Assembly: GCA_029265315.1 (NCBI GenBank)
Contig: JAJUJM010000008.1
Span: forward strand, 37,777 to 101,776
Length of the DNA stretch: 64,000 nt
Direction of reading: 5' to 3'
Origin: Actinomycetota bacterium
Lineage (GTDB): Bacteria; Actinomycetota; Coriobacteriia; Anaerosomatales; PHET01
Part shown: positions 1-64,000 of the stretch, one piece after another
How the letters are laid out: every line of letters starts with the position of its first letter
How positions within the stretch are numbered: the first letter of the stretch is position 1
Notes under the pieces: generated by a model
Told to the model about the DNA's origin: nothing
The model's input: the letters and a program-made list of their open reading frames with translations, nothing else
Database searches by the model: none
Position numbers and translations under genes: made by a program

Positions 1-2499
1 GCCATGGTCCTGAACGACGGCATGATCGCCGAGATGAAGACCGGTGAGGGAAAGACGCTCGTGTCGACCTTGGCCGGCTACCTCAACGCACTCGAGGGCA
101 AGGGCGTCCACGTCGTCACGGTCAACGACTACCTGGCCAAACGCGACAGCGAGTGGATGGGCCGCGCGTATGCGGCACTCGGCATGAGCGTGGGCCTCAT
201 ACAGGCCCAGATGGAGCCTCACAAGCGCGTCCCCGCCTACCAGGCCGACGTCACGTATGGAACGAACTCGGAGTTCGGCTTCGACTACCTCAGAGACAAC
301 ATGGTCGTCAGTCCGCGAGACCGCGTACAGCGTGGGCATCACTACGCCATCGTCGACGAGGTCGACTCGATTCTCATCGACGAGGCGCGCACGCCGCTCA
401 TCATCTCAGGCGCTGGCACCAAGTCCGCCGAGACGTACAAGGACTTCGCGAAGGTCGTGCCCCGCCTCCGGGAGGGGATCGACTTCGAGCTTGACGAGGC
501 CAAACGCACGATCGCGCCCACGGAGACCGGCATCAAGAAGGTCGAGCAGGCGCTGGGCATCGATGACATCTACCTCGACCCGTCCGGTCAGCTCGTCAAC
601 CATCTCCAGCAGGCGCTCAAGGCGCAGTTCCTCTTCAAGCGCGACGTGGACTACGTGGTCAAAGACGGTGAAGTGCTCATCGTGGACGAGTTCACCGGCC
701 GCCTGATGTACGGCCGCCGCTACTCAGAGGGTCTTCATCAGGCGCTGGAAGCCAAAGAGCGTGTCCATGTGCGCGAAGAGAACCAGACGCTCGCGACGAT
801 CACGCTGCAGAACTACTTCCGCATGTATGAGAAGCTGTCGGGCATGACGGGAACGGCCGTGACCGAGGACAAGGAGTTCCGCGAGATCTACAACCTACCG
901 GTGATGGTGATCCCGACCAACAAGCCGATGATCCGGGAAGACCGCAACGATCTCGTGTACCGGACGGTGGCCGCGAAGTTCGAGGCCGTCGTCAACGACA
1001 TCGTTGAGCGCCACAAGGCGGGTCAGCCCTGCCTCGTCGGCACGATCTCGATTGAGAACTCGGAGCGCCTGTCGCGGTTGCTCCAGAAGCGTGGCATCCC
1101 CCACAACGTGCTCAATGCGAAGTTCCACGAGCAGGAGGCCCACATCGTGGCGCAGGCCGGTCGCTTGGGCGCAGTGACGATCGCGACCAACATGGCAGGT
1201 CGCGGCACCGACATCATCCTGGGTGGCAATCCCGAGTTCCTGTGGGAGGACATCGTCCGGGAGCGCGGCATACAACCCGAGGAGGCTTCGGACGAGCAGC
1301 GCGCGGAAGCGCTCGCCGAGGCCAAACGCATCTGCGCCGCCGAGCACGAGAAGGTGGTCGCCGCAGGTGGGCTCGCCGTACTAGGCACCGAACGCCACGA
1401 GTCCCGCCGCATCGACAACCAGTTGCGCGGTCGCTCAGGCCGCCAAGGAGACCCGGGTGTCTCGCAGTTCTACCTGTCTCTTGAAGACGATCTCATGCGG
1501 CTGTTCGGCGGTGACCGCATGGACCGGATCTCCGCGTTCATGGCCAAGGCTGACATCCCCGATGACATGCCCATCCAGGCCGGCATGGTGAGCAAGGCGG
1601 TCGAAAGCGCACAGCGTCAGATCGAAGCGATGAACTTCGCTGCCAGGAAGCACGTCCTCGAGTACGACGACGTCATGAACAAGCAGCGCGAGGTCATCTA
1701 CGCGGAACGACAGCGGGTGCTCGATGGCAAGGACATCCACGAGCGTGTCGAGACGATGATGGCCGATGTGATCGCATCGAACGTTCTCACCTTCTGCCCG
1801 GAGCGGACCTACTCCGAGGACTGGGACTGGGAGACGCTCGGGCTGTGGTTCAACGATCTGACCGGTTTGGGCTCAGGACCTGTGGAGGCGGCGAAAGGCG
1901 AGATCGACAATCCACACGAACTTGCCGAGGCATTGGCTGAAGCGGCCTTGGAAGCGTATGCGCGCAAGGAGTCCGAGATCGGGCCTGAGCCGTTGCGTGA
2001 GCTTGAGCGCCACGTCATGTTGCGCATCATCGACGCTCGCTGGATGGAGCACCTCCAGGAGATGGACTACCTCAAGGAGGGCATCGGACTGAGGGCGATG
2101 GGTCAGCGCGACCCCAAGGTCGAGTACAAGAACGAGGCGTACGATATGTTCGCGGCCATGGTGCAGGGGATCAACGAGGACTTCCTGCGCACCATGATGC
2201 ATATGCAAGTGGCCTTCGAGCCGGAGCCCGAGCCGCTACCGCTGCTCGACAACGTGAGCTACTCGGCGCCGAGCGAGTCGTCGATCTTCACGAGCGCCGC
2301 GAGTGCGGCGGCCGCTGTGGGCGTCGATGCTCCCTCGCCTGACGCGATCGCTGCGGCAGCTGCCATCGCGGGGGGTGGCGCGAAGGCGACGACCGTTGTC
2401 AAAGACAAGGATGACCCTTGGGCCAACGTCGGCCGCAACGAGCCGTGCCCCTGCGGCAGCGGCAGGAAGTACAAGAAGTGCCACGGGGCGAACGCGTAG
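1..2499 (+). CDS. secA: Preprotein translocase ATPase SecA (5' end truncated by window edge)
   Basis: No start in window. First residues include the Walker A MKTGEGKT. Motor motif [20 protein letters not shown]-terminal zinc finger [14 protein letters not shown]. Stop at 2497-2499. Confidence 0.95.
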
Positions 2500-2512
2500 G
2501 ACGTACGACAAG

Positions 2513-3649
2513 ATGATCACCGACCACGCATCAGACATCCTGGCACTCAGAGACCGTGTGAACAGCATCGCCGAGTACCTGCACATCGAGGCGAAGCGTG
2601 GAGAGCTCGCCGCACTGGACGAGAAGGCGGCTGCACCGGGCTTCTGGGACGACCAGGCTGCAGCGCAGGCGCACATGGCCCAGGCGGCCGGGCTTCGCGA
2701 CGAGATCGAGACCTACGAATCGGTGGTGAGTCTGCTCGACGACGCTGAGGTGGCCAACGAGCTCGCCCTCAGCGAGGAGGATGAGGACCTCGCGGCGGAA
2801 GTCACTTCGATGCTCGCTGAGGCTCAGTCGCGCGTCGATGGCCTTGAGGTCGGCAGCTGGTTCACCGGCGAGTTCGACCATGGCGATGCGATCGTCACCA
2901 TCACGCCTGGTCAGGGTGGGCTCGAGGCGCAGGACTGGGCCGAGATGCTCCTGCGCATGTACACGAAGTACTGTGAACGCAAGAGGTGGAAGCTCGACCT
3001 CCACGACGCCCCCGCGGGTGTCGAGCTGGGCATCGACCGCGCCGTGTTCACGGTGCACGGACGCAACGCGTACGGCATGCTGCTCTCCGAGATGGGCGTT
3101 CACCGGCTGGTGCGCATCAGCCCCACTGACGAGAAGAAGCGCCGGCAGACGACGTTCGCCGGTGTCGAGGTCCTGCCTGTCCTGCCGGACGACGTCGAGG
3201 TCGAGATCAGGGAAGAGGACCTGCGTATCGACGTCTACCGCTCCAGCGGTCCCGGTGGACAGTCCGTGAACACGACCGACTCCGCCGTGCGGATCACCCA
3301 CCTGCCCACGGGTCTCGTGGTCACATGTCAGAACGAGAAGTCCCAGCACAAGAACAAGGAAGCCGCGATGCTCATCCTGCGTTCGCGTCTGTACGAGATC
3401 GAGCGCGAGAAGCGCGAGGCCGAGCTCGATGAACTCCGTGGGCCGAAGCGTGAGATCACGTTCGGCAGCCAGATCCGCAACTACGTGCTGTACCCATACC
3501 AGATGGTAAAGGACGTTCGGACGGGAATCGAGACCGGCAACGTCGACGCGGTGCTTGACGGAGACATCGAGCAGTTCGTCGTCGGCTACCACCGCTGGAG
3601 GGTCCACCAGGAGCAGGCCGACGCGGTCGGCGCTGCATCGCGAGAGTAG
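2513..3649 (+). CDS. prfB: Peptide chain release factor 2, uninterrupted (no +1 frameshift)
   Basis: ATG 2513 lies in frame within track ORF 2303-3649. N-terminal FWDD, RF2-type HRLVRISPTD region, GGQ loop SSGPGGQSVNTTDSAVRITHLPTG. The ORF upstream of 2513 overlaps the secA 3' end and is not coding. Confidence 0.9.
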   Translation: MITDHASDILALRDRVNSIAEYLHIEAKRGELAALDEKAAAPGFWDDQAAAQAHMAQAAGLRDEIETYESVVSLLDDAEVANELALSEEDEDLAAEVTSMLAEAQSRVDGLEVGSWFTGEFDHGDAIVTITPGQGGLEAQDWAEMLLRMYTKYCERKRWKLDLHDAPAGVELGIDRAVFTVHGRNAYGMLLSEMGVHRLVRISPTDEKKRRQTTFAGVEVLPVLPDDVEVEIREEDLRIDVYRSSGPGGQSVNTTDSAVRITHLPTGLVVTCQNEKSQHKNKEAAMLILRSRLYEIEREKREAELDELRGPKREITFGSQIRNYVLYPYQMVKDVRTGIETGNVDAVLDGDIEQFVVGYHRWRVHQEQADAVGAASRE

Positions 3650-3654
3650 TCATC

Positions 3655-4458
3655 GTGCGGCTGCTCGCCGACCTGCACACGCACACGATCGCCTCGGGCC
3701 ACGCCTACTCGACCTACACCGAGCTCGCCCAGGCCGCACGGGCCAAGGGACTCCAACTCATCGCGGTCACGGACCACGGTCCGTCGGTGCCCCAGGGCGC
3801 GCACCCATGGTACTTCTGGAACGCGAAGGCGGTTCCCAGCGTGCTGGACGGCGTTCGCATCCTCAAGGGATGCGAAGCGAATCCGGCACTCGACACCGAA
3901 AACGGCATCGACCTTCCCGACGAGCTGCTCCGCCTGCTCGATATCGTGGCGGTGGGGTTCCATCCGCTCACCGGTTTCGACGATCGCGATCGTGCGAAGA
4001 ACACCGAGGCGCTGCTTCGCGTCATCGCCAACCCGTACGTCGACATGATCACGCATCCAGGTAACGAGCATGAGTTCCCACTCGACCTCGAAGCGGTGGT
4101 GGACGCCGCTGCGACGCACAACGTGATACTCGAGCTCAATGACCACTCCTTCGCACCGACGAGCGCGCGTTCGGGCAGCTGCGCCCGTGAGCGCGAGTTC
4201 GCTGAGGCGTCACTGGCGGCAGGGGTTCCCTTGGCGGTGGGTTCTGACGCGCACTATGCGCTCGCGGTGGGTCGTTTCGACGCAGCGTGCGCCGTTGCTG
4301 AGGAGATCGGCATCGGTCCCGAGCGCCTCGTCAACCGCGATGCCCGGACCGTCCTCGACCATCTCCAGTCCAAGCGTGAGCGACCGCGACTGGACGTAGG
4401 CGGGGAGTGGAGCTGGCCGCGCGACGACGCCGGCCGCCTTCCGGAAGGCGAGGTGTGA
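3655..4458 (+). CDS. PHP-domain metal-dependent phosphoesterase (YcdX-like)
   Basis: GTG start. N-terminal DLHTHTIASGHA and VTDHGP histidine motifs typical of the PHP family. Confidence 0.75.
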   Translation: MRLLADLHTHTIASGHAYSTYTELAQAARAKGLQLIAVTDHGPSVPQGAHPWYFWNAKAVPSVLDGVRILKGCEANPALDTENGIDLPDELLRLLDIVAVGFHPLTGFDDRDRAKNTEALLRVIANPYVDMITHPGNEHEFPLDLEAVVDAAATHNVILELNDHSFAPTSARSGSCAREREFAEASLAAGVPLAVGSDAHYALAVGRFDAACAVAEEIGIGPERLVNRDARTVLDHLQSKRERPRLDVGGEWSWPRDDAGRLPEGEV

Positions 4459-4463
4459 GCAAG

Positions 4464-5360
4464 ATGGTGACTCGCACGCTGAGCCCGGTCCGAGTCTTGA
4501 AGGCCCGACCAGTGCGCGACTATGCGCTCATGACCGCGGGACTCGCGCTGACAGCCTTCGGTCTTGATGCCTTTCTCATCCCGAACCGGATCGCGGCTGG
4601 CGGTGTCTCGGGCCTGGCCACGGTCATCTACTACACGTTGCGCGAACTGGCGCGCTTCGACCTCAGCATCGCGCTGCAGGTGTTCCTCATGAACGCCGTC
4701 CTGCTCGTCGTCGCGGCGAGCCAGCGCGGCCTCACGTATGTGGCGAAGACCATCTACGGCATCATCGGCCTATCACTGTTCATCGAGCTGTTCGCCCGCT
4801 TCAACCCCATCGTGGGCTCCGAGGACCTGCTGCTCGCCGCCCTGTACGGCGGGGCGATCTCCGGCCTGGGTGTGGGGCTCGTCTTCAAAGCGGGGGGGAA
4901 CACAGGAGGCACGGACATCGTGGCTCAGCTGCTCTCGCGGCGGTTCCCGTTGGGCGTGGGCCAGATCATGTTGGCCGTCGACGCCGCCGTGACGCTGCTC
5001 GCGGCGATCGCGTTCGGACCCGTGCTGGCCATGTACGGGGCCGTGGCGATCTTCGTCGGGTCAGCGACCATCGACGTGGTCCTCGAAGGCATCTCCGTGG
5101 AGAAGGCCGTGTTCATCATCAGCGACGAGCACGATTCGATCGCGCAGGCAGTCGTTCACGAGATGGGACGGGGGGCGACTTCGCTCCAAGCCACAGGGGT
5201 CTGGACCGGCGAGGAGCGCAAGATGCTCTTCGTCGTGCTGTCACGAAACGAGATCGACTCTCTCAAACGCGTCGTGGCCACGATCGACCCGACTGCTATG
5301 GTGGTCATCAGCGACGTGCACGAGACCATCGGTGAGGGATTCAAGAGCATGCCCGGGTGA
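4464..5360 (+). CDS. YitT-family integral membrane protein (C-terminal DUF2179-like domain)
   Basis: ATG 4464 inside track ORF 4407-5360. Multiple TM helices. Motifs GGVSGLATVIYY and GGNTGGTDI. Soluble C-terminal domain. Confidence 0.7.
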   Translation: MVTRTLSPVRVLKARPVRDYALMTAGLALTAFGLDAFLIPNRIAAGGVSGLATVIYYTLRELARFDLSIALQVFLMNAVLLVVAASQRGLTYVAKTIYGIIGLSLFIELFARFNPIVGSEDLLLAALYGGAISGLGVGLVFKAGGNTGGTDIVAQLLSRRFPLGVGQIMLAVDAAVTLLAAIAFGPVLAMYGAVAIFVGSATIDVVLEGISVEKAVFIISDEHDSIAQAVVHEMGRGATSLQATGVWTGEERKMLFVVLSRNEIDSLKRVVATIDPTAMVVISDVHETIGEGFKSMPG

Positions 5361-5499
5361 CGACAGGAGCCGAAGTGCGACGGACGCGCGCACCAAGCGC
5401 GAGTCGAAGCCGCGTGGGACGACGACGGATTCGACGCGAACGCATGGGCGGTGGCTCGTGCGGTCGAACGCGGGCGCCGGTGGCCGCCCGTCGCGCTAG

Positions 5500-5508
5500 T
5501 GCTATCCT
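5500..5508 (+). promoter_or_regulatory. Candidate extended -10 promoter (TGCTATCCT) for the transketolase operon
   Basis: TGn plus a TATCCT-like hexamer 46 nt upstream of ATG 5554. Confidence 0.25.
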
Positions 5509-5553
5509 TTGCGACGCTCGTCTTCAGACCGTCAGGCGATAGGAGTCGTACCA

Positions 5554-6393
5554 ATGTTCGATGCCAGCGTAGTCGCGTCCAAGGCCGCACGGATGCGCCG
5601 CGACATCGTCGAGATGATCGCCGCAGCGGGCAGCGGTCACCCCGGTGGCTCGCTATCGGCCGCGGACATCGTGGCGACGCTGTACTTCGGCGGGGTGTTG
5701 CGTCACGACCCCGCGAATCCTGAGTGGCCTGAGCGCGACAGGTTCGTGCTGTCGAAAGGCCACGCGGCGCCCGTGCTCTACGCGGCGCTTGCAGAGGCAG
5801 GCTATTTCGGCCGTGACCATCTGGCGACGCTGCGCAAGCTGGGTTCGATCCTGCAGGGCCACCCGGACAGCAAGAAGACGCCGGGTGTGGAGGTATCGAC
5901 CGGTTCTCTCGGGCAGGGGCTCTCGATAGCGGCGGGTCTTGCCGCCGGCCTTCGTCAGAATCCCGATGACGACCGCGCCGTGTTCTGTCTCCTCGGCGAC
6001 GGCGAGCTGCAAGAGGGCCAGGTCTGGGAAGCCGCGATGTTCGCTGCTCACCACGGGTTGGGAAACCTTGTCGCGATAGTCGATGACAACGGACTGCAGA
6101 TCGATGGGGCGTGTAGCGAGGTCATGTGTCTCGGGCACATCGCGGCGAAGTTCGTCGCATTCGGCTGGAAGGCGGCTGAGGTGGACGGTCACGACATTCC
6201 GGCACTGCACGACGCTCTTGCAGCCGCGAAGTCCCACTCGGAAGGCCCGACGGTCGTCGTGGCGCATACGATCAAGGGCAAGGGCGTTTCGTTCATGGAG
6301 AACGAGGCTGGCTGGCACGGTAAGGCCCCCAGTGCTGACGAGCTGGCGACGGCACTTGCGGAACTCGCGTTGTCGGAAGGCGGTGTGCGATGA
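5554..6393 (+). CDS. Transketolase, N-terminal (TPP-binding) subunit of a split enzyme
   Basis: ATG 5554 preceded by AGGAG. Motifs GSGHPGGSLS and GDGELQEGQVWEA. ATGA overlap with the next gene. Confidence 0.85.
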   Translation: MFDASVVASKAARMRRDIVEMIAAAGSGHPGGSLSAADIVATLYFGGVLRHDPANPEWPERDRFVLSKGHAAPVLYAALAEAGYFGRDHLATLRKLGSILQGHPDSKKTPGVEVSTGSLGQGLSIAAGLAAGLRQNPDDDRAVFCLLGDGELQEGQVWEAAMFAAHHGLGNLVAIVDDNGLQIDGACSEVMCLGHIAAKFVAFGWKAAEVDGHDIPALHDALAAAKSHSEGPTVVVAHTIKGKGVSFMENEAGWHGKAPSADELATALAELALSEGGVR

Positions 6394-7319
6394 GCCCGAA
6401 GGCGACGCGTGAAGCGTTCGGAGAGACCCTCGTCGAACTCGCCCGTGAGGGTGTTGACGTGGTGGCCGTCGAAGCCGACCTGTCCAAGTCGACGACCACC
6501 GCCAAGTTCGGCGACGCCTATCCTGAGCGCTTCTTCAACGTCGGCATCGCCGAGCAGAACATGATCGACGTGGCGGCAGGGCTGGCGGTGGCAGGCAGGG
6601 TGGCGTTCACCGGTTCGTTCGCGGTCTTCGCCACGGGTCGTGCCTATGACCAGGTGCGGAACACGGTGTGCTACTCCGGTCTTGACGTGAAGCTCGCGCC
6701 GACGCACTCCGGCATCACGGTCGGACCCGATGGTGGCAGCCACCAGATGATCGAGGACCTGGCGCTCATGCGGGTACTGCCGGGCATGCGTGTTCTGGTT
6801 CCGGCCGACTTCGCTGCGGCCAAGTCCGCGCTGCGGGCGGCCGCCGCGACGCCCGGTCCCTTCTACGTCCGGCTGGGCCGCTCGAGCTTCGCCGACGTGT
6901 ACGACGCCGACTTCGTCTTCGAGGTCGGAAGGGCCTACGTGTTGCGCGAAGGAAGCGATGTCACGCTCGCGGCGTGCGGCATCATGGTCGCGGAGGCGCT
7001 GAAAGCGGCTGACATCCTCGCCGAGGCGAACGTTTCCGCGGAGGTCATCGACGTGGCGAGCGTCAAGCCGCTCGATGTCGACACGCTCGTCGCGAGCGTG
7101 GCCAAGACGGGGCGCATCGTCACCTGCGAGGAGCACTCCGTCCTGGGGGGCATGGGTTCGGCGGTCTCAGAGGTCCTGTCTGAGGCGTGCCCGGTGCCCA
7201 CGCGGCGCATCGGCGTGGCTGATGTGTTCGGCACGAGCGGCGAGCCCGCCGAGCTCATGGAGCACTTCGGACTCACGGCAAGGCACATCGTCGAGGCTGC
7301 GACCGAACTCGTTCGCTGA
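6390..7319 (+). CDS. Transketolase, C-terminal (pyrimidine-binding) subunit
   Basis: Start overlaps the stop of the upstream subunit (ATGA). Motifs [10 protein letters not shown] and GPDGGSHQ. Confidence 0.85.
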
Positions 7320-7383
7320 GTGTGGGGTTCGAGCGAATCCATAGCCTCTCCACGGCCGAAAACCGTCCCGCCATGGGTTCCTT

Positions 7384-7392
7384 TGCTAGAAT
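7384..7392 (+). promoter_or_regulatory. Candidate extended -10 promoter TGCTAGAAT upstream of ftsE
   Basis: TTTGCTAGAATCGC, nearly identical to the motif upstream of valS. Lies 38 nt before TTG 7430. Confidence 0.35.
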
Positions 7393-7429
7393 CGCACGCG
7401 GGAATCGACGCCATGAAACGGAGCATCCC

Positions 7430-8194
7430 TTGAGCGAACCCACAGGCGCGCCGAGCGTCGCGAGACCGGCCCCCGAGGCCGCCGCACCTGTCCGCACCGG
7501 CCCTTCGATGATCAGCATGAGGGGCGTGTCGAAGTTCTACGTGGCCGATAAGCCGGCCCTCGTGGACGTCGACGTCGACATCAAGGCCGGTGAGTTCGTC
7601 TTCATCGTGGGCCACTCGGGCTCTGGCAAGTCGACCTTCATCCGGCTGCTGCTTCGCGAGCTCATGCCCACGCGCGGTCAGATCGTCGTCGCCGGCCAGG
7701 ACCTGGTCAAGCTCAAGAACTGGAAGGTGCCGTACCTGCGCCGCAACATAGGGTGCGTGTTCCAGGACTTCAAGCTCCTGCCCAACAAGACCTCGTTCGA
7801 GAACGTCGCGTTCGCGCTCGAGGTCATCGGCAAGTCCAGGCACGTCATCCGTACGCAGGTGCCTGAGGTGCTCAGGCTCGTGGGTCTTGAGGACAAGATC
7901 GACAGCTATCCGGACGAGCTGTCCGGAGGCGAACAGCAGCGGGTCTCGATCGCACGCGCCTTCGTGAACAGGCCGCCGCTTCTTCTGTGTGACGAGCCGA
8001 CAGGCAACCTCGACCCGCAGACGTCGCTCGGTATCATGAAGCTGCTCGAACGCATCAACAAGACGGGCACGACGGTGCTCGTCGCCACTCACGACCGTGA
8101 GATGGTCGACAACATGCGCAGACGAGTCATCGCCCTCGAGGGCGGCCGCATCATCCGCGACCAGGACCGAGGGGTGTACGGCTATGTCGATTAA
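7430..8194 (+). CDS. ftsE: Cell-division ABC ATPase FtsE
   Basis: Walker [10 protein letters not shown], signature LSGGEQQRV, Walker [10 protein letters not shown]. Start uncertain: TTG 7430 has a GGAG 6 nt upstream, and ATG 7508 (MISMRGV) is the alternative. Confidence 0.85.
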
Positions 8195-9098
8195 CGTCGG
8201 GTACTTCGTACGCGAGTCAGTACAGAACTTCCGGCGCAACTGGGTGATGAGCCTGGGCGCCGTGATCACGATCTACCTGTCGCTGCTGCTCGTGGGCATC
8301 TTCATCGCCACCGGCTTCGTCGTGAACAGCATCGTCGCCGACGTCGAGAGCAAGGTCACCATCCAGATCTTCCTCAAAGACGGGGCGGCCACTGAGGACG
8401 TCAACGCGCTGCAACAGCAGATACTGAACGACCCGCTCGTCGACGGAGTGGACTACACGAGCAAGGACGAGGCGCTGAAGAAGTTCAAGGAGGACATGAA
8501 GCAGTCGCCTGAGATCATCGACCAGCTCGAGGGAAACCCGCTTCCCGCCTCGTTGGACGTGACGCTCAAAGACCCGCGCACCGTCGAGCAGATGGTCACC
8601 AAGATCAAGGCGAATCCGCTGTTCGCAAAGGTCGCGGACAGACCCGATGACCCTGAGAAGTCCCTGAAGTACGGGCAGCAGATCGTGCAGCGGCTGTTCG
8701 CCTTCACGCGGGTGGTCCGCATCATCGAGATCGTGTTCGTCGCGATGCTGGGCGTCGTGAGCCTGATCTTCATCAACAACACCATCCGGCTCGCCATCTA
8801 CGCGCGCCGCAAGGAGATCGGCATCATGCGACTGGTGGGGGCGAGCAACTGGTTCATCCGTACGCCGTTCCTGCTTGAAGGTGTGTTGCAGGCGATGATT
8901 GGCGCGACCCTCGCTATCCTGTCCGTCATCGGTCTGCAGGCCGCCATCATCCCCAAGCTTCGCGAGGCGCTGCCGTGGCTCGCGGTCCAGCTCTCGGGGT
9001 CGGCGACGGCTCAGATCGCGTTGTGGCTCATCGTAGGCGGCATCATCATCGGTGTCGCCGGGTCGTGGCTCGCGATGACCCGGTACCTCAAGGTCTGA
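8184..9098 (+). CDS. ftsX: Cell-division permease-like protein FtsX
   Basis: ATG 8184 overlaps the ftsE 3' end. N-terminal [14 protein letters not shown] helix, extracellular domain, three C-terminal TM helices. Conserved ftsEX pairing. Confidence 0.85.
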
Positions 9099-9142
9099 GT
9101 CCGCGCACCGACCTCACGCACCGGAAGAAGGCTTCAGCTCGC

Positions 9143-10345
9143 ATGAATACCGTTTTGAAGGCGCTGGTCGCGGTCAGTCTCGCCATCATCCTCGCGGCCG
9201 GGGGATTCGTCGGTGGCTTCGCGTTCGCGAAATTCGGTCCCACGCGGCTTGATCTTCCGCCGGCCACCGCGCAAGAGGACCCCGCGCTCACCGACCACGT
9301 CATGGAGGTCTACGACCTGCTTCAGGGCCAGGCGCTCGAACCACCGAGCGAGACGTCGGCAACTGCGGGCGCGATCCAGGGTCTACTCGAGAGTGGGGGC
9401 GACAAGTACGGCCTGTACTTCGATCCGCGGCACTTCGAGTACTTCAACCAGGAGATGTCCGGAGAGTTCGGCGGCATAGGTGTCACGCTCGGCGAACAGG
9501 ATGGCACGACGTACGTCGTCGAGGTGTTCAAGGACACGCCGGCCCAGCGCGGAGGACTCAAGACGGGGGACCGCTTCCTCGTCATCGACGGGGTCAGGCG
9601 TGAGAAGTGGGCGACCGACGAGGTCGTCAAGCGGGTCCGTGGCAAGGAGGGCACCAAGGTCAAGCTCACCATGCTCAGGCCGGGGAAGAAGGGCGTGCCC
9701 GGCAAGGAGTACTCTGTCGAGCTCACGCGCGCCATCATCACCTTCCCCAACCTGACGAGCGAGATGAAAGGTGACGTAGGCTACATCCGTCTCGCGCAAT
9801 TCAACGACAACGCGACCGTCGAGATCTCGAAGGCGATTGACGAGCTGACGAAGAAGGGCGCGAAGGCGTTCGTGCTGGACCTGCGCGACAATCCGGGCGG
9901 CGCGCTGGGGCAGGCGGTGAGCGTCTCGTCACTGTTCGTGGACGGGGGCGTCATCGTCCGGGTCGCCGAACGTGGAAAGCCTGAGGTCGAGCACCACACG
10001 GTGGGCAAGAAGATCACGGACGCCCCGCTCGTCGTGCTGATCAACGAGAACTCCGCTTCCGCAAGCGAGATCGTGGCGGGTGCGCTGCAGGACTACAAGC
10101 GCGCCGTCCTCATGGGAGAGCAGAGTTTCGGCAAGGGGAGCGTGCAGACGGTCAAGCGGCTCTCGTTCGGCGGCGCGGTCAAGTTCACGACCGCGCACTA
10201 CCTCACCCCGAAGCGCAGGGCGATCGACGGCGTCGGGCTCAAGCCCGATGTCGTCGTGAAGATGGACGTGGAAGACGAGATGGACCCAGACAAGGACGTC
10301 CAGCTCAAGCGTGCCGTCGAGGAAGCCAGGAAGCTCGCGCGTTAG
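9143..10345 (+). CDS. S41 carboxy-terminal processing peptidase with PDZ domain, N-terminal membrane anchor
   Basis: ATG 9143 inside track ORF 8975-10345. PDZ region GIGVTL...GDRFLVIDG. S41 catalytic region DLRDNPGGAL and NENSASASEI. Confidence 0.8.
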   Translation: MNTVLKALVAVSLAIILAAGGFVGGFAFAKFGPTRLDLPPATAQEDPALTDHVMEVYDLLQGQALEPPSETSATAGAIQGLLESGGDKYGLYFDPRHFEYFNQEMSGEFGGIGVTLGEQDGTTYVVEVFKDTPAQRGGLKTGDRFLVIDGVRREKWATDEVVKRVRGKEGTKVKLTMLRPGKKGVPGKEYSVELTRAIITFPNLTSEMKGDVGYIRLAQFNDNATVEISKAIDELTKKGAKAFVLDLRDNPGGALGQAVSVSSLFVDGGVIVRVAERGKPEVEHHTVGKKITDAPLVVLINENSASASEIVAGALQDYKRAVLMGEQSFGKGSVQTVKRLSFGGAVKFTTAHYLTPKRRAIDGVGLKPDVVVKMDVEDEMDPDKDVQLKRAVEEARKLAR

Positions 10346-10382
10346 TCCTCGCCGCGCCGGAGAGCTCGCGCGTCAGTCCTCG
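10332..10382. repeat. 20-nt imperfect direct repeat (19/20) spaced 31 bp at convergent gene ends
   Basis: AGCTCGCGCGTTAGTCCTCG (10332-10351) and AGCTCGCGCGTCAGTCCTCG (10363-10382). Copy 1 carries the + strand TAG stop of the S41 peptidase. Copy 2 carries the - strand TGA stop of the acidic-tail ORF. Confidence 0.7.
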
Positions 10383-10807
10383 TCGTCCTCGTCGTCGAGC
10401 AGGATGAGACTCTCGAAGTCCTGCATCTCCTCGGCCATGAGCAAGCGCGGTCGGCGGCTATCGCCTTCCTCGCCGGATTCGTCGTCCTCGGGCAGCGAGA
10501 TGAGTTCCAAGACCGTGTCGTCGCCATGCATGACGAAACGCCAGCGCTCGTCGTCGACGGCTTCGAAGTCGAGGTAGCGGAATGACGCCACGTTCAAGAA
10601 GAGGCAGCCGTTGACCACGATGGTGGACGACTCGGTGTCGGCCATGAGCTTGACGAGCGCGGCCCGGCCCTCATCGATCACGGCACCGTCGACGAGGTAG
10701 CGGTACTCGAGGGTCTCGATGGTCTCCAGGGCGCGCAGCATGTCGCGGTAGTTCGAGAGTGAACCTCGTCCGACGAGGCAGGGGGCGAGCGGGCGACGCT
10801 GGTCCAT
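10373..10807 (-). CDS. Hypothetical protein with strongly acidic C-terminus (LLDDEDDED)
   Basis: ATG at 10807 with ACGGAG 7 nt upstream and a TGCTAGAAT promoter-like motif at 10860-10868 on the same strand. No family recognised. Confidence 0.45.
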   Translation of the reverse strand: MDQRRPLAPCLVGRGSLSNYRDMLRALETIETLEYRYLVDGAVIDEGRAALVKLMADTESSTIVVNGCLFLNVASFRYLDFEAVDDERWRFVMHGDDTVLELISLPEDDESGEEGDSRRPRLLMAEEMQDFESLILLDDEDDED

Positions 10808-10859
10808 GGGCGACTCCGTGACGGGCGTGAGTGGTTGGGCGGTGACTGACCTTCTGGTG

Positions 10860-10868
10860 ATTCTAGCA
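10860..10868 (-). promoter_or_regulatory. Candidate extended -10 promoter TGCTAGAAT (minus strand) for the 10373-10807 ORF
   Basis: The reverse complement of ATTCTAGCA reads TGCTAGAAT, about 50 nt upstream of ATG 10807. Confidence 0.35.
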
Positions 10869-10943
10869 TCGCCGGGAAGCGACGCCCGTGCCATCCGCCG
10901 TGCGGTAGACTCGATTCGACGGGCGGCGAAGGGGAGGGATTTC

Positions 10944-12884
10944 GTGGCGAAACCGAAGAAGGTCGCCAAGGGGCGCCGTTCGGGGCTCGTCGTCGGGAAG
11001 ATCTCGATGACGCGCCGCGGATACGGGTTCGTGGCCTCGGAGCACGGCGACTACTACGTCTCGGCACGGGATGCCAACGGTGCCATGCACGGCGACCTCG
11101 TCCAGTTGCGCCCGGACGCCAAGCGCGGCCGCGAGGGACGGAGCGGCGTCGTCGTGCGCGTGCTCGAGCGGGCCGTCACGCAGGTGGTCGGGCGCTTCGA
11201 ACGGCACGGCGCGATCGGTATCGTCGTCCCCGCTGACCGGCGCATCCGCACGGATGTGTTCATCGCGAAGAACGCGATCGGCGAAGCGGAGCCCGGTGAC
11301 ATCGTCGTCGCTCGGCTGATCGGCTACCCGTCGCGCACGCAGGCCGCCCAAGGTGTGATCGAGGAGATCGTGGGGCGCGAGGACGACCCCGGTATCCAGA
11401 TCGAGATCATCATCCGCGAACACGGGCTTTCCACCGAGTTCTCGGAGGAGGCGTTGACGCAGGCCGCCGGCATCGAGCTCGATGTTGACAGCGCGTTGAC
11501 GCGCGAACTCGAGCGGCGTGACGTCCGTGACCGCTTCACCTTCACCATCGACCCGGCCGATGCGCGCGATTTCGACGACGCTATCTCCATCGAGCACGTG
11601 GACGGGCTTGTCAGGTTGGGCGTGCACATCGCCGACGTGAGCCACTACGTGCCGTGGGACTCGCCGATCGACGCCGACGCTCGCCAACGCGCGACGAGCG
11701 TCTACCTTGTTGACCGCGTGCTGCCCATGCTGCCCGAGAAACTGTCCAACGAGGTCTGTTCACTCAATCCCGGCGAGGACCGGCTCTCGTTCACGGTGGA
11801 CATCTACCTTGACGCGAACGCGCACGTCGAGCGCTACGAGCTGTACCCGAGCGCCATGCGCTCCGACCGGCGCTTCAACTACGGTGAGGTCCAGCGGATG
11901 CTCGATGGCAAGGAGCCGTTCCCCGATGCGATGAGCGAGGCGGCCCTGCGCGATTTCGCACGGGTGGCCAAGCGCATCGGAGAGCGCCGCGTGGCTCGCG
12001 GCGGGCTCGACTTCGAGACGGTCGAGGCGAAGGTCAAGCTCGCCGAGGACGGCACACCGCTCGAGGTGGTCGTGCGCGAGCGGACCCAGGCCACGAACAT
12101 GATCGAAGAGGCGATGATCCTTGCCAACGAGGTCGTCGCGGGGCACATGAACCGGGCGAAGGCGCCCATGGTCTACCGCATCCACGAGGACCCCGACCCT
12201 GACGCGTTGGGACACGTGGCGCAGATCCTGAAGGAGTTCGACTACCCCATCAAGGACGTCCACGGCGCGAGCCCGGCGACGTTTCAGCGCATCATCGCGT
12301 TCGCGCACAACCGACCTGAGAAGCGCCTCATCAACTCGCTGCTGCTACGGGCTCTCGAACGCGCACGCTACGTGGACTACCTCGGCACGCACTTCGGGCT
12401 GGCGAGCGAGGCGTACACGCACTTCACGAGCCCGATCAGACGCTACCCGGACCTCATCGTCCATCGTCTCCTGCGTGCACAGCTGGCAGGGCGGCTCGAT
12501 GAGGACCCCAACGTCACCGGGATGGTCCCGGAACTCGCCTGGCTCGCCGAGCACTCGTCGTTCATGGAGCGCGAGGCCGAGATGGCCGAGGACGAGTCGG
12601 TCAAGTACAAGCTGACTGAGCTCATGTCGGCGCACATCGGCGAAGTCTTCGACGCCTACATCACCGGCGTCACGACGTTCGGGATGTTCGTCCAGCTCGA
12701 GAACACCGCCGAAGGACTCGTGCACATCGATACGATGGCCGACGACCGATACCGTCTCGATGCGACGAGGTTCTTGCTCTACGGCGAGGACCGGGGGCGG
12801 GTCTTTCGCCTCGGGCAGCCCGTGCGTGTGCGTCTCATCGATGCGGTCCTGAGCGAGTCGCGCCTCGATTTCGAGGTGGCCTGA
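10944..12884 (+). CDS. rnr: Ribonuclease R (RNB-family 3'-5' exoribonuclease with C-terminal S1 domain)
   Basis: GTG 10944 preceded by GAAGGGGAGGG. RNB motifs DPADARDFDDA and HFTSPIRRYPDL. S1 domain YITGVTTFGMFVQL. Confidence 0.9.
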   Translation: MAKPKKVAKGRRSGLVVGKISMTRRGYGFVASEHGDYYVSARDANGAMHGDLVQLRPDAKRGREGRSGVVVRVLERAVTQVVGRFERHGAIGIVVPADRRIRTDVFIAKNAIGEAEPGDIVVARLIGYPSRTQAAQGVIEEIVGREDDPGIQIEIIIREHGLSTEFSEEALTQAAGIELDVDSALTRELERRDVRDRFTFTIDPADARDFDDAISIEHVDGLVRLGVHIADVSHYVPWDSPIDADARQRATSVYLVDRVLPMLPEKLSNEVCSLNPGEDRLSFTVDIYLDANAHVERYELYPSAMRSDRRFNYGEVQRMLDGKEPFPDAMSEAALRDFARVAKRIGERRVARGGLDFETVEAKVKLAEDGTPLEVVVRERTQATNMIEEAMILANEVVAGHMNRAKAPMVYRIHEDPDPDALGHVAQILKEFDYPIKDVHGASPATFQRIIAFAHNRPEKRLINSLLLRALERARYVDYLGTHFGLASEAYTHFTSPIRRYPDLIVHRLLRAQLAGRLDEDPNVTGMVPELAWLAEHSSFMEREAEMAEDESVKYKLTELMSAHIGEVFDAYITGVTTFGMFVQLENTAEGLVHIDTMADDRYRLDATRFLLYGEDRGRVFRLGQPVRVRLIDAVLSESRLDFEVA

Positions 12885-12994
12885 TGACCACATGACGCGA
12901 CGATGACAATTGGACGCGACTCGGCAACGAAAGTCGGAGGCACGGACTGGGTGAGTCGACGATGAGGCGACCTCTCAACGAAGGGAGCCCGTCC

Positions 12995-14098
12995 ATGTAC
13001 GACCTCGTCATCGTCGGCGCCGGTCCGGCCGGCTCGACGCTCGCGCGGCTCGCTGCGCGCGTCGGACGCGTCTTGCTCGTCGACAAGCGGCGGGCGACGG
13101 ACCGCGCCTTTCATCGCATCTGCGGCGGTCTTCTCGCTCCGGTGGCTCAGCGTGCGCTTGCGGCCCAAGGACTGGGCGTGCCCGGGGAGGTGGTCTGCGG
13201 CCCCCAGCTGTTCGCGGTCCGGGTGATGGACCTCGTCAGCGGTGACGAGGGGCTCTACCAGCGTCACTATCTGAACGTCGACAGAGCTGCATTCGACGGA
13301 TGGCTTCGGTCACTCGTGCCGGCAGGCGTCGACCGTGTCGAGGGGTGGCGATTCAGCGGGCTGGAGCGCGAGGGTGAGACGAGCATCGTCACGTTCGACA
13401 CCCCGGGCGGTGGGCGTGCGAGTGTGAGGACCCGACTCCTCGTAGGAGCCGACGGCGCGGCTTCGTCCGTTCGCATCGCCGCGTTTCCCGGGCAGACCGC
13501 ACCGAGCTACATCGCGCTGCAGGGGGAGTTCCCGGCGTGGGGGAGCGAGCCACATTTCGGCGCGGTCTTCGACGAGCGGCTCACCGACCACTACGGTTGG
13601 ACGGTGCCGAAAGATGACCGAGTGCTCGCCGGCATCGCGGTGCCCGAAGGCAAGGGGGTCCGCGATGTCCATGAGCGCTTCATCGCAGGTATCCGCGGCG
13701 CGGGGCTCATCTCAGGTCCGCAGCTCGCATCCGGTGCCGCGCGGATCGTGCGACCGTCGCGCCCTTCTCACCTGCTTTTCGGCGGAGACGGGGTGATTCT
13801 CATCGGCGAGGCCGCCGGTCTCGTCAGCCCGAGCTCCGCTGAGGGCATCAGCTATGCGCTTCGCAGCGGCGCGGCCGCAGCCGCCGCGATCGCCGACGCG
13901 GGTCTGGGGGTCGATGTCGTCGCCGCGTACCGGCGGACGGCGCGCCCGTTGGCCCTCGAGGTGGTTGCGAAGGTGGCCAAGGCGCACGCCCTTCGGCAGC
14001 CGCACGTCAGACGCGCGATCATGCGCAGCGGAATCGGCCGGGTCGGGGCAGGCGGTGCTGACATCGGAGGCGTCATCGGCGAGCTGATGGCGCCCTGA
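12995..14098 (+). CDS. FAD-dependent oxidoreductase (geranylgeranyl-reductase-like family)
   Basis: ATG 12995 after GAAGGGAG. N-terminal dinucleotide fold YDLVIVGAGPAGSTLA. Confidence 0.7.
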   Translation: MYDLVIVGAGPAGSTLARLAARVGRVLLVDKRRATDRAFHRICGGLLAPVAQRALAAQGLGVPGEVVCGPQLFAVRVMDLVSGDEGLYQRHYLNVDRAAFDGWLRSLVPAGVDRVEGWRFSGLEREGETSIVTFDTPGGGRASVRTRLLVGADGAASSVRIAAFPGQTAPSYIALQGEFPAWGSEPHFGAVFDERLTDHYGWTVPKDDRVLAGIAVPEGKGVRDVHERFIAGIRGAGLISGPQLASGAARIVRPSRPSHLLFGGDGVILIGEAAGLVSPSSAEGISYALRSGAAAAAAIADAGLGVDVVAAYRRTARPLALEVVAKVAKAHALRQPHVRRAIMRSGIGRVGAGGADIGGVIGELMAP

Positions 14099-14105
14099 GT
14101 CCGAT

Positions 14106-15380
14106 TCACATCGCGTCCGCGCTCGTCTCCTCGATCGCGCGGTCTATCTGTCGACGCAGTGCGTCGGGCAGGCCGGGTATCTCGATGTTGACGAAGCCGC
14201 GGGTGATCAGCGAAACGGCCTCGTCCTCGGGCACGCCACGGGACATCAGGTAGTACACCCCGTCTTGCGCGATGGGCGAGATGGCGGCCTCGTGGCTGAG
14301 CTCCGCTCCGGGGGCGCCCTCGCTCACGAGGTCGGGTATGGCCCACTGGGTCGACTCCCGGCTCGCCACGATGCCGCGGCAGTCAAGGTGGGCCTTGCAG
14401 AGGTCGGTCTTGCCGACGAGACGGCCTCGCGAGTACACGACGCTGCGGTCCTTGCTCACCGTCCGCGCCACCGCCTCGCTTCTCGACCCTTCTCCGATCA
14501 ACTGCGTTTCGCTGCCAAGATCGATCACCGAGTCACCGATGCCATAGACGATCGAGTTGAACACCGCGCGCGACCGTGCGCCGACGCACTTGGCCACCGG
14601 GAACGCCTGCAGGGACTTCACGGGCTTGAGCAGCACGTAGTTGTTCACGTAGGTGCCGTCCTCTTCGATGACGACGCCGGTGCGTGGGCGCACGCTGAAT
14701 TCGTCGGCCCAGTTGTGGACCATCGAGAAGGTGAGGTGCGCCCCCTTGCCCACGTAGAACTCCGAGATGCCGGCGTGCAGCCCCTCTTTCACGTCAGTGT
14801 GGATGTTGCATCCGGTGATGACGTTGGCGGTGGCCCCGTCCTCGATCACGATGATGTTGTGCACGTTCTGGCTGACGTTGCTCTCGCTCACGAACAGGCA
14901 CGCTTGGATCGGCTTGTCGACGCGCGCTCCCGCTTTCACGCGGATGAAGTAGCCCTCGGTCCAGTGGAGCGCGACGAGCGCGGTGTACTTGTCCTTGCCC
15001 GGGTCGACCGCCCGCCAGAACCACTTGTCGAGCATCTCGTCGGGGTAGGCTCTAAGCGCGTCTTCGGTGCTCATGACCTCGACCTGGCCGTCGAAGGCCG
15101 CCATGACCCGCTCGTAGATGGGAGTGCGGTCGAGCTGGAAGTAGCTCGCCGAGCGCTCGCTCTCGTCAGAGGTGAAGCCGCTCATGAGCGCGGTCTCGCG
15201 GATCTGGCGCTCGATCGACTCGATGCTTCCCACGCGGTCATGCTCACTCACCGTCTTGAACCGCGTGATGTCGATGTCTGGCCCGAGTGCGGCGGGTCTG
15301 TCGACGGCGGCCAGGGCCGCTGCCTCGATCTCGGCCAGTCGCGCCGCTTGTGCGGGCGTCGGGTTCTCTAGCGCTCGCAT
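14106..15380 (-). CDS. sufB: Fe-S cluster assembly scaffold protein SufB/SufD family
   Basis: SufBD-family beta-helix region with a conserved C-terminal part. Lies downstream of and overlaps sufC. ATG 15380 preferred over 15398. Confidence 0.8.
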   Translation of the reverse strand: MRALENPTPAQAARLAEIEAAALAAVDRPAALGPDIDITRFKTVSEHDRVGSIESIERQIRETALMSGFTSDESERSASYFQLDRTPIYERVMAAFDGQVEVMSTEDALRAYPDEMLDKWFWRAVDPGKDKYTALVALHWTEGYFIRVKAGARVDKPIQACLFVSESNVSQNVHNIIVIEDGATANVITGCNIHTDVKEGLHAGISEFYVGKGAHLTFSMVHNWADEFSVRPRTGVVIEEDGTYVNNYVLLKPVKSLQAFPVAKCVGARSRAVFNSIVYGIGDSVIDLGSETQLIGEGSRSEAVARTVSKDRSVVYSRGRLVGKTDLCKAHLDCRGIVASRESTQWAIPDLVSEGAPGAELSHEAAISPIAQDGVYYLMSRGVPEDEAVSLITRGFVNIEIPGLPDALRRQIDRAIEETSADAM

Positions 15381-16129
15381 AGCACACACTCCACACACTT
15401 CTCGAAGCCCTGCTCTCCGATCTCGGCCACGAGGTCACGGGGGTTGCCCGCGCAGGCGAGACGTCCGTCGTAGAGCACGTGCCCCACGTCCGCGTTCACG
15501 TATTCGAGGATGTGGCCGGTGTGGGTGATGATGAGCCCGGAGCGCTTCGGGTCGCTCGCCTTCTCGCCCTTGAGCAGTCGCTGCATGGCCGCGCCGACCA
15601 CGGCTATGTTCTCCAGGTCCACGCCGCTTTCGGGCTCGTCGAAGAGCGCGAGGACGGGCTCTTGGGCGATGAGCTGCGCCATCTCGGCCCGCTTGGCCTC
15701 GCCGCCTGAGAAGCCGGCGTTCACGTCGCGGTCCAGCATGCGGACCACGTCGAGTGATGATGCGATCTCGTGCAGCCGGGCGTCGTCGATCTCGCCGCCT
15801 GCGGCGAGGCGCATCATCGTGCGCAGCGTGATCCCGCGCACCGAAGGGGGCCTCTGGAACGCGATGCCTATGCCGATGCGCGCTCGTTCATCGATCGTGA
15901 GCTCGAGCAGGTCACGACCGTCGAAGTGTATCGAACCGGCGGTGATCTCGTAGCCGGGCATGCCGAGCAGTGCGTTCAAGAGCGTGGTCTTGCCGCCGCC
16001 ATTAGGGCCGAGCAGCACGTGGGTCTCGCCGTGGTCTATCGTGAGGTCGATGCCTCTGAGCACTTCGCGTTCGCCGATCGACACACGAAGGCCTTCGATC
16101 CTGAGCAGCGGGACGTGCGGCGTGGTCAC
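15368..16129 (-). CDS. sufC: Fe-S cluster assembly ATPase SufC with C-terminal CxxCxxC tail
   Basis: GTG 16129 with AAGAGGA upstream. Walker A GPNGGGKTT, signature FSGGEAKR, Walker B LFDEPESGVD. Ends ...EKCVECVLCER. Confidence 0.85.
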   Translation of the reverse strand: MTTPHVPLLRIEGLRVSIGEREVLRGIDLTIDHGETHVLLGPNGGGKTTLLNALLGMPGYEITAGSIHFDGRDLLELTIDERARIGIGIAFQRPPSVRGITLRTMMRLAAGGEIDDARLHEIASSLDVVRMLDRDVNAGFSGGEAKRAEMAQLIAQEPVLALFDEPESGVDLENIAVVGAAMQRLLKGEKASDPKRSGLIITHTGHILEYVNADVGHVLYDGRLACAGNPRDLVAEIGEQGFEKCVECVLCER

Positions 16130-16242
16130 TCGGATCCTCTTTCGTCGCGGTGGGGTACGAAGCGTGTGTACCCCTCTGTACACTCTCTCAACGGTGCGCG
16201 CTAGACTTCTCGCGCATCCCGATACGAAAGAAGGGCGCCTCG

Positions 16243-17307
16243 ATGCAGAAGAAAGACCTCGCGTTCCTGCAGGAGCTCGTCGAATCACCGTCGCCTTCGG
16301 GCTTCGAGCAGCCCGCGGCGGAGGTGTTCCGCAAACGGATGGCGCGAGTCGCCGATTCCGTCGAGACGAACGTGATGGGTTCGGTCCACGCCACCCTCAA
16401 GGGCAAGAAGCGCGGCGCGGTGAGTGTGATGCTCGCCGCCCACATCGACGAGATCGGCCTCATGGTCAACTACATCACCCCGGAGGGTTTCATCGCGTTC
16501 GCCGCCATCGGTGGTGTTGATGCGGCGATCCTTCCCGGCATGCGCGTCCACGTGCACACGAAGGATGGTCCGCTGCTGGGCGTCTTGGGACGCAAGCCGG
16601 TCCACCTCATAGAGGACGAGGAGCGCAAGAACGTCACGAAACTCGAGAGGCTCTTCATCGACGTCGGATTGTCGGCCGACGACGTGAAGGCACGGGTGCG
16701 CGTGGGCGATTGTGTCACCTTCGCGGTCGGTTTCGAGACGTTCGGTGATTCGCTCGCCGTCTCACGCGGGTTCGACGACAAGATGGGCGCGTGGATCGCC
16801 GCCCGTGTGCTCGAGGAGGTCAAGAAGGCCGGCGGTCCGGCGGGCGACCTGACCGCGGCGGCCACCGTGCAGGAGGAGATCGGTCTGCGCGGCGGCATCA
16901 CGAGCGCGTGGGGTGTCGACCCGCAGGTGGGGATCGCGCTTGAGGTCGGGCATGCCACTGACTACCCGGACATCGACAAGCGCAAGCACGGCGAGGCTGA
17001 GTGCGGCAAAGGGCCGGTCATCGCCCGAGGGCCCAACATCAACCCCGTTCTGTTCGAGCTGCTGGTCGCCGCCGCCGAGGCTGCCAAGGTGCCCTACCAG
17101 ATCGGCGCGGAGCCGCGTGGCACCGGCACCGACGCCAATGCGATCCAGCTCTCGCGGGGCGGCAAGGCTGCGGCGCTCGTGTCGATCCCGCTGCGCTACA
17201 TGCACACACCTACCGAGGTGCTGTCGCTCAAGGACCTCGAGGCTGCGGTCAAGCTGATGACACGCTTCGTGCTCGACCTGAAACCGGGCACGAGCTTCAT
17301 TCCGTGA
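16243..17307 (+). CDS. M42-family aminopeptidase (FrvX/CelM-like)
   Basis: ATG 16243 after GAAAGAAGGG. Motifs AHIDEIG, RGFDDKMG and QEEIGLRG, typical M42 metal ligands. Confidence 0.8.
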   Translation: MQKKDLAFLQELVESPSPSGFEQPAAEVFRKRMARVADSVETNVMGSVHATLKGKKRGAVSVMLAAHIDEIGLMVNYITPEGFIAFAAIGGVDAAILPGMRVHVHTKDGPLLGVLGRKPVHLIEDEERKNVTKLERLFIDVGLSADDVKARVRVGDCVTFAVGFETFGDSLAVSRGFDDKMGAWIAARVLEEVKKAGGPAGDLTAAATVQEEIGLRGGITSAWGVDPQVGIALEVGHATDYPDIDKRKHGEAECGKGPVIARGPNINPVLFELLVAAAEAAKVPYQIGAEPRGTGTDANAIQLSRGGKAAALVSIPLRYMHTPTEVLSLKDLEAAVKLMTRFVLDLKPGTSFIP

Positions 17308-17435
17308 GCGAAAGATCGCTTTGGTCCTCAACGTGAGGGCCGGAGTGCCGATAACAATCCGTAAGGCGTGCACAGTGTTGTGGCACACGTCGTGCATCGC
17401 CTTGGGGTTGTCCGGCATCGCATGCATGGAGAGAG

Positions 17436-18794
17436 ATGAAGATCACCCTGATCAGTCCGCCGTTTGGCGAAGGTGGACAACGGTCGAAGGGCCTACCCAT
17501 CGCGCCACCCGTGCTCGAATACCTCGCGGGTCTGACCGAGCAGGTGCGGCCGGGCGAGCACGAGGTGACGCTCGTTGACGCGAACAAGCGTGAGTTCGAC
17601 ATCAATCGTTGTGACGCCGACCTCGTGGGGATGACGGTCCTCACTCCCCAGGCTCCTTGGGCGTACAGAACCGCAGACGCCTTGCGGAAGCGTGGAATCC
17701 GTGTGCTGCTGGGCGGGATCCACGTCCATGCGCTGCCGCATGAGGCCGAGATTCACGCCGACTCGATCCTGGTCGGTGAGGCGGAGACCGTCTGGGGAGA
17801 CATCCTCGATGACGCGGCCGCACGCCGACTCAAGCCGCGCTACGACGGGCCATTCGCGCCACTCGAGGGCCTTCCACACCCGCGAACCGACCTGTTGCCC
17901 GACTTCTACGCGTTCGGGTCCTTCTTCACCAGCCGTGGGTGCCCGCACTCGTGTGCCTTCTGCTCGGTTCACGAGAACTTCGGTCATGTCGTTCGTATGC
18001 GGCCCATCGACGAAGTCGTAAGTGAGGTCGCAGCGTCGAAGCAGCACATGTTCTGGAACATCGACGACAACGTCTGGGGCGTGAACGTCAACCGCTCCAT
18101 CGAGCTCTACAACGAGATGGCCAGAAACGTCTCCGGCAAGTGGTGGTTCGGCTCGGGTGATCTCGTGACGCTGCAGCATCCGCGGGCCGATGAGCTGCTC
18201 GATGCCGCCCGGCGCGCCGGGATGACGGCGGCGATGGTGGGATTCGAGTCACCGAACCCGGCGGTGCTCGAGGAGCTCAAGGCGACGCGCAAACAGGGCA
18301 AGGACCGGTTCGATGCGATCCGCCGCATCCGGGCGGCGGGTATCGAGGTCATGCTCTTCACCATGGTGGGCAGCCGGGCGGACTCGCTTGAAGACTTCTG
18401 GCGCATCCTTGAGCTCTGTGATGAGCTCGACATCTCGGCCCATCCGGTGATGACGACGCCGTTCCCCGGCACCCAGCTGTACGAGGAGTACCGCCCCTAC
18501 CTGATCCCCGGGATGGACTGGGACCTCTACGACGGCAACCATGCCACCTTCTACCACGATGACCCGGCGATGACGCCCGCCGCACGCGAGGACGCCGTGC
18601 TTCGTCTGCGCGCTGAGTTGTTCACGTTGTCGCGGATCCTTCGGCGCATCGCACGCGTGGGAGCGAAAGGCTTCCCGATGTCGCACATAACGTCCTGGAT
18701 GGTCCAGTACCCTCAGGGTCGGGCGTTTCGTGAGTTCGCGCGCGAGCACGAGCGCCGTATCGCAGGAGAGAGCACGTCGGAAGCGGTCATCTGA
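17436..18794 (+). CDS. B12-binding-domain radical SAM protein (class B), substrate unknown
   Basis: N-terminal Rossmann-like B12-binding domain. Radical SAM cluster motif GCPHSCAFC (CxxxCxxC). Confidence 0.8.
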   Translation: MKITLISPPFGEGGQRSKGLPIAPPVLEYLAGLTEQVRPGEHEVTLVDANKREFDINRCDADLVGMTVLTPQAPWAYRTADALRKRGIRVLLGGIHVHALPHEAEIHADSILVGEAETVWGDILDDAAARRLKPRYDGPFAPLEGLPHPRTDLLPDFYAFGSFFTSRGCPHSCAFCSVHENFGHVVRMRPIDEVVSEVAASKQHMFWNIDDNVWGVNVNRSIELYNEMARNVSGKWWFGSGDLVTLQHPRADELLDAARRAGMTAAMVGFESPNPAVLEELKATRKQGKDRFDAIRRIRAAGIEVMLFTMVGSRADSLEDFWRILELCDELDISAHPVMTTPFPGTQLYEEYRPYLIPGMDWDLYDGNHATFYHDDPAMTPAAREDAVLRLRAELFTLSRILRRIARVGAKGFPMSHITSWMVQYPQGRAFREFAREHERRIAGESTSEAVI

Positions 18795-19198
18795 TGGACC
18801 TGAGCCCGCTCACCAAGACTCTCATCATCATGAACAACTACTTCCACGATGTCGCGACGGCCATGTTGCTGTCGAGCGCGGTGATCCTCTGGTTGCTGGG
18901 GCGCAGGGCGCTCGCTGATGGTGCCGAGGGGAGAAGGTGGTTCGCCGACGCGTATCGAGTGCTCACGCGGGTGGCTGTCTTCTCGATCCTTTGGATCGTG
19001 CTCGGGGGGATTCCGCGCACGATCTTCTTCCAGGACGTCGAATGGAACCTGGCGGACCCGAGTAACAGGTACCTGTTCGCCGCGCTCATGGTGAAGCACG
19101 GGTTCATGTGGCTCGCGGTTGGGTTGGGGACGTGGCTCTGGGCGCGGATGCGTCGCCTCGCCCGTACGGTGTCCTCCGAGGCGTCGGTCGAGGGCTAG
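18794..19198 (+). CDS. Hypothetical 4-TM membrane protein, translationally coupled to the radical SAM gene
   Basis: ATG overlaps the upstream TGA (TGATG). Four hydrophobic segments. N-terminal NNYFHDVATA motif. Confidence 0.5.
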   Translation: MDLSPLTKTLIIMNNYFHDVATAMLLSSAVILWLLGRRALADGAEGRRWFADAYRVLTRVAVFSILWIVLGGIPRTIFFQDVEWNLADPSNRYLFAALMVKHGFMWLAVGLGTWLWARMRRLARTVSSEASVEG

Positions 19199-19773
19199 TG
19201 CAGGTCGCTGTCGAGGCCCGCGTACGGGCGCGGCACGTTCTTGAGGGCCCTGCGCACTGACCAGATGGAGTACGCGAGCGCGAGCGCGGCCAATCCGGTC
19301 ACGGCGTACGTGATCTGAGCCATGGTCGGATGCAACAGCACCACCGGTGACCACGACAGCGCGATGGCTACAAGGGCGCGCAGGATCCTTCGGTAGTCTG
19401 CGACGAGCGCGTCGAGCGCGACCCACCACACGATCAGCACACCGGCGAGCATGGGGATGTCCCAGCCGACATGCCCCCCGGTCGACATCACGATCAGCGG
19501 GCCGAACGTCGCGATGCAGAGCAGAAAGAGCGAGAGCAGGTCGGTGAACTTAACGATGAGCGCCCACGGTGTGCGGATCGCTTCCGCATCAAGCCGGCTG
19601 AGTTCGCGCAGGCCGACCATCGATGCCGCGAAGATCAGCGCAGCGAGGATGTGTGCGAAGTTGGCGTGAGCGACCGCCGACGTGACCAGTATCAACACCC
19701 CGGTGGCACCGAAGACGAGTCCTCGGCCGCTCAGGAGCGCTTCGGCGATCAGATTCGAACCGGTACGTCGCAA
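19195..19773 (-). CDS. Hypothetical polytopic membrane protein
   Basis: Hydrophobic ORF. TTG 19773 sits 6 nt after a strong AAGGAGG. The track start at 19851 would overlap smpB. Shares a palindromic CTAG stop with the convergent gene. Confidence 0.5.
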   Translation of the reverse strand: MRRTGSNLIAEALLSGRGLVFGATGVLILVTSAVAHANFAHILAALIFAASMVGLRELSRLDAEAIRTPWALIVKFTDLLSLFLLCIATFGPLIVMSTGGHVGWDIPMLAGVLIVWWVALDALVADYRRILRALVAIALSWSPVVLLHPTMAQITYAVTGLAALALAYSIWSVRRALKNVPRPYAGLDSDLH

Positions 19774-19801
19774 GGCCACCCTCCTTGGAGGACGCTTGTG
19801 A

Positions 19802-19807
19802 ATGATA
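19802..19807 (-). promoter_or_regulatory. Candidate -10 box TATCAT (minus strand) for the membrane-protein gene 19195-19773
   Basis: The reverse complement of ATGATA lies about 25 nt upstream of AAGGAGG/TTG 19773, in the divergent smpB intergenic region. Confidence 0.25.
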
Positions 19808-19844
19808 GTAACATCAGCGCCCGCGACGTGTACCGCGTCCGGAG

Positions 19845-20336
19845 ATGGCACCCAAGGCGGAGAGCATGCCTGCGGAGAACCGAACGATCGCCACGAACAA
19901 GAAGGCCCGTCATGACTACTTCATCGACGAGACCTTCGAGTGTGGCATCGCTCTGACCGGGACCGAGGTCAAGTCGCTCCGTGAGAACCGGGCGACGCTT
20001 CGCGATTCGTTCGCCACCGTGCGCAACGGTGAGGTGTGGTTGCACGGCGTCCACATCTCTCCGTACAGCCACGGGAATCGCGCGAACGTCGACCCCGACC
20101 GTCAGCGTAAGCTGCTGCTCCACAAGAAGGAGATCCGGTACCTGATAGGCAAGACGAAGGAGCGTGGCTACACGCTGGTGCCACTGTCGCTCTACTTCTC
20201 TCCCGCGAACAAGGTGAAGGTCGAGCTGGGTCTGGCACGCGGCAAGAAGCTCTACGACAAGCGCGATTCGATCGCGAAGCGCGACCAGCAGCGCGATGTC
20301 GAGCGAGCGCTGCGCGAACGCACCAGAGGCGAGTGA
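19845..20336 (+). CDS. smpB: SsrA-binding protein SmpB
   Basis: Motifs [13 protein letters not shown] and GTEVKSLR. Immediately upstream of the tmRNA. Confidence 0.9.
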
Positions 20337-20406
20337 CCGGGACTTCGCCTGACGGGTCCGGCACGGGATTCGCACGAGCGGTTCCCGTGAGTGGCCCGAG
20401 CGTGGG

Positions 20407-20412
20407 TATACT
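20407..20412 (+). promoter_or_regulatory. Candidate -10 box TATACT upstream of ssrA
   Basis: GGTATACTGT about 54 nt upstream of the mature tmRNA 5' end. The same TATACTGT is found upstream of the tRNA-Pro operon. Confidence 0.3.
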
Positions 20413-20465
20413 GTTTCCGTGCGTGACGAACGACTGGCACGTTGACATGGTCGGTGCCACCCTTC

Positions 20466-20818
20466 GGGGGTGACTGGTTTCGACACGATAGCTTTGACGG
20501 AGGAAGCAGGCCGAGGTCTCCTCGCCTCGTTAAACAGGGGTGCAGACGCTCAAGCGTCGACAATGACTTTGCCCTCGCTGCCTAGATAGAGCAGCGACGC
20601 CAACCGGTACGCGTCCCCGGTACCGCGACGGCGCCATTCAAGGGGACTGCTGCGAAGGACGTGGGCGGTATGCCTCTCGCATAAGATCGAACCGCCTGGG
20701 CGTGAGCACGTGGGTCACCGCATGTCGCTCAAGCCGAGATGCCAAGCGGTGACTGAGCCTGGAGATGCCTCCCGGGGGGCTACCGTGGACATGGGTTCGA
20801 CTCCCATCACCTCCACCA
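20466..20818 (+). ncRNA. ssrA: tmRNA (SsrA)
   Basis: 5' GGGGGTGACTGGTTTCGAC pairs with 3' ...CACCTCCACCA, giving an acceptor stem with a G3:U70 wobble. T-arm GGGTTCGACTCCC. Internal tag frame ends ...GAC AAT GAC TTT GCC CTC GCT GCC TAG (..DNDFALAA*). Confidence 0.9.
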
Positions 20819-20829
20819 GACATCGAGGT

Positions 20830-20851
20830 CCGGGCGCTACGGTGCCCGGTT
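20830..20851 (+). terminator. Stem-loop after ssrA (CCGGGC-N8-GCCCGG-TT)
   Basis: A 6-bp GC stem starts 12 nt after the tmRNA CCA end. The T tail is short. Confidence 0.35.
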
Positions 20852-20995
20852 GCGCGGCCTGTCGCTTTCGCTGAGCGGCGGGCCGTCACTTGTTCGTAGG
20901 GGAATACTCGTCTGAGGCGTCAAGAAGCGTCGGTCATGCGTGGACTCGCCGCTCGTGGGAGCGCGTGATCGCGGAGGGATGGGGGTGAGAAGCTG

Positions 20996-22648
20996 ATGGA
21001 CCCTGCGCGGGACATCACCTCTGCCGCCCTCGTCGAGGCCGCTGGCTTGCTCGGGACCGCGACGGTGCCGATCGCGCTGGTCGCTTCGGACGGCTCGGCG
21101 CTCTACTGCAACGATGCGTGGCGCCGGTTGATGGGCGAGCCGTCGACCGGTTCTTGGGGCTGGCTTGCAGCAGTGTCAGCTCCCGGTCGTGAGCGGGCGC
21201 GCCGTGAGTTCATCGCTGCTCTTGAAGAGTGTCGTTCGGGCGAGGTGGAGCTCTCGGTCACCGCGTCGGATGGAGCGTTGTCAGAAGTGGTGCTCGTGGT
21301 CGCGCCTATGCAACGAGGCCCGGCCGGCGCTTTGGTGCTCGCGTGGGACGTCACCGAGCGGCGTCGTAACGAGGACCGGCTCGCGTTCATGGCGGGCCAC
21401 GACGCGCTGACCGGGCTTGCGAATCGCAGGTCGTTCGACGAGGCGCTCGACCGGGCGGTGCATCGCGCCGCGCGCGGGGTGCGTTCGCATGTGCTGCTCC
21501 TCGACGTCGATAGGTTGAAGACACACAACGACACGCGCGGTCATGCGGCCGGCGATCAGGCCCTCGTCAATGCGGCGCTGTTGCTGAGGCGCATCGTCCG
21601 TGCCAGTGACCTGCCCGCACGCATCGGTGGAGACGAGTTCGCGGTCCTGCTTGAGGACTCCACCGCCGAGGAGGCTCGCGCGATCACCGAGCGCATCCGT
21701 CTGGCGGCGTCTGAGAACGGCCTGGCAGACGGTGGTCGCGAGACGGGGCTCGGGTTCTCGTGCGGCATCGCGGCCCTCGACGCCTCGGCGGATGCGCGGA
21801 CCGTGATGGAGAGGGCCGACGCTGCGCTCTATGCGGCGAAGTCGTCAGGGCGTAACCGCGTGGTCGAGTGGGAGGCTGCGCTCCACCAGGCAGACGCATC
21901 TGAACGAATCGCCTCGATCGTACGTGAGGCGTTCTCGCGCGACGGGTTCCATCTGGTGTACCAGCCAGTGGTCGATCTGGCCGACGGGTCGATCGCCTAC
22001 TTCGAGTCGCTCGTGCGATTGACCGCGCCTTCAGGTCGCGTCCTCATGCCCAGCGAGTTCCTGCCGGTCGTGGAGCGCCTCGGTATGATGCCGCGGCTCA
22101 CGCGGCGCGTGGTCGAGCTCGTGTTGTGGCAGATCGCCAATCTGCCGGGTCTGGATGTGTCGGTCAACGTCTCCGGCACGGACCTGGCCGACACAGAGCT
22201 TCTGCGCGACCTTGAGCAGGCCGTCCGGTCGAGCCGCGATGCGAGAGGTCGCTTCATCCTGGAGATCCCGGAAGCCACGCTTCTGGCCCACCTGGCGGGC
22301 GGGCGGGACTGGATGGAGACGCTATCGGACGCTGGGTGCCGGTTCGTGCTCGACGATTTCGGGACGGGTATCGGGATGTTCGTCCTGCTGCGCGAGCCGC
22401 ACGTGGAGAAGGTCAAACTGTCGCGTACCATCACGCGGGCGTTGGGTGTCGAGGACGGCCGCAGTGCGTTCGTGAAGGCGTTGCGTGAGCTGATCGAGTC
22501 GCAGGGCAAGTCCGCGGTCGCGACGTATCTGGAGACTGAGCGCCTCCTCGGCGAGGCCCGACATGCCGGCTTCAGGCTTGCGCAAGGGTATCGCATCGGC
22601 GAACCGCAACCGGACCTTGCCAAGCTCGCTGAGAGTCTGCGGACCTGA
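20996..22648 (+). CDS. PAS-GGDEF-EAL c-di-GMP signalling protein
   Basis: N-terminal PAS-like region. RASD I-site 5 aa before GGDEF (RIGGDEFAVLL). EAL domain with YFESLVR and DDFGTG motifs. Confidence 0.85.
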   Translation: MDPARDITSAALVEAAGLLGTATVPIALVASDGSALYCNDAWRRLMGEPSTGSWGWLAAVSAPGRERARREFIAALEECRSGEVELSVTASDGALSEVVLVVAPMQRGPAGALVLAWDVTERRRNEDRLAFMAGHDALTGLANRRSFDEALDRAVHRAARGVRSHVLLLDVDRLKTHNDTRGHAAGDQALVNAALLLRRIVRASDLPARIGGDEFAVLLEDSTAEEARAITERIRLAASENGLADGGRETGLGFSCGIAALDASADARTVMERADAALYAAKSSGRNRVVEWEAALHQADASERIASIVREAFSRDGFHLVYQPVVDLADGSIAYFESLVRLTAPSGRVLMPSEFLPVVERLGMMPRLTRRVVELVLWQIANLPGLDVSVNVSGTDLADTELLRDLEQAVRSSRDARGRFILEIPEATLLAHLAGGRDWMETLSDAGCRFVLDDFGTGIGMFVLLREPHVEKVKLSRTITRALGVEDGRSAFVKALRELIESQGKSAVATYLETERLLGEARHAGFRLAQGYRIGEPQPDLAKLAESLRT

Positions 22649-23559
22649 TGGTGAGAGGCCGTGCAGGTCATGGCGGACCATGCGCCGCAGAGGGTCACGA
22701 GGCGTCTCGACGTGACGCAGTCGTCTCCGTCGGTCCCCACCGTGCGTTGACCGGTGTGCTCGAGGGTGTCCGAAGCACCGCGTACGGCGTCACATGGCTT
22801 GCCGGCGACTTCGGCGATGAACCTGCCGTTCGACATCCGGCTTCCTTGATCGCTCGCGTGTGTGCTCTCGACGTGGAGTTCGTGTTCGTCGATGCGGGCG
22901 AACCTTGGGCGGACGCGCTGTGTGAGGAGCTCGGCCGAGCGGGGGTCGAGCCTGCCTGGGCGGTGCCGGGCCCACTTTCCCGTGCTGCGGGGAGCCTGGG
23001 TTGGGGGCTCGTGATGAGGGAGTCGGCCAGAGACCCGGACTCACTCGCCCGTCGAGTACAAGACGGTATGCCCGCTGTGCTCGAGGACATCGCCCGGGGA
23101 GCCGATCTGGGCGCACGCGTGTTCGTCCTGGCCGATGAGCTGGCATCGTCTGCCGGATGGCTCGTCGATCCCACCTTCGTGCGGAGCTGGCTTCTCCCAA
23201 CCTATGCGCCCTTCGTCACATCAGTGAGGGCGAGCGGTGGCCACGCGATGTTGCATTCAGACGGCGACATCGTCTCGCTCGTCAGTGATGTGGCCGAGCT
23301 CGGGTTCCGCGCGATTCATCTAGGGCCGGGGGCTGCGACTCCTGACGCGGTCAGGGCCGTGCGCGCCGCTGGGGTCGTGCCCGCAGGCGGCGTCTCGGTC
23401 CGCGAGGCACTTGAGAATCCGGAACAGGCTGTGACCGCATCGATGTCTCTCGCTTCGGAGGGGCCGATGGTGCTCTGTGACGATGGCGCCATCGCATCGA
23501 CCGTCGAATTGCACGCGGTTGCGAGGGTGCTCGCGAGCCTGCGGGGTCAACAGTGCTGA
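22648..23559 (+). CDS. Hypothetical protein, weak uroporphyrinogen-decarboxylase/MtaA-like (URO-D fold) resemblance
   Basis: TGATG coupling to the upstream gene. C-terminal half (FVLADELA...AMLHSDGDI...GFRAIHLGP) resembles URO-D family barrels. The assignment is tentative. Confidence 0.35.
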   Translation: MVRGRAGHGGPCAAEGHEASRRDAVVSVGPHRALTGVLEGVRSTAYGVTWLAGDFGDEPAVRHPASLIARVCALDVEFVFVDAGEPWADALCEELGRAGVEPAWAVPGPLSRAAGSLGWGLVMRESARDPDSLARRVQDGMPAVLEDIARGADLGARVFVLADELASSAGWLVDPTFVRSWLLPTYAPFVTSVRASGGHAMLHSDGDIVSLVSDVAELGFRAIHLGPGAATPDAVRAVRAAGVVPAGGVSVREALENPEQAVTASMSLASEGPMVLCDDGAIASTVELHAVARVLASLRGQQC

Positions 23560-23619
23560 ACTGGTGGTCCGACACGCGCGACACGACGTGATTCCAGCTA
23601 CCGAGCACCACGGTCTACG

Positions 23620-23628
23620 TGCTAGGAT
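23620..23628 (+). promoter_or_regulatory. Candidate extended -10 promoter TGCTAGGAT for the chemosensory operon
   Basis: One mismatch from the TGCTAGAAT motif. Lies 80 nt upstream of GTG 23708 in a 148-nt intergenic gap. Confidence 0.3.
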
Positions 23629-23707
23629 TGCGTAGCGCGCGGCTACTCGCCCAGGGGTGAGGCGCGCGCTGGACGGCCGGTTCTCCCTATGACGAAAGGC
23701 CCGTTTC

Positions 23708-24454
23708 GTGGCGCTCGAGGGCAACCTCAAGGACTTCTCCCTCTCTGACATGTTCCGTCTGCTCCAGACCGGGGCCAAGACGGGGGTGTTGCACATCGAC
23801 CGCGAGGGCGCGCACGGCGTCGTCTGCTTCCGTGACGGCCAGGTCTACCACGCAAGCGCGTCGGGCACCTCCGAACCTGCGGGCAAGCGACTGGCCAAGA
23901 CGGGCGTGGTCTCCGAGAAGCAGCTGCGACAGGCGCAGGGCCTGATGAAGATACAGAAGAAGGACAAGGCCGAGCGCAAGCTGGGGCAGATCCTCGTTGA
24001 CGAAGGCTACTTGGAATCCTCAGTGCTCGAGGACTTCGTCCGTGAGGTCGTCGCCGATGCGCTGTTCGACCTCATGAGGTGGGAGGAAGGCGAGCTGCGT
24101 TTCGAGCCCGACGAAGTCGTCGCTGACGCGGACCTGGGCATCACCGTGCCTGTCGACGGAGCGCTCGCCGATGCGGCGAGGCGGCTCGAGATGTGGAACC
24201 GCATCCGTGAGAAGATACCTTCCCTCGACACCCGGTTCGCCATGTCTGGGACGCCCGGGGGCAAGTCGGGCGACATCCACCTGAAGCCGCGGGAGTGGAT
24301 GCTTCTGTGCTACCTGCATGGCAGCCGCAGTGTGAGAGAGCTCATCGAGCTCACCGGCTACAGCGATTTCGACACAGCCAAGATCCTGTACGGCATGTAC
24401 GCCGCCGGGCTCATCGAGAAGGTCGGACCCGCGGGCGAGCGGCTTGAGGACTGA
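23708..24454 (+). CDS. PATAN/DUF4388-domain protein with C-terminal wHTH-like region
   Basis: GTG start. N-terminal LEGNLKDFSLSDMFRLLQTGAKTGVLHI...FRDGQVYHA is the DUF4388 signature. First gene of the che operon. Confidence 0.75.
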   Translation: MALEGNLKDFSLSDMFRLLQTGAKTGVLHIDREGAHGVVCFRDGQVYHASASGTSEPAGKRLAKTGVVSEKQLRQAQGLMKIQKKDKAERKLGQILVDEGYLESSVLEDFVREVVADALFDLMRWEEGELRFEPDEVVADADLGITVPVDGALADAARRLEMWNRIREKIPSLDTRFAMSGTPGGKSGDIHLKPREWMLLCYLHGSRSVRELIELTGYSDFDTAKILYGMYAAGLIEKVGPAGERLED

Positions 24455-24459
24455 CGACC

Positions 24460-25989
24460 GTGCATGAGGATTCGCTTCGCAAGGACCTCACGCCTGCCGA
24501 GTTCCAGCTGTTCCGGGACTGGATCCACCAGCACTCCGGGATCTTCTTGGAGGAGTCGAAAGCCGATTCGCTCCGTATCTCCCTCGTGACCCGGGCGACA
24601 CGCCACGACTTCACCGATTACCGCGACTACTTCCGGCTGCTTTCCAATGACGAGGACGAGTTCAAGGAGCTCATGAACCTCGTCACGATCAACGAGACGA
24701 GCTTCTTTCGCTTTCCGGCTCAGTTCGAGGCCTTGCGTGACAAGGTGATTCCCGAGATCCTCGACGGTCGTCCTCAGGGGGCTCCCCGGCAGTTCCGGGT
24801 GTGGTCGGCCGGCTGCTCGACCGGTGAGGAACCGTACACCCTGTCGATCACCCTCCTCGAGTCATGCCTCGAAGGGCTTGGCTACACCTTCGAGGTGGTC
24901 GGCACCGACGTCTCGACCCAAGCGCTCGACCGGGCGCGCAAGGCCGTGTATCCGGAGCGAGCCGTCGCCAATCTCGCGCCGGCCGTGGTCCAGCGGTGGT
25001 TCGAGCCCGTGAGCGGCGGCTACCGGCCGATCAAGCGGGTGCGTGAGAAGTGCTCTTTCCACTTCCACAATCTGATCAAGGAACCGTATCCGCTGGCCCT
25101 CATGAGCAACTGGGACGTCATCTTCTGCCGCAACGTCACCATCTACTTCAAGGTCGAGTCGACACGGCGAGTGGTCGACCACTACTTCGACGCGCTGAAC
25201 CCCGGGGGATACCTGTTCATCGGTCATTCCGAGACGCTGACCTCTATCTCCGACCGCTTCGAGCCGGTCGAGATCGGCGGCGTGTTCCTCTATCGCAAGC
25301 CTCATGTCAAGCGAGCGCTGTCGTTCGAAGACGTCATGGCGCGCCGTCAGCGCAGGAGCGGGGTCAGACCCGTGAGGGAGAAGCCACGGGAGGACACGGC
25401 ACCCGGGACGAAGGGGGCGCTGCCGTCGCTGCGCTCACACCGGGCCGCGACCGAGCCCGAGCCTGAGCCTGAAGTGAGTCAGGCCGAGCAACTCATCGCC
25501 CAAGCCAAGGCGCGGCTCGAACAGGCGAGCGCCGCGGAGGCGTTGGTACTGGCCAACGAAGCCGTGACGCTCGAGCCCGACAACATCGAGGCCCACCTGG
25601 TGGCCGCCTTCGCCTACGCCGACCTGGGCAAGCTCGAAGAGGCGATGGAGCAGGCCGAGACGGTGCTCGCCACCTATCCGCTCACCGCCGGTGCGCGCTA
25701 CATCATGGGCGTGATACAGCAGCAGCGGGGCAACATCGACGAGGCGATCGCTGAATTCAAGCGCACCATCTACATCGATCCCGATTTCGTGCTGGCGCAT
25801 TTCGCCATCGCGAACCTGCAGCGTCAGCAGGGCAACGTCGCCGACGCGTGCCGGGAATACGAGAACACCTTGAGGGCGCTGTACGCGAAGCCCGAGGGGT
25901 CATGGACGGCGTTTCTCGGAGGCTTCAGGCCTGATCTTCTGGCGAGGAGTTGTGAGCGTAGTCTGATAGAGTGTGGACGTGGCCGATAG
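24460..25989 (+). CDS. cheR: CheR-type chemoreceptor methyltransferase fused to C-terminal TPR repeats
   Basis: ETSFFR and SAGCSTGEEPYTLS SAM-binding motifs. C-terminal ~150 aa are TPR-like repeats (as in FrzF/WspC). Confidence 0.85.
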   Translation: MHEDSLRKDLTPAEFQLFRDWIHQHSGIFLEESKADSLRISLVTRATRHDFTDYRDYFRLLSNDEDEFKELMNLVTINETSFFRFPAQFEALRDKVIPEILDGRPQGAPRQFRVWSAGCSTGEEPYTLSITLLESCLEGLGYTFEVVGTDVSTQALDRARKAVYPERAVANLAPAVVQRWFEPVSGGYRPIKRVREKCSFHFHNLIKEPYPLALMSNWDVIFCRNVTIYFKVESTRRVVDHYFDALNPGGYLFIGHSETLTSISDRFEPVEIGGVFLYRKPHVKRALSFEDVMARRQRRSGVRPVREKPREDTAPGTKGALPSLRSHRAATEPEPEPEVSQAEQLIAQAKARLEQASAAEALVLANEAVTLEPDNIEAHLVAAFAYADLGKLEEAMEQAETVLATYPLTAGARYIMGVIQQQRGNIDEAIAEFKRTIYIDPDFVLAHFAIANLQRQQGNVADACREYENTLRALYAKPEGSWTAFLGGFRPDLLARSCERSLIECGRGR

Positions 25990-26063
25990 CTCTGTGATGT
26001 AGCGGCTCTGCCGAGTTCACGGGGTGTACGCGGCCGGACCATGGGACGAGGGGAGTCACCCGT

Positions 26064-26444
26064 ATGGCGACAGCGCGGATTCTCGCGGTAGACGACAGCC
26101 CGACCATCCTTGAGATGATCAAGGCGATCCTCATCGCGGGCGGCTATGAGGTCATCACCGCGGCGGACGGTGCTGAGGCACTGGAGAAGGCCCGAGCGGA
26201 GATGCCCGACCTGATTCTGCTCGACGTGATGCTTCCCAAGCTGGACGGGTACCGGGTGTGCCGTCTGCTCAAGTTCGACCAGAAGTACAAGGGTATCCCC
26301 ATCATCATGCTCACGGCCAAGACGGAAGAGCAGGCGATGGCCACAGGCATCCGCACAGGCGCCAACCAGTACCTGACCAAGCCCATCGAGCCGGAGAAGC
26401 TCCTTGCTGCGGTCGCCGAGGAGCTGGCCAAGGCGCAAGGCTGA
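26064..26444 (+). CDS. Single-domain response regulator (CheY-like receiver)
   Basis: Receiver motifs ILAVDDS, phospho-acceptor LILLDVMLPKLDG, MLTAK, and K in YLTKP. Confidence 0.85.
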   Translation: MATARILAVDDSPTILEMIKAILIAGGYEVITAADGAEALEKARAEMPDLILLDVMLPKLDGYRVCRLLKFDQKYKGIPIIMLTAKTEEQAMATGIRTGANQYLTKPIEPEKLLAAVAEELAKAQG

Positions 26445-26458
26445 TAGGGCGGGGAGAC

Positions 26459-28276
26459 GTGCCGGAGTCGAACTCTATCGCGGGAAGGGTCTTGGACGCG
26501 GCGGTGGGCGCGGGGATGCTCGCCGTCGACCAGGTGTCGAGCGCTCGCGCCGAGTCGGTGGACGACGCCGGGGCCGGTCGCGTCCTGCTCGGGCGAGGAC
26601 TGCTCTCCTCAGAGCAGCTCGCCACGATCCTTGAGGACCATCTCGGCTTTCCGCGTGTCGACCTCGAGAGCTACGCGCCCGATGAAGAGGCGCTTGCGAT
26701 CATGCCCCCTGCAGTGGCCCGCGCACGCGACCTGCTGCCGCTGTTCGAGATCGAGGGAACCCTCACGGTCGCCATCGGACGTCCTGAAGACATCTTCGAG
26801 TTGGACGCCGTGGGTGCCGAGCTCGGGGTGAGCATCGACGCGGTGCTCGCGGACCCCCACGAGGTCACTGCCGCCGTTGCGCAGTACTTCGGTCAGGCAT
26901 CTCCGGTCGATGTGCCGTCGATCGACGTGCCTGCGGAGGACCTCGAGATATCCGCCTCCGACTTCTTCGAGCTCGGCGACGACACTCCAGTCGTGATGGA
27001 GGTCCCGTCTTCCGAGCCCGCGCCCGGCGAACACGCTCCGGCGCAGACGGTCGAGCAGGTCGTGGAGGCAGTCGCACCCGAAGGCGCTCCTTCGGTGGAT
27101 TTGGACGTGCTCGCGGTGGCGGACGAGCGCAAGGTCGCTGTGCTCGTGACCGATATCCTCGAGCAGGCCGTCGCGCGCGGTGCGAGTCGTATCCATCTGC
27201 TGCCGTACAAGACCGATTTCTTCCTCGTCTTCCGCATCAAGGGCCGTCTGGAGAAAGTGGCGAGCGCGCCACTGTCGATGCAGCAACCTTTGATCGATGG
27301 CTTCAAGTCGTTCGCGAAGCTCGGCGGGGTCGCATCGAACCGGCCCGCGCTCGGCCGCGTCCACGCCGACATCGCAGGCAAGCCGGTCGTGCTCACGCTC
27401 TCGTCGGTACCCACCGTCGCCGGTCAGCGTCTGGTCATCTCCATCAGCGTGCAGCGACCTCAGCCGCGCGACCTGGCCGAGATCGGCATGTCGGAGGCCG
27501 AGAGTCGCGCCCTGTACGCCATGGTCGAGCGAGGCCGGGGCATCCTGCTCGTCGCCGGGCCCGTAGGCGGGGGGCGCTCGACGACGTACTACGCACTCCT
27601 CCAGCATGCAGCACAGGTCGGCAAGACGGTGTATTCCGTCGAGCGCTCGATCGACTACGAGATCCCTGCGGTGGCGCAGGTGCTCGTGAGCCCTGGGCAG
27701 CCCATCGGTGCATCGAGCTACTTCGCGGCAGGCATGCGCCAGGACACGGACGTCATGGCGATCGACTCCATACAGTCGACGGAGGACGTTCACCTGGCCA
27801 TCGAGGCGGCTGGGCTCGGCAAGCTGGTCGTCGCAACGTTCGCCGGTGGCGACATCGTGCACGCGGTGCGCCGGATGCTCGATCTGGGGACGGAACCGGT
27901 CTCTTTGGCGAGTGCACTGACGCTCGGTGTCGCGCAGCGGGTCGTGCGCACCAACTGCCCGAACTGTTCGGTCGAGGAGCGGAGTCCTCTGGCATCACGC
28001 ATTCCGGGCGCCGAGCCCGGATTGACGTCGAAACGAGGCACCGGGTGCCCGAACTGCGGCAAGACGGGTTTCGCCGGCGCGACCATCGTCTATGAGGTGT
28101 TGCCCTTCACCGAGCCGGTGCGTGCGGTCATCGCGCGTGGCGGTTCTGCCGATGATATCGAGGCGGCGGCACGTGCGGCCGGGATGCGCCCGATGATCGC
28201 GTCCGGTTTGGCGAAGGTGAAGGAAGGCATCGTGAGTCCCGAGGAGCTCGATCGGGTCATGAGATACGCACAGTGA
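26459..28276 (+). CDS. GspE/PilB-family secretion-ATPase homologue with T2SSE_N domain and degenerate catalytic motifs (predicted pseudo-ATPase)
   Basis: GTG 26459 inside track ORF 26258-28276. N-terminal GspE_N-like domain. Walker A is GPVGGGRST (Arg for Lys). DSIQS replaces GEIRD. LGKLVVATFAGGD replaces TGHLVxSTLHTND. The tetracysteine CPNC...CPNC is retained. Confidence 0.8.
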   Translation: MPESNSIAGRVLDAAVGAGMLAVDQVSSARAESVDDAGAGRVLLGRGLLSSEQLATILEDHLGFPRVDLESYAPDEEALAIMPPAVARARDLLPLFEIEGTLTVAIGRPEDIFELDAVGAELGVSIDAVLADPHEVTAAVAQYFGQASPVDVPSIDVPAEDLEISASDFFELGDDTPVVMEVPSSEPAPGEHAPAQTVEQVVEAVAPEGAPSVDLDVLAVADERKVAVLVTDILEQAVARGASRIHLLPYKTDFFLVFRIKGRLEKVASAPLSMQQPLIDGFKSFAKLGGVASNRPALGRVHADIAGKPVVLTLSSVPTVAGQRLVISISVQRPQPRDLAEIGMSEAESRALYAMVERGRGILLVAGPVGGGRSTTYYALLQHAAQVGKTVYSVERSIDYEIPAVAQVLVSPGQPIGASSYFAAGMRQDTDVMAIDSIQSTEDVHLAIEAAGLGKLVVATFAGGDIVHAVRRMLDLGTEPVSLASALTLGVAQRVVRTNCPNCSVEERSPLASRIPGAEPGLTSKRGTGCPNCGKTGFAGATIVYEVLPFTEPVRAVIARGGSADDIEAAARAAGMRPMIASGLAKVKEGIVSPEELDRVMRYAQ

Positions 28277-28776
28277 GGCCATGGATGACCGAAGAGAACA
28301 CTCCACTGAGCGACGTTGACGAAGAGGGAACAGGGGTCCACGCGTATGTCGAGCGGGCCGTGGCGTTCTTCCTCGACGCGCAGCGCTACGCGCTTCCGAT
28401 CGACCGCGTTCAGGAGATACAGCAGATCGTCGCGTTCTCCGAGGTGCCGGGTGGTGGTACTGGCGTCGTCGGGATGATCAACCTGCGTGGCCACGTGATC
28501 CCGGCGGTTGACCTGCGCCGTATCGTTGGGCTGCCGCCGCGAGAATATGACCTCGAGACGCCCATGATCATCTGCCGCATCAAGGGCCAGCTCGTGGCAC
28601 TGGTCGTCGACGAGGTGCAGGACGTGCTGGAGCTGCCCGACGGTTGCCTGCAGGCAGCTCCGCCGATGCACGCCCTGTCCTCGAAGATGATCGGAGTCGC
28701 TCGCCTGGATGACGGCCTCGTCTATCTGCTCGACCTCGACCTGCTGCTCGGGCCGACGTTGTCGGGAGGGTGGTGA
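28273..28776 (+). CDS. cheW: CheW-like coupling protein 1
   Basis: GTGA overlap with the upstream gene. CheW fold motifs YALPIDRVQEI and GMINLRGHVIPAVDLR. Confidence 0.8.
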   Translation: MRPWMTEENTPLSDVDEEGTGVHAYVERAVAFFLDAQRYALPIDRVQEIQQIVAFSEVPGGGTGVVGMINLRGHVIPAVDLRRIVGLPPREYDLETPMIICRIKGQLVALVVDEVQDVLELPDGCLQAAPPMHALSSKMIGVARLDDGLVYLLDLDLLLGPTLSGGW

Positions 28777-29342
28777 TGACGATGGTCGACGGTCACGATG
28801 TGAAAGAAGCGAGCACGCTCGCCGAGACCGCTGAGGAGGTATTGCGGCGAAGGGCCGAATCACTCGCGCGAGAGACGCTCGAAGAGGAGGCCACGCACCG
28901 CCTTGCGCTGCTGCTGTTCCGCATCGCGGAGGAGTGGTACGCCGTGAAGGTCGCGGACGTGAGGGAGATCTTCCAGGAGTACGAGATCACGACCGTGCCG
29001 TGCGTGCCGGACCACATCCTCGGCGTGGTCAACGTCCGAGGCGAGATCCTGTCGATCACAGACCCTGCGAAGCTGATGCGTCTCGGGGCGGTCGAGGTGG
29101 GCGGCTCAGTCCAGCCGCCGGCGATCGTCATCGTCGCCGATGAGGTCGCCACCGCCATGGTCGTGGATGAGATCGGCGACATCGCCGAGGTTCCGGACGA
29201 TGCCGTCGAGCCGCCCATCAGCATCATCGACAGGGCCCAGGCCGAGTACATCGCCGGATCGGTGCACGTGGGCGACCTCATGGTCGGGCTCATCAACATT
29301 GAACGTATGCTTGAACCCGTCACGACGGGTGGACGACACTGA
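28770..29342 (+). CDS. cheW: CheW-like coupling protein 2
   Basis: Overlaps the CheW1 3' end. Motifs [12 protein letters not shown] and [14 protein letters not shown]. Confidence 0.8.
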
Positions 29343-29371
29343 GGCTCGCTTCAGACGATGTTGGAGGACTG

Positions 29372-30598
29372 ATGGGAATCTGGAAGCGCATCAACGGCAG
29401 GTTGCTGTACAAGATGACGTTCTTCATCGTCATCCTGCAGGTGGTGTTTCTCCTCTGCCAGTCCATCCTGATCTTCTCGTTGTTCAGAAGTCACCTCGAC
29501 GAGGATCCGGCGGTGCTTTCCGGCCTGCTGACGCTCTTGGGCGTCTCGGTGGTGCTGACCGCCGCGTTCGCTGCCGTGAACTATCTGCTCGTTCGTCGTT
29601 CCTTGGATCCGCTCACCGCGGTCGCCGATTCGGTGCGCGCCGCGTGCCAAGGAGAGATCGGGCGCAAGGTCGCCGTGAAGACCGACGACGAGATCGGCGT
29701 GCTTGCCTCCAGCTACAACCAGATGCTCGACCTCATCGTCTACCTGATCCGCCAGACGCAGGAATCGAGCCGACGTCTCCAGCAGTCAGCGAACGACATC
29801 CTGTCTGCGACCGAGCAGCAGGCTTCGGGTGCTGCTGAGCAGGCCGCCTCGATCTCAGAGACGACCGCGACGATGGAGGAACTCGCGAGCACGTACCGCC
29901 AGATCGCGGAGAACGCCGACCAGGTCGTGAGCATGGCCGAGGCCTCGCTCTCCAACGCCGAATCGGGCCAGCAGGCCGTCATGAACACGCTGACGTCGAT
30001 GGAGAACATCAAGAGTCGCACCCAGCAAAGTGCGAACAAGATCCTCGCCTTGGGCGAGCGCAGCCAGCAGATCGGCCAAGTCCTCACGATCATCAACTCC
30101 ATCGCTGACCAGACCAAGATCCTCGCGTTGAACGCGGCCATCGAGGCGGCGCGTGCCGGAGAGGCCGGCAAGGGCTTCAGCGTCGTCGCGATCGAGATCC
30201 GCAAGCTTGCCGAGTCGGTGGTGGAGTCGACCAGCGAGATCTCGACGATCATGACTGAGATACAGACCGCGGCCAACGAGCTCGTGATGTCCACCGAGCA
30301 GGAGCTCAAGCAGGTGCAGTCGGGTGTCGACCTGGCCCACGTGACAGGAGAGTCACTCGAGCAGATCCTCGAGATGGTCGAGCAGACCACCGTCGCGGCC
30401 AAGGAGATCAGCGCGGCGACGCAGCAGCAGAAGTCCGCGACAGACCAGGTGGTCAAGGCGATGCGCGAGGTCGCGGCGGTGGCGCAACAGACAGCCGCAG
30501 GCTCCCGCCAGGTCGCGAGTGCGGCAGAGCAGCTCTCGTCGATGGCAAGGGAGTCGAGCCAGGTGGGCTCGGCGTTCACGATCGTCGACGGCGCATAG
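29372..30598 (+). CDS. Methyl-accepting chemotaxis protein, 2 TM + HAMP, no periplasmic sensor domain
   Basis: Two TM helices separated by about 10 residues. HAMP ([15 protein letters not shown]). Conserved hairpin tip [37 protein letters not shown]. Confidence 0.9.
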
Positions 30599-30638
30599 GG
30601 CGCGCGGACAGCCAGGCACACGACAGGAAGGCGACGCC

Positions 30639-33068
30639 ATGGTCGAGTTCGACCGAAGCGCGTTCATAGCGAAGTTCCAAGAAGAGGCGCAGGACCTGCT
30701 CCAGCGCCTGAACGAGAGCGTCATCACGCTTGAGGGTGATCCGGAGAACCGTGAGCTCATCGACCAGATGATGCGCGACGCTCACACCATCAAGGGCTCC
30801 TCGCGCATGGTCGGGCTCATCGAGATCTCCGATGTCGCGCACTGGCTCGAAGACATCATGGTCAAGGTGCGCGATGGCGAGATGAAGTACACGCCGCAGA
30901 TGAGCGACTACTTCTTCGAAGCGCTCGACGCGATCGTGTACCTGGCGGACAACAACGGCGTGAACGAGGGCGGCCTGCTCGACCTCGACGGCCTCAAAGC
31001 GAAGTTGTCCGCTCTGGCCGAAGGCGGCACCGATGCGGCCAAGGCGGCAGAAGCCCAAGCGGCCGCCGCGCAGGACGCATCGGCTGTGGAGTCACCGCAG
31101 CCCGCTCCCAAGAAGCGCACACGGAAGAAGGCGGTACCCGAGGCCGAGGCCCCGGACCAACAGGGCAGCGCGCCCTCTGGGACTGACGAGCCCGAGGGCG
31201 CCGACGAGCAGGAAGCGCACGAGGACGAAGGCGACGAGGGCTCCGACAGCGCGAGACAAGAGGAGAAGTCGGCCGCCGTCGCGTCGAAGACGGCGCCCGG
31301 CAAGAAGGTGCCTGACGAGCTCAAGAGCAAGGTGCAGGCGACCATCCGTATCAGGACCACGCAGGTCGACTCGCTGCTCAACCTCATCAGCGAGGTGGTC
31401 ATCGGTCAGATAAAGGCCGAGCAGCGCGCGAACGAGATGCGGGCCATCCAGGCCGCCACCATGGAGACTTGGCAGACGTGGTTGCGCATGCGCTCGCTGC
31501 TCACGGCGCTTGACGAGCAGGGCGTCGCCGAAGGTCTCACCGAGGACATGAACCTTCTCGACACACGTCTGTCTGAGAGCCAACGCGCCCTGTCGGCGTT
31601 CGTCAAGGACTACACCGAGGACGTGAGTCGCACTTCCCTTGTCGTGAACGACCTTCAGGAGCAGGGCATGCGGCTGCGCATGCTGCCCGCCAACACCATC
31701 TTCCAGACGTTCCCGCGGGCGGTGCGCGACCTCGCCAAGCAGTTCAAGAAGGAGATCGATTTCCAGATCGAGGGTGGCGATACCGAGCTGGACAAGAAGG
31801 TCCTCGAGGAGATCAACGATCCGTTGGTCCACATCATGCGCAACTGCGTCGACCACGGCATCGAAGACCCCGAGACACGCAAGAAGCTCGGAAAGCCGCC
31901 GGTCGGCACCGTCAAGCTCGCGGCCCGTCAGGAGGGCGACCGGATCATCATCGAGATCACTGATGACGGTGCTGGGATCGACCCGGACAAGGTGCGCGAG
32001 TCCGCGGTACGCAAGGGCTACATCAGCGAGGCCGAGGCCGCGGCGATGTCCGACCGCGAAGCGATGTACCTCATCTTCGAGGCCGGTTTCTCCACTGCTG
32101 CGATCATCACGGAGATCTCGGGTCGTGGCGTCGGCATGGATGTCGTCCGCGAGTTCGTCGTCGAGAAACTCAAAGGTTCCTTGGACGTCGAATCCGAGGT
32201 CGGCAAAGGCACCCGGTTCAAGCTCACGATCCCGCTGACGCTCGCGATCATCCGCGCGCTGATGCTGCGTGTGGGCGACCAGATCTTCGCCATGCCGACC
32301 GGGTCGATCGATGAGACGCTGCGGATCGACCCGGCCGAGATCATCAAGGTCGAGGGACGCGAGGTGATCCGTCGCCAGCGTCGGACGATCCCGCTCGTGC
32401 GGCTCTCTGAGATCCTCGGCATACCCGCGCAGCCTCTGGAGGCGGCCAAACAACCAATCGTGACCATCGGTTACTCGGGGCACCGCATGGGGTTCATGGT
32501 CGACGGGTTCGTGGGCGAGCAGCAGATCGTGATCAAGCCGCTCGGCAGTCACCTGAAGAAGATCGACAACGTCGCGGGGGTCACCATCCTGGGCGCCGGC
32601 GAGGTCGTGCCGATCCTGAACATCCCTGACCTGATGGCCAACGCTCGCACCAAGTCGGGACAGCGTGTCGGTCCCGCGCAACGTGCCGAACGTGAGGGGC
32701 CGCGCAAGGTCCTCATCTGCGAGGACTCGTTCACGACCCGCGAGCTGGAGCGCTCGATCTTCGAGGCGGCCGGCTACGAGGTCGAGACCGCGGTCGACGG
32801 CGCACAAGGCTTCCAGAAGCTGCGGGACGGACTGAAGGTCGATGCGGTGGTGACTGACGTCCAGATGCCCAACATGACCGGTTTCGAGCTCACGAAGGCG
32901 ATCAAGTCGGACCCGACGCTGATGGCCATCCCCGTCATCATCGTGACGTCGCTCGAGCGTGACGAGGAGAAGGCAGAGGGCATCGAGGCCGGTGCGGACG
33001 CCTACATCACCAAGTCGGTCTTCAACCAGGACACGCTGCTCGACACGGTCGACCGCCTCATCCGCTGA
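30639..33068 (+). CDS. cheA: CheA histidine kinase fused to C-terminal receiver (CheA-CheY hybrid)
   Basis: ATG 30639 inside track ORF 30519-33068. HPt DAHTIKGSSRMVG, acidic linker, HATPase DDGAGID / GRGVGMDVV, CheW-like P5, C-terminal REC with DVQMPNMTG. Confidence 0.9.
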   Translation: MVEFDRSAFIAKFQEEAQDLLQRLNESVITLEGDPENRELIDQMMRDAHTIKGSSRMVGLIEISDVAHWLEDIMVKVRDGEMKYTPQMSDYFFEALDAIVYLADNNGVNEGGLLDLDGLKAKLSALAEGGTDAAKAAEAQAAAAQDASAVESPQPAPKKRTRKKAVPEAEAPDQQGSAPSGTDEPEGADEQEAHEDEGDEGSDSARQEEKSAAVASKTAPGKKVPDELKSKVQATIRIRTTQVDSLLNLISEVVIGQIKAEQRANEMRAIQAATMETWQTWLRMRSLLTALDEQGVAEGLTEDMNLLDTRLSESQRALSAFVKDYTEDVSRTSLVVNDLQEQGMRLRMLPANTIFQTFPRAVRDLAKQFKKEIDFQIEGGDTELDKKVLEEINDPLVHIMRNCVDHGIEDPETRKKLGKPPVGTVKLAARQEGDRIIIEITDDGAGIDPDKVRESAVRKGYISEAEAAAMSDREAMYLIFEAGFSTAAIITEISGRGVGMDVVREFVVEKLKGSLDVESEVGKGTRFKLTIPLTLAIIRALMLRVGDQIFAMPTGSIDETLRIDPAEIIKVEGREVIRRQRRTIPLVRLSEILGIPAQPLEAAKQPIVTIGYSGHRMGFMVDGFVGEQQIVIKPLGSHLKKIDNVAGVTILGAGEVVPILNIPDLMANARTKSGQRVGPAQRAEREGPRKVLICEDSFTTRELERSIFEAAGYEVETAVDGAQGFQKLRDGLKVDAVVTDVQMPNMTGFELTKAIKSDPTLMAIPVIIVTSLERDEEKAEGIEAGADAYITKSVFNQDTLLDTVDRLIR

Positions 33069-33080
33069 GAAGGGGGACTC

Positions 33081-34124
33081 GTGACCGACGGCAACAAGGT
33101 GCGCGTCGTCATCGCCGATGATTCGCTCGTCGCTCGCGAGATGCTCGCCCAGATCCTGAGCAGCGACCCGGACATCGAGGTCGTCGGACAGGCCAAGGAC
33201 GGGAGTGAGGCGGTCGAGCTCGTCGAGCGGCTGCGACCGGACCTTGTGACCATGGACATCCACATGCCCAAGCTCGACGGGCTCAGGGCGACCGAGAAGA
33301 TCATGGCGTTCACGCCGACGCCCATTCTCGTCGTCTCTTCCTCGGTTCACGGCGAGGGCATGGGCAGGGCATTCGACGCGCTGAACCTCGGTGCCCTCGA
33401 GGTTATCAAGAAGCCCGAGCCCCGGGACTGGGCCGAGCTCGACCGTATCGGTCGCGAGGTCATCCGCAAGGTCAAGATCCTCGCCAACGTCCGGGTGATC
33501 ACGCACATCCGTGGGCGCAGGGGCATCTCTCAGGTCGCGGCGCCGGTACACGCGGGCAAGGCCAAGCGTTCGCTCGTGGCCATCGGTTCGTCCACCGGGG
33601 GGCCATCTGCGCTTCTCGCGGTCCTCGGAAGGCTGCCGCAGGACTTCCCGGTGCCGATCGTGGTGGCGCAGCACATCGCCGACGGGTTCGTTCCCGGCCT
33701 CGTGAGCTGGCTCGACTCGGGGTGCCGCATACGGGTGGTGGCGGCCTCCGATGGTCAACGGATCGAGCCTGGCGTGGCACATTTCGCGCCCACCGGTTCG
33801 AACATGGTGCTCGACGGCACCACCATCAGGTTCCAGCCGCCCGGCCGGGGTCAACTCTACATCCCAAGCGCGGACACCTTGTTCGATTCTGTCGCGGTCA
33901 GCCATGGGAATCGCGCCGTCGGGGTGTTGCTCACCGGTATGGGGGCGGATGGCGCCGAGGGGCTCAAGCTGATGCGCAACAAAGGTGCGGCGACCATCGC
34001 TCAGGACGAGGAGACCTGCACGGTCTTCGGTATGCCCAAGGCGGCCATCGACATCGGAGCAGCCGAGAAGGTGCTCCCAGTCACGAAGATCGCCGAGGCG
34101 ATCGAGGAGCTCATCGCCGGCTGA
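33081..34124 (+). CDS. cheB: Chemotaxis response-regulator protein-glutamate methylesterase CheB
   Basis: GTG after GAAGGGGGA. REC (VIADDS, MDIHMPKLDG) plus CheB esterase (GSSTGGP, AQHI, GMGADG, TCTVFGMP). Confidence 0.9.
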   Translation: MTDGNKVRVVIADDSLVAREMLAQILSSDPDIEVVGQAKDGSEAVELVERLRPDLVTMDIHMPKLDGLRATEKIMAFTPTPILVVSSSVHGEGMGRAFDALNLGALEVIKKPEPRDWAELDRIGREVIRKVKILANVRVITHIRGRRGISQVAAPVHAGKAKRSLVAIGSSTGGPSALLAVLGRLPQDFPVPIVVAQHIADGFVPGLVSWLDSGCRIRVVAASDGQRIEPGVAHFAPTGSNMVLDGTTIRFQPPGRGQLYIPSADTLFDSVAVSHGNRAVGVLLTGMGADGAEGLKLMRNKGAATIAQDEETCTVFGMPKAAIDIGAAEKVLPVTKIAEAIEELIAG

Positions 34125-34346
34125 TAGCTTGTTCATCGTCGCTCATGTCGTGGCCGTTCATGCTCCGTCGAGAACCGCTCGACGATTTGCCCTCACTCGA
34201 TAGGGCTCGTGCTCGATGTTGACCCTAAACTCCCGACCTCACGACACCGATAGCGTCGTATGACGCACGAAGGCCGCACACCTCCCCGCCGGCATCGGGG
34301 ACGCGGCATGGCCTGCAATCGACAACGGAAGAAGGGGTGAGGGCGC

Positions 34347-35954
34347 ATGGCGCTCGGTGTCTACGTCTCCCGCTGCGCGGGACGGGTCGACGCCGCACTC
34401 GACGTCGGGGACGCGCTTGATGGCGTGGCCTCGCGGGCTGCGGTGACCCGGGTGTTCGACGATTTCTTCGATGTGGGTGTGGCGGACTCCATCGTCGCCG
34501 ATGTCTCCGCCCACGGTCTGGACGCCGTCGTCTTGGCCGGCCACTCGGAGGAGCACTACCGCAAGAGCCTGTCCGCGAGCCACCTCATCGACCGAATCGC
34601 GGAGGCGGGCGTCAACCCCAACCGCATCGTCGCTGCCAACATCCTCGAACAGTGCGCGCTGGCGCATCCGGACGACCGCGCGGGCGCCACCGCGAAAGCC
34701 CGGGCCATCATCGGTGTCGCTGCGGACAGGGCCGGCTCCGGTGATGCGGTCGAGGGCGAGAGCGTCCGGCCGAAGTGCTCGGTCATGGTCCTGGGGGCGA
34801 GCGCGGAGGCGTTCGTCGCGGCGCAACGCCTGCTTCGCCTGGGGTACTCCGTCGTGCTCGCCGATCGCGAGGACGGCTGCGCCCGGGCCGGCAGGGCCCA
34901 GAGCATGCACGCGACGGCTTCGTACGTGCTCGGGCACCCGGCGGCCACGATCGTCGACAGCTCGCGGCTCGTCGATGGGGACGGGTTCCTCGGTGACTAC
35001 CACCTCGTCTTGGAGTCGCCGGAGGGCACGGTCACCTACGAGGTCGGGGGCATCCTGCTCGCGCGTCCTGACCACACGGAGTGGGTGGAGGAGCTGCGGC
35101 GTCACTTCCGCGTGGACGTCGACGATTCGGGGTTCGCCCGGTCGCTTGACCCGACGATGCACCCCGCTGAGACCGTGGACGAGGGCATCATGGTCATGCC
35201 GTTGCGTCGGAGCGATGCCAAGGAGTCAGAGAAGGTCGCTGCGGCCGACGCTGCGGCGATGGCGCTCGTGCTGAAGCTGTCCCATGACACGGTCGTACGG
35301 TACCGCCACACCTCGGTCGTCGATGAGTCCCTGTGCGGAGGCTGTGCCACATGTGTGCGCACGTGCGCGTTCGGTGCCTGCTACATCGGTGACGACGGGT
35401 TCAGCCACGTCGACGCCCGTCGCTGTGTGGGCTGTGGCAAGTGCGTCGTGAGCTGTCCGGTCGGAGCCAGAGACATCCTGAGCTCGCCGCACGACCATCT
35501 CATGCGCGCCGTGCGGGACCTCGCACAGGTCGAGACCACCTCCGACAAGGTGATCGGGTTTCTGTGCGGAGGGTGTGGCTACCCCGCCGCGGACCATGCG
35601 GCGAAGACCGTCGCGGAGCGCGGCGAGGGATACCCCTCATCATTCCTGCCCGTCCGGATTCCGTGCGGCGGGCGGCTCGACACGCTGTACGTGCTCGAGG
35701 CGTTCAAGGCCGGCTTCGACGGCGTGTGCGTGTATCGGTGCCGGGACGGTCACTGTCACAACCGGGTGGGCAACCTCGACATGGACCGGCGAGTGAATCT
35801 ACTCCGCACGGTGCTGCGCAGTCGAAACATCGATGACGCCCGCCTGCGCATCGTCGACATCTCGCCGTTCGAGGGCGACCACTTCGTCGACACACTGAAC
35901 GAGGTGTACGCCACGATCGGCGGCCTCACGAACGGGAAAGGAGGTGCGTTGTGA
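34347..35954 (+). CDS. HdrA-like / 2x[4Fe-4S] ferredoxin / MvhD-domain fusion protein (hydrogenase-associated electron-transfer subunit)
   Basis: CGGCATCVRTC...CVGCGKCVVSCP ferredoxin motifs. C-terminal MvhD/FlpD-like FLCGGCGYP...IPCGGRL...YRCRDGHCHN. The Rossmann region reads VLGASAEAF, so GxGxxG is degenerate. Confidence 0.65.
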   Translation: MALGVYVSRCAGRVDAALDVGDALDGVASRAAVTRVFDDFFDVGVADSIVADVSAHGLDAVVLAGHSEEHYRKSLSASHLIDRIAEAGVNPNRIVAANILEQCALAHPDDRAGATAKARAIIGVAADRAGSGDAVEGESVRPKCSVMVLGASAEAFVAAQRLLRLGYSVVLADREDGCARAGRAQSMHATASYVLGHPAATIVDSSRLVDGDGFLGDYHLVLESPEGTVTYEVGGILLARPDHTEWVEELRRHFRVDVDDSGFARSLDPTMHPAETVDEGIMVMPLRRSDAKESEKVAAADAAAMALVLKLSHDTVVRYRHTSVVDESLCGGCATCVRTCAFGACYIGDDGFSHVDARRCVGCGKCVVSCPVGARDILSSPHDHLMRAVRDLAQVETTSDKVIGFLCGGCGYPAADHAAKTVAERGEGYPSSFLPVRIPCGGRLDTLYVLEAFKAGFDGVCVYRCRDGHCHNRVGNLDMDRRVNLLRTVLRSRNIDDARLRIVDISPFEGDHFVDTLNEVYATIGGLTNGKGGAL

Positions 35955-36844
35955 GCAGGCCGACACTCGCCACGGTATCACTCGGAGGCTGCGAAGGCTG
36001 CCACGTCGCGCTGCTCGACGCACACGAGCGTCTGCTCGACCTGCTGGCGGCCGCCGACCTCGTGCACTCGCCCTTCAGCGGCGAGGAGGAGATACCCGAG
36101 AACGTGGACGTCGTGATGGTCGAAGGGGCCATCACGACCGAGGAGGACCTGCGCCGACTGCTGGCGGCCCGCGCTGCCGCGACGACGCTCGTCGCCGTCG
36201 GGTCCTGCGCGGTGCTCGGGGGCATAGGCGGGCTGCGCAACCTGGACCCGGTCGAGGAGGTGACGGCGACGGCGTTCGGTGACGCGGCGGGGTCGAAGTC
36301 CGAACGGCTCCCGCGCTTGCGTCGCCGCGTCCAGCCGGTCACTGACTTCGTGGACGTCGAGATCAGCGTGCCGGGCTGCGCGCCCGAGACCCAGCTCATC
36401 GTCGACGCGTTGACGGCGGCCGTGACGGGGACCCCGTACGAGCTGGACCGCCGTAACCTGTGTGACGAGTGCCCGCGTGAGAAGCAGACGTTGCTCGAGC
36501 ACTCCTCGGAGTTCGTCTCTGACAGCGTGGTGGCCCTGATGGAGCTCGATGAGATCGACGAGAAGCGCTGTCTGCTCGAGCAGGGTCTCATCTGCATGGG
36601 CCCGATGACGCGTGAGGGCTGCGGAGCCAAGTGCACGTCGATGAACGTGCCGTGCCGTGGCTGCATGGGCCCGAGCCGCATGGAGTTCGAACAAGGCGCC
36701 AAGACGATCGACGCGCTGGCGGCGGTGCTGCCGGCGGGCGCGATCATGTACATGGACGACCTCATCGGGACGAGCTACCGGTTCTCGATGCCGGTGTCCG
36801 TGTTCCCCGCGGCCTACCAGCATGAAGGAGGCGAAGATGCCTGA
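35951..36844 (+). CDS. [NiFe] hydrogenase small subunit, group 3 (MvhG-like)
   Basis: GTGA overlap with the upstream gene. LGGCEGCH proximal-cluster motif. GSCAVLGG. C-terminal Cys clusters CDECP...CMGPMTREGCGAKC...CRGCMGP. Confidence 0.8.
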   Translation: MSRPTLATVSLGGCEGCHVALLDAHERLLDLLAAADLVHSPFSGEEEIPENVDVVMVEGAITTEEDLRRLLAARAAATTLVAVGSCAVLGGIGGLRNLDPVEEVTATAFGDAAGSKSERLPRLRRRVQPVTDFVDVEISVPGCAPETQLIVDALTAAVTGTPYELDRRNLCDECPREKQTLLEHSSEFVSDSVVALMELDEIDEKRCLLEQGLICMGPMTREGCGAKCTSMNVPCRGCMGPSRMEFEQGAKTIDALAAVLPAGAIMYMDDLIGTSYRFSMPVSVFPAAYQHEGGEDA

Positions 36845-38249
36845 GGTCGTCAATCTCCCCGCGATCAAGCGGATCGAAGGCCACGGGCGTATCGCCCTCC
36901 ACCTGGACGAGGCGGGGCGTGTGGCCGACGCGCACTTCGACGTGATCGAGTTCCGGGGCTTCGAGCGCATGCTCGAGGGGCGCATGGTCTGGGAGATGCC
37001 GCTCATCACGAGCCGCATCTGCGGCGTGTGCCCCGTCTCGCACCACCTCGCGGCGGTCAAAGCGGTGGACGCGCTCTACGGAGTCCAGATCCCGCGCACA
37101 GCCGCGTTGCTGCGCGAGCTGCTGCATCTGGGCGGATTCGTCCAGGACCACGCGCTGCACTTCTTCTTCCTGGCCGGCCCGGACTTCCTCACCGGCGAGG
37201 GTGCGAGTCGTGACCTGCTCGGGGTCATCGAGGCCAGGCCGGACCTGGCTCGCGCTGCGATCGGGCTGCGAAAGGCAGGGCAGAGGGTCGTCGAGGCGGT
37301 CGGTGGGCGCACGAGCCACCCGGTGGCCGCCATCCCCGGCGGGATGAGCAAGGCGCTCGACGCGGAGGTGCGTGACGAGCTGCTCACGCTTGCCAGGAGC
37401 GTGCTGCCTGACGCTTTGCAGGCGGCCGAGCTCGCGGCCGAGACCACGGCGCGGCTGCTCGCCGAGCATCCGAACTATGCCGAGAACCCTGCGTACAACA
37501 TGGCTCAGATGCGTGACGGCGCCTTCGCGATCTACGACGGCACGATTCGCGTCAACGCCCCGGACGGGTCGCCGTTCGCGGCGTTCGATGCGAGCGAGTA
37601 CGAGAGCCACATCAGCGAGCGTGTGCTCGACGGCAGCTACGCGAACTCGCCGTACCTGAGTGCGCTCGGGGCTCAGGCGGGCGGGTACCGTGTCGGTCCG
37701 CTCGCTCGTGTGAACATGGCCGAATCGATGGGGACGCCGCACGCCGACGAGCTGCTCGCCGGGTTCCGCGAGCGCCACGGACGCCCGGTCCATGCGGTGC
37801 TCGCGTTCCACCACGCGAGGATGATCGAGCTCGTCGCGGCGGTAGAGCGCATGATCGACGTTCTCGAGGACGACGAGATCGGGTCGGACCAGGTGCGCGT
37901 CCGTGTGGACCGGGGCGTCGCCGGCCGCGGCATCGCGGCGGTGGAAGCTCCGCGGGGCACCCTCATCCACCACTACGAGGCCGACATGATGGGCAAGGTC
38001 ACGAAGGCGAACCTCATCGTGGCCACCACCCATAACGTCGGCTCGCTCGATTCCGCGGTTCTTGAGGCGGTACGCGGACTCGCGAAGGACGAGGCTCTCA
38101 CGGAGGGCAGCGTGCGCCACATGGAGCTCGGCATCCGCGCTCACGACCCGTGTCTGAGCTGCGCGACCCACGAGATCGGGCGTATGCCATTGGTCGTCAC
38201 CGTTCACGCTGCGGACGGGACCCTCGTCGCCGAGAAGGGGGTGGCGTAG
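36837..38249 (+). CDS. [NiFe] hydrogenase large subunit, group 3 (MvhA-like)
   Basis: ATG 36837 after GGAGGCGAAG, overlapping the small-subunit 3' end. N-terminal RICGVCPVSH. C-terminal DPCLSCATH followed by a cleavable extension. Confidence 0.85.
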   Translation: MPEVVNLPAIKRIEGHGRIALHLDEAGRVADAHFDVIEFRGFERMLEGRMVWEMPLITSRICGVCPVSHHLAAVKAVDALYGVQIPRTAALLRELLHLGGFVQDHALHFFFLAGPDFLTGEGASRDLLGVIEARPDLARAAIGLRKAGQRVVEAVGGRTSHPVAAIPGGMSKALDAEVRDELLTLARSVLPDALQAAELAAETTARLLAEHPNYAENPAYNMAQMRDGAFAIYDGTIRVNAPDGSPFAAFDASEYESHISERVLDGSYANSPYLSALGAQAGGYRVGPLARVNMAESMGTPHADELLAGFRERHGRPVHAVLAFHHARMIELVAAVERMIDVLEDDEIGSDQVRVRVDRGVAGRGIAAVEAPRGTLIHHYEADMMGKVTKANLIVATTHNVGSLDSAVLEAVRGLAKDEALTEGSVRHMELGIRAHDPCLSCATHEIGRMPLVVTVHAADGTLVAEKGVA

Positions 38250-38251
38250 CC

Positions 38252-38491
38252 GTGGACGCCTCAACAGCGCTTGACCAGCTGCGCGCCAAGCTCGAGGCGA
38301 CGTTCGGCAAGGGCATGGCGGTCATGATCCTCGCCAGCGCGAGTAACGCAGCCGGGGTCTCCACCATCGGCATGACCGAAAGCGACTTCGTCAAGCTGGC
38401 CGAAGCGGTAGCGGCCGACCAGCGTGTCATCGACATGTGGGGCGTCGCCGGGGCCGCGGACGCCTATACGCAGTGGCGTCAGCTCGTGTGA
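38252..38491 (+). CDS. Small hypothetical protein (79 aa) downstream of the hydrogenase large subunit
   Basis: GTG 38252 lies 3 nt after the large-subunit stop. No recognisable motif. Overlaps the convergent protease gene by 13 nt. Confidence 0.35.
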   Translation: MDASTALDQLRAKLEATFGKGMAVMILASASNAAGVSTIGMTESDFVKLAEAVAADQRVIDMWGVAGAADAYTQWRQLV

Positions 38492-38934
38492 CGTTCATCG
38501 AGCAGGGACGCGATCACGGAGGCCGCTTCGATCGAGGCGGCCTCCGCCGTCTCTGAGAGTGTCTCGGCGTGTCCCATCTCGGGTGCCGCAACGGCGACGA
38601 GGGTGGCTGCAGGCGCGCGCCCATAGAGCGCTTCTGCCAAGGCCAGCAGCGACGGCGCGTCGATGGTATGACCCGTGGGACGCACGGCCGGCCCTGGTGA
38701 CAGCGGCTCGACGGTGACCGGCGGTGAGGAGCGCCGGAGCGCGTCGACGACGAGCAGAAGGTCGGCGCGGGCCACGTCCTCGGCCATGGCCACGTCGAGG
38801 TCGGTCGTGGTGATGACCCGCGCGCCTGCGGGCAGCGGAAGGTCGATGAGCAGCCGCGCCACACGGTGTGCGACGCCGTCGTCGCCGCGGGCCATGTTCC
38901 CGATGCAGATGATGAGCGTCGTGTCCATCGTCAC
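38479..38934 (-). CDS. Hydrogenase maturation endopeptidase (HycI/HoxM/FrhD family)
   Basis: N-terminal LIICIGNMARGDDGVAHRVA and later GHTID motifs typical of [NiFe] large-subunit C-terminal proteases. Confidence 0.8.
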   Translation of the reverse strand: MTMDTTLIICIGNMARGDDGVAHRVARLLIDLPLPAGARVITTTDLDVAMAEDVARADLLLVVDALRRSSPPVTVEPLSPGPAVRPTGHTIDAPSLLALAEALYGRAPAATLVAVAAPEMGHAETLSETAEAASIEAASVIASLLDERHTS

Positions 38935-38964
38935 AGTATGACCGACGCGCGTGGATTCGAGCGG

Positions 38965-38970
38965 TATACT
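38965..38970 (+). promoter_or_regulatory. Candidate -10 box TATACT placing the TSS at the murI ATG (leaderless)
   Basis: The TATACT ends 7 nt before ATG 38978. There is no Shine-Dalgarno in between. Confidence 0.3.
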
Positions 38971-38977
38971 TCAGGGC

Positions 38978-39901
38978 ATGGAATCGGCTGCCATCGGCAT
39001 CTTCGACTCGGGGTTGGGGGGGCTCACGGTCGCGCGGGAGATCGCACGCGTGCTGCCGAGCGAGCCGCTTCTGTACCTGGGTGACACCGCGCGATGTCCC
39101 TATGGACCTCGCGACCTCGCAGAAGTCCGGCGCTTCGTGCTCGAGATCGGGTCGTGGCTCGAGAACCGTCACGTCAAGCTCATCGTGATCGCCTGCAACA
39201 CCGGGACCGCGGCAGGTCTTTCGCTCGCTCAGCGCACCTTCAGCGTGCCGGTGCTGGGCGTGGTGGAGCCGGGGGCCCGGGCCGCCGTCCAAGCCACGAC
39301 GAACCGTCGTGTGGGCGTGATAGGGACCGAGGGCACGGTGCGCTCGGGGGCATACAGTCACGCGGTTCGCGCCTTGGACGCGGGTGTCACCGTATTCTCG
39401 GTGGCGACCCCCCGCTTCGTCGACATCGTCGAGGAGGGCCTGCGCCGCGACTCGGGACGCGTCGAAGACCTGCTCGCGCACACGAGCGAGGTGTTCATCC
39501 GCCCGTCGTTTTATGAGATCGCGCGTGACTACCTTGACCCGCTGAAGCGCACCGGTGTGGACACGCTCGTCTTGGGCTGCACGCACTTCCCCTTGCTCTC
39601 GACCGCGATCAGCCAGGTCATGGGCCCCTCGGTCAAGATCATCAGTTCCGCTGAGGAGACCGCACGCGAGGTCGCCGAGACGCTGAGGCGAAGGGACGCG
39701 CTGGCCACAGGCCAACGGGCCGCCTCGCATTCGTTCGCCACGACCGGGGACCCGGCTGAGTTCGAGCTGCTCGGGTCGCGGGTCTTTGGCGCCCCGCTGG
39801 GGCCTGTCGAGAAGGTCGAGCTCGACGAACTCACGTCTCTGCCGTCCCCCGAGATGCTGCGCGAGGCGGCGGCCATGACAGAGGAGCGCTCATGCGTGTG
39901 A
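38978..39901 (+). CDS. murI: Glutamate racemase
   Basis: Motifs IGIFDSGLGGLTV, GDTARCPYG, VIACNTGTA and LGCTHFPLL. ATG 38978 lies 7 nt after a TATACT box, so the mRNA may be leaderless. Confidence 0.9.
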   Translation: MESAAIGIFDSGLGGLTVAREIARVLPSEPLLYLGDTARCPYGPRDLAEVRRFVLEIGSWLENRHVKLIVIACNTGTAAGLSLAQRTFSVPVLGVVEPGARAAVQATTNRRVGVIGTEGTVRSGAYSHAVRALDAGVTVFSVATPRFVDIVEEGLRRDSGRVEDLLAHTSEVFIRPSFYEIARDYLDPLKRTGVDTLVLGCTHFPLLSTAISQVMGPSVKIISSAEETAREVAETLRRRDALATGQRAASHSFATTGDPAEFELLGSRVFGAPLGPVEKVELDELTSLPSPEMLREAAAMTEERSCV

Positions 39902-40641
39902 CCGTACTCGGGGCGGCGGCAAGCCATGCGGCGGGAGGCCAAGCGTGCGCGGGGCACCTCGTCGAGTGTTGCGACACCAAGGTGCTGTTCGACTGCGGGA
40001 ACGGGTCACTCGCCAACCTCTACAAGGTGACTGACCCGCTCTCGGTCGATGCCGTGTTCGTCACCCACAACCATCCCGACCACTACGTTGACCTGTACTC
40101 CATGCAGGCCATGTTGCGCTACGCGCCTTCCGGTCCGGTCACGTCGATGCCGCTGTACATGTCCGAGGACCTCTACGACCGCATGCAGGGACTCTTGTCC
40201 GACCGAGGAGCGGTGGAGTTCCGGGAGGCGTTCGCCTTGCACCCCCTCGCCCATGGCGTCTCTGTGGAGGTGGGTCCGCTTCGCGTGACCCCGATGCTCG
40301 TCGATCACACCGAACCGACGTATGCGCTCGTCGCGGAGTGTGACGGGGCACGCCTCGTCTACACGTCGGACACCGCTCCCGGACGACGCGCGAGCGAGGC
40401 GGCGAGAGGGGCCCGGCTGTTGCTGGCCGAGGCCACGTTGCCCGAGCGCTATGCGGGCGCCAGTCCGCATCTGACCGCTCGACAGGCGGGCGAGATGGCG
40501 CGAGAGGTCGGCGCTGAGCGGCTCGTCCTCGTTCACGTGTGGCCCACCAACGACCGGGAGCAGATGCTGAGCGAAGCGAGCGAGGCGTTCGGCGGGCCAG
40601 TGAGCATCGCGCGTGAGTTCGACACGTTCGAGATCGACTGA
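39892..40641 (+). CDS. MBL-fold metallo-hydrolase
   Basis: HxHxDH motif (THNHPDHYVD). Sits in the conserved actinobacterial position between murI and rph. Confidence 0.75.
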   Translation: MRVTVLGAAASHAAGGQACAGHLVECCDTKVLFDCGNGSLANLYKVTDPLSVDAVFVTHNHPDHYVDLYSMQAMLRYAPSGPVTSMPLYMSEDLYDRMQGLLSDRGAVEFREAFALHPLAHGVSVEVGPLRVTPMLVDHTEPTYALVAECDGARLVYTSDTAPGRRASEAARGARLLLAEATLPERYAGASPHLTARQAGEMAREVGAERLVLVHVWPTNDREQMLSEASEAFGGPVSIAREFDTFEID

Positions 40642-40658
40642 TACGAGGGGGAGCGCTC

Positions 40659-41402
40659 ATGAGGCAGCGTTCAGAGGGGCGGGGCCCGACCGACATGAGG
40701 TCGGTGAGGGTCACTCGCAACTATCTCAAGCACGCGATGGGCAGTTGCATCTTCGAGTTGGGTGACACACGCGTGCTGTGTGCCGCCTCGGTCGAGGAGG
40801 GGGTCTCGACCTGGCGGCGGGGCTCCGGGTTGGGGTGGGTCACCGCAGAGTACTCGATGCTGCCCGCGTCCACGCACACCCGCTCGCGTCGCGAGACGAT
40901 GACCGGACCCAAGGGGCGCACTCAGGAGATCCAGCGGCTCATCGGACGCTCGCTTCGCACCGTCGTCGACATGAGCGCTCTTGGCGGAGAGGCCACCGTG
41001 ACCGTGGACTGCGACGTCATCCAGGCCGACGGAGGCACGCGTTGCGCCGCGATCACGGGGGCGTGGCTCGCCGTGCACGATGCGCTCACGGCCTGGCGTG
41101 ACGCGGGCAAGATCGCGACGTTGCCGCTGCTCGGACAGGTGGCGGCGACGAGTGTGGGGCTCGTCGACGGCGAGCTCCTTGTCGACCTCGCGTATGAGGA
41201 GGACTCGGTCGCCGAGGTGGACATGAACATCGTGATGGACGGTGGGGGGCGCTTCATCGAGGTCCAAGGGACCGGCGAACAGATGCCGTTCACGCGGGCG
41301 CGCCTCGATGCCATGCTCGACCTTGCATCAGGTGCGATAGAGGGGCTCTTGGCCATCCAGCGGCGCATCGTGGACGAGGGGCTTGAGACCTATGGGTTCT
41401 GA
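40659..41402 (+). CDS. rph: Ribonuclease PH
   Basis: Motifs GRGPTDMRSVRVT, GWVTAEYSMLPAST and CDVIQADGGTR. Confidence 0.9.
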   Translation: MRQRSEGRGPTDMRSVRVTRNYLKHAMGSCIFELGDTRVLCAASVEEGVSTWRRGSGLGWVTAEYSMLPASTHTRSRRETMTGPKGRTQEIQRLIGRSLRTVVDMSALGGEATVTVDCDVIQADGGTRCAAITGAWLAVHDALTAWRDAGKIATLPLLGQVAATSVGLVDGELLVDLAYEEDSVAEVDMNIVMDGGGRFIEVQGTGEQMPFTRARLDAMLDLASGAIEGLLAIQRRIVDEGLETYGF

Positions 41403-42006
41403 CGTGCCCCGCACCGTGGTCGTCGCGACCGGCAACGCCCACAAGGTCGCTGAGATCCAAGCGGCTCTCGACGTTGCGAACCTCACGTTCGTGGCGGCTT
41501 CGGAGCTTCAAGGCGGATGGGTGGGTCCCGAAGAGGACGGCGAGACCTTCGAGGCCAACGCGCGCATCAAGGCCCGCGCGGCGTTCGAGCGCTTCGGAAT
41601 GCCCGCGCTCGCCGACGACTCGGGCCTTGAGGTCGACGCCCTTGACGGCGAGCCGGGAGTGCACTCGCGCTACTATGCGGGGCCGTGCGCGACGGATGAG
41701 GAGAACAACGCGCGCCTTCTGCTCGCGCTGCGAGACGTCCCCCATACCGAGCGCTCGGCCCGCTTCCGCTCGACGCTCGTGCTCGTCAATGAGGACGGTT
41801 CGGAGCTCGTGGCGACGGGCACCTGCGAGGGCGCAATCGGCTTCGAACCGCGGGGCGAGAACGGGTTCGGGTACGACCCGCTGTTCTTCCCCGCCGCCAC
41901 GCCCGGAGTGACGATGGCCGAGCTGTCCATGGTCGAGAAGAACGCCATCAGCCACCGGGGGGCCGCACTCAGAGAGCTGCGTCGCTTGTTGGCGGGTGGG
42001 GAGTAG
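41392..42006 (+). CDS. rdgB: dITP/XTP pyrophosphatase (RdgB/Ham1)
   Basis: Motifs VVATGNAHKVAEI, DDSGLEVDAL, FGYDPLF and SHRG. ATG 41392 overlaps the rph 3' end. Confidence 0.9.
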   Translation: MGSDVPRTVVVATGNAHKVAEIQAALDVANLTFVAASELQGGWVGPEEDGETFEANARIKARAAFERFGMPALADDSGLEVDALDGEPGVHSRYYAGPCATDEENNARLLLALRDVPHTERSARFRSTLVLVNEDGSELVATGTCEGAIGFEPRGENGFGYDPLFFPAATPGVTMAELSMVEKNAISHRGAALRELRRLLAGGE

Positions 42007-42025
42007 CGCCTTTTCTCAGGCGCGC

Positions 42026-42031
42026 TATACT
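42026..42031 (+). promoter_or_regulatory. Candidate -10 box TATACT for the five-tRNA operon
   Basis: GCTATACTGT 55 nt upstream of tRNA-Pro. Confidence 0.3.
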
Positions 42032-42085
42032 GTCTGTCGCCCCAAAGGCCGGTCTGGTGTGGCCGGGCGGCGAGGGCGGCGGATT

Positions 42086-42162
42086 CGGGCTGTGGCGCAG
42101 CTTGGTAGCGCATCTGCTTTGGGAGCAGAGGGTCGCAGGTTCAAATCCTGTCAGCCCGACCA
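42086..42162 (+). tRNA. tRNA-Pro (TGG), CCA encoded
   Basis: Acceptor CGGGCTG/CAGCCCG. Anticodon arm TCTGC-TTTGGGA-GCAGA. T-arm GCAGGTTCAAATCCTGT. Confidence 0.9.
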
Positions 42163-42167
42163 CACGT

Positions 42168-42243
42168 GCGGCGGTAGTTCAATTGGTAGAGCATCAGCCT
42201 TCCAAGCTGATTGTTGCGGGTTCGAGTCCCGTCCGCCGCTCCA
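42168..42243 (+). tRNA. tRNA-Gly (TCC), CCA encoded
   Basis: Acceptor GCGGCGG/CCGCCGC. Anticodon loop CTTCCAA. T-arm CGGGTTCGAGTCCCG. Confidence 0.9.
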
Positions 42244-42339
42244 AAGATGATTCTCGGGCGCCCGATGGGCGGCCGATTGACAACAGCAGCTCGCCGACTG
42301 TACCGTAGCGCTTCGGCACTCTCGGGCGAGCGGACACAT

Positions 42340-42416
42340 GCGCCCGTAGCTCAGCTGGATAGAGCGGGAGACTTCTAATCTCTAGGTCGGGGGTTCGAAT
42401 CCCTCCGGGCGTGCCA
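42340..42416 (+). tRNA. tRNA-Arg (TCT), CCA encoded
   Basis: Acceptor GCGCCCG/CGGGCGT. D-arm AGCTCAGCTGGATAGAGC. Anticodon loop CTTCTAA. T-arm GGGGTTCGAATCCCT. Confidence 0.85.
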
Positions 42417-42424
42417 GGAAACAC

Positions 42425-42502
42425 GGTGGGTGTAGCTCAGTTGGTTAGAGCGTCGGACTGTGGCTCCGAAGGTCGCGGGTTCGAGTCCCGTTACCCACCC
42501 CA
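42425..42502 (+). tRNA. tRNA-His (GTG) with encoded G-1, CCA encoded
   Basis: An extra 5' G pairs with discriminator C. Anticodon loop CTGTGGC. T-arm CGGGTTCGAGTCCCG. Confidence 0.85.
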
Positions 42503-42547
42503 TTGATAATCCGCGGCGTCACATCGCGTCATCAGGGCGCCGAACAT

Positions 42548-42623
<76 letters not shown>

Positions 42624-42635
42624 TCATGACCATCC

Positions 42636-42666
42636 GAGAGCCGGTTCCCCAGAGGGGCCGGCTCTC
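42636..42666 (+). terminator. Long GC hairpin between tRNA-Lys and mntP
   Basis: GAGAGCCGG..CCCC-AGA-GGGG-CCGGCTCTC (9 + 4 bp). No U tract. Could end the tRNA operon or act on mntP. Confidence 0.3.
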
Positions 42667-42699
42667 GCGTGCGGGTGGTCTTCGCTTCTCGGAGGTGGA

Positions 42700-43260
42700 A
42701 TGGGTCTCGTCGAGCTGGTCGCCGTGGCCTTCGGTCTGGCGATGGATGCGTTCGCAGTGTCGGTGGGCAAGGGCCTCTCGGTCGGTCGTGCGCGTCCGGT
42801 CCACGCCCTCACGGTGGGCCTGTGGTTCGGTGGCTTCCAGATGCTCATGCCCCTGCTGGGTTTTCTTCTCGGGAGACGGTTCGGGCCGCTCATCACGGCG
42901 TACGACCACTGGGTCGCGTTCGGCCTGCTGGTGCTGATCGGCGCGCGCATGATCCGCGAGTCTCTGAACCACGAGGCCCCGTTGGACGCATCGTTCGCTC
43001 CCCGCGCGATGTTCCCGCTCGCGGTGGCCACCAGCATCGATGCACTGGCGGTTGGGGTCACGCTCGGCTTTCTGGAGGCGCCGATCGTGCACGCGGTCCT
43101 GCTCATCGGCGCGGTCACGTTCGTCGTGTCGGCCATCGGGCTCGCCGCAGGTGGTCGGCTCGGGGAGCGCTACAAGTCCCGAGCGGAGCTCGCGGGAGGG
43201 CTCATCCTCATCGCACTCGGGGTCAAGGTCGTCGTCGAGCACCTCGGGCTCGTGCCCTGA
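42700..43260 (+). CDS. mntP: Manganese efflux pump MntP
   Basis: Motifs LAMDAFAVS and, in the second half, SIDALAVG (duplicated DUF204 repeat). Six TM helices. Confidence 0.85.
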   Translation: MGLVELVAVAFGLAMDAFAVSVGKGLSVGRARPVHALTVGLWFGGFQMLMPLLGFLLGRRFGPLITAYDHWVAFGLLVLIGARMIRESLNHEAPLDASFAPRAMFPLAVATSIDALAVGVTLGFLEAPIVHAVLLIGAVTFVVSAIGLAAGGRLGERYKSRAELAGGLILIALGVKVVVEHLGLVP

Positions 43261-43282
43261 CGGCAGCTTCAGCTCATGAGTT

Positions 43283-43291
43283 TGGTATCAT
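43283..43291 (+). promoter_or_regulatory. Candidate extended -10 promoter TGGTATCAT for tRNA-Leu
   Basis: TGn plus TATCAT, 16 nt upstream of the tRNA-Leu 5' end. Confidence 0.3.
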
Positions 43292-43306
43292 GAACGCTTG
43301 TGTCAT

Positions 43307-43391
43307 GCGGGCGTGGCGGAACTGGCAGACGCGCTGGATTTAGGTTCCAGTGGGGAAACTCGTGGAGGTTCGAGTCCTCTCGCCCGCACCA
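43307..43391 (+). tRNA. tRNA-Leu (TAG), long variable arm, CCA encoded
   Basis: Acceptor GCGGGCG/CGCCCGC. Anticodon arm CTGGA-TTTAGGT-TCCAG. Variable arm GTGGGGAAACTCGT. T-arm GGAGGTTCGAGTCCTCT. Confidence 0.9.
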
Positions 43392-43463
43392 GAGAAGACC
43401 AACCCGCGACGCCGGTACCGGCACCGGCGATCGACCCCGGATCTGTTGAAAGGACCAGTGCCC

Positions 43464-44792
43464 GTGCTCACCACGTCAGTCGAACGCCTCGAAGGCATCA
43501 CCGTGCGCCTCAACGTGACCGTGTCAGCCGACGAAGTCGACGAAGCGATCGAAGAGGTCTACAGGTCCGCTGCGAAGAAGGTCAAGGTCCCGGGATTCCG
43601 TCCCGGCAAGGCGCCCAAGCCCATGATCGAGTCGATGCTCGGCCGCGAATACCTTCTGACCGAGGCCACCGAGAACGTCGTCAACTCCACGTACCCGCGT
43701 GCGCTCGATATCGAGGCCCTGCGTCCCATCGAGGCCCCCGAGCTCGAGGAGCTCGACGTCGTGGAGCCGGGCAAGGAGTTCAGCTACTTCGCCGACATCG
43801 AGGTGCGTCCCGAGCTCACGCTCACCTCGACGGAGGGCTTCAAGGTCGCGCTGCCGCCTAAGGAGGCGACCGAGGGCGAGATCGACGCTCAGATCGAGCT
43901 CATGCGGGAACGATTCGCGAGCCTGGAACCGGTCGAAGGTCGGGGCGTGGCCGCCGACGACTTCGCCCTCATCTCCTTCGTGGGAACCGTCGAGGGCGAG
44001 GCTTACGAGGGCAACCAGGTCGACAAGTACCTCTACGAGATGGGCCGCGGGCTCATGCCGCCCGAGTTCGATGCGGGCATCATCGGTCTGTCTGCCGGGG
44101 AGTCGACCGTGGTCGAGTTCACCATCCCCGACACCACGTCGAACCCCGAGTTCGCGGGCAAGCAGGCCCGCTTCGAGATCACCGTCCACGAGATCAAGGC
44201 CAAGGTGCTGCCCGAGCTCGACGATGAGTTCGCAGCGCAGGTCGGCGGGTTCGATTCCTTCGAGGAGATGCGTAAGGACCTGGCCGCCCGCATCAACGTC
44301 CAGAAGGCCATCGGGCACGATCGCACGAAAGAGCATCGCGTCCGCGAGGCCGTGGCCGAACGGCTCGTGGGGGACGTGCCTGAGTCCATGATCGTCACGC
44401 GACAGTCGTCGATGACACGTGACTTCATGACGATGCTCGAGAACCAGAACATGACGCTTGACCAGTACGTCGCGCAGGCGGGTATCGATATGGACACCTT
44501 CGAGGCCGACATGCGCAGGCAGGCGTTGCAGTCGGTGCGTGAGGACCTGGCGCTTGAAGCGCTGTTCCGCGCGCTCGACTTCGAGATCACCGACGAGGAC
44601 ATCGAAGCCGAGCTCAAGGAGATAGCGGCCGCCACGAGCTCGACTCCTGAGGAGGCCCGCAAGCGCTGGGAGGACATGGGCCTGATGGCCGTGCTCCGGG
44701 AACAGATCATGCATCGCAAGGCGGCGCTGTGGCTGCTCGACAACGTCGAGGTCACGGAAGAGAGCGCCGAGACGAACGCTGAAGGGGAGTGA
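43464..44792 (+). CDS. tig: Trigger factor
   Basis: GTG 43464 (or 43458) after AAAGGA. N-terminal TSVERLEGITVRLNVTV and GFRPGKAP ribosome-binding signature. FKBP-like middle domain. The track N-terminus runs over tRNA-Leu and is rejected. Confidence 0.9.
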   Translation: MLTTSVERLEGITVRLNVTVSADEVDEAIEEVYRSAAKKVKVPGFRPGKAPKPMIESMLGREYLLTEATENVVNSTYPRALDIEALRPIEAPELEELDVVEPGKEFSYFADIEVRPELTLTSTEGFKVALPPKEATEGEIDAQIELMRERFASLEPVEGRGVAADDFALISFVGTVEGEAYEGNQVDKYLYEMGRGLMPPEFDAGIIGLSAGESTVVEFTIPDTTSNPEFAGKQARFEITVHEIKAKVLPELDDEFAAQVGGFDSFEEMRKDLAARINVQKAIGHDRTKEHRVREAVAERLVGDVPESMIVTRQSSMTRDFMTMLENQNMTLDQYVAQAGIDMDTFEADMRRQALQSVREDLALEALFRALDFEITDEDIEAELKEIAAATSSTPEEARKRWEDMGLMAVLREQIMHRKAALWLLDNVEVTEESAETNAEGE

Positions 44793-44797
44793 CCTGA

Positions 44798-45412
44798 GTG
44801 CTTCCGGAGATGAACTCGCTCGTCCCTATCGTCATCGAGCAGACCAGTCGCGGTGAACGTAGCTTCGACATCTACTCGCGGCTCCTCAATGAGCGCGTGA
44901 TCTTCCTCGGGATGGCCATCGACGACCACGTGGCCAACCTCGTGATCGCGCAGCTGCTCCACCTGGAGAGCGCGGACCCGGAGAAGGACATCAACCTCTA
45001 CATCAACTCGCCCGGCGGCAACGTGACCGATGGCCTGGCCATCTACGACACGATGCAGTTCATCAAGCCGCAGGTGTCCACGATCTGCATCGGGCAGTGC
45101 GCCTCGATGGCGGCTGTCCTCTTGGCCGCCGGCGCGCCGGGCAAACGCTTCGCGCTGCCGCACTCCCGGGTGCTGATCCACCAGCCGTGGGGCGGTGCGC
45201 AGGGTCAGGTCACCGACATCGAGATCCAGGCCAAGGAGATGCTCAGGATGCGCAGCCAGCTCGATGAGATCCTGGCCAAGCACACCGGGCAGCCCGTCGA
45301 CAAGATCCATGCTGACACCGAGCGCGACAACATCATGATGGCCGAGGAGGCGAAGGCCTACGGTCTCGTCGACGAGGTCATCGCCAGTCGCAAGATCGTC
45401 GAGGAGCAGTAG
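44798..45412 (+). CDS. clpP: ATP-dependent Clp protease proteolytic subunit
   Basis: Motifs [13 protein letters not shown], catalytic GQCASMAA and HQPWGG. GTG 44798 follows GAAGGGGAG. ATG 44810 is the alternative start. Confidence 0.9.
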
Positions 45413-45417
45413 CCACT

Positions 45418-46677
<1,260 letters not shown>

Positions 46678-46686
<9 letters not shown>

Positions 46687-46920
46687 CGCGGGGCGTATCC
46701 CGGACCGGGCGCCGCGCAGGATCACCATGGCACGCAGGTGTTCGTTAGGCGGGAGGTCTGGTGGAACCGCCTCGCGACCGAGCTGCTCGTAGATCGCGTA
46801 GCGCGCGCACTGGTGCCGGTTTCCTCTGCAGTACCTCGCCTTGAACAGGGCCGCGGTCTGCGGTCTCACACAGGGGCCTTCGTTGAAGTGCGGACAGTTG
46901 ACGGCGAGCTCACATGTCAT
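46678..46920 (-). CDS. Small 4-Cys protein, paralogue B (80 aa), unknown function
   Basis: ATG 46920 inside track ORF 46678-47064. Shares the pattern C-x5-C-x2-FN...RYCR-x5-CAR...LGRE-VPPDL-PN with the neighbouring ORF. Confidence 0.5.
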
Positions 46921-47094
46921 CGCCACCACCCCCGATCCACGCGCATGCTCGAGTCCACCGCGCAGGCCACTCACTCCAGTGCATACCACCTTCGGGGCAC
47001 ACTCCAACGCCGGTCGGCGTATTCGCCGGACCCCTTTTTCCAGTCGGCGCTCGAGTCGCGCCAACGCTGGCCCGGAGGCGCTTCTCGTGGCGTG

Positions 47095-47310
47095 TCAGGC
47101 GCCGATGATCTCCCGCGCCCGACTGATGTCATTGGGGTACAGATCGGGCGGAACGTTCTCGCGCCCGAGGGCACTGAACACCGTGAAGCGTGCGCAGTTC
47201 GAGTTGTCGGTGCGGCAGTAGCGCTGCTTGTACAGGTTCGCCATGTCGGGCATGTTGGCCATCTTGTCGTTGAAGAAGATGCAGGTCTCAATGAGCTGAC
47301 AGTCCGCCAT
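47095..47310 (-). CDS. Small 4-Cys protein, paralogue A (71 aa), unknown function
   Basis: ATG 47310 preceded by GGAAGAAGG. MADCQLIETCIFFNDK...YKQRYCRTDNSNCARF...LGRENVPPDLYPN. Confidence 0.55.
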   Translation of the reverse strand: MADCQLIETCIFFNDKMANMPDMANLYKQRYCRTDNSNCARFTVFSALGRENVPPDLYPNDISRAREIIGA

Positions 47311-47446
47311 CGTGGATGCGCCTTCTTCCTATGAGCAGGGGACGTGTTGCGAGGAGGGATTGGTGAACACGATAACGATAACGGCGAGTCATCGGCTGCG
47401 CTATACCGACGCAGGTATCAGGAACGAGGCCGGCGCGCCCGGGCTT

Positions 47447-47455
47447 TGTTAGAAT
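47447..47455 (+). promoter_or_regulatory. Candidate extended -10 promoter TGTTAGAAT upstream of valS
   Basis: TTTGTTAGAATCGC 44 nt upstream of GTG 47499. Confidence 0.35.
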
Positions 47456-47498
47456 CGCGCATACGCTTGCCACGCGCCGCGTCGAAGGGAATCTGCTC

Positions 47499-50153
47499 GT
47501 GAGCGACATGCCGACCGCATACGACCCCAAGGCCGTCGAGGGGCCCATCTTCGAGTCGTGGATGGAGGGTGGGTACTTCGGCACTGATATCGTCGAGGGT
47601 GTCCGTCCATTCGCGGTCGTGATACCGCCGCCGAACGTGACCGGTTCGCTCCACATGGGTCACGCGCTCAACAACACGATCCAGGACGTCGTGGTGCGAT
47701 ACCAGCGCATGACCGGCCGGCCCACGCGGTGGGTCGTAGGAACCGACCACGCCGGCATCGCCACGCAGAACAAGGTGGAGCAGAAGCTCGCCGCACAGGG
47801 TCTGAGCAGGCACGACCTGGGACGCGAGGCGTTCATCGAGGCGTGCTGGGAGTGGAGACGTGAGCACGGCAGCACCATCATCAGCCAGCTCAAGGCCATG
47901 GGGTGTTCGTGCGACTACTCCGACGAGTGGTTCACGATGGACCCCAGCTACCAACGCGCCGTGCGCAAGGTGTTCGTGGACTGGTTCAACGCCGGACTGA
48001 TCTACCGCGGCAAGCGCATCATCAACTGGTGTCCGCGTTGCACCACGGCGCTTTCCGACATCGAGGTCGAGCACGAGGACCTCGATTCCCACCTGTGGCA
48101 CCTGCGCTACCCGCTCAAGGAGCTCGTCGGTGACGTCGACCACGTGGTCGTCGCGACCACGCGCCCCGAGACGATGCTCGGTGACACGTGTGTGGCCGTG
48201 CATCCCGACGACGAGCGCTACAAGGCGCTCGTCGGCGCGACCGTCGTGCTGCCGCTCTTGGGCCGCGAGATACCGATCGTCGCCGACGAGTACGTCGACC
48301 CGAGCTTCGGCACAGGCGCGGTCAAGGTCACGCCCGCCCACGACCCCAACGACTTCGAGATCGGCGAGCGCCACGGGGTGGCCAAGATCAACGTCATGGA
48401 GGCGGACGCGACCATCGGACCGGAGGGCGGGCCGTATGCCGGCCTCGACCGCTATGAGGCACGCAAGCGCATCATCACGGACCTCGACGCCGCCGGCCTG
48501 CTCGTGCGCACCGACGACCACGTACACTCGGTCGGGCACTGCTACCGCTGCCACACCGTGGTCGAGCCGTGGCTGTCCGACCAGTGGTTCGTCGACATGA
48601 AGCCGCTCGCTGAGCCGGCCATCCAGGCGGTCAGGGACGGTCGGGTGACGTTCCACCCCAAGCGCTGGGAGAACGTCTACTTCCACTGGATGGAGAACAT
48701 CCGCGACTGGTGCATCTCTCGCCAGCTGTGGTGGGGGCACCGCATCCCGGTGTTCTACTGTGACGCGTGCGGTGCCATGGTCGCGAGCGAGGACGACCTC
48801 GAGCGGTGCCCGAAGTGCGGCAGCGCGCACGTGCGCCAGGACGAGGACGTGCTCGATACGTGGTTCAGCTCCCAGCTCTGGCCGTTCGCCACGTTCGGCT
48901 GGCCCGATGCTGACCCGCGGCTCGACTACTTCTACCCGACGAGCGTGCTCTCCACGGCGCGCGACATCCTTTTCCTGTGGGTCGCGCGCATGATCATGAG
49001 CGGGATGTACTGCGTCGACGGCCAAGTGCCCTTCGACGACGTCATCATCCACCCCACGGTGTTCAACTCCGAGGGCAAGCGCATGAGCAAGTCGCTCGGC
49101 ACCGGCGTCGACCCGCTCGACTTGATGGAGCACTACGGCGCCGACGGCATGCGTTTCGGGCTCATGCTGCAGGTGACCGGAGCTCAGGACTTGAAGTTCA
49201 GCGAGGAGAAGCTCGTCTCCAGCCGCAACTTCGCGAACAAGATCTGGAACGCGAGCCGCTTCGTGCTCATGAACCTCGAGGGCTATGAACCGGGCGAGCC
49301 CGTCGCGCGCACGGTGGCCGACCGCTGGATACTGTCGCGCCTCGCGGGTCTTTCGGCCCGCGTCAGCGAGGGGCTCGACACCTACGAGTTCGGCGAGGTG
49401 GCGCGCTCGCTGTACGACTTCTTCTGGAACGAGTTCTGCGACTGGTACATCGAGCTCGCTAAGGGCCGCCTGCGCGACGATGAGCAGCGCGCCGACGTGC
49501 AGCGCGTGCTCGTCTTCGTGCTCGACAAGGCGCTTCGCCTGCTGCACCCGTTCATGCCGTACGTCACCGAGGCCATCTGGCGCAACTTGCCGCTTGCCGA
49601 GGCCGACCGCGCGCCCTCGCTCATGGTGGCGTCGTGGCCGGACGCATCTCAGTTGGCGCGGTTCACCGACGACGGGGCGGAGCGTTCGATCTCGCGCCTG
49701 ATAGAAGTGGTGACCGGCATCCGGGCGGTCCGCGCTCGCTACCAGGTGCCGCCGAAGCAGGAGGTCCAGGTCGTGTTCCGCACAGCGGGCGACTCCGAGA
49801 CCGAGTGGGTGGAAAGCGAGTTCGCTGAGATGAGCCGCTTGGCGGGTGTCAGCGCGTTCACGGCCGCCACCGATGCCGCGAAGCCCGAGCACTCGGCGAC
49901 CGTCATCGCGAGTGGGCTCGAGGTCTACGTCCCACTCGAGGGCCTCGTCGACTTCGAGGCCGAGGCTGCGCGTCTGCACCGCGAGCGCGGCAAGGTGGCC
50001 GGCGAGCTCGAGAAGCTCGAACGCAAGCTGGGCAACGAAGGGTTCCTCGCCAAGGCGGCCCCGGAGATCATCGAGAAGGACCGCGCGAAGGCGTCCGAGC
50101 TCGCGGAGACGCTCGCTGCCATCATGGCGCAGCTCGCTGAGATCGAAGGCTAG
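47499..50153 (+). CDS. valS: Valyl-tRNA synthetase
   Basis: HIGH motif (PPPNVTGSLHMGHA), KMSKS, editing domain, C-terminal coiled coil. GTG 47499 or ATG 47508. Confidence 0.95.
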   Translation: MSDMPTAYDPKAVEGPIFESWMEGGYFGTDIVEGVRPFAVVIPPPNVTGSLHMGHALNNTIQDVVVRYQRMTGRPTRWVVGTDHAGIATQNKVEQKLAAQGLSRHDLGREAFIEACWEWRREHGSTIISQLKAMGCSCDYSDEWFTMDPSYQRAVRKVFVDWFNAGLIYRGKRIINWCPRCTTALSDIEVEHEDLDSHLWHLRYPLKELVGDVDHVVVATTRPETMLGDTCVAVHPDDERYKALVGATVVLPLLGREIPIVADEYVDPSFGTGAVKVTPAHDPNDFEIGERHGVAKINVMEADATIGPEGGPYAGLDRYEARKRIITDLDAAGLLVRTDDHVHSVGHCYRCHTVVEPWLSDQWFVDMKPLAEPAIQAVRDGRVTFHPKRWENVYFHWMENIRDWCISRQLWWGHRIPVFYCDACGAMVASEDDLERCPKCGSAHVRQDEDVLDTWFSSQLWPFATFGWPDADPRLDYFYPTSVLSTARDILFLWVARMIMSGMYCVDGQVPFDDVIIHPTVFNSEGKRMSKSLGTGVDPLDLMEHYGADGMRFGLMLQVTGAQDLKFSEEKLVSSRNFANKIWNASRFVLMNLEGYEPGEPVARTVADRWILSRLAGLSARVSEGLDTYEFGEVARSLYDFFWNEFCDWYIELAKGRLRDDEQRADVQRVLVFVLDKALRLLHPFMPYVTEAIWRNLPLAEADRAPSLMVASWPDASQLARFTDDGAERSISRLIEVVTGIRAVRARYQVPPKQEVQVVFRTAGDSETEWVESEFAEMSRLAGVSAFTAATDAAKPEHSATVIASGLEVYVPLEGLVDFEAEAARLHRERGKVAGELEKLERKLGNEGFLAKAAPEIIEKDRAKASELAETLAAIMAQLAEIEG

Positions 50154-50163
50154 GTCTCAGCGA

Positions 50164-51546
50164 GTGAGCGAGGTCGGCTACCTCGATGCGACCGCCGTGG
50201 TCGCCGCTGCGCTCAAGTTCGGTGTGAACCCGTCACTCGACGGGATCCGGGCGATGTGCGAGCAGATGGACCGGCCGCAGGACGCGTTCGTCTCCATCCA
50301 GGTCACGGGCACGAACGGCAAGACGTCGACCGCGCGCCTCATCGCCTCGCTGCTCGGCGCCGAGGGCCTGAACCGCGGGCTGTTCACGAGCCCCGAGCTG
50401 GAGCGCTACCCCGAGCGTATGGAGGTCGCCGGTCAGGTGGTCTCCGATGCCGAGTTCACGCGCGCGATCGCCGCGGCGCTCGAAGCGGCCGCACGTGCCA
50501 CGATGGCGGCAGGCGCATCACCCGGGGCGGCCGCTGACGCCACGGAGTTCGAACTGTTGACCGCGGCGGCGTTGTGGCTGTTCCGCGAGCGCGCCGTCGA
50601 GGTCGCCGTGCTCGAGGTGGGCATGGGAGGGCGCTGGGACGCGACGAGCGTGGTGTCGCCCGCGGTGTCCGTCGTGACCGGGGTCGGTCTGGACCACGTA
50701 GCGGTCCTCGGCGACACCCGGGAGGCGATCGCGACAGAGAAGGCGGCGATCATCGCACCCGGCGCGGTCGCCATCATCGGGCCGGGCACCGAGGGCATCG
50801 AGGAGGTCTTCACCACAAGGGCGGCCGAGGTGGGAGCGGAGCTGTACGCGGTCCGCGAGGTGGATGCTGGCTCTCCGGTGTCAGACGACCGTACCGTGCG
50901 CTACGCGGTCCGCAAGCGCCCGTCGTCACCTCTCGGCCACACCCTCATGGATGTCCGGAGCGCACACGGCTCCTACCGGGGCTTGCGGCTACGGGCCCCC
51001 GCCTACCAGGCGGCCAACGTCGCGACCGCGCTCGCTGCGGCCGAGGCGCAGCTGGGCCGTGCACTGGACCCGGCTCGGGTCGGGGAGGTCCTCGGTGCGA
51101 TACGCTTCCCGGGACGCTTCGAGGTGCTTGCCGAGCATCCGGCGATCATCGTCGATGGCTCACACAACCCGCAGGCGGCCGGCGTGCTCGCGGGCGCCAT
51201 CGCCGACGCGTGGCCGTCGCCGGAAGCGCGGCCGCTCGTCGTGCTCGGCGTGCTCGCCGACAAGGACGCGGCGGGCATCGTGCGAGCACTCGCCGAGGTC
51301 GCGGGCTCGTTCGCCGTCGTCGAGCCGGATTCGCCGCGCGCGCTGCCCGCGGAGAGTCTGGCCGAGGTTGTGCGCGAGGTCACCGGTGTGGCCCCCCGCG
51401 TGCTCGGGTCCGCTCGGGGGGCGGCGAGCTCTCTCGTCGCCCAGTCCGAGACGGATGTCGTCATCACGGGCTCTCTCACGACCGCGGGACAGGCGCGAGG
51501 GGCCCTTCTGCTATCATCCCGTCAGTCCGCGCGCACGCGCGGGTGA
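50164..51546 (+). CDS. folC: Folylpolyglutamate synthase / dihydrofolate synthase
   Basis: GTG 50164 inside track ORF 49846-51546. Mur-ligase P-loop VTGTNGKTST. Conserved valS-folC adjacency. Confidence 0.85.
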   Translation: MSEVGYLDATAVVAAALKFGVNPSLDGIRAMCEQMDRPQDAFVSIQVTGTNGKTSTARLIASLLGAEGLNRGLFTSPELERYPERMEVAGQVVSDAEFTRAIAAALEAAARATMAAGASPGAAADATEFELLTAAALWLFRERAVEVAVLEVGMGGRWDATSVVSPAVSVVTGVGLDHVAVLGDTREAIATEKAAIIAPGAVAIIGPGTEGIEEVFTTRAAEVGAELYAVREVDAGSPVSDDRTVRYAVRKRPSSPLGHTLMDVRSAHGSYRGLRLRAPAYQAANVATALAAAEAQLGRALDPARVGEVLGAIRFPGRFEVLAEHPAIIVDGSHNPQAAGVLAGAIADAWPSPEARPLVVLGVLADKDAAGIVRALAEVAGSFAVVEPDSPRALPAESLAEVVREVTGVAPRVLGSARGAASSLVAQSETDVVITGSLTTAGQARGALLLSSRQSARTRG

Positions 51547-51560
51547 CTGAATAAGGGGAG

Positions 51561-52001
51561 ATGATGGGCGAACTCTTCGCACCCGTCCTGCAAAGCCCGC
51601 TCTTCAAGCTCGTCTCACAGCTGTGCATCCTGTTCGGCATCGTGTTCTGGTTCGCGCTCACCTTCTGGACGGTGCGCGATGCGAACCGTCGCGGCGCGAT
51701 GGGCTGGTTCTGGGGACTCGCTAACCTCGTGTTCCCGGTCGCGGGCTGGGTCATCTACCTCGTCGTCAGGCCGCCGGAGTTCATGGACGACGCCCGGGAA
51801 CGCGAGCTGGAGATCCGTGCCAAAGAGGTCGCTCTCACGCGGGACTTCGAGTCGTGTCCTGCGTGTTACAAGCCCGTGGAGAAGGACTTCCTGATCTGTC
51901 CATACTGCATGAAGAAGCTGCGGAAGGGCTGCATCGAATGCGGTAGGGCCCTCAAGCTGCAGTGGGCGGTCTGTCCGTACTGCAAGACGCGCCAGGAGTA
52001 G
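51561..52001 (+). CDS. Membrane protein with PLD-N-terminal-like TM hairpin and C-terminal double zinc ribbon
   Basis: WFWGLANLVFPVAGWVIYLVVRP resembles the cardiolipin-synthase N-terminal motif. C-terminus has CPAC...CPYC...CIEC...CPYC. Confidence 0.6.
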   Translation: MMGELFAPVLQSPLFKLVSQLCILFGIVFWFALTFWTVRDANRRGAMGWFWGLANLVFPVAGWVIYLVVRPPEFMDDARERELEIRAKEVALTRDFESCPACYKPVEKDFLICPYCMKKLRKGCIECGRALKLQWAVCPYCKTRQE

Positions 52002-52053
52002 GGGCATAAGACCCAATACGAAGTCTGTCACGAGTCAACAAGGAGTCAACGAG

Positions 52054-52083
52054 GCGCCCCGCCCGAGCAACCGCGGGGCGCTT
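52054..52083 (+). terminator. GC hairpin upstream of thrS (GCGCCCCGC-N10-GCGGGGCGC-TT)
   Basis: A 9-bp perfect stem 24 nt before ATG 52107. Either a terminator of the upstream gene or a thrS leader structure. Confidence 0.3.
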
Positions 52084-52106
52084 CCCGCTACGACAGGAGT
52101 CATCCG

Positions 52107-54032
52107 ATGCCCGACATCACCGTGCGACTTCCCGACGGAAGCCAAAAGCAGGTGCCCGAAGGTTCGACCGTCGCGGACGTGGCCGCCGCGATCGGGTCCC
52201 GTCTGGCCTCGGCGGCGCTCGCCGGCAAGGTCAACGGCGACATGGTCGACCTCAACCGGGTCGTCTCCGACGGCGACACGGTCGAGATCATCACGGACCG
52301 GAGCCCCGAGGCGCTCGACCTGCTGCGGCACTCGACCGCCCACATCATGGCCGAAGCGGTGCGGGAGCTGTTCCCGCACGCTGAGTTCGGCATAGGCCCC
52401 GCCATCGAGGACGGCTTCTACTACGACTTCGACATAGGTCGCTCGTTCACCCCGGAGGACCTTGAGGCCATCGAGGAGCGCATGCGCCAGATCGTCGCAC
52501 AGGAGGCGCCGTTCGTGCGTGAGGAGTGGACGCGTCTCGAGGCGTACGACCGGATGGACGGCCAGCCGTACAAGCAGGAGCTCATCAACGAGCTGCCCGA
52601 GGACGTCACGATCTCGACCTATTCGCAGGGCGGGTTCATCGACCTGTGCCGTGGCCCGCACGTCCCGCACTCCGGACGTATCGGCGCCTTCAAGTTGATG
52701 AAGATCGCCGGCGCCTACTGGCGAGGCGATTCGAGCCGCCCGATGCTGCAGCGCATCTACGGCACCGCGTGGTTCACGCAGAAGGACCTCGACGCATACC
52801 TGACGCGGCTCGAGGAGGCCGAGAAGCGCGACCACCGTAAGCTGGGCCGTGAGCTCGACCTCTTCAGCCTGCACGAGGAGGCCGGCGCGGGTCTGCCGCT
52901 CTACCACCCCAAGGGGGCGCGGGTCCTGCGTCTGATCCAGGAGTGGTTGCGCGCCGAGCTCTACCGCCGCGGGTACGTCGAAGCGATCACGCCGCACATC
53001 TACAAGGCCGACGTCTGGAAGATCTCGGGGCACTGGGACAACTACCGGGAGAACATGTACTTCTTCCAGGTGGACGAGGGCGAGGGTCGCATCAACGACT
53101 ACGGCATCAAGCCCATGAACTGCCCAGGCCACATCATGATCTACAACAACGACGTGCGGTCCTACCGTGACCTGCCCATCCGCATGTTCGAGTTCGGCAC
53201 GGTCTACCGCCACGAGCTCTCCGGCGTCGTGCACGGCCTCATGCGCGCCCGCGGCTTCACGCAAGACGACGCCCACATCTTCTGTACCGCCGAGCAGGTC
53301 ACGCCGGAGGTCATGCTCATGCTCGACCTCGTCGACTACGTGAACGGCGTGTTCGGCTTCGAATACACCGCGGAGGTCTCGACCCGTCCGGAGAAGTCGA
53401 TCCAAGGCTTCGACGACGAGTGGGAGCACGCGACCAAGGCGCTCATGGACGCGCTCGACCAGCGCGGCATGGCCTACGACATCAACGAGGGCGACGGGGC
53501 GTTCTATGGGCCGAAGATCGACATCAAGCTCAAGGACGCGATCGGCCGTACGTGGCAGACCGCCACGATCCAGGTCGACTTCAACAACCCGATGCGTTTC
53601 GACATGACGTACCGTACGGCGGACAACACCGAGGCGCGGCCGTTCATGCTGCACCGCACGATCCTAGGGTCGATGGAGCGGTTCCTGGGCATCCTCATCG
53701 AGCACTACGCGGGCGCGTTTCCGACGTGGCTCGCTCCTGTGCAGGCGGTCATCATCCCTATCGCCGACCGTCACCTCGAGTACGCGCAGAAGGTCGCGGC
53801 CCAGTTGGCCGATGCTGACGTGCGCGTGGAGGTGTACGCGGACAACGAGCCGATGCGCGTCAAGATCGCCAAGGCGCAGGCCCAGAAGGTCCCGTACATG
53901 CTCGTCGTGGGAGACCGCGAGGCCGAGGAAGGCGCCGTGGGGGTCCGCGAACGTGTCGCCGGCGACGTCGGCGCCCAGAGCGTGGTCGACTTCATCGAGC
54001 GCGTGCGAAGCGAGGTACCCGTAGCGAGATGA
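52107..54032 (+). CDS. thrS: Threonyl-tRNA synthetase
   Basis: N-terminal TGS domain, editing-domain HSTAH, class II motifs (FRHELSG, GFTQDDAHIF), anticodon-binding domain. Confidence 0.95.
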   Translation: MPDITVRLPDGSQKQVPEGSTVADVAAAIGSRLASAALAGKVNGDMVDLNRVVSDGDTVEIITDRSPEALDLLRHSTAHIMAEAVRELFPHAEFGIGPAIEDGFYYDFDIGRSFTPEDLEAIEERMRQIVAQEAPFVREEWTRLEAYDRMDGQPYKQELINELPEDVTISTYSQGGFIDLCRGPHVPHSGRIGAFKLMKIAGAYWRGDSSRPMLQRIYGTAWFTQKDLDAYLTRLEEAEKRDHRKLGRELDLFSLHEEAGAGLPLYHPKGARVLRLIQEWLRAELYRRGYVEAITPHIYKADVWKISGHWDNYRENMYFFQVDEGEGRINDYGIKPMNCPGHIMIYNNDVRSYRDLPIRMFEFGTVYRHELSGVVHGLMRARGFTQDDAHIFCTAEQVTPEVMLMLDLVDYVNGVFGFEYTAEVSTRPEKSIQGFDDEWEHATKALMDALDQRGMAYDINEGDGAFYGPKIDIKLKDAIGRTWQTATIQVDFNNPMRFDMTYRTADNTEARPFMLHRTILGSMERFLGILIEHYAGAFPTWLAPVQAVIIPIADRHLEYAQKVAAQLADADVRVEVYADNEPMRVKIAKAQAQKVPYMLVVGDREAEEGAVGVRERVAGDVGAQSVVDFIERVRSEVPVAR

Positions 54033-55141
54033 GCCTGGCCACAAGACTCCTCGAGCGCCTCGTGGTGTTCTCCCTCGGATGGTGGGTCCTTTCGGAGGGA
54101 GAGGCGTCCTCGTGGGTCTTCGGTATCCCGTTCGCGCTGCTGGCGTCGTCCTCGGAGCACGCGCCTCAGCACGTGTGCCGTCCGGCGGCCGCGCGCAACC
54201 TGCTCATCGACGCCCTGCGCTTCGTGGCCATCGCGATGGTCGTCCTGACGCACGTGCTCAATCTGCGATGGGAGTTCAAGGAGCTGCCGCTTGCCGCTGA
54301 GACCGTGCGCGCGATGATGGCGTTCAACATGCCGCTGTTCGCGTTCGTGTCCGGCTATGTGAACCGGGGGCTGGAGCGCGACGGCCCATGGCGCTTTGTG
54401 CGCAGCAAGGCGTTGGCGCTGCTCGTGCCGTACTACGCGTGGATCATCGTGGAGATGCCATTGAGGCGCGTGGCGCTCGCTGATGCGCCGGAACGGCTGC
54501 TGCGCGCCGCGTTCGACCCCAAGGCGGCGTTTCAGATGTGGTTCCTGCTCGTGCTGTTCTACGCGTTCGCGCTGCTTGCACTCTCGCGCCTCGTCAGCCG
54601 CAGCGAGTGGTGGTTCGGCGGCGTCGCGCTCGCCGTGGGCCTGCTGCCGCTCGTGTGGGAACCGGACAGCAACCTCATCGTGAGGCTCTGCTGGCTCTAC
54701 CCGTTCGTGGTGGGCGGCTACCTCGTCGCCCGGCACCGTGAGAGCTGTCGTCGCTTCGACGACGTGGCGGCCGTCGTGGGGCTTGTCGCCTTTCCGCTCC
54801 TGCTTGCGAGTGGGTTGGACGGCGCGCCGTACCGTCTCGCGATCGGGGCCGCCGGCTCCGCGGCGCTCTGGGCGCTGTTGCGCTGGATGCCGCAGGCGGT
54901 CCTCACGCGGCTGGCGTGGGCCGGGGCGAAGTCGCTCGGTGTGTACGGTGGCCAGATGGTGCTGCTGCCGTTTCTGATCGTGGGCGCCGGCTGGCCGGGG
55001 GCGTTCACGAGCTGGGCGCTCGTGACGGCGGCCGCGCTCGCGCTCACGATGGCGCTCGAGCGCTTCGCCGTGACGCGTGCGATCTTCCTCGGGCAGTGGC
55101 CCAAGCCGACGAGGAACCGCGGGGCGGCCGCGGCGGCGTGA
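54029..55141 (+). CDS. Acyltransferase family 3 membrane protein (OafA-like)
   Basis: ATGA overlap with thrS. IDALRFVAIAMVVLTHV (catalytic His) and PLFAFVSGY motifs. About 10 TM segments. Confidence 0.7.
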   Translation: MSLATRLLERLVVFSLGWWVLSEGEASSWVFGIPFALLASSSEHAPQHVCRPAAARNLLIDALRFVAIAMVVLTHVLNLRWEFKELPLAAETVRAMMAFNMPLFAFVSGYVNRGLERDGPWRFVRSKALALLVPYYAWIIVEMPLRRVALADAPERLLRAAFDPKAAFQMWFLLVLFYAFALLALSRLVSRSEWWFGGVALAVGLLPLVWEPDSNLIVRLCWLYPFVVGGYLVARHRESCRRFDDVAAVVGLVAFPLLLASGLDGAPYRLAIGAAGSAALWALLRWMPQAVLTRLAWAGAKSLGVYGGQMVLLPFLIVGAGWPGAFTSWALVTAAALALTMALERFAVTRAIFLGQWPKPTRNRGAAAAA

Positions 55142-55288
55142 GGCACGCCGTAAGGAGGCGCAGCTTCCGGGCGGAGAGCGGCGGCTGTGCCGGCCGGCTC
55201 TTCCTGAGGCGCGGATCGCCACCGCTGCGCTACCATTGTCCGCGACCCGCGAAGCACAGCGACCACCCGCACACGGAGCAAGGAAGCC

Positions 55289-56344
55289 ATGATGACCCGC
55301 GAGACCGGAGCCGCGATCAGGCGCGAGGCCGACCGCCTGCTCGCCGAGGCGCTGAGGCGCCAGTGGGCGGCCATCCCCGGCCTCAAGGCGTCGTTCACGG
55401 ACGTGCAGGTCAAGAGCACCGAGGACGACATGCGCTACCACCTCATGTTCCTCGCGTCGGCATTGTGGGTGGGAAGCGAGGAGCTGTTCGCGGACTACGT
55501 GCGCTGGGTGGCCATCCTGTTCGACAATCTCCAGCTGCCGCGCATGTGGATCGTATCGAGCATGGAGTGCTGCCGGGGCGCCCTCGACGACGTCTTGCCC
55601 GCCCACCAAGCGGCGCTCGCAGACAGCTACCTCGACGTGGGGCTCGCCACGCTCGACGAGCCGCCCGCCGAGCTCGACACGCACCTCTCGCCAGACCAGC
55701 CCTACAGCGAGCTTGCCGTGCGCTACCTGGGGCACGTCCTCGGGGGCGAGCGGCACGAGGCGGTCGATCTCATCGACCAGTCGGCCCAAAGCGGCATGCG
55801 CATCGACGACATCTACCGCTGGGTGCTGCAGCCGGTACAGCTCGAGCTCGGGCGCCTGTGGCTCTCGAACCGCATCTCGGTCGCGCTCGAGCACTACGCG
55901 ACCGCGGTGACGCAGATGGCTATGTCGCGCCTGTACGGGAGGATGTTCACCGGCGAGCACACGGGGCGCCGTGTGGTGGCGGCGTGCATCGGCGGCGAGC
56001 TGCACGAGCTGGGCCTGCGCATGGTGGCCGACTTCCTCGAGATGGACGGCTGGGACTCGCACTACCTGGGGGCGAACACGCCGCTTGCCTCGATCGTCGA
56101 GACGGTGGCCGCGCTCGAGGCCGACCTCGTGGCGCTCTCGGCGACGATGAGCGTGTACGTGCCCGAGGTCGAGCAGGCCATCGCCGCGCTGCGCGCGGAC
56201 GAGCGCACGGCGAGCGCCCGGATCCTCGTGGGCGGCTACCCGTTCAACGTCGACCCGCGGATCTGGCAGGCCGTGGGCGCCGACGGCTCGGCGAAGGATG
56301 CCGACGAAGCGGTGCGCCTCGCATCCGAGCTGGTGGCGTCGTGA
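55289..56344 (+). CDS. Stand-alone CarH-like cobalamin (AdoB12) light-sensor module with a novel ~165 aa N-terminal domain
   Basis: Wx9EH (W 55859-55861, EH 55889-55894). ExHxxG (GELHELG, His codon 56003-56005), then exactly 41 aa to SAT and 28 aa to GG. No MerR DNA-binding domain. Confidence 0.75.
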   Translation: MMTRETGAAIRREADRLLAEALRRQWAAIPGLKASFTDVQVKSTEDDMRYHLMFLASALWVGSEELFADYVRWVAILFDNLQLPRMWIVSSMECCRGALDDVLPAHQAALADSYLDVGLATLDEPPAELDTHLSPDQPYSELAVRYLGHVLGGERHEAVDLIDQSAQSGMRIDDIYRWVLQPVQLELGRLWLSNRISVALEHYATAVTQMAMSRLYGRMFTGEHTGRRVVAACIGGELHELGLRMVADFLEMDGWDSHYLGANTPLASIVETVAALEADLVALSATMSVYVPEVEQAIAALRADERTASARILVGGYPFNVDPRIWQAVGADGSAKDADEAVRLASELVAS

Positions 56345-57684
56345 GCGGACGCCCCGGATTCGCGGTGTTCTGCAACGCCACTGGCGTCATCGAGGACGTG
56401 CTCGTGGACCGGGGCGGCCACGAGACGCCCCTGGGCCCCGGGGTGAGCCTCGCCGACGTGGTCGAACCTGACTCCCGCGGGAAGTTCCACGAATTCATCG
56501 TGCACGTGCGCACCGACCGGGCAGCGTTCGACTGGGAGCTCAACGTGCGCGCGTCGGGCGCGGTACACGCGATGCGCTTCTCCGGTGTGAAATCGCAGTT
56601 CGGGTGCCTCGTGATCGGCGTGAGCTCGGCCCGTGAGGTCGCGGACCTGGCCGACGAGTTCATCCAGATGAACAGCGAGCTTCTGAACACGATCCGCCAG
56701 CTGCGCAAGGAGGCCGCCGAACGCCCGGCCGTGAGCCTATCGCAGCTCGCCCGGATGAACAACGAGCTCACGAACCTGCAGCGCGAGCTCGCCAAACGCA
56801 ACGCCGAGCTCGAGCGCATGACGCGCTTCCGCGAGGCGGTGCTCGACACGCACCCGGACGTCGTCTACGTCTTCGAACTGGACCCGCCGCGCATCACGTA
56901 CGTGAACGGCCAGGTGGAGCGGGCGCTCGGCTGCTCGCGTCAGAGCGTGCTCGAACGCGGCGCGATCGCCGTGAACCCGGACGATGTGGCCGCCCGCAAC
57001 GAGGCCACGCGGCGCATCCGCGACGCCGCCGACGGCGAGGTCATCGTCTCCGAGGCACGGCTCAAGTGCGCGTGCGGCGACTGGTGCTGGTTCCGCTTCC
57101 ACGAGACCGTCTTCGCGAGGGCGGCCGACGGCACGGTGACGCAGGTGCTCGGCACCGCAGAGGACGTCACCGAGGAGCGCGTGATGCGCGAGCGGCTCCA
57201 GCAGCTCGCGCTCGTCGACGAGCTCACCGGGCTTTCCAACCGCCGCGGCTTCAGCGTGCTGTCCGAGCACGCGCTCGTGCAGGCCGAGCGCGCCGGCGCC
57301 GAGGTCGGGCTCGTGTACGTGGACGTCGACGGCTTGAAGGCGGTAAACGACGAGCTCGGTCACGCCGCCGGCGACGAGGCGCTCAAAGCCGTGGCGCGTC
57401 TGCTGCGCGAGACGATGCGCGCGTCAGACGTCGTGGCTCGCTGCGGGGGCGACGAGTTCCAGGTGCTCGCGATAGGCGATCCTGCGCTTGACCTCGAAGG
57501 GCTCGAGGCCCGCCTGCGAGCCGCCATCGATGCGTTCAACGCGTCCGTCGAACGGCCGTACCGGCTGTCCGTGAGCATCGGCGCGGTGCGCTGCGACCTG
57601 GCGGAGTCGTGTGACCTGGACGACTGGGTGACGAGGGCCGACGCGCGGATGTATGAGGAGAAGGCGCGCAAGAAGCGCCCCTGA
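56341..57684 (+). CDS. PAS - coiled coil - PAS - GGDEF diguanylate cyclase
   Basis: GTG 56341 overlaps the upstream stop (GTGA). GGDEF intact (RCGGDEFQVL) with RASD I-site. Track ORF 54916-57684 is an artefactual 5' extension of this frame. Confidence 0.85.
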   Translation: MSGRPGFAVFCNATGVIEDVLVDRGGHETPLGPGVSLADVVEPDSRGKFHEFIVHVRTDRAAFDWELNVRASGAVHAMRFSGVKSQFGCLVIGVSSAREVADLADEFIQMNSELLNTIRQLRKEAAERPAVSLSQLARMNNELTNLQRELAKRNAELERMTRFREAVLDTHPDVVYVFELDPPRITYVNGQVERALGCSRQSVLERGAIAVNPDDVAARNEATRRIRDAADGEVIVSEARLKCACGDWCWFRFHETVFARAADGTVTQVLGTAEDVTEERVMRERLQQLALVDELTGLSNRRGFSVLSEHALVQAERAGAEVGLVYVDVDGLKAVNDELGHAAGDEALKAVARLLRETMRASDVVARCGGDEFQVLAIGDPALDLEGLEARLRAAIDAFNASVERPYRLSVSIGAVRCDLAESCDLDDWVTRADARMYEEKARKKRP

Positions 57685-57712
57685 ACCTGCGCGCCGGCGC
57701 CTTGCGATCGCC

Positions 57713-57829
57713 TCACTCGTCCGCGACCGAGCAGACCTCCCACACGTGGCCCACGGGGTCGGGCGCTGACGTGGCCTGTTCCGGAGCGTGCTCCTCGCCG
57801 ACGATGGCTCCCGTCGGCCGGGCGCAGCC
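57713..57829 (-). pseudogene. Possible 3' remnant of a VOC/glyoxalase-family gene
   Basis: C-terminal peptide ...SAPDPVGHVWEVCSVADE* resembles the conserved DPxGHxWEI tail of VOC-family proteins. The N-terminal ~100 aa expected for the family are absent. Confidence 0.2.
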
Positions 57830-58070
57830 GATGGCCTTTTCAGCAATGGGACACAACCCCCTCATCGAAATGTGTGCGGTCTTGTGGGGTTTGCTCCCAA
57901 GGGGCGGGGGGTGTGGCTCAGCGGGCGCACAAGGAATCAAGAAGAAAAGCGGGGGGGGTACACACCGAATCCACAACCTCGCTCCACCATGTCAGACCTT
58001 TCCGCTACGATGAGTGTCGGCGCTGGCAGGGGGTTTGGCAGCGCTCCTTCTACCCCTCGGGAGGAACAAG

Positions 58071-61000
58071 ATGGGCGACACGGGCCTGCCGCGCCCCGGC
58101 ATGTTCGCGACGGTACGCAACCGTCGCGGGGTGATTGCCGCCGTCGAGCCGTTCGATGGCGAGGACGGCCGCGTGCACCTCGTTGAGCTCGACTACAAAG
58201 ACGACCAGCTCCCGGCCGCCGAGAAGCTCATCTGGGAGCTCGAGTTGCCGCACGCCAAGCTGCTCGAGCCGAACACGCTGCCCGACCCGTCGCGCTCGGC
58301 GCCGATGCCGGCCGAGGACTTCGATGCGCTCCTGCGCACGGCGCGCTGGACGAGCGCGATGCCGTTTCTGGACCCGGACGGGTCCGGTCCGCTCGAGCGC
58401 CTGCCGTTCCGCAGCCCGTTCCACGGTGCCGTCGAGGTCGACGACTACCAGCTCGTCCCGCTGCTCAAGGCGCTCAGGATGCCGCGCGTGAACCTGCTGA
58501 TCGCCGATGACGTGGGTATCGGCAAGACCGTCGAAGCCGGCCTCATCCTCTCCGAGCTCCTCATCCGCCGCCGCATCCAGCGCGTGCTCATCCTCACGCC
58601 GGCGTCGCTCAGGCTCCAGTGGCGAGACGAGATGTCCGAGAAGTTCTCGCTGCCCTTCGACCTCGTCGACCGCGCCGAGACGCAGGCGCTCAGGCGCCGC
58701 CTGGGGATGGACGCGAACCCGTGGCGCTCGTATGCGCGGGTCATCGCGTCGTACCACTACCTGCGCCAGCCCGACGTACTCGACCAGTTCATCGCTGCGT
58801 CGCGTCCCAAGGAGGGCTCGGCGCACCTGCCGTGGGACCTGCTCATCGTCGACGAGTGCCACAACCTCATGCCGTCGCCCTTCGGCGAGGACTCGGACCT
58901 CACGAAGATGCTGCGGCTCATCGCGCCGCTCTTCGAGCACCGGCTGTTCCTGTCGGCCACGCCGCACAACGGCCACACGCGCAGCTTCACGGGGCTGCTC
59001 GAGATCCTCGACCCGGTGCGCTTCAGCGTGACCGACGAGCTCAAGCCCGCCGAACGTGCCCGCGTCGAGCAGGTGGTGCTGCGGCGCCTCAAGTCCGAGA
59101 TCAACGCGCGTACGAACCCGCCGAAGTTCTGCACGCGCCTCGAGCCGATCACGCTCACGCTTACCGCGTCGGCGGCCGAGGAGGCCGCGCTCACGGAGGC
59201 GTTCGGCGAGTTCCGCGCCGCGATGCGCGCGTGGATCGCCGCCGGCGACCGCAAGCGCCGCCGGGCGGGAAGCTTCGCGGTCGAGATTCTGGGCAAGCGG
59301 TTGCTCTCGTGCCCGGTCGCGTTCGCGGAATCGTGGCGGCGCTGCCAAGAAGGGCTCGCGGAGGCCGAAGAGGCGAGTGAGTCTGAGGTCGACGCCGCCC
59401 GCAAGTCCGTCGAGCGCGAGACCGGCGACGACCGCGAGGCGCAGTCGCAGGAAGCCACGGCGGCCGGCATCGTGGGCGCGTGGCTCAAGAAGGCCGCGCC
59501 GCACATCCAGCATCAGATCGCAGCGATCGATGCGGCGGTCGCCCGGCTCGGCCTCGATGGGGCGTCGGCTGGCTCGTGCGCCGACGTCGACCCGGCGTCC
59601 GACTCGCGGCTCGATGCCCTCTTCGCGCTCATCGAGCAGCTGCTGCGCCGTGACGGCGTGTGGCGCGACGACGAGCGGCTCGTCGTGTTCACCGAGTACA
59701 AGACCACGCTCGACTACCTCGCGCGCCGGCTGCGCGAGCGCTACGAGCCCGAGCGCGTCCTCACGCTGTACGGCGGCATGGACGATGCCGAGCGCGACGC
59801 GGTGAAGCGCGCCTTCAACGACCCCGCCGAGCATGTCCGCATCCTCATCGGCACCGATGCGGCGTCAGAAGGACTGAACCTGCAGCGCACCGCTCGCTAC
59901 CTGCTCCACTACGACCTGCCGTGGAACCCGAGCAAGCTCGAGCAGCGCAACGGCCGCCTCGACCGCCACGGCCAGGCCCGCGACGTGCAGATCTTCCACT
60001 TCGGCTCTGACACCGACGACGACCTGAAGTTCCTCGCGCACGTCATGCGCAAGGCGAACAGCATCCGCGAGGACCTGGGTAGCGCGAACGAGCTCTTCGA
60101 CGAGGCCGCCCACCGCCGCCTCATCGACGGCGAGAGCGCCGCGACCGTGACGGACGACCTCGAGAAGCGCCTGCTCGTGAACCAGGGCCGCGCGCGCATC
60201 GACGCGGACGCGACGGTCGTCACCGGCGGTGAGGACGCTGCGGCCGCCGAGCAGCTCAACGCGCTCGCCGCCGAGCTCGACCTGGACCCGGACGCGATGC
60301 GCGAGACGCTCGAGGCGGCGCTCGCCATCCGCGCGGGGCGCCCGCAGCTGCAACCGTCGCCCGCAGAGCCCGAGACCTGGCGGCTGCTCAACCCCGATCT
60401 GGCTGGCTGGGCCGAGGTCGTCGACGAGAGCCTGCGCACCGACGCCGGGCGTGCGGGCAAAGGCGGGCTCAGGCGGCTCGCCTTCGACGGCGCGCCCTTC
60501 ATCGAGCGGGTAGGCGATCGCACCGTGTTCAATCCGCGTCCCGACGTGGCGATGATGCACCTGTCTCACCCGATGCTCGACCGCGCGTTCTCGCTGCTCT
60601 CGCGCCGCCGGTATGCGGCGACCGGCGAGGAGGTGAGCCGCTGGACGGTGCGCGTGGGCGGCGTGCCGCAGGACGCCGATGCGCTCGTGCTGCTCTCCGT
60701 CGAGGAGATTGGCGTGAACGAGCTGCGCGAGACGTTCCACCACTGGGTGCGCACGATCGCGCTCCCCGTGCGTGCAGGGCACCTAGGAGAAGCGCTGCCA
60801 CACGAGGCGGCGGCGCGCCTACGCGACGCGGCGCCCGCGAGCGATCCCGGAATCGTCGAGCGCGCCACAGAGGTCTTCGAGGACGTGCTGCCGGACCTGA
60901 AGGCGCTCATCACGCGGCACGCAGCCGAGCTCACCGCGACACTGCGCGGCGAGCTCACGGCGGCAGGCGAGCAGGCCCGCGCCGATGAGGAGAAGCGCTT

Positions 61001-61334
61001 CGCGAGCCGCGCAGGCGAGGTCTCCGCGCTCATCGCCGAGAACACGCTTTCCAAGCTCGAGCGCGAGATCGCCGCGCTCAAGGCGCGGCGCGCGCAGGGG
61101 GCGCTCTTCGACGAGGAGGCACGCCTGGAAGACCTCGACCGCTCCATCGAGGAGAAGCAAGCCGAGATAGAGCGCCGGCGCCGTCACTACGAGGAGGTCC
61201 GCGAGCAGCTCGAGCGAGAGCGCGAGCGCATCATCCGCCGCCTGCTGCCCAAGCGGCACGCGATGGCCGGCGAGGCGCACGTCTTCCCGGTGTGCGTCGA
61301 GGTCCGCCTGCCGGATTCCGGGGGTGCGCGATGA
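58071..61334 (+). CDS. SNF2-family helicase (DISARM DrmD-like) with C-terminal coiled coil
   Basis: ATG 58071 after GGGAGGAAC. Motif I DDVGIGKT (GKT 58521-58529), motif II DECH (58851-58862), LSATPHNG, helicase-C TDAASEGLNLQ...WNPSKLEQRNGRLDRHGQ. Confidence 0.85.
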   Translation: MGDTGLPRPGMFATVRNRRGVIAAVEPFDGEDGRVHLVELDYKDDQLPAAEKLIWELELPHAKLLEPNTLPDPSRSAPMPAEDFDALLRTARWTSAMPFLDPDGSGPLERLPFRSPFHGAVEVDDYQLVPLLKALRMPRVNLLIADDVGIGKTVEAGLILSELLIRRRIQRVLILTPASLRLQWRDEMSEKFSLPFDLVDRAETQALRRRLGMDANPWRSYARVIASYHYLRQPDVLDQFIAASRPKEGSAHLPWDLLIVDECHNLMPSPFGEDSDLTKMLRLIAPLFEHRLFLSATPHNGHTRSFTGLLEILDPVRFSVTDELKPAERARVEQVVLRRLKSEINARTNPPKFCTRLEPITLTLTASAAEEAALTEAFGEFRAAMRAWIAAGDRKRRRAGSFAVEILGKRLLSCPVAFAESWRRCQEGLAEAEEASESEVDAARKSVERETGDDREAQSQEATAAGIVGAWLKKAAPHIQHQIAAIDAAVARLGLDGASAGSCADVDPASDSRLDALFALIEQLLRRDGVWRDDERLVVFTEYKTTLDYLARRLRERYEPERVLTLYGGMDDAERDAVKRAFNDPAEHVRILIGTDAASEGLNLQRTARYLLHYDLPWNPSKLEQRNGRLDRHGQARDVQIFHFGSDTDDDLKFLAHVMRKANSIREDLGSANELFDEAAHRRLIDGESAATVTDDLEKRLLVNQGRARIDADATVVTGGEDAAAAEQLNALAAELDLDPDAMRETLEAALAIRAGRPQLQPSPAEPETWRLLNPDLAGWAEVVDESLRTDAGRAGKGGLRRLAFDGAPFIERVGDRTVFNPRPDVAMMHLSHPMLDRAFSLLSRRRYAATGEEVSRWTVRVGGVPQDADALVLLSVEEIGVNELRETFHHWVRTIALPVRAGHLGEALPHEAAARLRDAAPASDPGIVERATEVFEDVLPDLKALITRHAAELTATLRGELTAAGEQARADEEKRFASRAGEVSALIAENTLSKLEREIAALKARRAQGALFDEEARLEDLDRSIEEKQAEIERRRRHYEEVREQLERERERIIRRLLPKRHAMAGEAHVFPVCVEVRLPDSGGAR

Positions 61335-64000
61335 GCGCGCAGCAGCTGCCACTCGTCGGCACGCGCGCACCGGGCGCCTCGACGGGTGCCGCACCAGGCG
61401 CCGCGATCCCCGGCTGGGACCTGCTGCGCCACGGCGGCCTGCTCCTCGACCCGCAGCGCCTGCGCGAGGTCGCGGCCCACGAGCCGCCCGCGCTCGACGC
61501 CTACACGGAGCGCGAGCTGCGCAAGCGCCTCACCGCGCTGCTCGACGACACGGACGGCGCCGCCGACACTCCGGCGTTCGTCGCCTTCGTCCTCGAGCGG
61601 GTCTGCGGCTTCGGGCCGCACGCCGGCGGCGCGTGGGTGCGCGGGTCGGCCGTCGAGGCGAAGTACGGCCGGCGCGCGATCACCGGCGAGACGATCAAGC
61701 CGCAGCACCTGTGGCTGGGGCCGCGCGGCGGGATGCTGCCGGTCTTCATCGACCGCGAGAAGCGCGTGGGCGTGGGCCGGGGCCGGCGCACGGTGAGCAA
61801 CGTGCTGCAGTGGCTGCGCGCGAGCAACCGGCGCCTCGCGCTCGTCACCAACGGCCGCCAGTGGCGCCTCGTCTTCGCGGGGCTCGACTTCGAGGCGTTC
61901 GCTGAGGCCGACGCCGAGCTCTTCGTCGAGGAGGGCGGGCTCTCGGCCCAGCTCACCGGGGTGCGCACGCTGCTGCAGCCCGCACTCTGGACGCCGGCCG
62001 AAGAGGGCGCGACCCCTGCGCTGGAGCGGGCCATCCTCGACGCCCGCAAGGGCCAGGCCGAGCTCTCGGCTGTGCTCGGCGAGCGGGTGCGCGAGGCCGT
62101 CGAGGTGCTCGTGCAGGCGCACGGCGACCTGCTGGCCGAGCAGGCGGTAGGCCTCCCGCCGGCCGACATCTACCGCGCGGCGGTGCGCATCGTCATGCGC
62201 ATGGTGGTCGTGCTCTTCGCCGAGTCACGCGAGCTGCTCCCGTCCGACAATGCGCTCTACCACGCCTCGTACGGCCTGTCCGGCCTCATCGAGGAGCTGC
62301 AGAAGGTCCGCCACCGCTCATCGGGCCGCCTCAAGCGCAGCCACGCGGCGTGGCCGCGGGTGCTCTCACTCTTCCGCCTCGTGCACCAGGGCTCCGGTCA
62401 CGAGGCGCTCGCCGTGCCCGCCTACGGCGGCGAGCTGTTCGCGCCCGGCGATCCGGACGGCCCGGACCCGCTCTCCCGCGCGCTCGCCATCTTCGAGCGT
62501 GGCTGCTACGAGCGCGAGGCGGTATCTGACCGCGACGTCCACGACATGCTCGAGCTCATCACGCGCACGCGCGTGAAGATCCGCCAGGGCCGCAGCGCCA
62601 CCTGGGTGACCGCGCCCGTGGACTTCTCCGACCTGTCCAGCGAGTACATCGGCATCCTGTACGAGGGCCTGCTCGACTACGAGCTCAAGCAGGCGCCCGC
62701 AGACGACCCGGTGGTCTTCCTCAGCGTTGGCAACGCGCCCGCGCTGCCGCTCTCGCGCCTTGAGGCGATGGATGATGCAGCGATCCGCTCGCTGCTCGAG
62801 TCGATGAAGGCCGAAACGAGCTCAGAAGACGCCGGCGAGGACGAGGCCGAGCCCGCCGACGAGGCGCCCGACGCCGCGCCGGAGCCCGGCGACGAGGAGC
62901 TTCCCGAGGAGGTCGTCGCCGAAGACGAGCTCGACGCGGACCTGCTTGCCGCCGAGGACGCGCCCGCCGAGCGCGACAAGGCCCTCGACGCCCGCCAGAC
63001 GGCGCGCCTGCGCGCCGAGGAGTGGGCGCGGCGCGCCGTGCTCGCCGCCAAGCTCGTGCGAGCGCCGCGCGGTACGCTCACGCCCGAGAAGCAGCTCGCG
63101 CACGAGGCTGCGCTCGACGCCAAGGCGCGCCAGCTGCTCGATAAGCGCGGTGTCGTGCTGCCTGGTGAGTGGTACGTGGTGCGCTGGGGCGGCACGCGAA
63201 AGGGCGCTGGCACGTTCTATACGCGCCCCGGCCTCGCGGTGCCTACCGTGCAGCGTACGCTCCGTCCGCTCGCCTACGACCCGCCGACGCGCGAAGACGG
63301 CTCGCCGGACACGAGCGCGCCGCAAAGCGCCTGGACGCCCAAGCGCCCCGAAGACATCCTGGCGCTCAAGGTCTGCGACCCGGCGTGCGGCTCGGGCACC
63401 TTCCCGGTCGCGGCGCTGCGCTACCTCACCGACGCGCTCTACGAGTCGCTCATCCACCACGAGCGCGTGAGCGACGACACCACGCACGAGCGCGCCATCG
63501 TGCGCCTGATCGAGCCGCCGGAAGGCGAGGAGCTCCCTGAGGAGCGCCTCGCGCACGAGCTCGTGCCGTGCCGCACGACCGATGCCGAGTTCGAGCCGCG
63601 TCTGAAAGCGCTGCTTCGCCGCCACGTCGTGGAGCGCTGCATCTACGGCGTGGACCTCGACCCGCTCGCCGTCGAGCTTGCGCGGCTGTCGCTCTGGATC
63701 GAGACGATGGACCGCTCGCTGCCGTTCTCGTTCCTCGACCACAAGGTGAAGTGCGGCAACTCGCTTGTCGGCGCGTGGTTCGACACGTTCCGTCACTACC
63801 CCGTGATGGCGTTCAAGAACCGCGAGGGCGGCGACAAGGGGCACGCAAACGGCGTGCACTTCGCCAAGGACGCGCGCACGAAGGGGCTGAAGGAGTTCGC
63901 GTCAGGGCCGCTCAAGAGCGACCTTACGCGCTTCCTGTCCGGGCCGACGCTCTTCGACGCGCGCGACTTGGCCGCCGAAGCGACCACCGTCCACGACGAC
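61331..64000 (+). CDS. Large N6-adenine DNA methyltransferase (Eco57I/PglX/DrmMI-like), 3' end beyond window
   Basis: ATGA overlap with the SNF2 gene. I translated 890 codons by eye with no stop to the window end. The ORF is absent from the supplied track. SAM motif VCDPACGSGTF (63377-63397), YGVDLDPLAVELARLSLWIE, KCGNSLVG. Confidence 0.8.
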   Translation, partial: MSAQQLPLVGTRAPGASTGAAPGAAIPGWDLLRHGGLLLDPQRLREVAAHEPPALDAYTERELRKRLTALLDDTDGAADTPAFVAFVLERVCGFGPHAGGAWVRGSAVEAKYGRRAITGETIKPQHLWLGPRGGMLPVFIDREKRVGVGRGRRTVSNVLQWLRASNRRLALVTNGRQWRLVFAGLDFEAFAEADAELFVEEGGLSAQLTGVRTLLQPALWTPAEEGATPALERAILDARKGQAELSAVLGERVREAVEVLVQAHGDLLAEQAVGLPPADIYRAAVRIVMRMVVVLFAESRELLPSDNALYHASYGLSGLIEELQKVRHRSSGRLKRSHAAWPRVLSLFRLVHQGSGHEALAVPAYGGELFAPGDPDGPDPLSRALAIFERGCYEREAVSDRDVHDMLELITRTRVKIRQGRSATWVTAPVDFSDLSSEYIGILYEGLLDYELKQAPADDPVVFLSVGNAPALPLSRLEAMDDAAIRSLLESMKAETSSEDAGEDEAEPADEAPDAAPEPGDEELPEEVVAEDELDADLLAAEDAPAERDKALDARQTARLRAEEWARRAVLAAKLVRAPRGTLTPEKQLAHEAALDAKARQLLDKRGVVLPGEWYVVRWGGTRKGAGTFYTRPGLAVPTVQRTLRPLAYDPPTREDGSPDTSAPQSAWTPKRPEDILALKVCDPACGSGTFPVAALRYLTDALYESLIHHERVSDDTTHERAIVRLIEPPEGEELPEERLAHELVPCRTTDAEFEPRLKALLRRHVVERCIYGVDLDPLAVELARLSLWIETMDRSLPFSFLDHKVKCGNSLVGAWFDTFRHYPVMAFKNREGGDKGHANGVHFAKDARTKGLKEFASGPLKSDLTRFLSGPTLFDARDLAAEATTVHDD

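Follow-up and report, generated by a model that had tools for sequence, protein, structure and literature searches.

Nine co-directional genes on the forward strand (positions 23708-34124) make up the locus, which lies in a 64,000-nt stretch of DNA, the window, from Actinomycetota bacterium GCA_029265315.1 (contig JAJUJM010000008.1, 37,777-101,776 of the forward strand; GTDB lineage Bacteria; Actinomycetota; Coriobacteriia; Anaerosomatales; PHET01). They encode, in order, a PATAN/DUF4388 protein, a CheR-TPR protein, a single-domain receiver (REC), a PilB-like protein (here termed pseudo-PilB), two CheW proteins, an MCP, a CheA-REC hybrid and a CheB. An earlier note on this DNA had described gaps of 74 nt or less and two overlaps, and this holds: calculated from the gene coordinates, successive spacings were +5, +74, +14, -4, -7, +29, +37 and +12 nt, with the start of the first cheW overlapping the stop of the pseudo-PilB gene by 4 nt and the second cheW overlapping the first by 7 nt. 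Each of the nine domain assignments made in that note was supported by Pfam, including DUF4388 and T2SSE, for which it had proposed a check with profile HMMs. Two start codons were corrected. Pseudo-PilB was placed at a GTG (26459) behind a GGGGAG ribosome-binding site, the longest open reading frame (26258) running into the REC gene, and CheA was placed at an ATG at 30636 instead of 30519. A simple consensus scan revealed no promoter-like site in the operon, and terminator-like sites at chance level (4 found versus 4.5 expected from shuffles).

The chemosensory core

The methyltransferase gene (24460..25989) encodes a CheR with a C-terminal TPR region of the FrzF/WspC type, matching Pfam CheR_N, CheR (179.6 bits) and several TPR models, the latter across residues 340-475. 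The receiver (26064..26444; 126 aa) is CheY-like (Response_reg, 105 bits), has a complete set of conserved residues (D10/D11, D54, T84 and K106) and is predicted to be phosphorylatable. The two CheW proteins (28273..28776 and 28770..29342) scored 110 and 93.7 bits against Pfam CheW. The MCP (29372..30598; Pfam HAMP and MCPsignal) consists of two transmembrane segments separated by a loop of about 15 aa, a HAMP domain and a 40-heptad signalling domain, and neither Pfam nor inspection of the sequence revealed a ligand-binding domain in it. Its heptad class (40H) was inferred from alignment lengths against NCBIfam models, there being no net indel relative to the P. aeruginosa CtpM model (353 versus 355 positions) and an additional 28 aa relative to the enteric 36H models. 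The hybrid kinase (30636..33068; 810 aa), with Pfam matches to Hpt, H-kinase_dim, HATPase_c, CheW and Response_reg, is arranged as one Hpt domain, an acidic Ala/Pro-rich linker, P3, P4, P5 and REC, and contains no P2 domain. CheB (33081..34124) carries an N-terminal receiver (Pfam REC and CheB_methylest) and scored 364.5 bits against NCBIfam CheB, above the cutoff of 342.

This gene set contains the CheR-TPR, CheA-REC hybrid, pair of CheW proteins, dedicated 40H MCP and CheB typical of the alternative-function (ACF; Frz/Wsp-type) class, as the earlier note had proposed. A multidomain response-regulator output, another trait of that class, is lacking, in that the only free regulator is the single-domain receiver. 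Traits of the Tfp class (Pil-Chp/Tax) were likewise not found: instead of multiple Hpt domains there was a single match, at residues 50-138 of the long CheA open reading frame, and no type IV pilus locus encoding an intact extension ATPase was linked to the operon, either in the window or up to 10 kb away at about 74 orthologous loci. CheR-TPR proteins have been reported mainly in ACF pathways and are nearly absent from Gram-positives (PMC3447774), hence the actinobacterial setting, already remarked upon as unusual, is indeed so.

Among the closest known systems is the Frz pathway of Myxococcus xanthus, made up of FrzA, FrzB, FrzCD, FrzE, FrzF and FrzG, in which FrzX and FrzZ act on MglA/MglB polarity. 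Going by that composition, the two have in common the gene order CheW-CheW-MCP-CheA/REC, a CheR with TPR, a CheB, a CheA with one Hpt domain and an Ala/Pro-rich linker, and a single-domain receiver as the likely output. However, the Frz receptor is cytoplasmic whilst the MCP here is a membrane protein, the Frz cluster contains neither a PATAN gene nor a PilB paralogue, and the present host is a monoderm actinobacterium, unlike M. xanthus. The Pil-Chp and Wsp systems of Pseudomonas aeruginosa also have two CheW proteins, a 40H MCP, CheR, CheB, a CheA-REC hybrid and single-domain receivers, and Wsp additionally has a CheR-TPR (PMC3447774). Nonetheless, ChpA of Pil-Chp has multiple Hpt domains as opposed to one, the output of Wsp is a REC-GGDEF protein, and neither system contains a PATAN protein or an ATPase paralogue.

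The PilB homologue and the PATAN protein

Pseudo-PilB (26459..28276; 605 aa; Pfam T2SSE 217 bits, MshEN 54 bits) is composed of an MshEN/N1 domain, an N2 domain and an ATPase-fold C-terminal domain (CTD), with the T2SSE match spanning the full profile. Foldseek matched it to PilF/PilB/GspE, the closest being PilF/PilB (E 1e-33), whilst its scores fell below the NCBIfam equivalog cutoffs for both PilB (TIGR02538, 269 bits versus 675) and GspE (TIGR02533, 267 versus 630). To read its catalytic boxes, the sequence was aligned residue by residue with Geobacter PilB (5tsg/6olj). Walker A is altered from GPTGSGKT to GPVGGGRS, in which Arg replaces Lys and the pattern GxxGxGK[ST] is lost; the Asp box from EDPVE to ERSID; Walker B from GEIRD to DSIQS, without the catalytic Glu; and the His box from GHLVLSTLHT to GKLVVATFAG, with both histidines replaced. 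The Cys4 zinc motif is kept, CPNC ... GCPNC aligning with CSEC ... GCVKC of Geobacter PilB, and its cysteines were invariant among 25 pseudo-PilB homologues. Also invariant in these homologues (64-91% identity) were the altered boxes themselves (P-V-x-G-G-R-S, YSVERS, D-S-x-Q and no His), and the altered motifs are judged to be under strong purifying selection. The alignment confirmed the claim that the PilB homologue has lost its catalytic residues, and the protein is a predicted pseudo-ATPase that has kept the architecture of PilB and lost every catalytic motif.

It is barely credible that pseudo-PilB is still an ATPase, powering some machine with non-canonical residues. The P-loop glycines and the Arg that has replaced Lys do not vary, and within the order few regions are better conserved than the former active site. 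However, the Walker B Glu, the acidic residues of the Asp box and both His-box histidines are replaced, in about 74 loci no platform or pilin gene was found up to 10 kb from the operon, and Walker A decays further in some lineages, distant members having no P-loop at all (e.g. APAANGAA and APAGQSVG). This further decay fits relaxed constraint as well as new function. Across distant members the best conserved part of pseudo-PilB is the N1b sub-domain (44-51% identity, versus 25-38% for the N2, CTD and C-terminal domains).

The PATAN protein (23708..24454; 248 aa; DUF4388/PatA_N) stands alone and matches PF14332 (109.5 bits) in a split fashion across residues 4-164. In an AF2 model (pLDDT 78), the PATAN core is split by a helical alpha-clip insert at approximately residues 58-123. 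The alpha-clip is common to the N1 domains of secretion ATPases, and the PATAN domain of cyanobacterial PatA-type regulators binds the N-terminal domain of PilB1 and also PilC, so the earlier note was accurate on this point of the literature. The PATAN-REC fusion characteristic of PatA-type proteins is absent, since the PATAN protein stops at 24454, after a short helical tail, and REC is separate at 26064. In cyanobacterial Tax/Pil systems (PixG, PixE, PilG), PATAN and REC are likewise linked to a CheA-REC pathway, but they are fused in one regulator, whereas here they are two genes with cheR between. The present operon further differs in having a dedicated, catalytically dead PilB paralogue, in the presence of CheR and CheB, and in having no photoreceptor MCP.

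The PATAN tail of about 60 aa is helical and possibly of winged-helix type, with three helices and a hairpin predicted by AF2 at residues 194-245. Were this tail to bind DNA, the pathway would control gene expression with pseudo-PilB as a cofactor, and an orthologue (L085) does give a weak HTH_27 match (E 0.009). We regard this as quite improbable, given that the tail was modelled with low confidence (pLDDT 47-75), that no HTH family scored above threshold, and that Han et al. deem a DNA-binding role of PatA-type proteins unlikely.

A PAS-GGDEF-EAL gene is located upstream of the operon (20996-22648) and recurs there in many relatives. The protein it encodes might make or degrade c-di-GMP, which pseudo-PilB MshEN or the PATAN alpha-clip would bind, thereby merging it with the che signals. 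PATAN residues 59-112 gave a match to an NCBIfam MshE-related c-di-GMP motif, though below threshold (29.8 bits versus a cutoff of 38), and the second repeat of the insert fits a relaxed motif in 17 of 23 orthologues. Very little probability is nevertheless given to this explanation. The tandem 24-residue MshEN motif RLGxx(L/V/I)(L/V/I)xxG(L/V/I)(L/V/I)xxxxLxxxLxxQ (PMC5013675; Wang 2016) was absent, in strict or relaxed form, from all 25 pseudo-PilB sequences, whilst a Geobacter PilB fragment used as a control scored positive. The PATAN insert carries just one of the two half-sites of the motif, the copy in the window fails even the relaxed form, and variable genes separate the GGDEF-EAL gene from the operon.

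Conservation in the Anaerosomatales and in distant relatives

About 74 species-representative genomes of the Anaerosomatales (Coriobacteriia) were found to share the nine-gene order, all at the same syntenic site, and hence the arrangement is not due to chance; in 40 of these genomes, all nine genes were each covered to at least 70% by a single HSP. Genes for a stand-alone PATAN protein, a PilB paralogue and a single-domain receiver accompany the che core in every case. Thus the proposed trio of PATAN, REC and pseudo-PilB does co-occur with the che set, both across the order and in distant low-GC lineages, but its genes are not contiguous, with cheR separating PATAN from REC. Of the nine genes, REC is the best conserved (a median identity of 92% within the order, and 65-72% in low-GC relatives). 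Identities for PATAN were a median of 66% and 49-50%, respectively, and pseudo-PilB was the fastest-evolving component between distant lineages, at 27-31% versus the 65-72% of REC.

No pilus or flagellar genes were identified among the larger open reading frames scanned across the 64-kb window, as the earlier note had stated for structural genes, and within 10 kb of the operon in the approximately 74 orthologous loci there was no canonical T2SSE Walker A/ATPase or prepilin motif. Cultured Anaerosomatales are non-motile rods, of which Anaerosoma and Parvivirga bear pili-like appendages, and these appendages are a plausible target of the pathway.

In lineages of 33-36% GC, the same module carries a Ras/Arf-like GTPase gene between PATAN and CheR. 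The GTPase scored above cutoff in L082/L084 (Arf 30.7 bits, cutoff 22.3; Ras 22.3, cutoff 21.6) and was weakly present in L085. The window operon has no gene for a small Ras-superfamily GTPase, the gap between PATAN and cheR being only 5 nt, and no Roadblock/MglB gene was seen. MglA/MglB genes have been found as neighbours of PATAN genes, and the GTPase of the distant relatives resembles the Frz-MglA pairing, although MglA is encoded outside the Frz cluster, the matches to Arf/Ras models are weak, and MglA structures were not among the listed PDB matches. The presence of this putative GTPase points to polarity control.

One genome, L088, has lost all che genes and keeps PATAN and pseudo-PilB alone at the same site, without REC. 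These two proteins are the minimal unit surviving che-gene loss, and the pair therefore appears to have a che-independent role. This bears on the idea that pseudo-PilB, perhaps as a hexamer, forms with PATAN a scaffold without a signalling role of its own, which would place the chemosensory array, or seed it, at a pole or a site on the membrane. The overlap of its gene with the first cheW suggests translational coupling, pseudo-PilB retains the hexameric ATPase fold, and the GTPase of distant relatives suggests spatial control; such a scaffold is nonetheless improbable, as the pair persists in L088 where the array genes are gone, and literature searches found no precedent.

A rate-covariation test, albeit crude, gave a partial r of about 0 between PATAN and pseudo-PilB, and pseudo-PilB instead co-varied with CheR and CheB. 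The latter pattern would suit a Dif-like input role of pseudo-PilB, as a signalling-only protein locked in an apo-like state. Through it the sensor-less MCP would be informed of the state of a pilus or secretion platform, which would put pseudo-PilB upstream of the kinase, the receiver being the true output or a phosphate sink. There is a parallel in M. xanthus, where PilB with a mutated Walker A motif (apo-like) acts as a signal to the Dif pathway from a point upstream of its MCP, CheW and CheA, independently of pilus assembly, so that pseudo-PilB could be an input rather than an output. Both systems link an apo-like, non-hydrolysing PilB state to an alternative-function che pathway, and the MCP here, with just two transmembrane segments and HAMP, recalls the Dif receptor, which has almost no periplasmic domain. 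In Dif, however, a true motor PilB encoded in the pil cluster moonlights, whereas in the present case the protein is a distinct, dead paralogue that forms a fixed part of the che operon, and Dif is without the CheR-TPR, CheB and PATAN that the operon has. Since L088 holds the pair without any che genes and published data put PATAN on the output side, we consider an input role rather unlikely.

A candidate output route

We tentatively prefer, by analogy and at somewhat under even probability, to see the operon as an ACF/Frz-like pathway. PATAN and pseudo-PilB would function together as a pair, linked to the pathway via the receiver and acting at a pilus/secretion platform or polarity hub. Such an alternative-function (Frz/Wsp-type) pathway would have been vertically inherited at one chromosomal site throughout the Anaerosomatales. 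CheA would phosphorylate the receiver, as suggested by cyanobacterial PatA-type regulators, and the non-motor pseudo-PilB may then serve as an adaptor or competitor at the platform or hub, controlling where or whether surface filaments get built and not powering their building. A bolder reading, possible but doubtful, is that the dead secretion ATPase was recruited as a switch hub for polarity or placement, in which a non-motor pseudo-PilB oligomer would be bound at N1 by PATAN and gated by the receiver and, ancestrally, by the Ras-like GTPase.

Counted for the preferred explanation were the domains and spacing, the outcome of the promoter and terminator scan, the lost but invariant boxes with the fold and zinc site kept, synteny, the lack of a canonical T2SSE ATPase or prepilin within 10 kb, the GTPase-bearing modules of low-GC lineages, the L088 pair, N1b conservation, the PATAN-PilB1 precedent together with the alpha-clip and the MglA/MglB neighbours of PATAN genes, and the pili-like appendages of Anaerosoma and Parvivirga. 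Counted against it were the absent PATAN-pseudo-PilB covariation, the rapid evolution of pseudo-PilB, the Walker A decay and the position of M. xanthus PilB upstream of che.

Little is understood so far of how non-flagellar chemosensory pathways act on their targets. A dead PilB, a PATAN protein and a receiver in one che operon looks like an undescribed wiring of a sensory pathway to a cell-surface machine, and literature searches found no prior description of the arrangement, in agreement with the earlier remark. In effect, a PatA-type regulator is split into PATAN and REC proteins, with a dedicated dead PilB partner in the same operon, which offers a clean genetic and biochemical setting for what PATAN does to a PilB N-terminal domain. 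Also addressable are PilB signalling without a motor role, as proposed for M. xanthus, and how small GTPases plug in. The Anaerosomatales are poorly studied anaerobic actinobacteria, found widely in sediments and the subsurface. The operon places an ACF-type pathway with CheR-TPR in this Gram-positive lineage, whose cultured, piliated members make the idea testable. If the polarity-switch reading is true, the operon would represent a self-contained Frz-plus-MglA-like module deciding the site of surface-filament assembly in monoderm anaerobes. Its output would then be of a class new to chemosensory systems, and pseudo-PilB the first case of a PilB that evolution has fixed for signalling alone.

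Organisation and class of the chemosensory operon

Pfam profile searches assigned one or more domains to each of the nine products of the operon (23708-34124, + strand), including the DUF4388, T2SSE, CheR, TPR and CheW domains anticipated in the earlier note. The PATAN/DUF4388 gene, starting at 23708, is followed by genes encoding a CheR_N-CheR-TPR protein, a single receiver (REC; 26064-26444), a PilB homologue with MshEN and full-length T2SSE domains (217 bits), two CheW proteins, an MCP with HAMP and MCPsignal domains, a CheA of Hpt-dimerisation-HATPase-CheW-REC architecture (start corrected to the ATG at 30636) and a REC-CheB protein ending at 34124. The longest PilB-like ORF starts at 26258, within the receiver gene; this start was corrected to a GTG at 26459, which is preceded by a GGGGAG ribosome-binding site and gives a 605-aa product in agreement with all homologues. 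With corrected starts, the spacing between successive genes is +5, +74, +14, -4, -7, +29, +37 and +12 nt, bearing out the tight packing previously described, with gaps of at most 74 nt and two overlaps. Consensus scans of the block detected no promoter-like sites and no excess of terminator-like sites over chance, hence internal promoters and terminators were rejected. When riboswitches and other RNA elements were sought across 19000-39000, the tmRNA alone was detected. An antisense ORF of 1014 codons lies opposite cheA and cheB (31092-34136, minus strand), as is typical for high-GC sequence.

Several features liken the operon to the Frz and Wsp pathways and set it apart from flagellar systems, namely the core order CheW-CheW-MCP-CheA/REC, the presence of CheR-TPR together with CheB, a CheA with one Hpt domain and an acidic Ala/Pro-rich linker but without a P2 domain, and a 40-heptad MCP. 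The last of these aligns with the Pseudomonas aeruginosa CtpM model without net indel, exceeds the 36H enteric models by 28 aa and lacks a sensor domain. The likeness agrees with the original assignment to a Frz/Wsp-type rather than a flagellar pathway. The free receiver possesses all phospho-acceptor residues and is generic in sequence, with PleD REC1 and PhoP as its closest matches.

The remainder of the window is occupied by housekeeping genes, including those encoding SecA, RF2, FtsEX, RNase R, the SUF system, SmpB/tmRNA, trigger factor-ClpP-ClpX and tRNA synthetases, along with two GGDEF proteins and one NiFe hydrogenase cluster. The scan of the larger ORFs found neither pilus nor flagellar genes, as had been stated from the sequence. 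The SmpB gene and tmRNA (19845-20818; tag peptide VDNDFALAA) lie just 5' of the operon and were utilized as a synteny anchor. The two c-di-GMP turnover proteins are a PAS-GGDEF-EAL protein (20996-22648), whose gene also lies upstream in many relatives, with variable genes between it and the operon, and a PAS-GGDEF protein (54916-57684). Five clustered tRNA genes (Pro, Gly, Arg, His and Lys) and a tRNA-Leu gene, at 42086-42623 and 43307-43391, precede tig-clpP-clpX, and a 92-nt 'tRNA-Phe' call within an SNF2 helicase ORF (58877-58968, minus strand) is probably spurious.

Directly 3' of cheB (34347-38249) are a FlpD/MvhD-ferredoxin gene and genes for the small and large subunits of a NiFe hydrogenase. 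The same cluster was found 3' of cheB in 10 related loci, with the L027 locus matching the two hydrogenase subunits only (loci listed for this adjacency: L003, L006, L007, L024, L025, L027, L030, L052, L053, L062 and L067). A cluster of the same kind directly precedes the PATAN gene (2221-6090) in L085, a very distant relative. This pairing recurs in two widely separated lineages; it might point to an input related to redox or H2, or may be coincidental.

Catalytic motifs and fold of the PilB homologue

Residue-level alignment to Geobacter PilB structures demonstrated replacement of all four catalytic motifs, upholding the earlier claim that the catalytic residues have been lost. Walker A reads GPVGGGRS in place of GPTGSGKT, the Asp box ERSID in place of EDPVE, Walker B DSIQS in place of GEIRD, and the His box GKLVVATFAG in place of GHLVLSTLHT, whilst the Cys4 zinc motif is retained. 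Judged by its sequence, the protein is a pseudo-ATPase (hereafter pseudo-PilB). It scored far under the NCBIfam equivalog cut-offs for PilB (269 bits; cut-off 675) and GspE (267 bits; cut-off 630). The top structural matches to its AlphaFold model (pLDDT 77) were nevertheless PilF, PilB and GspE (E 1e-33).

Across 25 homologues of 64-91% identity, the elements P-V-x-G-G-R-S, YSVERS and D-S-x-Q, the latter a Walker B remnant, were invariant, which argues that the altered motifs are not the product of decay. The His-box histidines were missing from all 25. Residual ATPase activity is a less likely reading. Comparison within Anaerosomatales showed the N2 and CTD domains to be the best conserved (72-85%).

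Distribution in Anaerosomatales and more distant relatives

When one genome was scanned for each GTDB species, 74 loci of the pseudo-PilB family were retrieved, all from metagenome-assembled genomes labelled as Coriobacteriia, Anaerosomatales or unclassified Actinobacteria. In tblastn searches with the proteins of the window, the order PATAN-CheR-REC-pseudoPilB-CheW-CheW-MCP-CheA-CheB was recovered in essentially every locus of sufficient length, and in 40 loci each of the nine genes was at least 70% covered by one HSP; the proposed co-occurrence of PATAN, REC and pseudo-PilB with this che set thus extends across related genomes. The site is also constant, with SmpB and a URO-D-like gene upstream and Asp/Glu racemase and RNase PH genes downstream, indicating that the operon is ancestral to the order and has been inherited vertically. 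The loci could have represented ordinary Pil-Chp clusters beside a pilus locus, a possibility raised against the original reading, but this was rejected as no canonical T2SSE Walker A or prepilin signature was found within 10 kb of the operon in the approximately 74 loci.

Median identities to the window were 92% for REC, 72% for MCP, 70% for CheB, 66% for both CheA and PATAN, 60% for pseudo-PilB, 56% for CheR and 55-56% for the CheW proteins. REC is therefore by far the most conserved product of the operon and surpasses even the housekeeping SmpB (79%), which suggests, from sequence comparison, that the receiver may have many simultaneous binding partners.

Sequence representatives at 50% identity were searched exhaustively with HMMER, and a graded family emerged below the main clade. 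Members at 39-48% identity carry more degenerate P-loops (e.g. SPIGEGAS, APAGSGAE, APAANGAA and APAGQSVG), and the motifs are partly intact in three members at 32-34% identity. Two of these (P0136 and P0141) are encoded on contigs of 33-36% GC with informative gene neighbourhoods, and the third (P0134) on a 2.4 kb contig of 63% GC that shows no more than REC, pseudo-PilB and part of a CheW. A profile search initiated from the distant members drifted to genuine PilBs and gained one close relative only.

In the related loci L082/L084 and L085, the gene order is PATAN, a 170-aa P-loop protein, CheR-TPR, REC, pseudo-PilB, CheW and CheW, continuing in L085 with MCP, CheA-REC and CheB. The inserted protein (L082, 7529-8044; L084, 7600-8115; L085, 7526-8038) passed Pfam cut-offs in L082 for Arf (30.7 versus 22.3 bits) and Ras (22.3 versus 21.6 bits) and gave weak Rab/Arf matches in the PDB, identifying it at the level of sequence as a small Ras-superfamily GTPase. 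No such gene was present between PATAN and cheR in any Anaerosomatales locus examined. Identities to the low-GC relatives (33-36% GC) were 65-72% for REC, 49-50% for PATAN and 27-31% for pseudo-PilB, in which the N1b sub-domain (residues 63-147) was the best conserved segment (44-51%). The second CheW of L085 (12397-13242) has an N-terminal zinc-ribbon domain.

At the same syntenic site in L088, a relative of 68% GC, only PATAN and pseudo-PilB persist (5861-8449), followed directly by the racemase and RNase PH genes, with CheR, the receiver, both CheW proteins, MCP, CheA and CheB all gone and the pseudo-PilB P-loop more degenerate (APAANGAA). Given this retention, the two proteins look like a minimal functional pair. 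Apparent decay of che genes in another relative, L089, was rejected as evidence; since a frameshift also interrupts the contig's racemase, a housekeeping gene, assembly indels are the probable cause.

Candidate roles of the accessory module

[quoted passage not shown] The operon encodes PATAN, the receiver and the PilB-derived protein as separate products; from this, the persistence of the PATAN/pseudo-PilB pair where the che genes are lost and the Ras-like GTPase of deep relatives, we infer a mechanism in which the N-terminal domain of pseudo-PilB would be bound by the PATAN protein, the complex would be gated by the phosphorylated receiver, and the dead ATPase would serve as adaptor or competitor, either at the platform of a pilus or secretion system or at a polarity hub. 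Anaerosomatales that have been cultured are rod-shaped and non-motile, and pili-like appendages cover their surface; these appendages, induced by ferrihydrite in one species, are a plausible target of the pathway.

Rate covariation between PATAN and pseudo-PilB was rejected, as a crude test over loci L003-L076 (identity to one reference, no phylogenetic correction) gave no specific signal for the pair once the shared trend was removed (partial r about 0). In this test the divergence of pseudo-PilB instead tracked that of CheR-TPR and that of CheB most closely, each with a partial r of 0.52; pseudo-PilB could thus be contacted by the orphan TPR domain that CheR carries.

The strongest rival to this output mechanism is a Dif-like arrangement. 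In Myxococcus xanthus, an apo-like PilB deficient in ATP binding has a signalling role upstream of the Dif MCP/CheW/CheA pathway that does not depend on pilus assembly; together with the sensor-less MCP of the operon, this means that pseudo-PilB could be an input to the pathway.

A c-di-GMP role for the module is weakly suggested by the syntenic PAS-GGDEF-EAL gene and by the alpha-clip insert of PATAN (residues 59-112; 23882-24043), which is similar to the c-di-GMP-binding repeat of MshEN but scores under the NCBIfam cutoff (NF053729; 29.8 against 38 bits). The second PATAN repeat, [RK]LGQILVDEGYLExxVLExFxxxQ, matches the published motif in its relaxed form in 17 of 23 orthologues, although the copy in the window, in which the repeat ends in V, fails it. 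Pseudo-PilB failed the motif in 25/25 sequences, and binding via its MshEN domain was rejected. Array scaffolding by the module is less likely, as is transcriptional output through the PATAN tail, which was predicted at low confidence to be winged-helix-like.

Full-text searches, with subscription journals mostly outside their scope, retrieved no description of a PilB pseudo-ATPase inside a che operon or of a PATAN/REC/PilB-like arrangement. The operon appears to comprise a chemosensory pathway of the alternative-function type, a class assigned from gene features rather than class-specific MiST models, and a strongly conserved accessory module without known description, which is of relevance to chemosensory outputs and the regulation of type IV pili.

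Follow-up and report, generated by a model that had tools for sequence, protein, structure and literature searches.

A PilB-like protein with rewritten ATPase motifs is encoded between cheY and cheW in a conserved chemosensory operon of Actinomycetota

The window, that is, the whole 64-kb stretch of DNA that was analysed, contains a chemosensory operon with the gene order PATAN, CheR-TPR, CheY, pseudo-PilB, CheW, CheW, MCP, CheA-REC and CheB, where pseudo-PilB is our designation for a PilB/GspE-family protein with rewritten catalytic motifs. This operon membership, which the first-pass annotation of the sequence did not see, is the decisive context for interpreting the protein. The genes of the cluster and one upstream neighbour are:

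20996..22648, + strand: PAS-GGDEF-EAL protein, a variable upstream neighbour that some of the loci have and others lack
23708..24454, + strand: stand-alone PATAN (DUF4388/PatA_N) protein of 248 aa, first gene of the cluster (Pfam, 1.4e-31)
24460..25989, + strand: CheR methyltransferase with a C-terminal TPR domain (domain search; synteny)
26064..26444, + strand: CheY-like single-domain response regulator in which the phospho-acceptor residues D10, D11, D54, T84 and K106 are all present
26459..28276, + strand: pseudo-PilB, 605 aa (Pfam, phmmer, dN/dS, AlphaFold, Foldseek)
28273..28776, + strand: CheW 1, which starts either at a GTG shared with the stop of pseudo-PilB (GTGA) or at an in-frame ATG 8 nt later
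28770..29342, + strand: CheW 2 (domain search)
29372..30598, + strand: MCP with a pair of hydrophobic segments at the N-terminus, joined by a loop of about 10 residues, ahead of HAMP and signalling domain
30519..33068, + strand: hybrid CheA with Hpt, dimerisation, HATPase, CheW and REC domains (domain search)
33081..34124, + strand: CheB methylesterase, REC plus CheB (domain search)

The CheA ORF overlaps the end of the MCP gene and, therefore, its start codon is uncertain. The pseudo-PilB ORF (26459–28276, + strand) starts with a GTG that lies 14 nt after the cheY stop codon and has the Shine-Dalgarno sequence GGGGAG upstream, and runs through 605 open codons, in agreement with the frame proposed in the first-pass annotation. 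The deduced product was recognized by the Pfam models T2SSE (3.8e-64, residues 222–599) and MshEN (1.1e-14, residues 62–147), and its domains are arranged as an MshEN N1D, a disordered linker, an N2D and a CTD with a zinc tetracysteine. Its AlphaFold (AF2) monomer model keeps the fold of PilB/PilF/GspE proteins, with Foldseek E values from 1e-30 to 1e-34 (2.5e-34 to PilF, 5oiu, and about 1e-33 to PilB, 5tsh), and is of low confidence precisely at the P-loop (residues 370–372) and at residues 408–416. Both the domain matches and the model uphold the initial assignment to the PilB/GspE family through recognizable fold-defining regions. The protein nevertheless scores far below the equivalog cut-offs of NCBIfam, with 269.4 bits against 675.65 for PilB (the TIGR02538/TIGR02533 pair was tested) and 266.7 bits against 630.25 for GspE. 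The features of the protein, from the N-terminus, are:

26459..26899, + strand: N1D/MshEN (GSPII) domain, residues 1–147 (Pfam MshEN; pLDDT about 90; fold kept)
26900..27085, + strand: acidic, proline-rich, disordered linker, residues 148–209 (pLDDT 29–40; column conservation)
27104..27478, + strand: N2D domain, residues 216–340 (alignment; dN/dS 0.04)
27557..27586, + strand: Walker A remnant GPVGGGRSTT, residues 367–376 (alignment; canonical GPTGSGKT)
27635..27655, + strand: Asp-box remnant SVERSID, residues 393–399 (alignment; canonical T[IV]EDPVE)
27752..27778, + strand: Walker B remnant VMAIDSIQS, residues 432–440 (alignment; canonical hhhhGEIRD)
27815..27853, + strand: His-box remnant LGKLVVATFAGGD, residues 453–465 (alignment; canonical TGHLVxSTLHTND)
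27956..28057, + strand: zinc-binding tetracysteine CPNC...CPNC, with C500, C503, C530 and C533

The catalytic columns were located by aligning the protein with phmmer, residue by residue, against Geobacter PilB (6olj/5tsg/5zfr, E about 4e-68); aligned in this way with solved PilB/PilF/GspE proteins, the substitutions fall on the catalytic positions, as had been proposed, and the codon positions are also correct (R373 at 27575–27577, DSIQS at 27764–27778, His box at 27815–27853). The Walker A lysine is replaced by Arg373 in a P-loop whose glycine scaffold (G-x-x-G-x-G-[R]-S-T) persists, and G371, G372, R373 and S374 are invariant across the family. The Asp box reads VERSID for AEDPVE, with its central Asp replaced by R396 and the Pro by Ser, whereas the outer acidic positions E395 and D/E399 are kept. 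Walker B reads AIDSIQS for MIGEIRD, with the catalytic Glu changed to Ser437 and the Gly to an invariant Asp436, which creates an 'hhhhD' sequence. The His box is TGHLVLSTLHTND in Geobacter PilB and LGKLVVATFAGGD in pseudo-PilB, so that both His are gone. The N2D retains ASRIH and the ALGR arginine (R300), but has lost the QD of the canonical PQDGR. The four cysteines, originally described as intact, are moreover invariant across the family. The earlier statement that every ATPase signature had degenerated thus stands in that all of them are altered, but goes too far as to the extent: since the P-loop glycines and the outer Asp-box acids are kept and a Walker B Asp has been gained, the predicted nucleotide pocket is rewritten, not erased.

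The replacement motifs are shared by more than 120 full-length orthologues with 59–91% identity, and all 120 of the homologs listed contain [AG]PVxGGRS[ST]T, YSVER[SA]I[ED]Y, AIDSxQSxE and GKLV[IV]ATFAGxD; none of them has a canonical GKT, GEIRD or His box, which would have pointed to an assembly error in our sequence. An exhaustive search of 1.84 billion representatives retrieved proteins with all four canonical motifs in about 120 of the 150 best matches, among which the altered-motif proteins formed a separate high-scoring group; the alteration of the motifs is far beyond chance in these sequence comparisons. Comparison with a 91%-identical orthologue gave an overall dN/dS of 0.058, with an unsaturated dS of 0.93, which is evidence of purifying selection. 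The ATPase core is the most constrained part of pseudo-PilB, with values of 0.003–0.10 and a minimum of 0.003 at residues 341–495, while the neighboring che genes range from 0.016 to 0.12. It is hardly conceivable, then, that the gene is a decaying pseudogene or an artefact of assembly or sequencing, an explanation to which the loss of motifs itself lends its only support and which is refuted by the open frame, the dN/dS of about 0.06, the identical replacement motifs in the orthologues and a synteny that extends over phylum-level distances. The initial reading of a maintained paralogue, in preference to error or decay, is consequently borne out, and its non-catalytic nature is probable from the residues replaced. 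Loss of the predicted catalytic residues under purifying selection, with conservation of the new state, is the combination by which pseudoenzymes are recognized, and pseudo-PilB displays it.

The invariance of the P-loop glycines, of R373/S374 and of D436, together with the concentration of the strongest constraint in the pocket region, could also be expected from an active NTPase with non-canonical residues, in which an Arg-type P-loop, a Ser for Mg2+ and Asp436 as the Walker B Asp would serve either a motor that has diverged or a hydrolase that is slow and works as a switch. Additionally, some distant che-linked branches retain GK[ST] and a canonical 'hhhhDE' Walker B, so that the wider family is perhaps not uniformly inactive. 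We nonetheless consider this activity improbable for pseudo-PilB, because the catalytic Glu, both His of the His box, the central Asp of the Asp box and the QD of PQDGR are replaced together, and because the P-loop Arg is in turn lost from sub-branches of the family (APVAGGSTTT, APAGSGAEVT and APAANGAAAT, with Ser, Ala or Val instead) whose operon context is unchanged, so that the function they share cannot rest on a basic residue in the P-loop. The best explanation is that pseudo-PilB would be unable to hydrolyse ATP by the mechanism of its family and is a dedicated, stoichiometric part of a PATAN-containing pathway. An NJ tree showed a three-way split among a canonical clade and two degenerate groups, a topology that is compatible with a single origin but does not prove it; the nearest canonical PilB representatives with a name are from Firmicutes or Pseudomonadota.

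The order of the operon is strictly conserved in about 40 loci from Actinomycetota MAGs, and is the same in relatives with 27–48% identity, including organisms with 32–43% GC (27–31% identity for these low-GC relatives); the PATAN gene is syntenic both in the 40 or so loci and in the distant ones. The most conserved gene of the operon is cheY, whose product is 88–97% identical across the Actinomycetota loci and 63–86% identical to those from distant loci, with a dN/dS of 0.016 and a 90%-identity cluster of 493 members; in comparisons with PDB and NCBIfam it is a generic receiver, nearest to REC domains of the PleD/PhoB type. The layout, with PATAN first followed by CheY, CheW, MCP and CheA-REC, is that of PATAN-associated operons (Tax/Pix-like, Tfp-type). 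Profile comparison detected DUF4388 as the sole domain of the 248-aa PATAN protein, with no receiver domain, and the locus therefore lacks the fusion of PATAN to a receiver that defines PatA-type regulators.

Pseudo-PilB has an MshEN domain, and a GGDEF-EAL gene precedes the operon in the window and in some of the other loci; this raises the idea of a c-di-GMP receptor, in which MshEN would bind c-di-GMP that the PAS-GGDEF-EAL protein makes or degrades and the dead ATPase body would be the effector. However, a relaxed version of the 24-residue binding motif (two tandem RLGxx[LVI][LVI]xxG[LVI][LVI]xxxxLxxxLxxQ; PMC5013675) was matched in either half by none of 121 family members. The hydrophobic core of the domain is preserved and both 24-residue motifs are degenerate: no family member has kept the equivalents of G11, R38 and Q61, most have replaced that of Q32, and only the equivalent of Arg9 (R10) is left. 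Furthermore, the GGDEF-EAL gene is missing from most loci, and the better match to the c-di-GMP motif model, although below threshold, was the PATAN protein and not pseudo-PilB. Binding of c-di-GMP through MshEN was thus rejected from the scoring of the motif, and a receptor of this kind is very improbable.

Two directions of signal flow may be considered for pseudo-PilB. The stop codon of its gene overlaps the start of cheW or precedes it by 8 nt, and two CheW genes follow; domain search and sequence indicate that the MCP has no periplasmic sensor domain, so that the system would need some other input. Pseudo-PilB could be an input sensor, reporting to MCP/CheW/CheA on the state of a bound nucleotide or of a machine of the pilus or envelope, or an array scaffold, perhaps the structural hub of a cytoplasm-facing array; there is a precedent in Myxococcus xanthus, where the Dif chemosensory proteins lie downstream of PilB in signalling that does not depend on hydrolysis. 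We regard this role as rather doubtful, because the linkage of pseudo-PilB to the upstream cheY is equally tight and because PATAN domains, which in Synechocystis bind PilB1, serve as output modules. In the reading that we consider probable, pseudo-PilB would be a non-hydrolysing adaptor derived from PilB, through which a Tfp/Tax/Frz-like chemosensory pathway is coupled, by way of CheY~P and/or PATAN, with either a pilus-type machine or the receptor array.

Pilus genes were sought nearby with a prepilin regular expression and by tblastn with canonical PilBs over the 64-kb window and all loci. Neither a prepilin signature nor a second secretion ATPase was found within ±10 kb in the window and about 50 che-linked loci, and canonical PilB, PilC and pilins were absent from the 64-kb window and from the ±10 kb flanks of every locus, whereas the loci with canonical PilB/GspE that served as positive controls carry adjacent prepilins of the GFTLIE type. 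The only hint of pili comes from an order that may be related, whose cultured members have pili-like appendages; papers on OPB41/Anaerosomatales organisms contain no discussion of pil or che genes.

Pseudo-PilB resembles PilB/PilF/GspE proteins (PilB from Geobacter metallireducens, 5TSG/5TSH/6OLJ; PilF from Thermus thermophilus, 5OIU; and EpsE from Vibrio cholerae, 1P9R) in domain order, fold, ASxIH, the N2D arginine and the zinc tetracysteine. It differs from them in the Walker A Arg, the Ser in place of the catalytic Glu, the loss of His from the His box, the rewritten Asp box and its distance from the NCBIfam cut-offs, as well as in its location in a che operon and not beside genes for pilin, PilC or PilM. 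The PilB of M. xanthus signals to the Dif pathway without hydrolysis, apparently in a nucleotide-free state (Black et al., 2017; PMC5544727). The likeness lies in the pairing of a PilB-type protein with a chemotaxis-like pathway to which a hydrolysis-dead or nucleotide-free form signals; however, in M. xanthus it is the real motor that moonlights, the inactive forms are laboratory mutants and pilB is not encoded with the dif genes, whereas pseudo-PilB would be a naturally dead and dedicated paralogue inside the che operon.

In the cyanobacterial Tax/Pix systems, PATAN binds PilC and also PilB1, the latter at its N-terminus (Han et al., 2021; bioRxiv 10.1101/2021.06.11.447907). Cyanobacterial Tax/Pix loci are similar to the operon described here in having a PatA-type regulator first, followed by CheY, CheW, MCP and a hybrid CheA-REC; they differ in that their PATAN is joined to REC, while the PATAN of our operon lacks a receiver. 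The operon also includes CheR-TPR and CheB, and it has a degenerate PilB-like gene between cheY and cheW; binding of PATAN to pseudo-PilB is a putative interaction. PATAN-MshEN-T2SSE fusion proteins occur in Deinococcota (Oceanithermus, about 884 aa) and, unlike pseudo-PilB, keep the canonical motifs GPTGSGKS, EDPVE, GEIRD and TGHLVIATLHTND; this fusion of PATAN to a canonical PilB is a Rosetta-stone link between both. A further parallel is FimX (degenerate GGDEF/EAL), which with PilZ is a regulator of PilB (reviewed in PMC11656802): it is also an enzyme fold that lost catalysis and persists because it regulates pilus assembly by binding a ligand or a partner, but its fold and ligand are others and it regulates a real PilB, while in our case the PilB fold itself is degenerate.

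Taken together, these data suggest a mechanism in which pseudo-PilB would be the signalling face of PilB, detached from its motor and made a fixed part of a che operon. Its gene is co-transcribed with cheY and cheW, between which it is closely packed, in an order that is invariant across distant lineages, and the strongest constraint falls on the region of the rewritten nucleotide pocket. With its P-loop glycines, its Arg/Ser pair and the Asp gained in 'hhhhD', the protein might still hold a nucleotide, or mimic one fixed nucleotide state, without turnover; loss of hydrolysis, retention of nucleotide binding and formation of a hexamer are predictions from the sequence. Under the control of the membrane MCP/CheW/CheA-REC array, CheY would be phosphorylated, and CheY~P and/or the stand-alone PATAN protein would bind pseudo-PilB, with the N1D and two conserved short motifs of the acidic linker, [DE][DE]LEISAxDFF[ED] (residues 160–171) and QTVExVVEA (residues 196–204), both apparent from column conservation, as candidate docking sites. 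On a platform of the type IV pilus kind, either PilC/PilM or mixed or competing rings with a real PilB, pseudo-PilB could then be an adaptor or a decoy, and so switch the assembly or placement of pili; alternatively, it may relay the state of the pilus-type machine back into the array.

We found no prior description of a catalytically dead PilB paralogue or of a che-linked PilB in the literature, although subscription journals were mostly outside the coverage and this absence is no proof. A review from 2024 on PilB and its cofactors attributes the catalytic glutamate, Walker A and Walker B to all extension ATPases, and gives no naturally inactive PilB paralogue (PMC11656802). In present annotations, members of the family go under the names 'type IV pilus assembly protein PilB', 'GspE/PulE family protein' or 'TadA', by which uncultured subsurface Actinomycetota would be wrongly credited with a pilus or secretion motor. 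PilB-family ATPases are regarded as motors, and the only molecular handles on the route from che pathways to the type IV pilus motor are the binding of PATAN to PilB1 in cyanobacteria and the hydrolysis-independent signalling of PilB in Myxococcus. An operon-encoded, putatively dead PilB between CheY and CheW would be a natural separation-of-function allele for the signalling role of PilB, and it would come with a defined set of partners (CheY, PATAN and CheW) for probing how che pathways and pilus motors communicate. More tentatively, these operons might represent a new class of chemosensory pathway, present in at least two very different lineages, whose obligatory hub would be a dead PilB ring acted on by CheY~P and PATAN, and which would gate a pilus-type machine by filling the docking site of the motor or serve as a pilus-free, nucleotide-state switch for the array. 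If this were true, the secretion-ATPase superfamily would have in pseudo-PilB its first natural pseudo-ATPase with a role in signalling.

Pseudo-PilB, encoded by an open frame of 605 codons at 26459–28276 (+), has a PilB fold in which the hydrolytic apparatus is replaced. Its GTG start follows the stop codon of the preceding gene by 14 nt, and this gap holds a GGGGAG Shine-Dalgarno sequence; an alternative longer ORF from 26258 crosses the preceding gene and is poor in GC at third positions, which makes 26459 the likely start, and the N-termini of the orthologues are consistent with it. The stop codon overlaps the GTG of cheW (GTGA), or is 8 nt ahead of an in-frame ATG. Pfam detected T2SSE (3.8e-64) and MshEN (1.1e-14), and the closest solved structures are Geobacter PilB, Thermus PilF and Vibrio GspE (E 4e-68 to 7e-51). 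The first-pass annotation had described degenerated ATPase signatures and a retained tetracysteine; in the alignment to the solved PilB, PilF and GspE every substitution falls in a catalytic column, and the codon coordinates proposed for the motifs were correct.

Catalytic motifs of canonical PilB/GspE proteins and of pseudo-PilB
Walker A: canonical GPTGSGKT; pseudo-PilB GPVGGGRST
Asp box: canonical AEDPVE; pseudo-PilB VERSID
Walker B/catalytic Glu: canonical MIGEIRD; pseudo-PilB AIDSIQS
His box: canonical TGHLVLSTLHTND; pseudo-PilB LGKLVVATFAGGD

The zinc-binding CxxC...CxxC is intact, the P-loop keeps its glycines and the Asp box its two outer acidic residues, and Walker B carries an extra, invariant Asp (D436). 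Relatives are named PilB, GspE/PulE or TadA in the databases; no NCBIfam model is specific to these proteins, and pseudo-PilB scores 269 bits against the PilB equivalog (cut-off 676) and 267 bits against that of GspE (cut-off 630).

A search of 5.8 billion proteins retrieved more than 120 full-length relatives (59–91% identity), and all those listed carry, instead of canonical motifs, the same replacements ([AG]PVxGGRS[ST]T, YSVER[SA]I[ED]Y, AIDSxQSxE and GKLV[IV]ATFAGxD), with the four zinc-motif cysteines likewise conserved. Nei-Gojobori comparison with the 91%-identical orthologue from locus L052 gave a dN/dS of 0.058 (dS 0.93), indicating purifying selection, as expected for the maintained non-catalytic paralogue initially proposed. 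By region, the ratio was 0.10 for the N-terminal domain (N1D), 0.14 for the linker, 0.04 for N2D, 0.003 for the "dead" ATPase core (residues 341–495) and 0.04 for the zinc/C-terminal part; against more distant orthologues the core gave 0.03–0.10. Constraint is thus strong and highest at the rewritten pocket. The adjoining che genes ranged from 0.016 to 0.12 against L052, and to about 0.28 in more distant comparisons. The shared replacement motifs in more than 120 relatives, together with the low dN/dS, exclude a sequencing error or a decaying gene.

An AlphaFold2 model from 41 sequences (mean pLDDT 77) matches PilF, PilB and GspE with E values of 1e-30 to 1e-34, which bears out the assignment to a PilB-type fold. 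N1D is confident (about 90) and N2D and the C-terminal domain are folded, with low confidence at the P-loop and at residues 408–416. The acidic linker (residues 148–209) is predicted to be disordered (pLDDT about 30) and contains two conserved motifs that look like docking motifs; the TPR domain of the operon CheR is one conceivable reader of them:

26936–26971, residues 160–171, [DE][DE]LEISAxDFF[ED]
27044–27070, residues 196–204, QTVExVVEA

In N1D, residues 10–33 and 38–61 correspond to the two halves of the c-di-GMP motif of MshE, R9–Q32 and R38–Q61 (PMC5013675). The family keeps the helix-bundle core positions of MshEN, but none of 121 members matches even a relaxed motif in either half, which rules out a canonical MshEN c-di-GMP receptor.

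Pseudo-PilB is the fourth of nine genes in a complete chemosensory operon:

23708–24454, PATAN/DUF4388 protein, gene 1
24460–25989, CheR-TPR, gene 2
26064–26444, single-domain CheY, gene 3
26459–28276 (+), pseudo-PilB, gene 4
28273–28776, CheW, gene 5
28770–29342, CheW, gene 6
29372–30598, MCP, the only one of the operon, gene 7
30519–33068, CheA-CheW-REC, gene 8
33081–34124, CheB, gene 9

The PATAN protein has an alpha-helical insertion (residues 59–112, ...AERKLGQILVDEGYLESSVLEDFV...) with a sub-threshold match to the NCBIfam "MshE-related c-di-GMP-binding domain" (NF053729; 29.8 bits, cut-off 38); if c-di-GMP is part of the system, it may enter via this protein and not via pseudo-PilB. The operon is flanked by housekeeping genes (smpB, a hydrogenase, clpPX and valS), and the 64-kb window contains no pilus or flagellar genes. 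Upstream lies a PAS-GGDEF-EAL gene (20996–22648), present in a subset of the loci only (L004, L005, L013, L014 and L017 by tblastn; L052 and L053 by Pfam on called genes), followed by an ORF (22648–23559) with weak URO-D/MtaA-like matches (Pfam 6.6e-05, below cut-off) and a third-position GC of 0.70, lower than that of its neighbours; homologues of this ORF (27–38% identity) precede the cluster in many loci at variable distance. Directly downstream (34347–38249) are genes for an FlpD/MvhD-like ferredoxin and the small and large subunits of a NiFe-hydrogenase. An FlpD homologue also follows the che cluster in L001, L004, L005, L016, L036 and L037, and the full FlpD/hydrogenase set lies upstream of it in the low-GC locus L059.

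When one genome of each GTDB species was scanned, close relatives of pseudo-PilB turned up at 41 loci, all of them in MAGs of uncultured Actinomycetota that bear the labels Coriobacteriia, HGW-Actinobacteria or UBA. By tblastn mapping, gene order is identical wherever the contig is long enough: the operon is invariant, with the PATAN protein first, and the position of pseudo-PilB between cheY and cheW is obligatory. Across these loci CheY is 88–97% identical, and the remaining components 45–85%; against distant relatives, including low-GC organisms, CheY retains 63–86% and all other che proteins 27–54%. The exceptional conservation of CheY (dN/dS 0.016; 493 members in its 90%-identity cluster) suggests several simultaneous binding partners. 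One MAG has two che clusters, each with a pseudo-PilB, 75% identical to the query in L003 (JBBIJX010000025.1; cluster complete) and 59% in L016 (JBBIJX010000012.1; truncated by the contig end, with cheY as its first gene), either by true paralogy or in a mixed bin. In L040 (CAWDNM010000001.1) the cluster is present, but pseudo-PilB, CheR, CheW2 and CheA match only in pieces, of which the best is 78% identical (E = 4e-96); the long-read assembly may contain frameshifts, or this copy may be degraded.

When 1.84 billion representatives were searched exhaustively with HMMER, the scores showed a sharp break, with canonical PilB/GspE proteins carrying all four motifs starting at about 250–310 bits and altered relatives scoring above. 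Among the latter, P0291, P0295–P0297, P0122, P0125, P0126 and P0128 have lost the basic residue of the P-loop (APVAGGSTTT, SPIGEGASET, APAGSGAEVT, APAANGAAAT, APAGQSVGDT), so the shared function cannot hinge on the Walker A Arg; P0172, P0272, P0278, P0284, P0285 and P0292 keep GK[ST] and a Walker B "hhhhDE", with no Asp or His box. These branches may represent a stepwise series of motif loss. On readable contigs all altered relatives have a response-regulator gene on one side and CheW genes on the other, within a full PATAN-CheR_TPR-CheY-X-CheW-(CheW)-MCP-CheA_REC-CheB operon where contigs are long. Four such loci have a GC content of 32–43%, against 60–69% in the Actinomycetota group, and the operon module therefore spans very different organisms; their CheY is 63–72% identical to that of the window and their pseudo-PilB 27–31%. 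Two of them have an extra gene of about 170 codons between PATAN and CheR: that of L057 (7529–8044) encodes a small Ras/Arf-like, MglA-like GTPase (Pfam Arf, Roc and Ras), and that of L059 (7526–8038) has no Pfam match. MglA/MglB homologues are known neighbours of PATAN genes. For the N2D-CTD core, an NJ tree separates one canonical clade from two long-branched che-linked groups, and is compatible with, although it does not prove, a single origin of the latter.

Within 10 kb, the window and all che-linked loci lack prepilin signatures and any further secretion ATPase, which excludes a local pilus or secretion motor; in incidental control loci, canonical ATPases adjoin GFT[LI][IV]E prepilins. 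The Anaerosomatales in culture (OPB41 lineage of the class Coriobacteriia) are non-motile rods that bear many pili-like appendages, and the G+C content of Anaerosoma tenue (66.6%) is close to that of the window (66.5%); since no named isolate is among the 41 loci, this link is only suggestive.

We propose that pseudo-PilB serves as a dedicated adaptor that embodies the signalling side of PilB. In this model the level of CheY~P would be set by the MCP/CheW/CheA-REC array, and pseudo-PilB would be bound by this CheY~P, by the PATAN protein or by both, with N1D and the two acidic-linker motifs as candidate docking sites. Pseudo-PilB would then occupy or modify the docking site of the motor on a pilus-type platform or, alternatively, assemble with the real motor into mixed rings or form rings that compete with it. 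That R373/S374 and the glycines of the P-loop are kept, and D436 gained, suggests that pseudo-PilB holds nucleotide without turnover or mimics one state. The MCP has two N-terminal hydrophobic segments about 10 residues apart, immediately followed by HAMP; it thus lacks a periplasmic ligand-binding domain, and the input is probably cytoplasmic, membrane-borne or brought by a partner protein. This absence, and the coupling of the pseudo-PilB gene to cheW, also favour a serious rival, in which information flows in reverse and pseudo-PilB is itself an input to the receptor array.

The adaptor model has parallels in known systems. The order PatA-type regulator, CheY, CheW, MCP, CheA is shared with the cyanobacterial Tax/Pix systems, where PATAN is an output domain that binds PilC and the PilB1 N-terminus (bioRxiv 10.1101/2021.06.11.447907). 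Deinococcota proteins of about 884 aa (P0273–P0312; for example Oceanithermus P0305 and P0309) fuse PATAN (PF14332) to MshEN and T2SSE with all canonical ATPase motifs kept, and so link PATAN to the PilB family in Rosetta-stone fashion. PilB of M. xanthus needs no hydrolysis to signal to the Dif chemosensory pathway, and apparently does so when free of nucleotide (PMC5544727, PMC11656802). Neither the full-text literature searched, which covered few subscription-journal papers, nor a review from 2024 on PilB and cofactors (PMC11656802) describes a PilB paralogue that is inactive by nature or PilB-like genes within che operons. The fold and the partner classes of pseudo-PilB are already known; judging from the sequences, what is new is a conserved, apparently non-catalytic form of PilB in a new genomic context and, presumably, its functional role.

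Follow-up and report, generated by a model that had tools for sequence, protein, structure and literature searches.

A predicted stand-alone photocobilin overlapping a PAS-GGDEF effector gene in an anaerobic Coriobacteriia host: a proposed two-protein photoreceptor system

Two overlapping genes and their domains

The window (the whole stretch of 64,000 nucleotides that was analysed) carries two overlapping genes on its + strand (Table 1). The first one encodes a 351-aa protein in which a photoglobin domain precedes an AdoCbl-type B12-binding domain (Pfam), and the second one a 447-aa effector. As the sequence-only reading had stated, the TGA stop of the former overlaps the GTG start of the latter. 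The GTG-start ORF has the same length as the NCBI gene call P0122 (447 aa), which is 100% identical to the effector over the 165 N-terminal residues compared. The photocobilin gene may in fact start at the second ATG (55292); this start was considered because the homologue P0001 (95% identical, 350 aa) aligns only to residues 2-351. A scan of positions 54900-58100 found neither a sigma-70-like promoter nor a + strand terminator, a result that is uninformative for an actinobacterium. The scan of the whole window at the Rfam gathering thresholds returned only one tmRNA and six tRNAs, and neither a cobalamin riboswitch nor any other upstream RNA element. The ThrS protein of the window is closest to those of Coriobacteriia and Anaerosomatales MAGs, and an NiFe hydrogenase of Mvh type is encoded in the window together with a B12 radical-SAM enzyme. 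The host is an anaerobic, Anaerosomatales-like member of the Coriobacteriia.

Table 1. Features of the photocobilin/effector locus, in window coordinates
Feature	Position	Strand	Details and basis
Photocobilin gene	55289..56344	+	351 aa; ORF and Pfam PF00502, PF02607, PF02310
Photoglobin (bilin-binding globin-like) domain, aa ~1-125	55289..55663	+	Pfam Phycobilisome 8-117; includes D47, W73
Four-helix-bundle cap (B12-binding_2), aa 145-215	55721..55933	+	G188xxW191, E201-H202; Pfam E 6e-11
Rossmann-fold B12-binding domain, aa 228-342	55970..56314	+	G236xxH239, G261xxxP265, S284xT286, G315G316; Pfam E 3e-24
GTGA stop/start overlap of the two genes	56341..56344	+	Sequence
Effector gene, 447 aa (partner PAS, two helices, second PAS, GGDEF)	56341..57684	+	Pfam, NCBIfam
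Partner module, aa 6-164 (PAS fold 6-94, helices 97-127 and 133-164)	56356..56832	+	AF2 pLDDT 88
Second PAS domain, aa 165-280	56833..57180	+	Pfam PAS_3, PAS_4, PAS_8
GGDEF domain, aa 290-445	57208..57675	+	Pfam E 4e-34, 118 bits; TIGR00254 127.8 bits

All the motifs and spacings that the sequence-only reading had attributed to the B12 module were retrieved: (i) the Wx9EH motif W191-x9-E201-H202 (WLSNRISVALEH, 55859-55894), (ii) the Rossmann motif E237-L-H239-E-L-G242, whose His codon lies at 56003-56005, (iii) 41 residues between G242 and S284 of the S284-A-T286 motif, (iv) 28 residues between T286 and G315-G316, and (v) a spacing of 37 residues from H202 to H239. HMM searches for B12-binding_2 and B12-binding, which that reading had proposed, matched both domains far above chance. 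In an alignment of the query with 120 homologues, W191, E201, H202, H239, G242, S284, T286 and G315 are invariant (121/121 sequences). The absence of a MerR DNA-binding domain also held, with no MerR or HTH match in Pfam or NCBIfam.

The effector has the PAS-coiled-coil-PAS-GGDEF order that had been read from its sequence, its first ~165 aa folding in the AF2 model as a PAS domain and two long helices. The Pfam alignment of its GGDEF domain covers positions 1-159 of the 161 of the profile. This domain looks catalytically complete, and the motifs previously described as intact were found as such: GGDEF at aa 369-373 (57445-57459) and, five residues upstream, the RxxD I-site R360-A-S-D363 (57418-57429).

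Family assignment of the 351-aa protein

The sequence-only reading had left an N-terminal domain of ~165 aa unassigned. Our analysis identified it instead as a shorter domain, a photoglobin, since Pfam Phycobilisome (PF00502) matches it above cutoff (26.1 bits compared to 22.2) and its profile (A6), compared with PDB, matches the biliverdin-binding globin domain of SasPcob (E 2.6e-10) and phycocyanins (E 1e-9 to 1e-4). In the alignments, D47 (55427-55429) and W73 (55505-55507) correspond to the biliverdin-contacting residues Asp270 and Trp296 of SasPcob (numbered after PMC10979010); D47, Y70 and W73 are invariant in the 121 sequences, which represent the close family. The AF2 model of the protein (pLDDT 94) shows the photoglobin region as entirely helical, and its pTM of 0.90 for the whole chain indicates a fixed arrangement.

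The closest solved structures are those of the photocobilins (8J2W/8J2X/8J2Y), SasPcob (E 2e-27) and AbPcob (E 1e-23), with CarH (E 1e-8) and methylamine corrinoid proteins ranking behind them. A Foldseek search with the AF2 model placed the light-sensor B12 domain 8JBS first, followed by 8J2W (rmsd 2.2 A, 34% identity). The signature of light-responsive B12 domains, GxxW, EH, GxxH and GxxxP (PMC11796333), is complete (G188xxW191, E201H202, G236xxH239 and G261xxxP265), and its residues show little or no variation, both in the 121 sequences and in relatives from different phyla, in which G236 varies somewhat. Signature and best relatives thus agree with the earlier assignment of the B12 module to the light-sensor (CarH-like) type and not to the methyl-transfer corrinoids. 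A true CarH was rejected: besides the missing MerR domain, the match to the NCBIfam equivalog model of CarH/LitR (NF052513) is confined to the B12 part of the protein and reaches only 59.5 bits for a cutoff of 400. Here the globin precedes the B12 domain, whereas characterised photocobilins have the reverse order; this is no bar to membership, because the literature counts both orders as one family. From its sequence, we assign the 351-aa protein to the stand-alone photocobilins; it is not a bare CarH module. With an N-terminal domain homologous to the one that binds biliverdin in SasPcob, it is probably a two-chromophore sensor.

Many homologues bear the automatic JGI name "methanogenic corrinoid protein MtbC1", which would make the protein a corrinoid methyl-transfer protein of MtbC/MtaC type. 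Its fold is indeed similar to those of 3EZX and 7XCN (Foldseek), and it has weak NCBIfam matches to MtbC, MtgC and pyl_corrinoid. However, these matches score about 50-54 bits for curated cutoffs of 215-370, CarH and photocobilin relatives outscore the corrinoid models, and the protein has both the light-sensor signature and a bilin-type globin. Furthermore, no methyltransferase gene occurs in any Pfam-annotated neighbourhood, these containing kinases, cyclases and response regulators instead. This candidate was rejected on the sub-cutoff scores, the lack of methyltransferase neighbours and the light-sensor signature; we consider it hardly credible and close to refuted.

Conservation of the gene pair and of the partner module

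The photocobilin/PAS-GGDEF pair is kept in relatives at 95%, 76% and 51% identity. The survey of related genomes that had been suggested found the pairing with a GGDEF gene conserved, in neighbourhoods whose flanking genes vary while the pair is constant. Pairs with a kinase output were detected in Anaerolineales, Gemmatimonadaceae and other lineages. The partner module that begins the effector lies directly downstream of a photoglobin-B12 gene in 18 distinct loci from bacteria and archaea. The reverse test used 80 metagenome loci chosen by the partner module alone, 74 of them informative: a B12/photocobilin gene is located at most 0.8 kb upstream and on the same strand in 72 of these 74 loci. 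The synteny between the sensor gene and the partner module is thus strict and bidirectional. In 52 of 92 related loci, the two genes could overlap by 4 bp (NTGA). An ATGA or GTGA overlap is present in three loci (L039, L040 and L041). No fusion of a photocobilin with the partner PAS ("Rosetta stone") was found among 150 representatives, except for one with a 52-residue B12 fragment that is likely a gene-call artefact.

For residues 1-100 of the effector, no Pfam or NCBIfam match was reported, and residues 103-164 are reached only by the distant NCBIfam models ArcB and MASE3-kinase, far under cutoff. The PAS fold of the module includes a nearly invariant Cys, a nearly invariant Lys and an FDWE motif and is followed by two conserved helices; the nearly invariant residues of the whole module are C11, G15, K48, W65, R119, N140, N141, Q147 and R148. 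A word-indexed search with the module alone gave a single match owing to its k-mer prefilter; hence, an exhaustive HMMER scan was performed and revealed 905 representative clusters carrying the module, nearly always at the N-terminus. The outputs found after it in 107 proteins are HisKA (n = 73), HATPase_c (n = 72) and GGDEF (n = 23), besides REC and HD; one further output is putatively SpoIIE-like, judging from its sequence. The outputs are therefore interchangeable behind a module that is itself constant.

It could be argued that the two genes are no more than neighbours, another ligand controlling the cyclase through its own PAS domains and the B12 protein having a different target. PAS domains often bind ligands of their own, the second PAS domain of the effector could sense something unrelated, and locus L041, in which a small HisKA-HATPase gene follows the pair, shows that such operons can carry other signalling parts. 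Against this, the B12 gene is found immediately upstream in nearly all of the loci chosen by the partner PAS alone, the module is constant although the outputs vary, stop/start overlaps are frequent, and the pair persists between differing flanks. Mere adjacency thus seems very improbable to us.

The partner module is likely a docking or receiver domain for the photocobilin. Because the cyclase of the published in-trans experiment was devoid of any PAS partner module, we infer the docking surface from synteny only. Whether this ~165-aa module is more generally a dedicated receiver for stand-alone photocobilins, and the pair one case of a widespread modular two-chain photoreceptor system, is to our mind an evenly balanced question. 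If so, one sensor chain would serve kinases, cyclases, phosphatases and HD phosphodiesterases. The system would also extend to strict anaerobes and methanogenic archaea, implying unstudied light or B12/tetrapyrrole sensing in these organisms, and the question left open by the photocobilin paper, i.e. the targets of stand-alone photocobilins, would be answered.

Proposed signalling and comparison with known systems

We regard it as fairly probable that the two genes constitute a two-protein photoreceptor system in which the photocobilin signals to the cyclase. The C-terminal half of the sensor (four-helix cap and Rossmann fold) would bind AdoCbl in the base-off/His-on state via H239, the adenosyl group being held by W191 and E201-H202. 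The N-terminal photoglobin would pack on the B12 module and probably hold a linear tetrapyrrole via D47 and W73, and a response to green light would thereby be extended into the red. In the dark, the sensor is probably a head-to-tail dimer like SasPcob. Light would cleave the Co-C bond, shift the EH helix and change the quaternary structure, and this change would be sensed by the PAS-plus-helices module of the co-translated effector. From there, the signal would reach the GGDEF domains by way of the helical linker and the second PAS domain, altering the synthesis of c-di-GMP, with product feedback through the RxxD I-site. In this scheme, we infer cofactor binding, light as the signal, the docking of the two proteins and the sign of the regulation. 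SasPcob passes from dimer to monomer in the light, whereas the AbDPcob fusion remains dimeric and changes its conformation (PMC10979010). Gating of the cyclase by oligomerisation, as suggested by the sequence-only reading, would be a plausible mechanism.

The same two-protein switch might respond to a signal other than light, namely the availability of AdoCbl or tetrapyrrole, the redox state or exposure to O2, possibly through oxidation or ligand exchange at the cobalt that would be relayed to the cyclase. Members of the family are frequent among the strict anaerobes and methanogens of sediments and digesters, and the present host is an anaerobic hydrogen-metabolising member of the Coriobacteriia. 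The W and EH residues are required for adenosyl binding regardless of whether light is the trigger, and canonical biliverdin synthesis requires O2. No heme oxygenase was found among the window proteins scanned against Pfam (a scan without folC, ~50200-51546). In strict anaerobes, biliverdin supplied by an O2-dependent heme oxygenase is doubtful, as is light itself. However, the proteins with the full GxxW/EH/GxxH/GxxxP signature that have been tested, i.e. CarH, CtMerR, SasPcob and AbDPcob, are all photoactive (PMC11796333, PMC10979010). Moreover, the invariant bilin-contacting Asp and Trp fit an optical antenna, and microbial mats and sediments, where light is possible, are among the sources of the metagenome loci. 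A non-light signal is therefore, in our opinion, unlikely but deserving of consideration, and a photocobilin that signals light to the cyclase is the reading that we prefer.

That a photocobilin can place a diguanylate cyclase under the control of light has been shown before. In the AbDPcob photocobilin-DGC fusion, light activates the cyclase more than 10-fold (Zhang et al., Nat Commun 2024, PMC10979010); the statement of the sequence-only reading that a c-di-GMP output was not established for CarH-type sensors is thus outdated. Isolated stand-alone photocobilins also activate the isolated cyclase of AbDPcob in trans, altering its oligomeric state, and the function of stand-alone photocobilins was called "less clear" (PMC10979010). 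GGDEF and kinase neighbours of photoglobin/B12 genes had already been listed by Schneider et al., CSBJ 2022 (PMC8717448). Photocobilins, both of their domain orders, their cyclase neighbours and the light control of a diguanylate cyclase are therefore already known, and the gene pair itself adds little to the published photocobilin work. What the present analysis brings is a conserved partner module that would mark what stand-alone photocobilins naturally act on. Being a compact native pair (of 351 aa and 447 aa), the two proteins are suited to the study of sensor-to-enzyme transmission in trans and are of interest for the green/red optogenetic control of c-di-GMP. The occurrence of the system in an anaerobic member of the Coriobacteriia, with intact relatives in methanogens, raises the questions of which tetrapyrrole could fill the globin pocket without an O2-dependent heme oxygenase and of whether light is a real signal in anaerobic hosts.

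Like SasPcob and AbDPcob (PMC10979010), the system has a CarH-like B12 domain with Wx9EH and an axial His, and a functional link to a GGDEF cyclase. It shares with SasPcob the biliverdin-contacting Asp (His in AbPcob) and Trp in a phycobiliprotein-like globin, as well as a stand-alone sensor that would act in trans, the mode proposed for SasPcob. It differs from both proteins by (i) its globin-B12 order, a structural group predicted in PMC10979010 of which no member has been characterised, (ii) a B12 part with only about 31-34% identity, (iii) a cyclase that has its own, overlapping gene and a dedicated PAS module at its N-terminus, and (iv) an anaerobic host. No mention of such a module was found in the main text of PMC10979010. 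The photoglobin/B12 "regulatory bundle" described in PMC8717448, in which a photoglobin precedes or follows B12-binding_2 and B12-binding and whose operons hold sensor kinase, GGDEF, SpoIIE and similar genes, covers the present case. That study is computational only and describes the neighbours in general terms, as PAS/GAF sensor kinases and effectors; in the available part of its text, it does not single out a conserved N-terminal partner module.

With CarH/LitR of T. thermophilus and M. xanthus (5C8A-5C8F), the sensor shares the four-helix cap and Rossmann B12 module, Wx9EH, E/DxH and the spacings between motifs; photolysis of the Co-C bond makes CarH change its oligomeric state. Unlike CarH/LitR, it has no MerR DNA-binding domain but an extra globin domain, and its output would be an enzyme in trans and not DNA binding. 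Furthermore, W191 is followed by a Leu whereas the corresponding Trp of TtCarH is followed by His132, and the bis-His light state of CarH is therefore unlikely here.

In AppA-PpsR and AerR-CrtJ (4HH3), a B12-fold/SCHIC sensor binds the N-terminal PAS and long-helix region of its partner and thereby regulates it. A Foldseek search with the partner module retrieved PAS domains, with PpsR N-Q-PAS1 of the AppA-PpsR2 complex at the top of the list; this match is of a kind common to PAS folds in general (E about 3e-4, 15-17% identity), and homology is not claimed. The partners in AppA-PpsR and AerR-CrtJ are DNA-binding repressors, whereas the partner in the present system is an enzyme.

Identity of the predicted B12-binding sensor

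Sequence comparisons designate the 351-aa protein as a predicted "globin first" photocobilin (a B12 light sensor joined to a bilin-binding globin, or photoglobin) rather than a CarH repressor or a methyl-transfer corrinoid protein, on the basis of its Pfam matches, solved relatives, globin profile, light-sensor signature, Foldseek hits and NCBIfam scores. The B12-domain motifs described in the sequence-only reading (see table) have exactly the coordinates and spacings that it reported: G242 is separated by 41 residues from S284 (of S284xT286) and T286 by 28 from G315G316, and H202 is 37 residues from H239. Both B12 domains for which it proposed HMM searches are found by Pfam (B12-binding_2, E = 6e-11; B12-binding, E = 3e-24). 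Furthermore, the signature of light-sensing B12 domains (GxxW, EH, GxxH and GxxxP; PMC11796333) is complete (G188xxW191, E201H202, G236xxH239 and G261xxxP265). However, the ~165-aa N-terminal domain, then considered unassigned, is assignable, since the Pfam Phycobilisome family matches residues 8-117 (26.1 bits versus a gathering score of 22.2). A profile of this domain built from 20 family members matches the globin domain of the photocobilin SasPcob (E = 2.6e-10), phycocyanins and allophycocyanins (E = 1e-9 to 1e-4) and the photocobilin AbPcob (1.5e-6). D47 and W73 align with the biliverdin-contacting Asp270 and Trp296 of SasPcob (numbered as published, i.e., SEQRES index plus 6) and are, like Y70, invariant across 121 aligned sequences.

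The closest solved relatives of the whole sensor are SasPcob (8J2W/8J2X, E = 2e-27) and AbPcob (8J2Y, 1e-23), followed by the B12 domain of CtMerR (8JBS), CarH reaching only 1e-8. A Foldseek search of the PDB with the AlphaFold2 model (69 sequences; pLDDT 94, pTM 0.90) places light-sensing B12 domains on top, 8JBS first and then 8J2W (rmsd 2.2 Å, 34% identity). The NCBIfam CarH score is 59.5 bits versus a cutoff of 400, and MtbC-type corrinoid models give ~50-54 bits versus cutoffs of 215-370; a methyl-transfer role is essentially excluded. The gene may start at the second ATG (55292), since a 95%-identical homologue has 350 aa.

Features of the photocobilin-cyclase locus and of the rest of the window
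Feature	Position	Strand	Evidence or remark
Predicted photocobilin ORF, 351 aa	55289-56344	+	ORF reading
Cyclase ORF, 447 aa	56341-57684	+	ORF reading; GTGA stop/start overlap with the sensor gene at 56341-56344
W191-x9-E201H202 (Wx9EH)	55859-55894	+	sequence motif
E237xH239xxG242	His codon 56003-56005	+	sequence motif
DrmD SNF2 helicase	58014-61334		PADLOC, 676 bits
DrmMI/type IIG methyltransferase-like gene	61331-64000		404-665 bits; runs past window end
Radical-SAM enzyme with B12-binding domain	17436-18794		
smpB	19845-20336		
tmRNA	20466-20818		adjoins smpB
GGDEF-EAL protein, 550 aa	20996-22648		
Chemotaxis cluster	23708-34124		DUF4388, CheR, CheY, two CheW, MCP, CheA, CheB
T2SSE secretion/pilus ATPase with MshEN domain	26177-28273		inside the chemotaxis cluster
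MvhD/FlpD-like protein, NiFe hydrogenase small and large subunits	34347-38249		
Five-tRNA gene cluster	42086-42620		
Sixth tRNA	43307-43388		

A partner PAS module and its pairing with the sensor

The overlap between the two genes noted from the sequence is present, and the NCBI gene call (P0122, 447 aa) is identical to the GTG-start ORF across the 165 N-terminal residues compared. The second protein carries PAS_3/PAS_4 (165-280) and GGDEF (290-445, E = 4e-34) domains, with the GGDEF motif intact at aa 369 and an RxxD site (RASD) five residues upstream, as initially read. Pfam found no match in its residues 1-164. The AlphaFold2 model of this partner module (pLDDT 88) comprises a PAS fold at residues 6-94 plus a pair of long helices at 97-127 and 133-164. 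Foldseek retrieves PAS domains, with N-Q-PAS1 of PpsR (from the AppA-PpsR2 complex) ranked first and ARNT PAS-B heterodimerisation domains next. C11, G15, K48, W65, R119, N140, N141, Q147 and R148 are nearly invariant. An exhaustive HMMER scan found the module in 905 representative clusters, of which 396 reach E <= 1e-10, starting at most ~35 residues from the N-terminus in all but one of the best 150. The outputs behind it in 107 proteins are HisKA (73, with HATPase_c in 72), GGDEF (23), and REC or HD for others; none of the 25 commonest Pfam families of these proteins covers the module. By eye, one further output looks SpoIIE-like. In a Cloacimonadota MAG (L003, 7120-7848), the partner PAS appears to be followed just by a short Cys-rich tail (CSNC...CPEC), with no enzyme domain.

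As proposed for survey, the pair was sought in relatives and is retained with homologues of 95%, 76% and 51% identity (loci L039, L040 and L041), which have the same PAS-GGDEF gene downstream, an ATGA or GTGA overlap and different flanking genes. In remoter full-length homologues (Anaerolineales, Gemmatimonadaceae and others), the next gene encodes a ~400-aa HisKA-HATPase protein that is free of Pfam annotation over its first ~170 residues; this N-terminus is homologous to cyclase residues 1-165 (tblastn and HMM). Overall, 18 distinct loci have the module directly behind a photoglobin-B12 gene, and they span Chloroflexota, Cloacimonadota, Gammaproteobacteria, Sumerlaeaceae, Bacteroidota, Coriobacteriia, Gemmatimonadota, Methanomicrobiales and Methanomassiliicoccales.

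Selection bias was removed by a reverse test on 80 metagenome loci chosen by the partner module alone, six of which lack upstream sequence. An upstream B12 gene is present in 72 of the 74 informative loci: (i) photoglobin and B12 directly upstream on the same strand (n = 55), (ii) B12 on a contig that stops short of the globin (n = 10), (iii) B12 alone (n = 2), (iv) the SasPcob-like order, B12 then globin (n = 3), and (v) a B12 gene 0.5-0.8 kb upstream (n = 2); only two have no B12 gene. Given these synteny statistics, it is improbable that the two genes are merely adjacent and do not interact. Of 92 loci, 52 would allow an NTGA overlap, and 150 representatives include no stable fusion of sensor and partner PAS. 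Since three metagenome loci (L054, L079 and L081) have a SasPcob-like photocobilin directly upstream of the same module, the latter is common to both photocobilin domain orders. Domain identities, residue conservation and synteny are shown directly by these comparisons. On the simplest reading, the photocobilin would dock onto, or signal to, the partner PAS module, and the pair would be a cassette combinable with various outputs.

In Coriobacteriia MAG loci (L041-L044), a third gene begins before the PAS-GGDEF gene ends (e.g., L041, 8456/8513-9268), and its product is a soluble HisKA-HATPase of only 251-270 aa, devoid of sensor domain; this gene of the 51%-identical relative is absent from the window. 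What looks like a class-1 DISARM defence island begins directly downstream of the photocobilin-cyclase operon, with the DrmD helicase gene first and the DrmMI/type IIG methyltransferase-like gene after it.

Proposed signalling, host and alternative signals

For this pair, we infer that the sensor binds its cofactors, responds to light and docks onto its partner; the sign of the response is likewise inferred. [quoted passage not shown] By analogy with SasPcob, light would cleave the Co-C bond, shift the EH helix and change the quaternary state, which would alter contact with the PAS at the cyclase N-terminus; the helical linker and second PAS would then re-orient the GGDEF halves and modify c-di-GMP output, the RxxD I-site allowing product inhibition. 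Possible downstream players in the window are the GGDEF-EAL protein and the T2SSE ATPase. MshEN is a c-di-GMP-binding domain family, and this ATPase could be a receptor for c-di-GMP from the cyclase.

The host is an uncultured anaerobic member of the Coriobacteriia. Its ThrS shares 90% identity with that of a "Coriobacteriia bacterium" MAG and 79-80% with Anaerosomatales MAG proteins, and the NiFe hydrogenase cluster points to an anaerobic, hydrogen-metabolising organism. The B12 radical-SAM enzyme indicates that its cobalamin also serves other purposes. Methanogens and other strict anaerobes also carry the pair with intact signature residues. Methanomicrobiales and Methanomassiliicoccales MAG loci (L004, L007, L025 and L032) have a photoglobin-B12 gene with intact Wx9EH/His and Asp/Trp bilin residues, the partner PAS gene lying downstream in the first three. 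The canonical route of biliverdin synthesis requires O2; no heme oxygenase was found among the window proteins scanned against Pfam, nor any cobalamin riboswitch in the window by Rfam. For these reasons, we retain as a rival, although a rather unlikely one, a sensor of AdoCbl/tetrapyrrole status or redox state instead of light. Two points deserve further study: the conservation of the partner PAS module and the spread of the photocobilin pair among anaerobes.

Comparison with known photocobilins

The sequence-only reading considered a c-di-GMP output as not experimentally established for such sensors. Although its observations hold, its interpretation is only partly supported, and this point is out of date: light raises cyclase activity more than 10-fold in AbDPcob, a photocobilin-diguanylate cyclase fusion, and isolated photocobilins acting in trans alter both how active the isolated cyclase is and its oligomeric state (PMC10979010). 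Zhang et al. 2024 established AdoCbl and biliverdin as ligands of SasPcob and AbDPcob; Co-C cleavage can be set off through either of the two chromophores, and in SasPcob light converts the dimer into monomers (PMC10979010). They call the function of stand-alone photocobilins "less clear", these neighbouring kinases and diguanylate cyclases according to their supplement (PMC10979010). Schneider et al. 2022 defined the photoglobin family computationally; in its fusions the photoglobin stands "either before or after" B12-binding_2 and B12-binding, and the genes share operons with sensor kinase, GGDEF, EAL/HD-GYP and SpoIIE genes (PMC8717448). The predicted photocobilin groups likewise have an N-terminal or C-terminal B12 domain (Zhang et al. 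2024, PMC10979010). In SasPcob and AbPcob, it is the C-terminal globin that aligns with the N-terminus of our sensor, i.e., all share one architecture, but ours has its two parts in reverse order. As judged from its sequence, the locus adds a member with globin-first order, and with sensor and effector split into two proteins, to the known photocobilin/photoglobin-B12 family.
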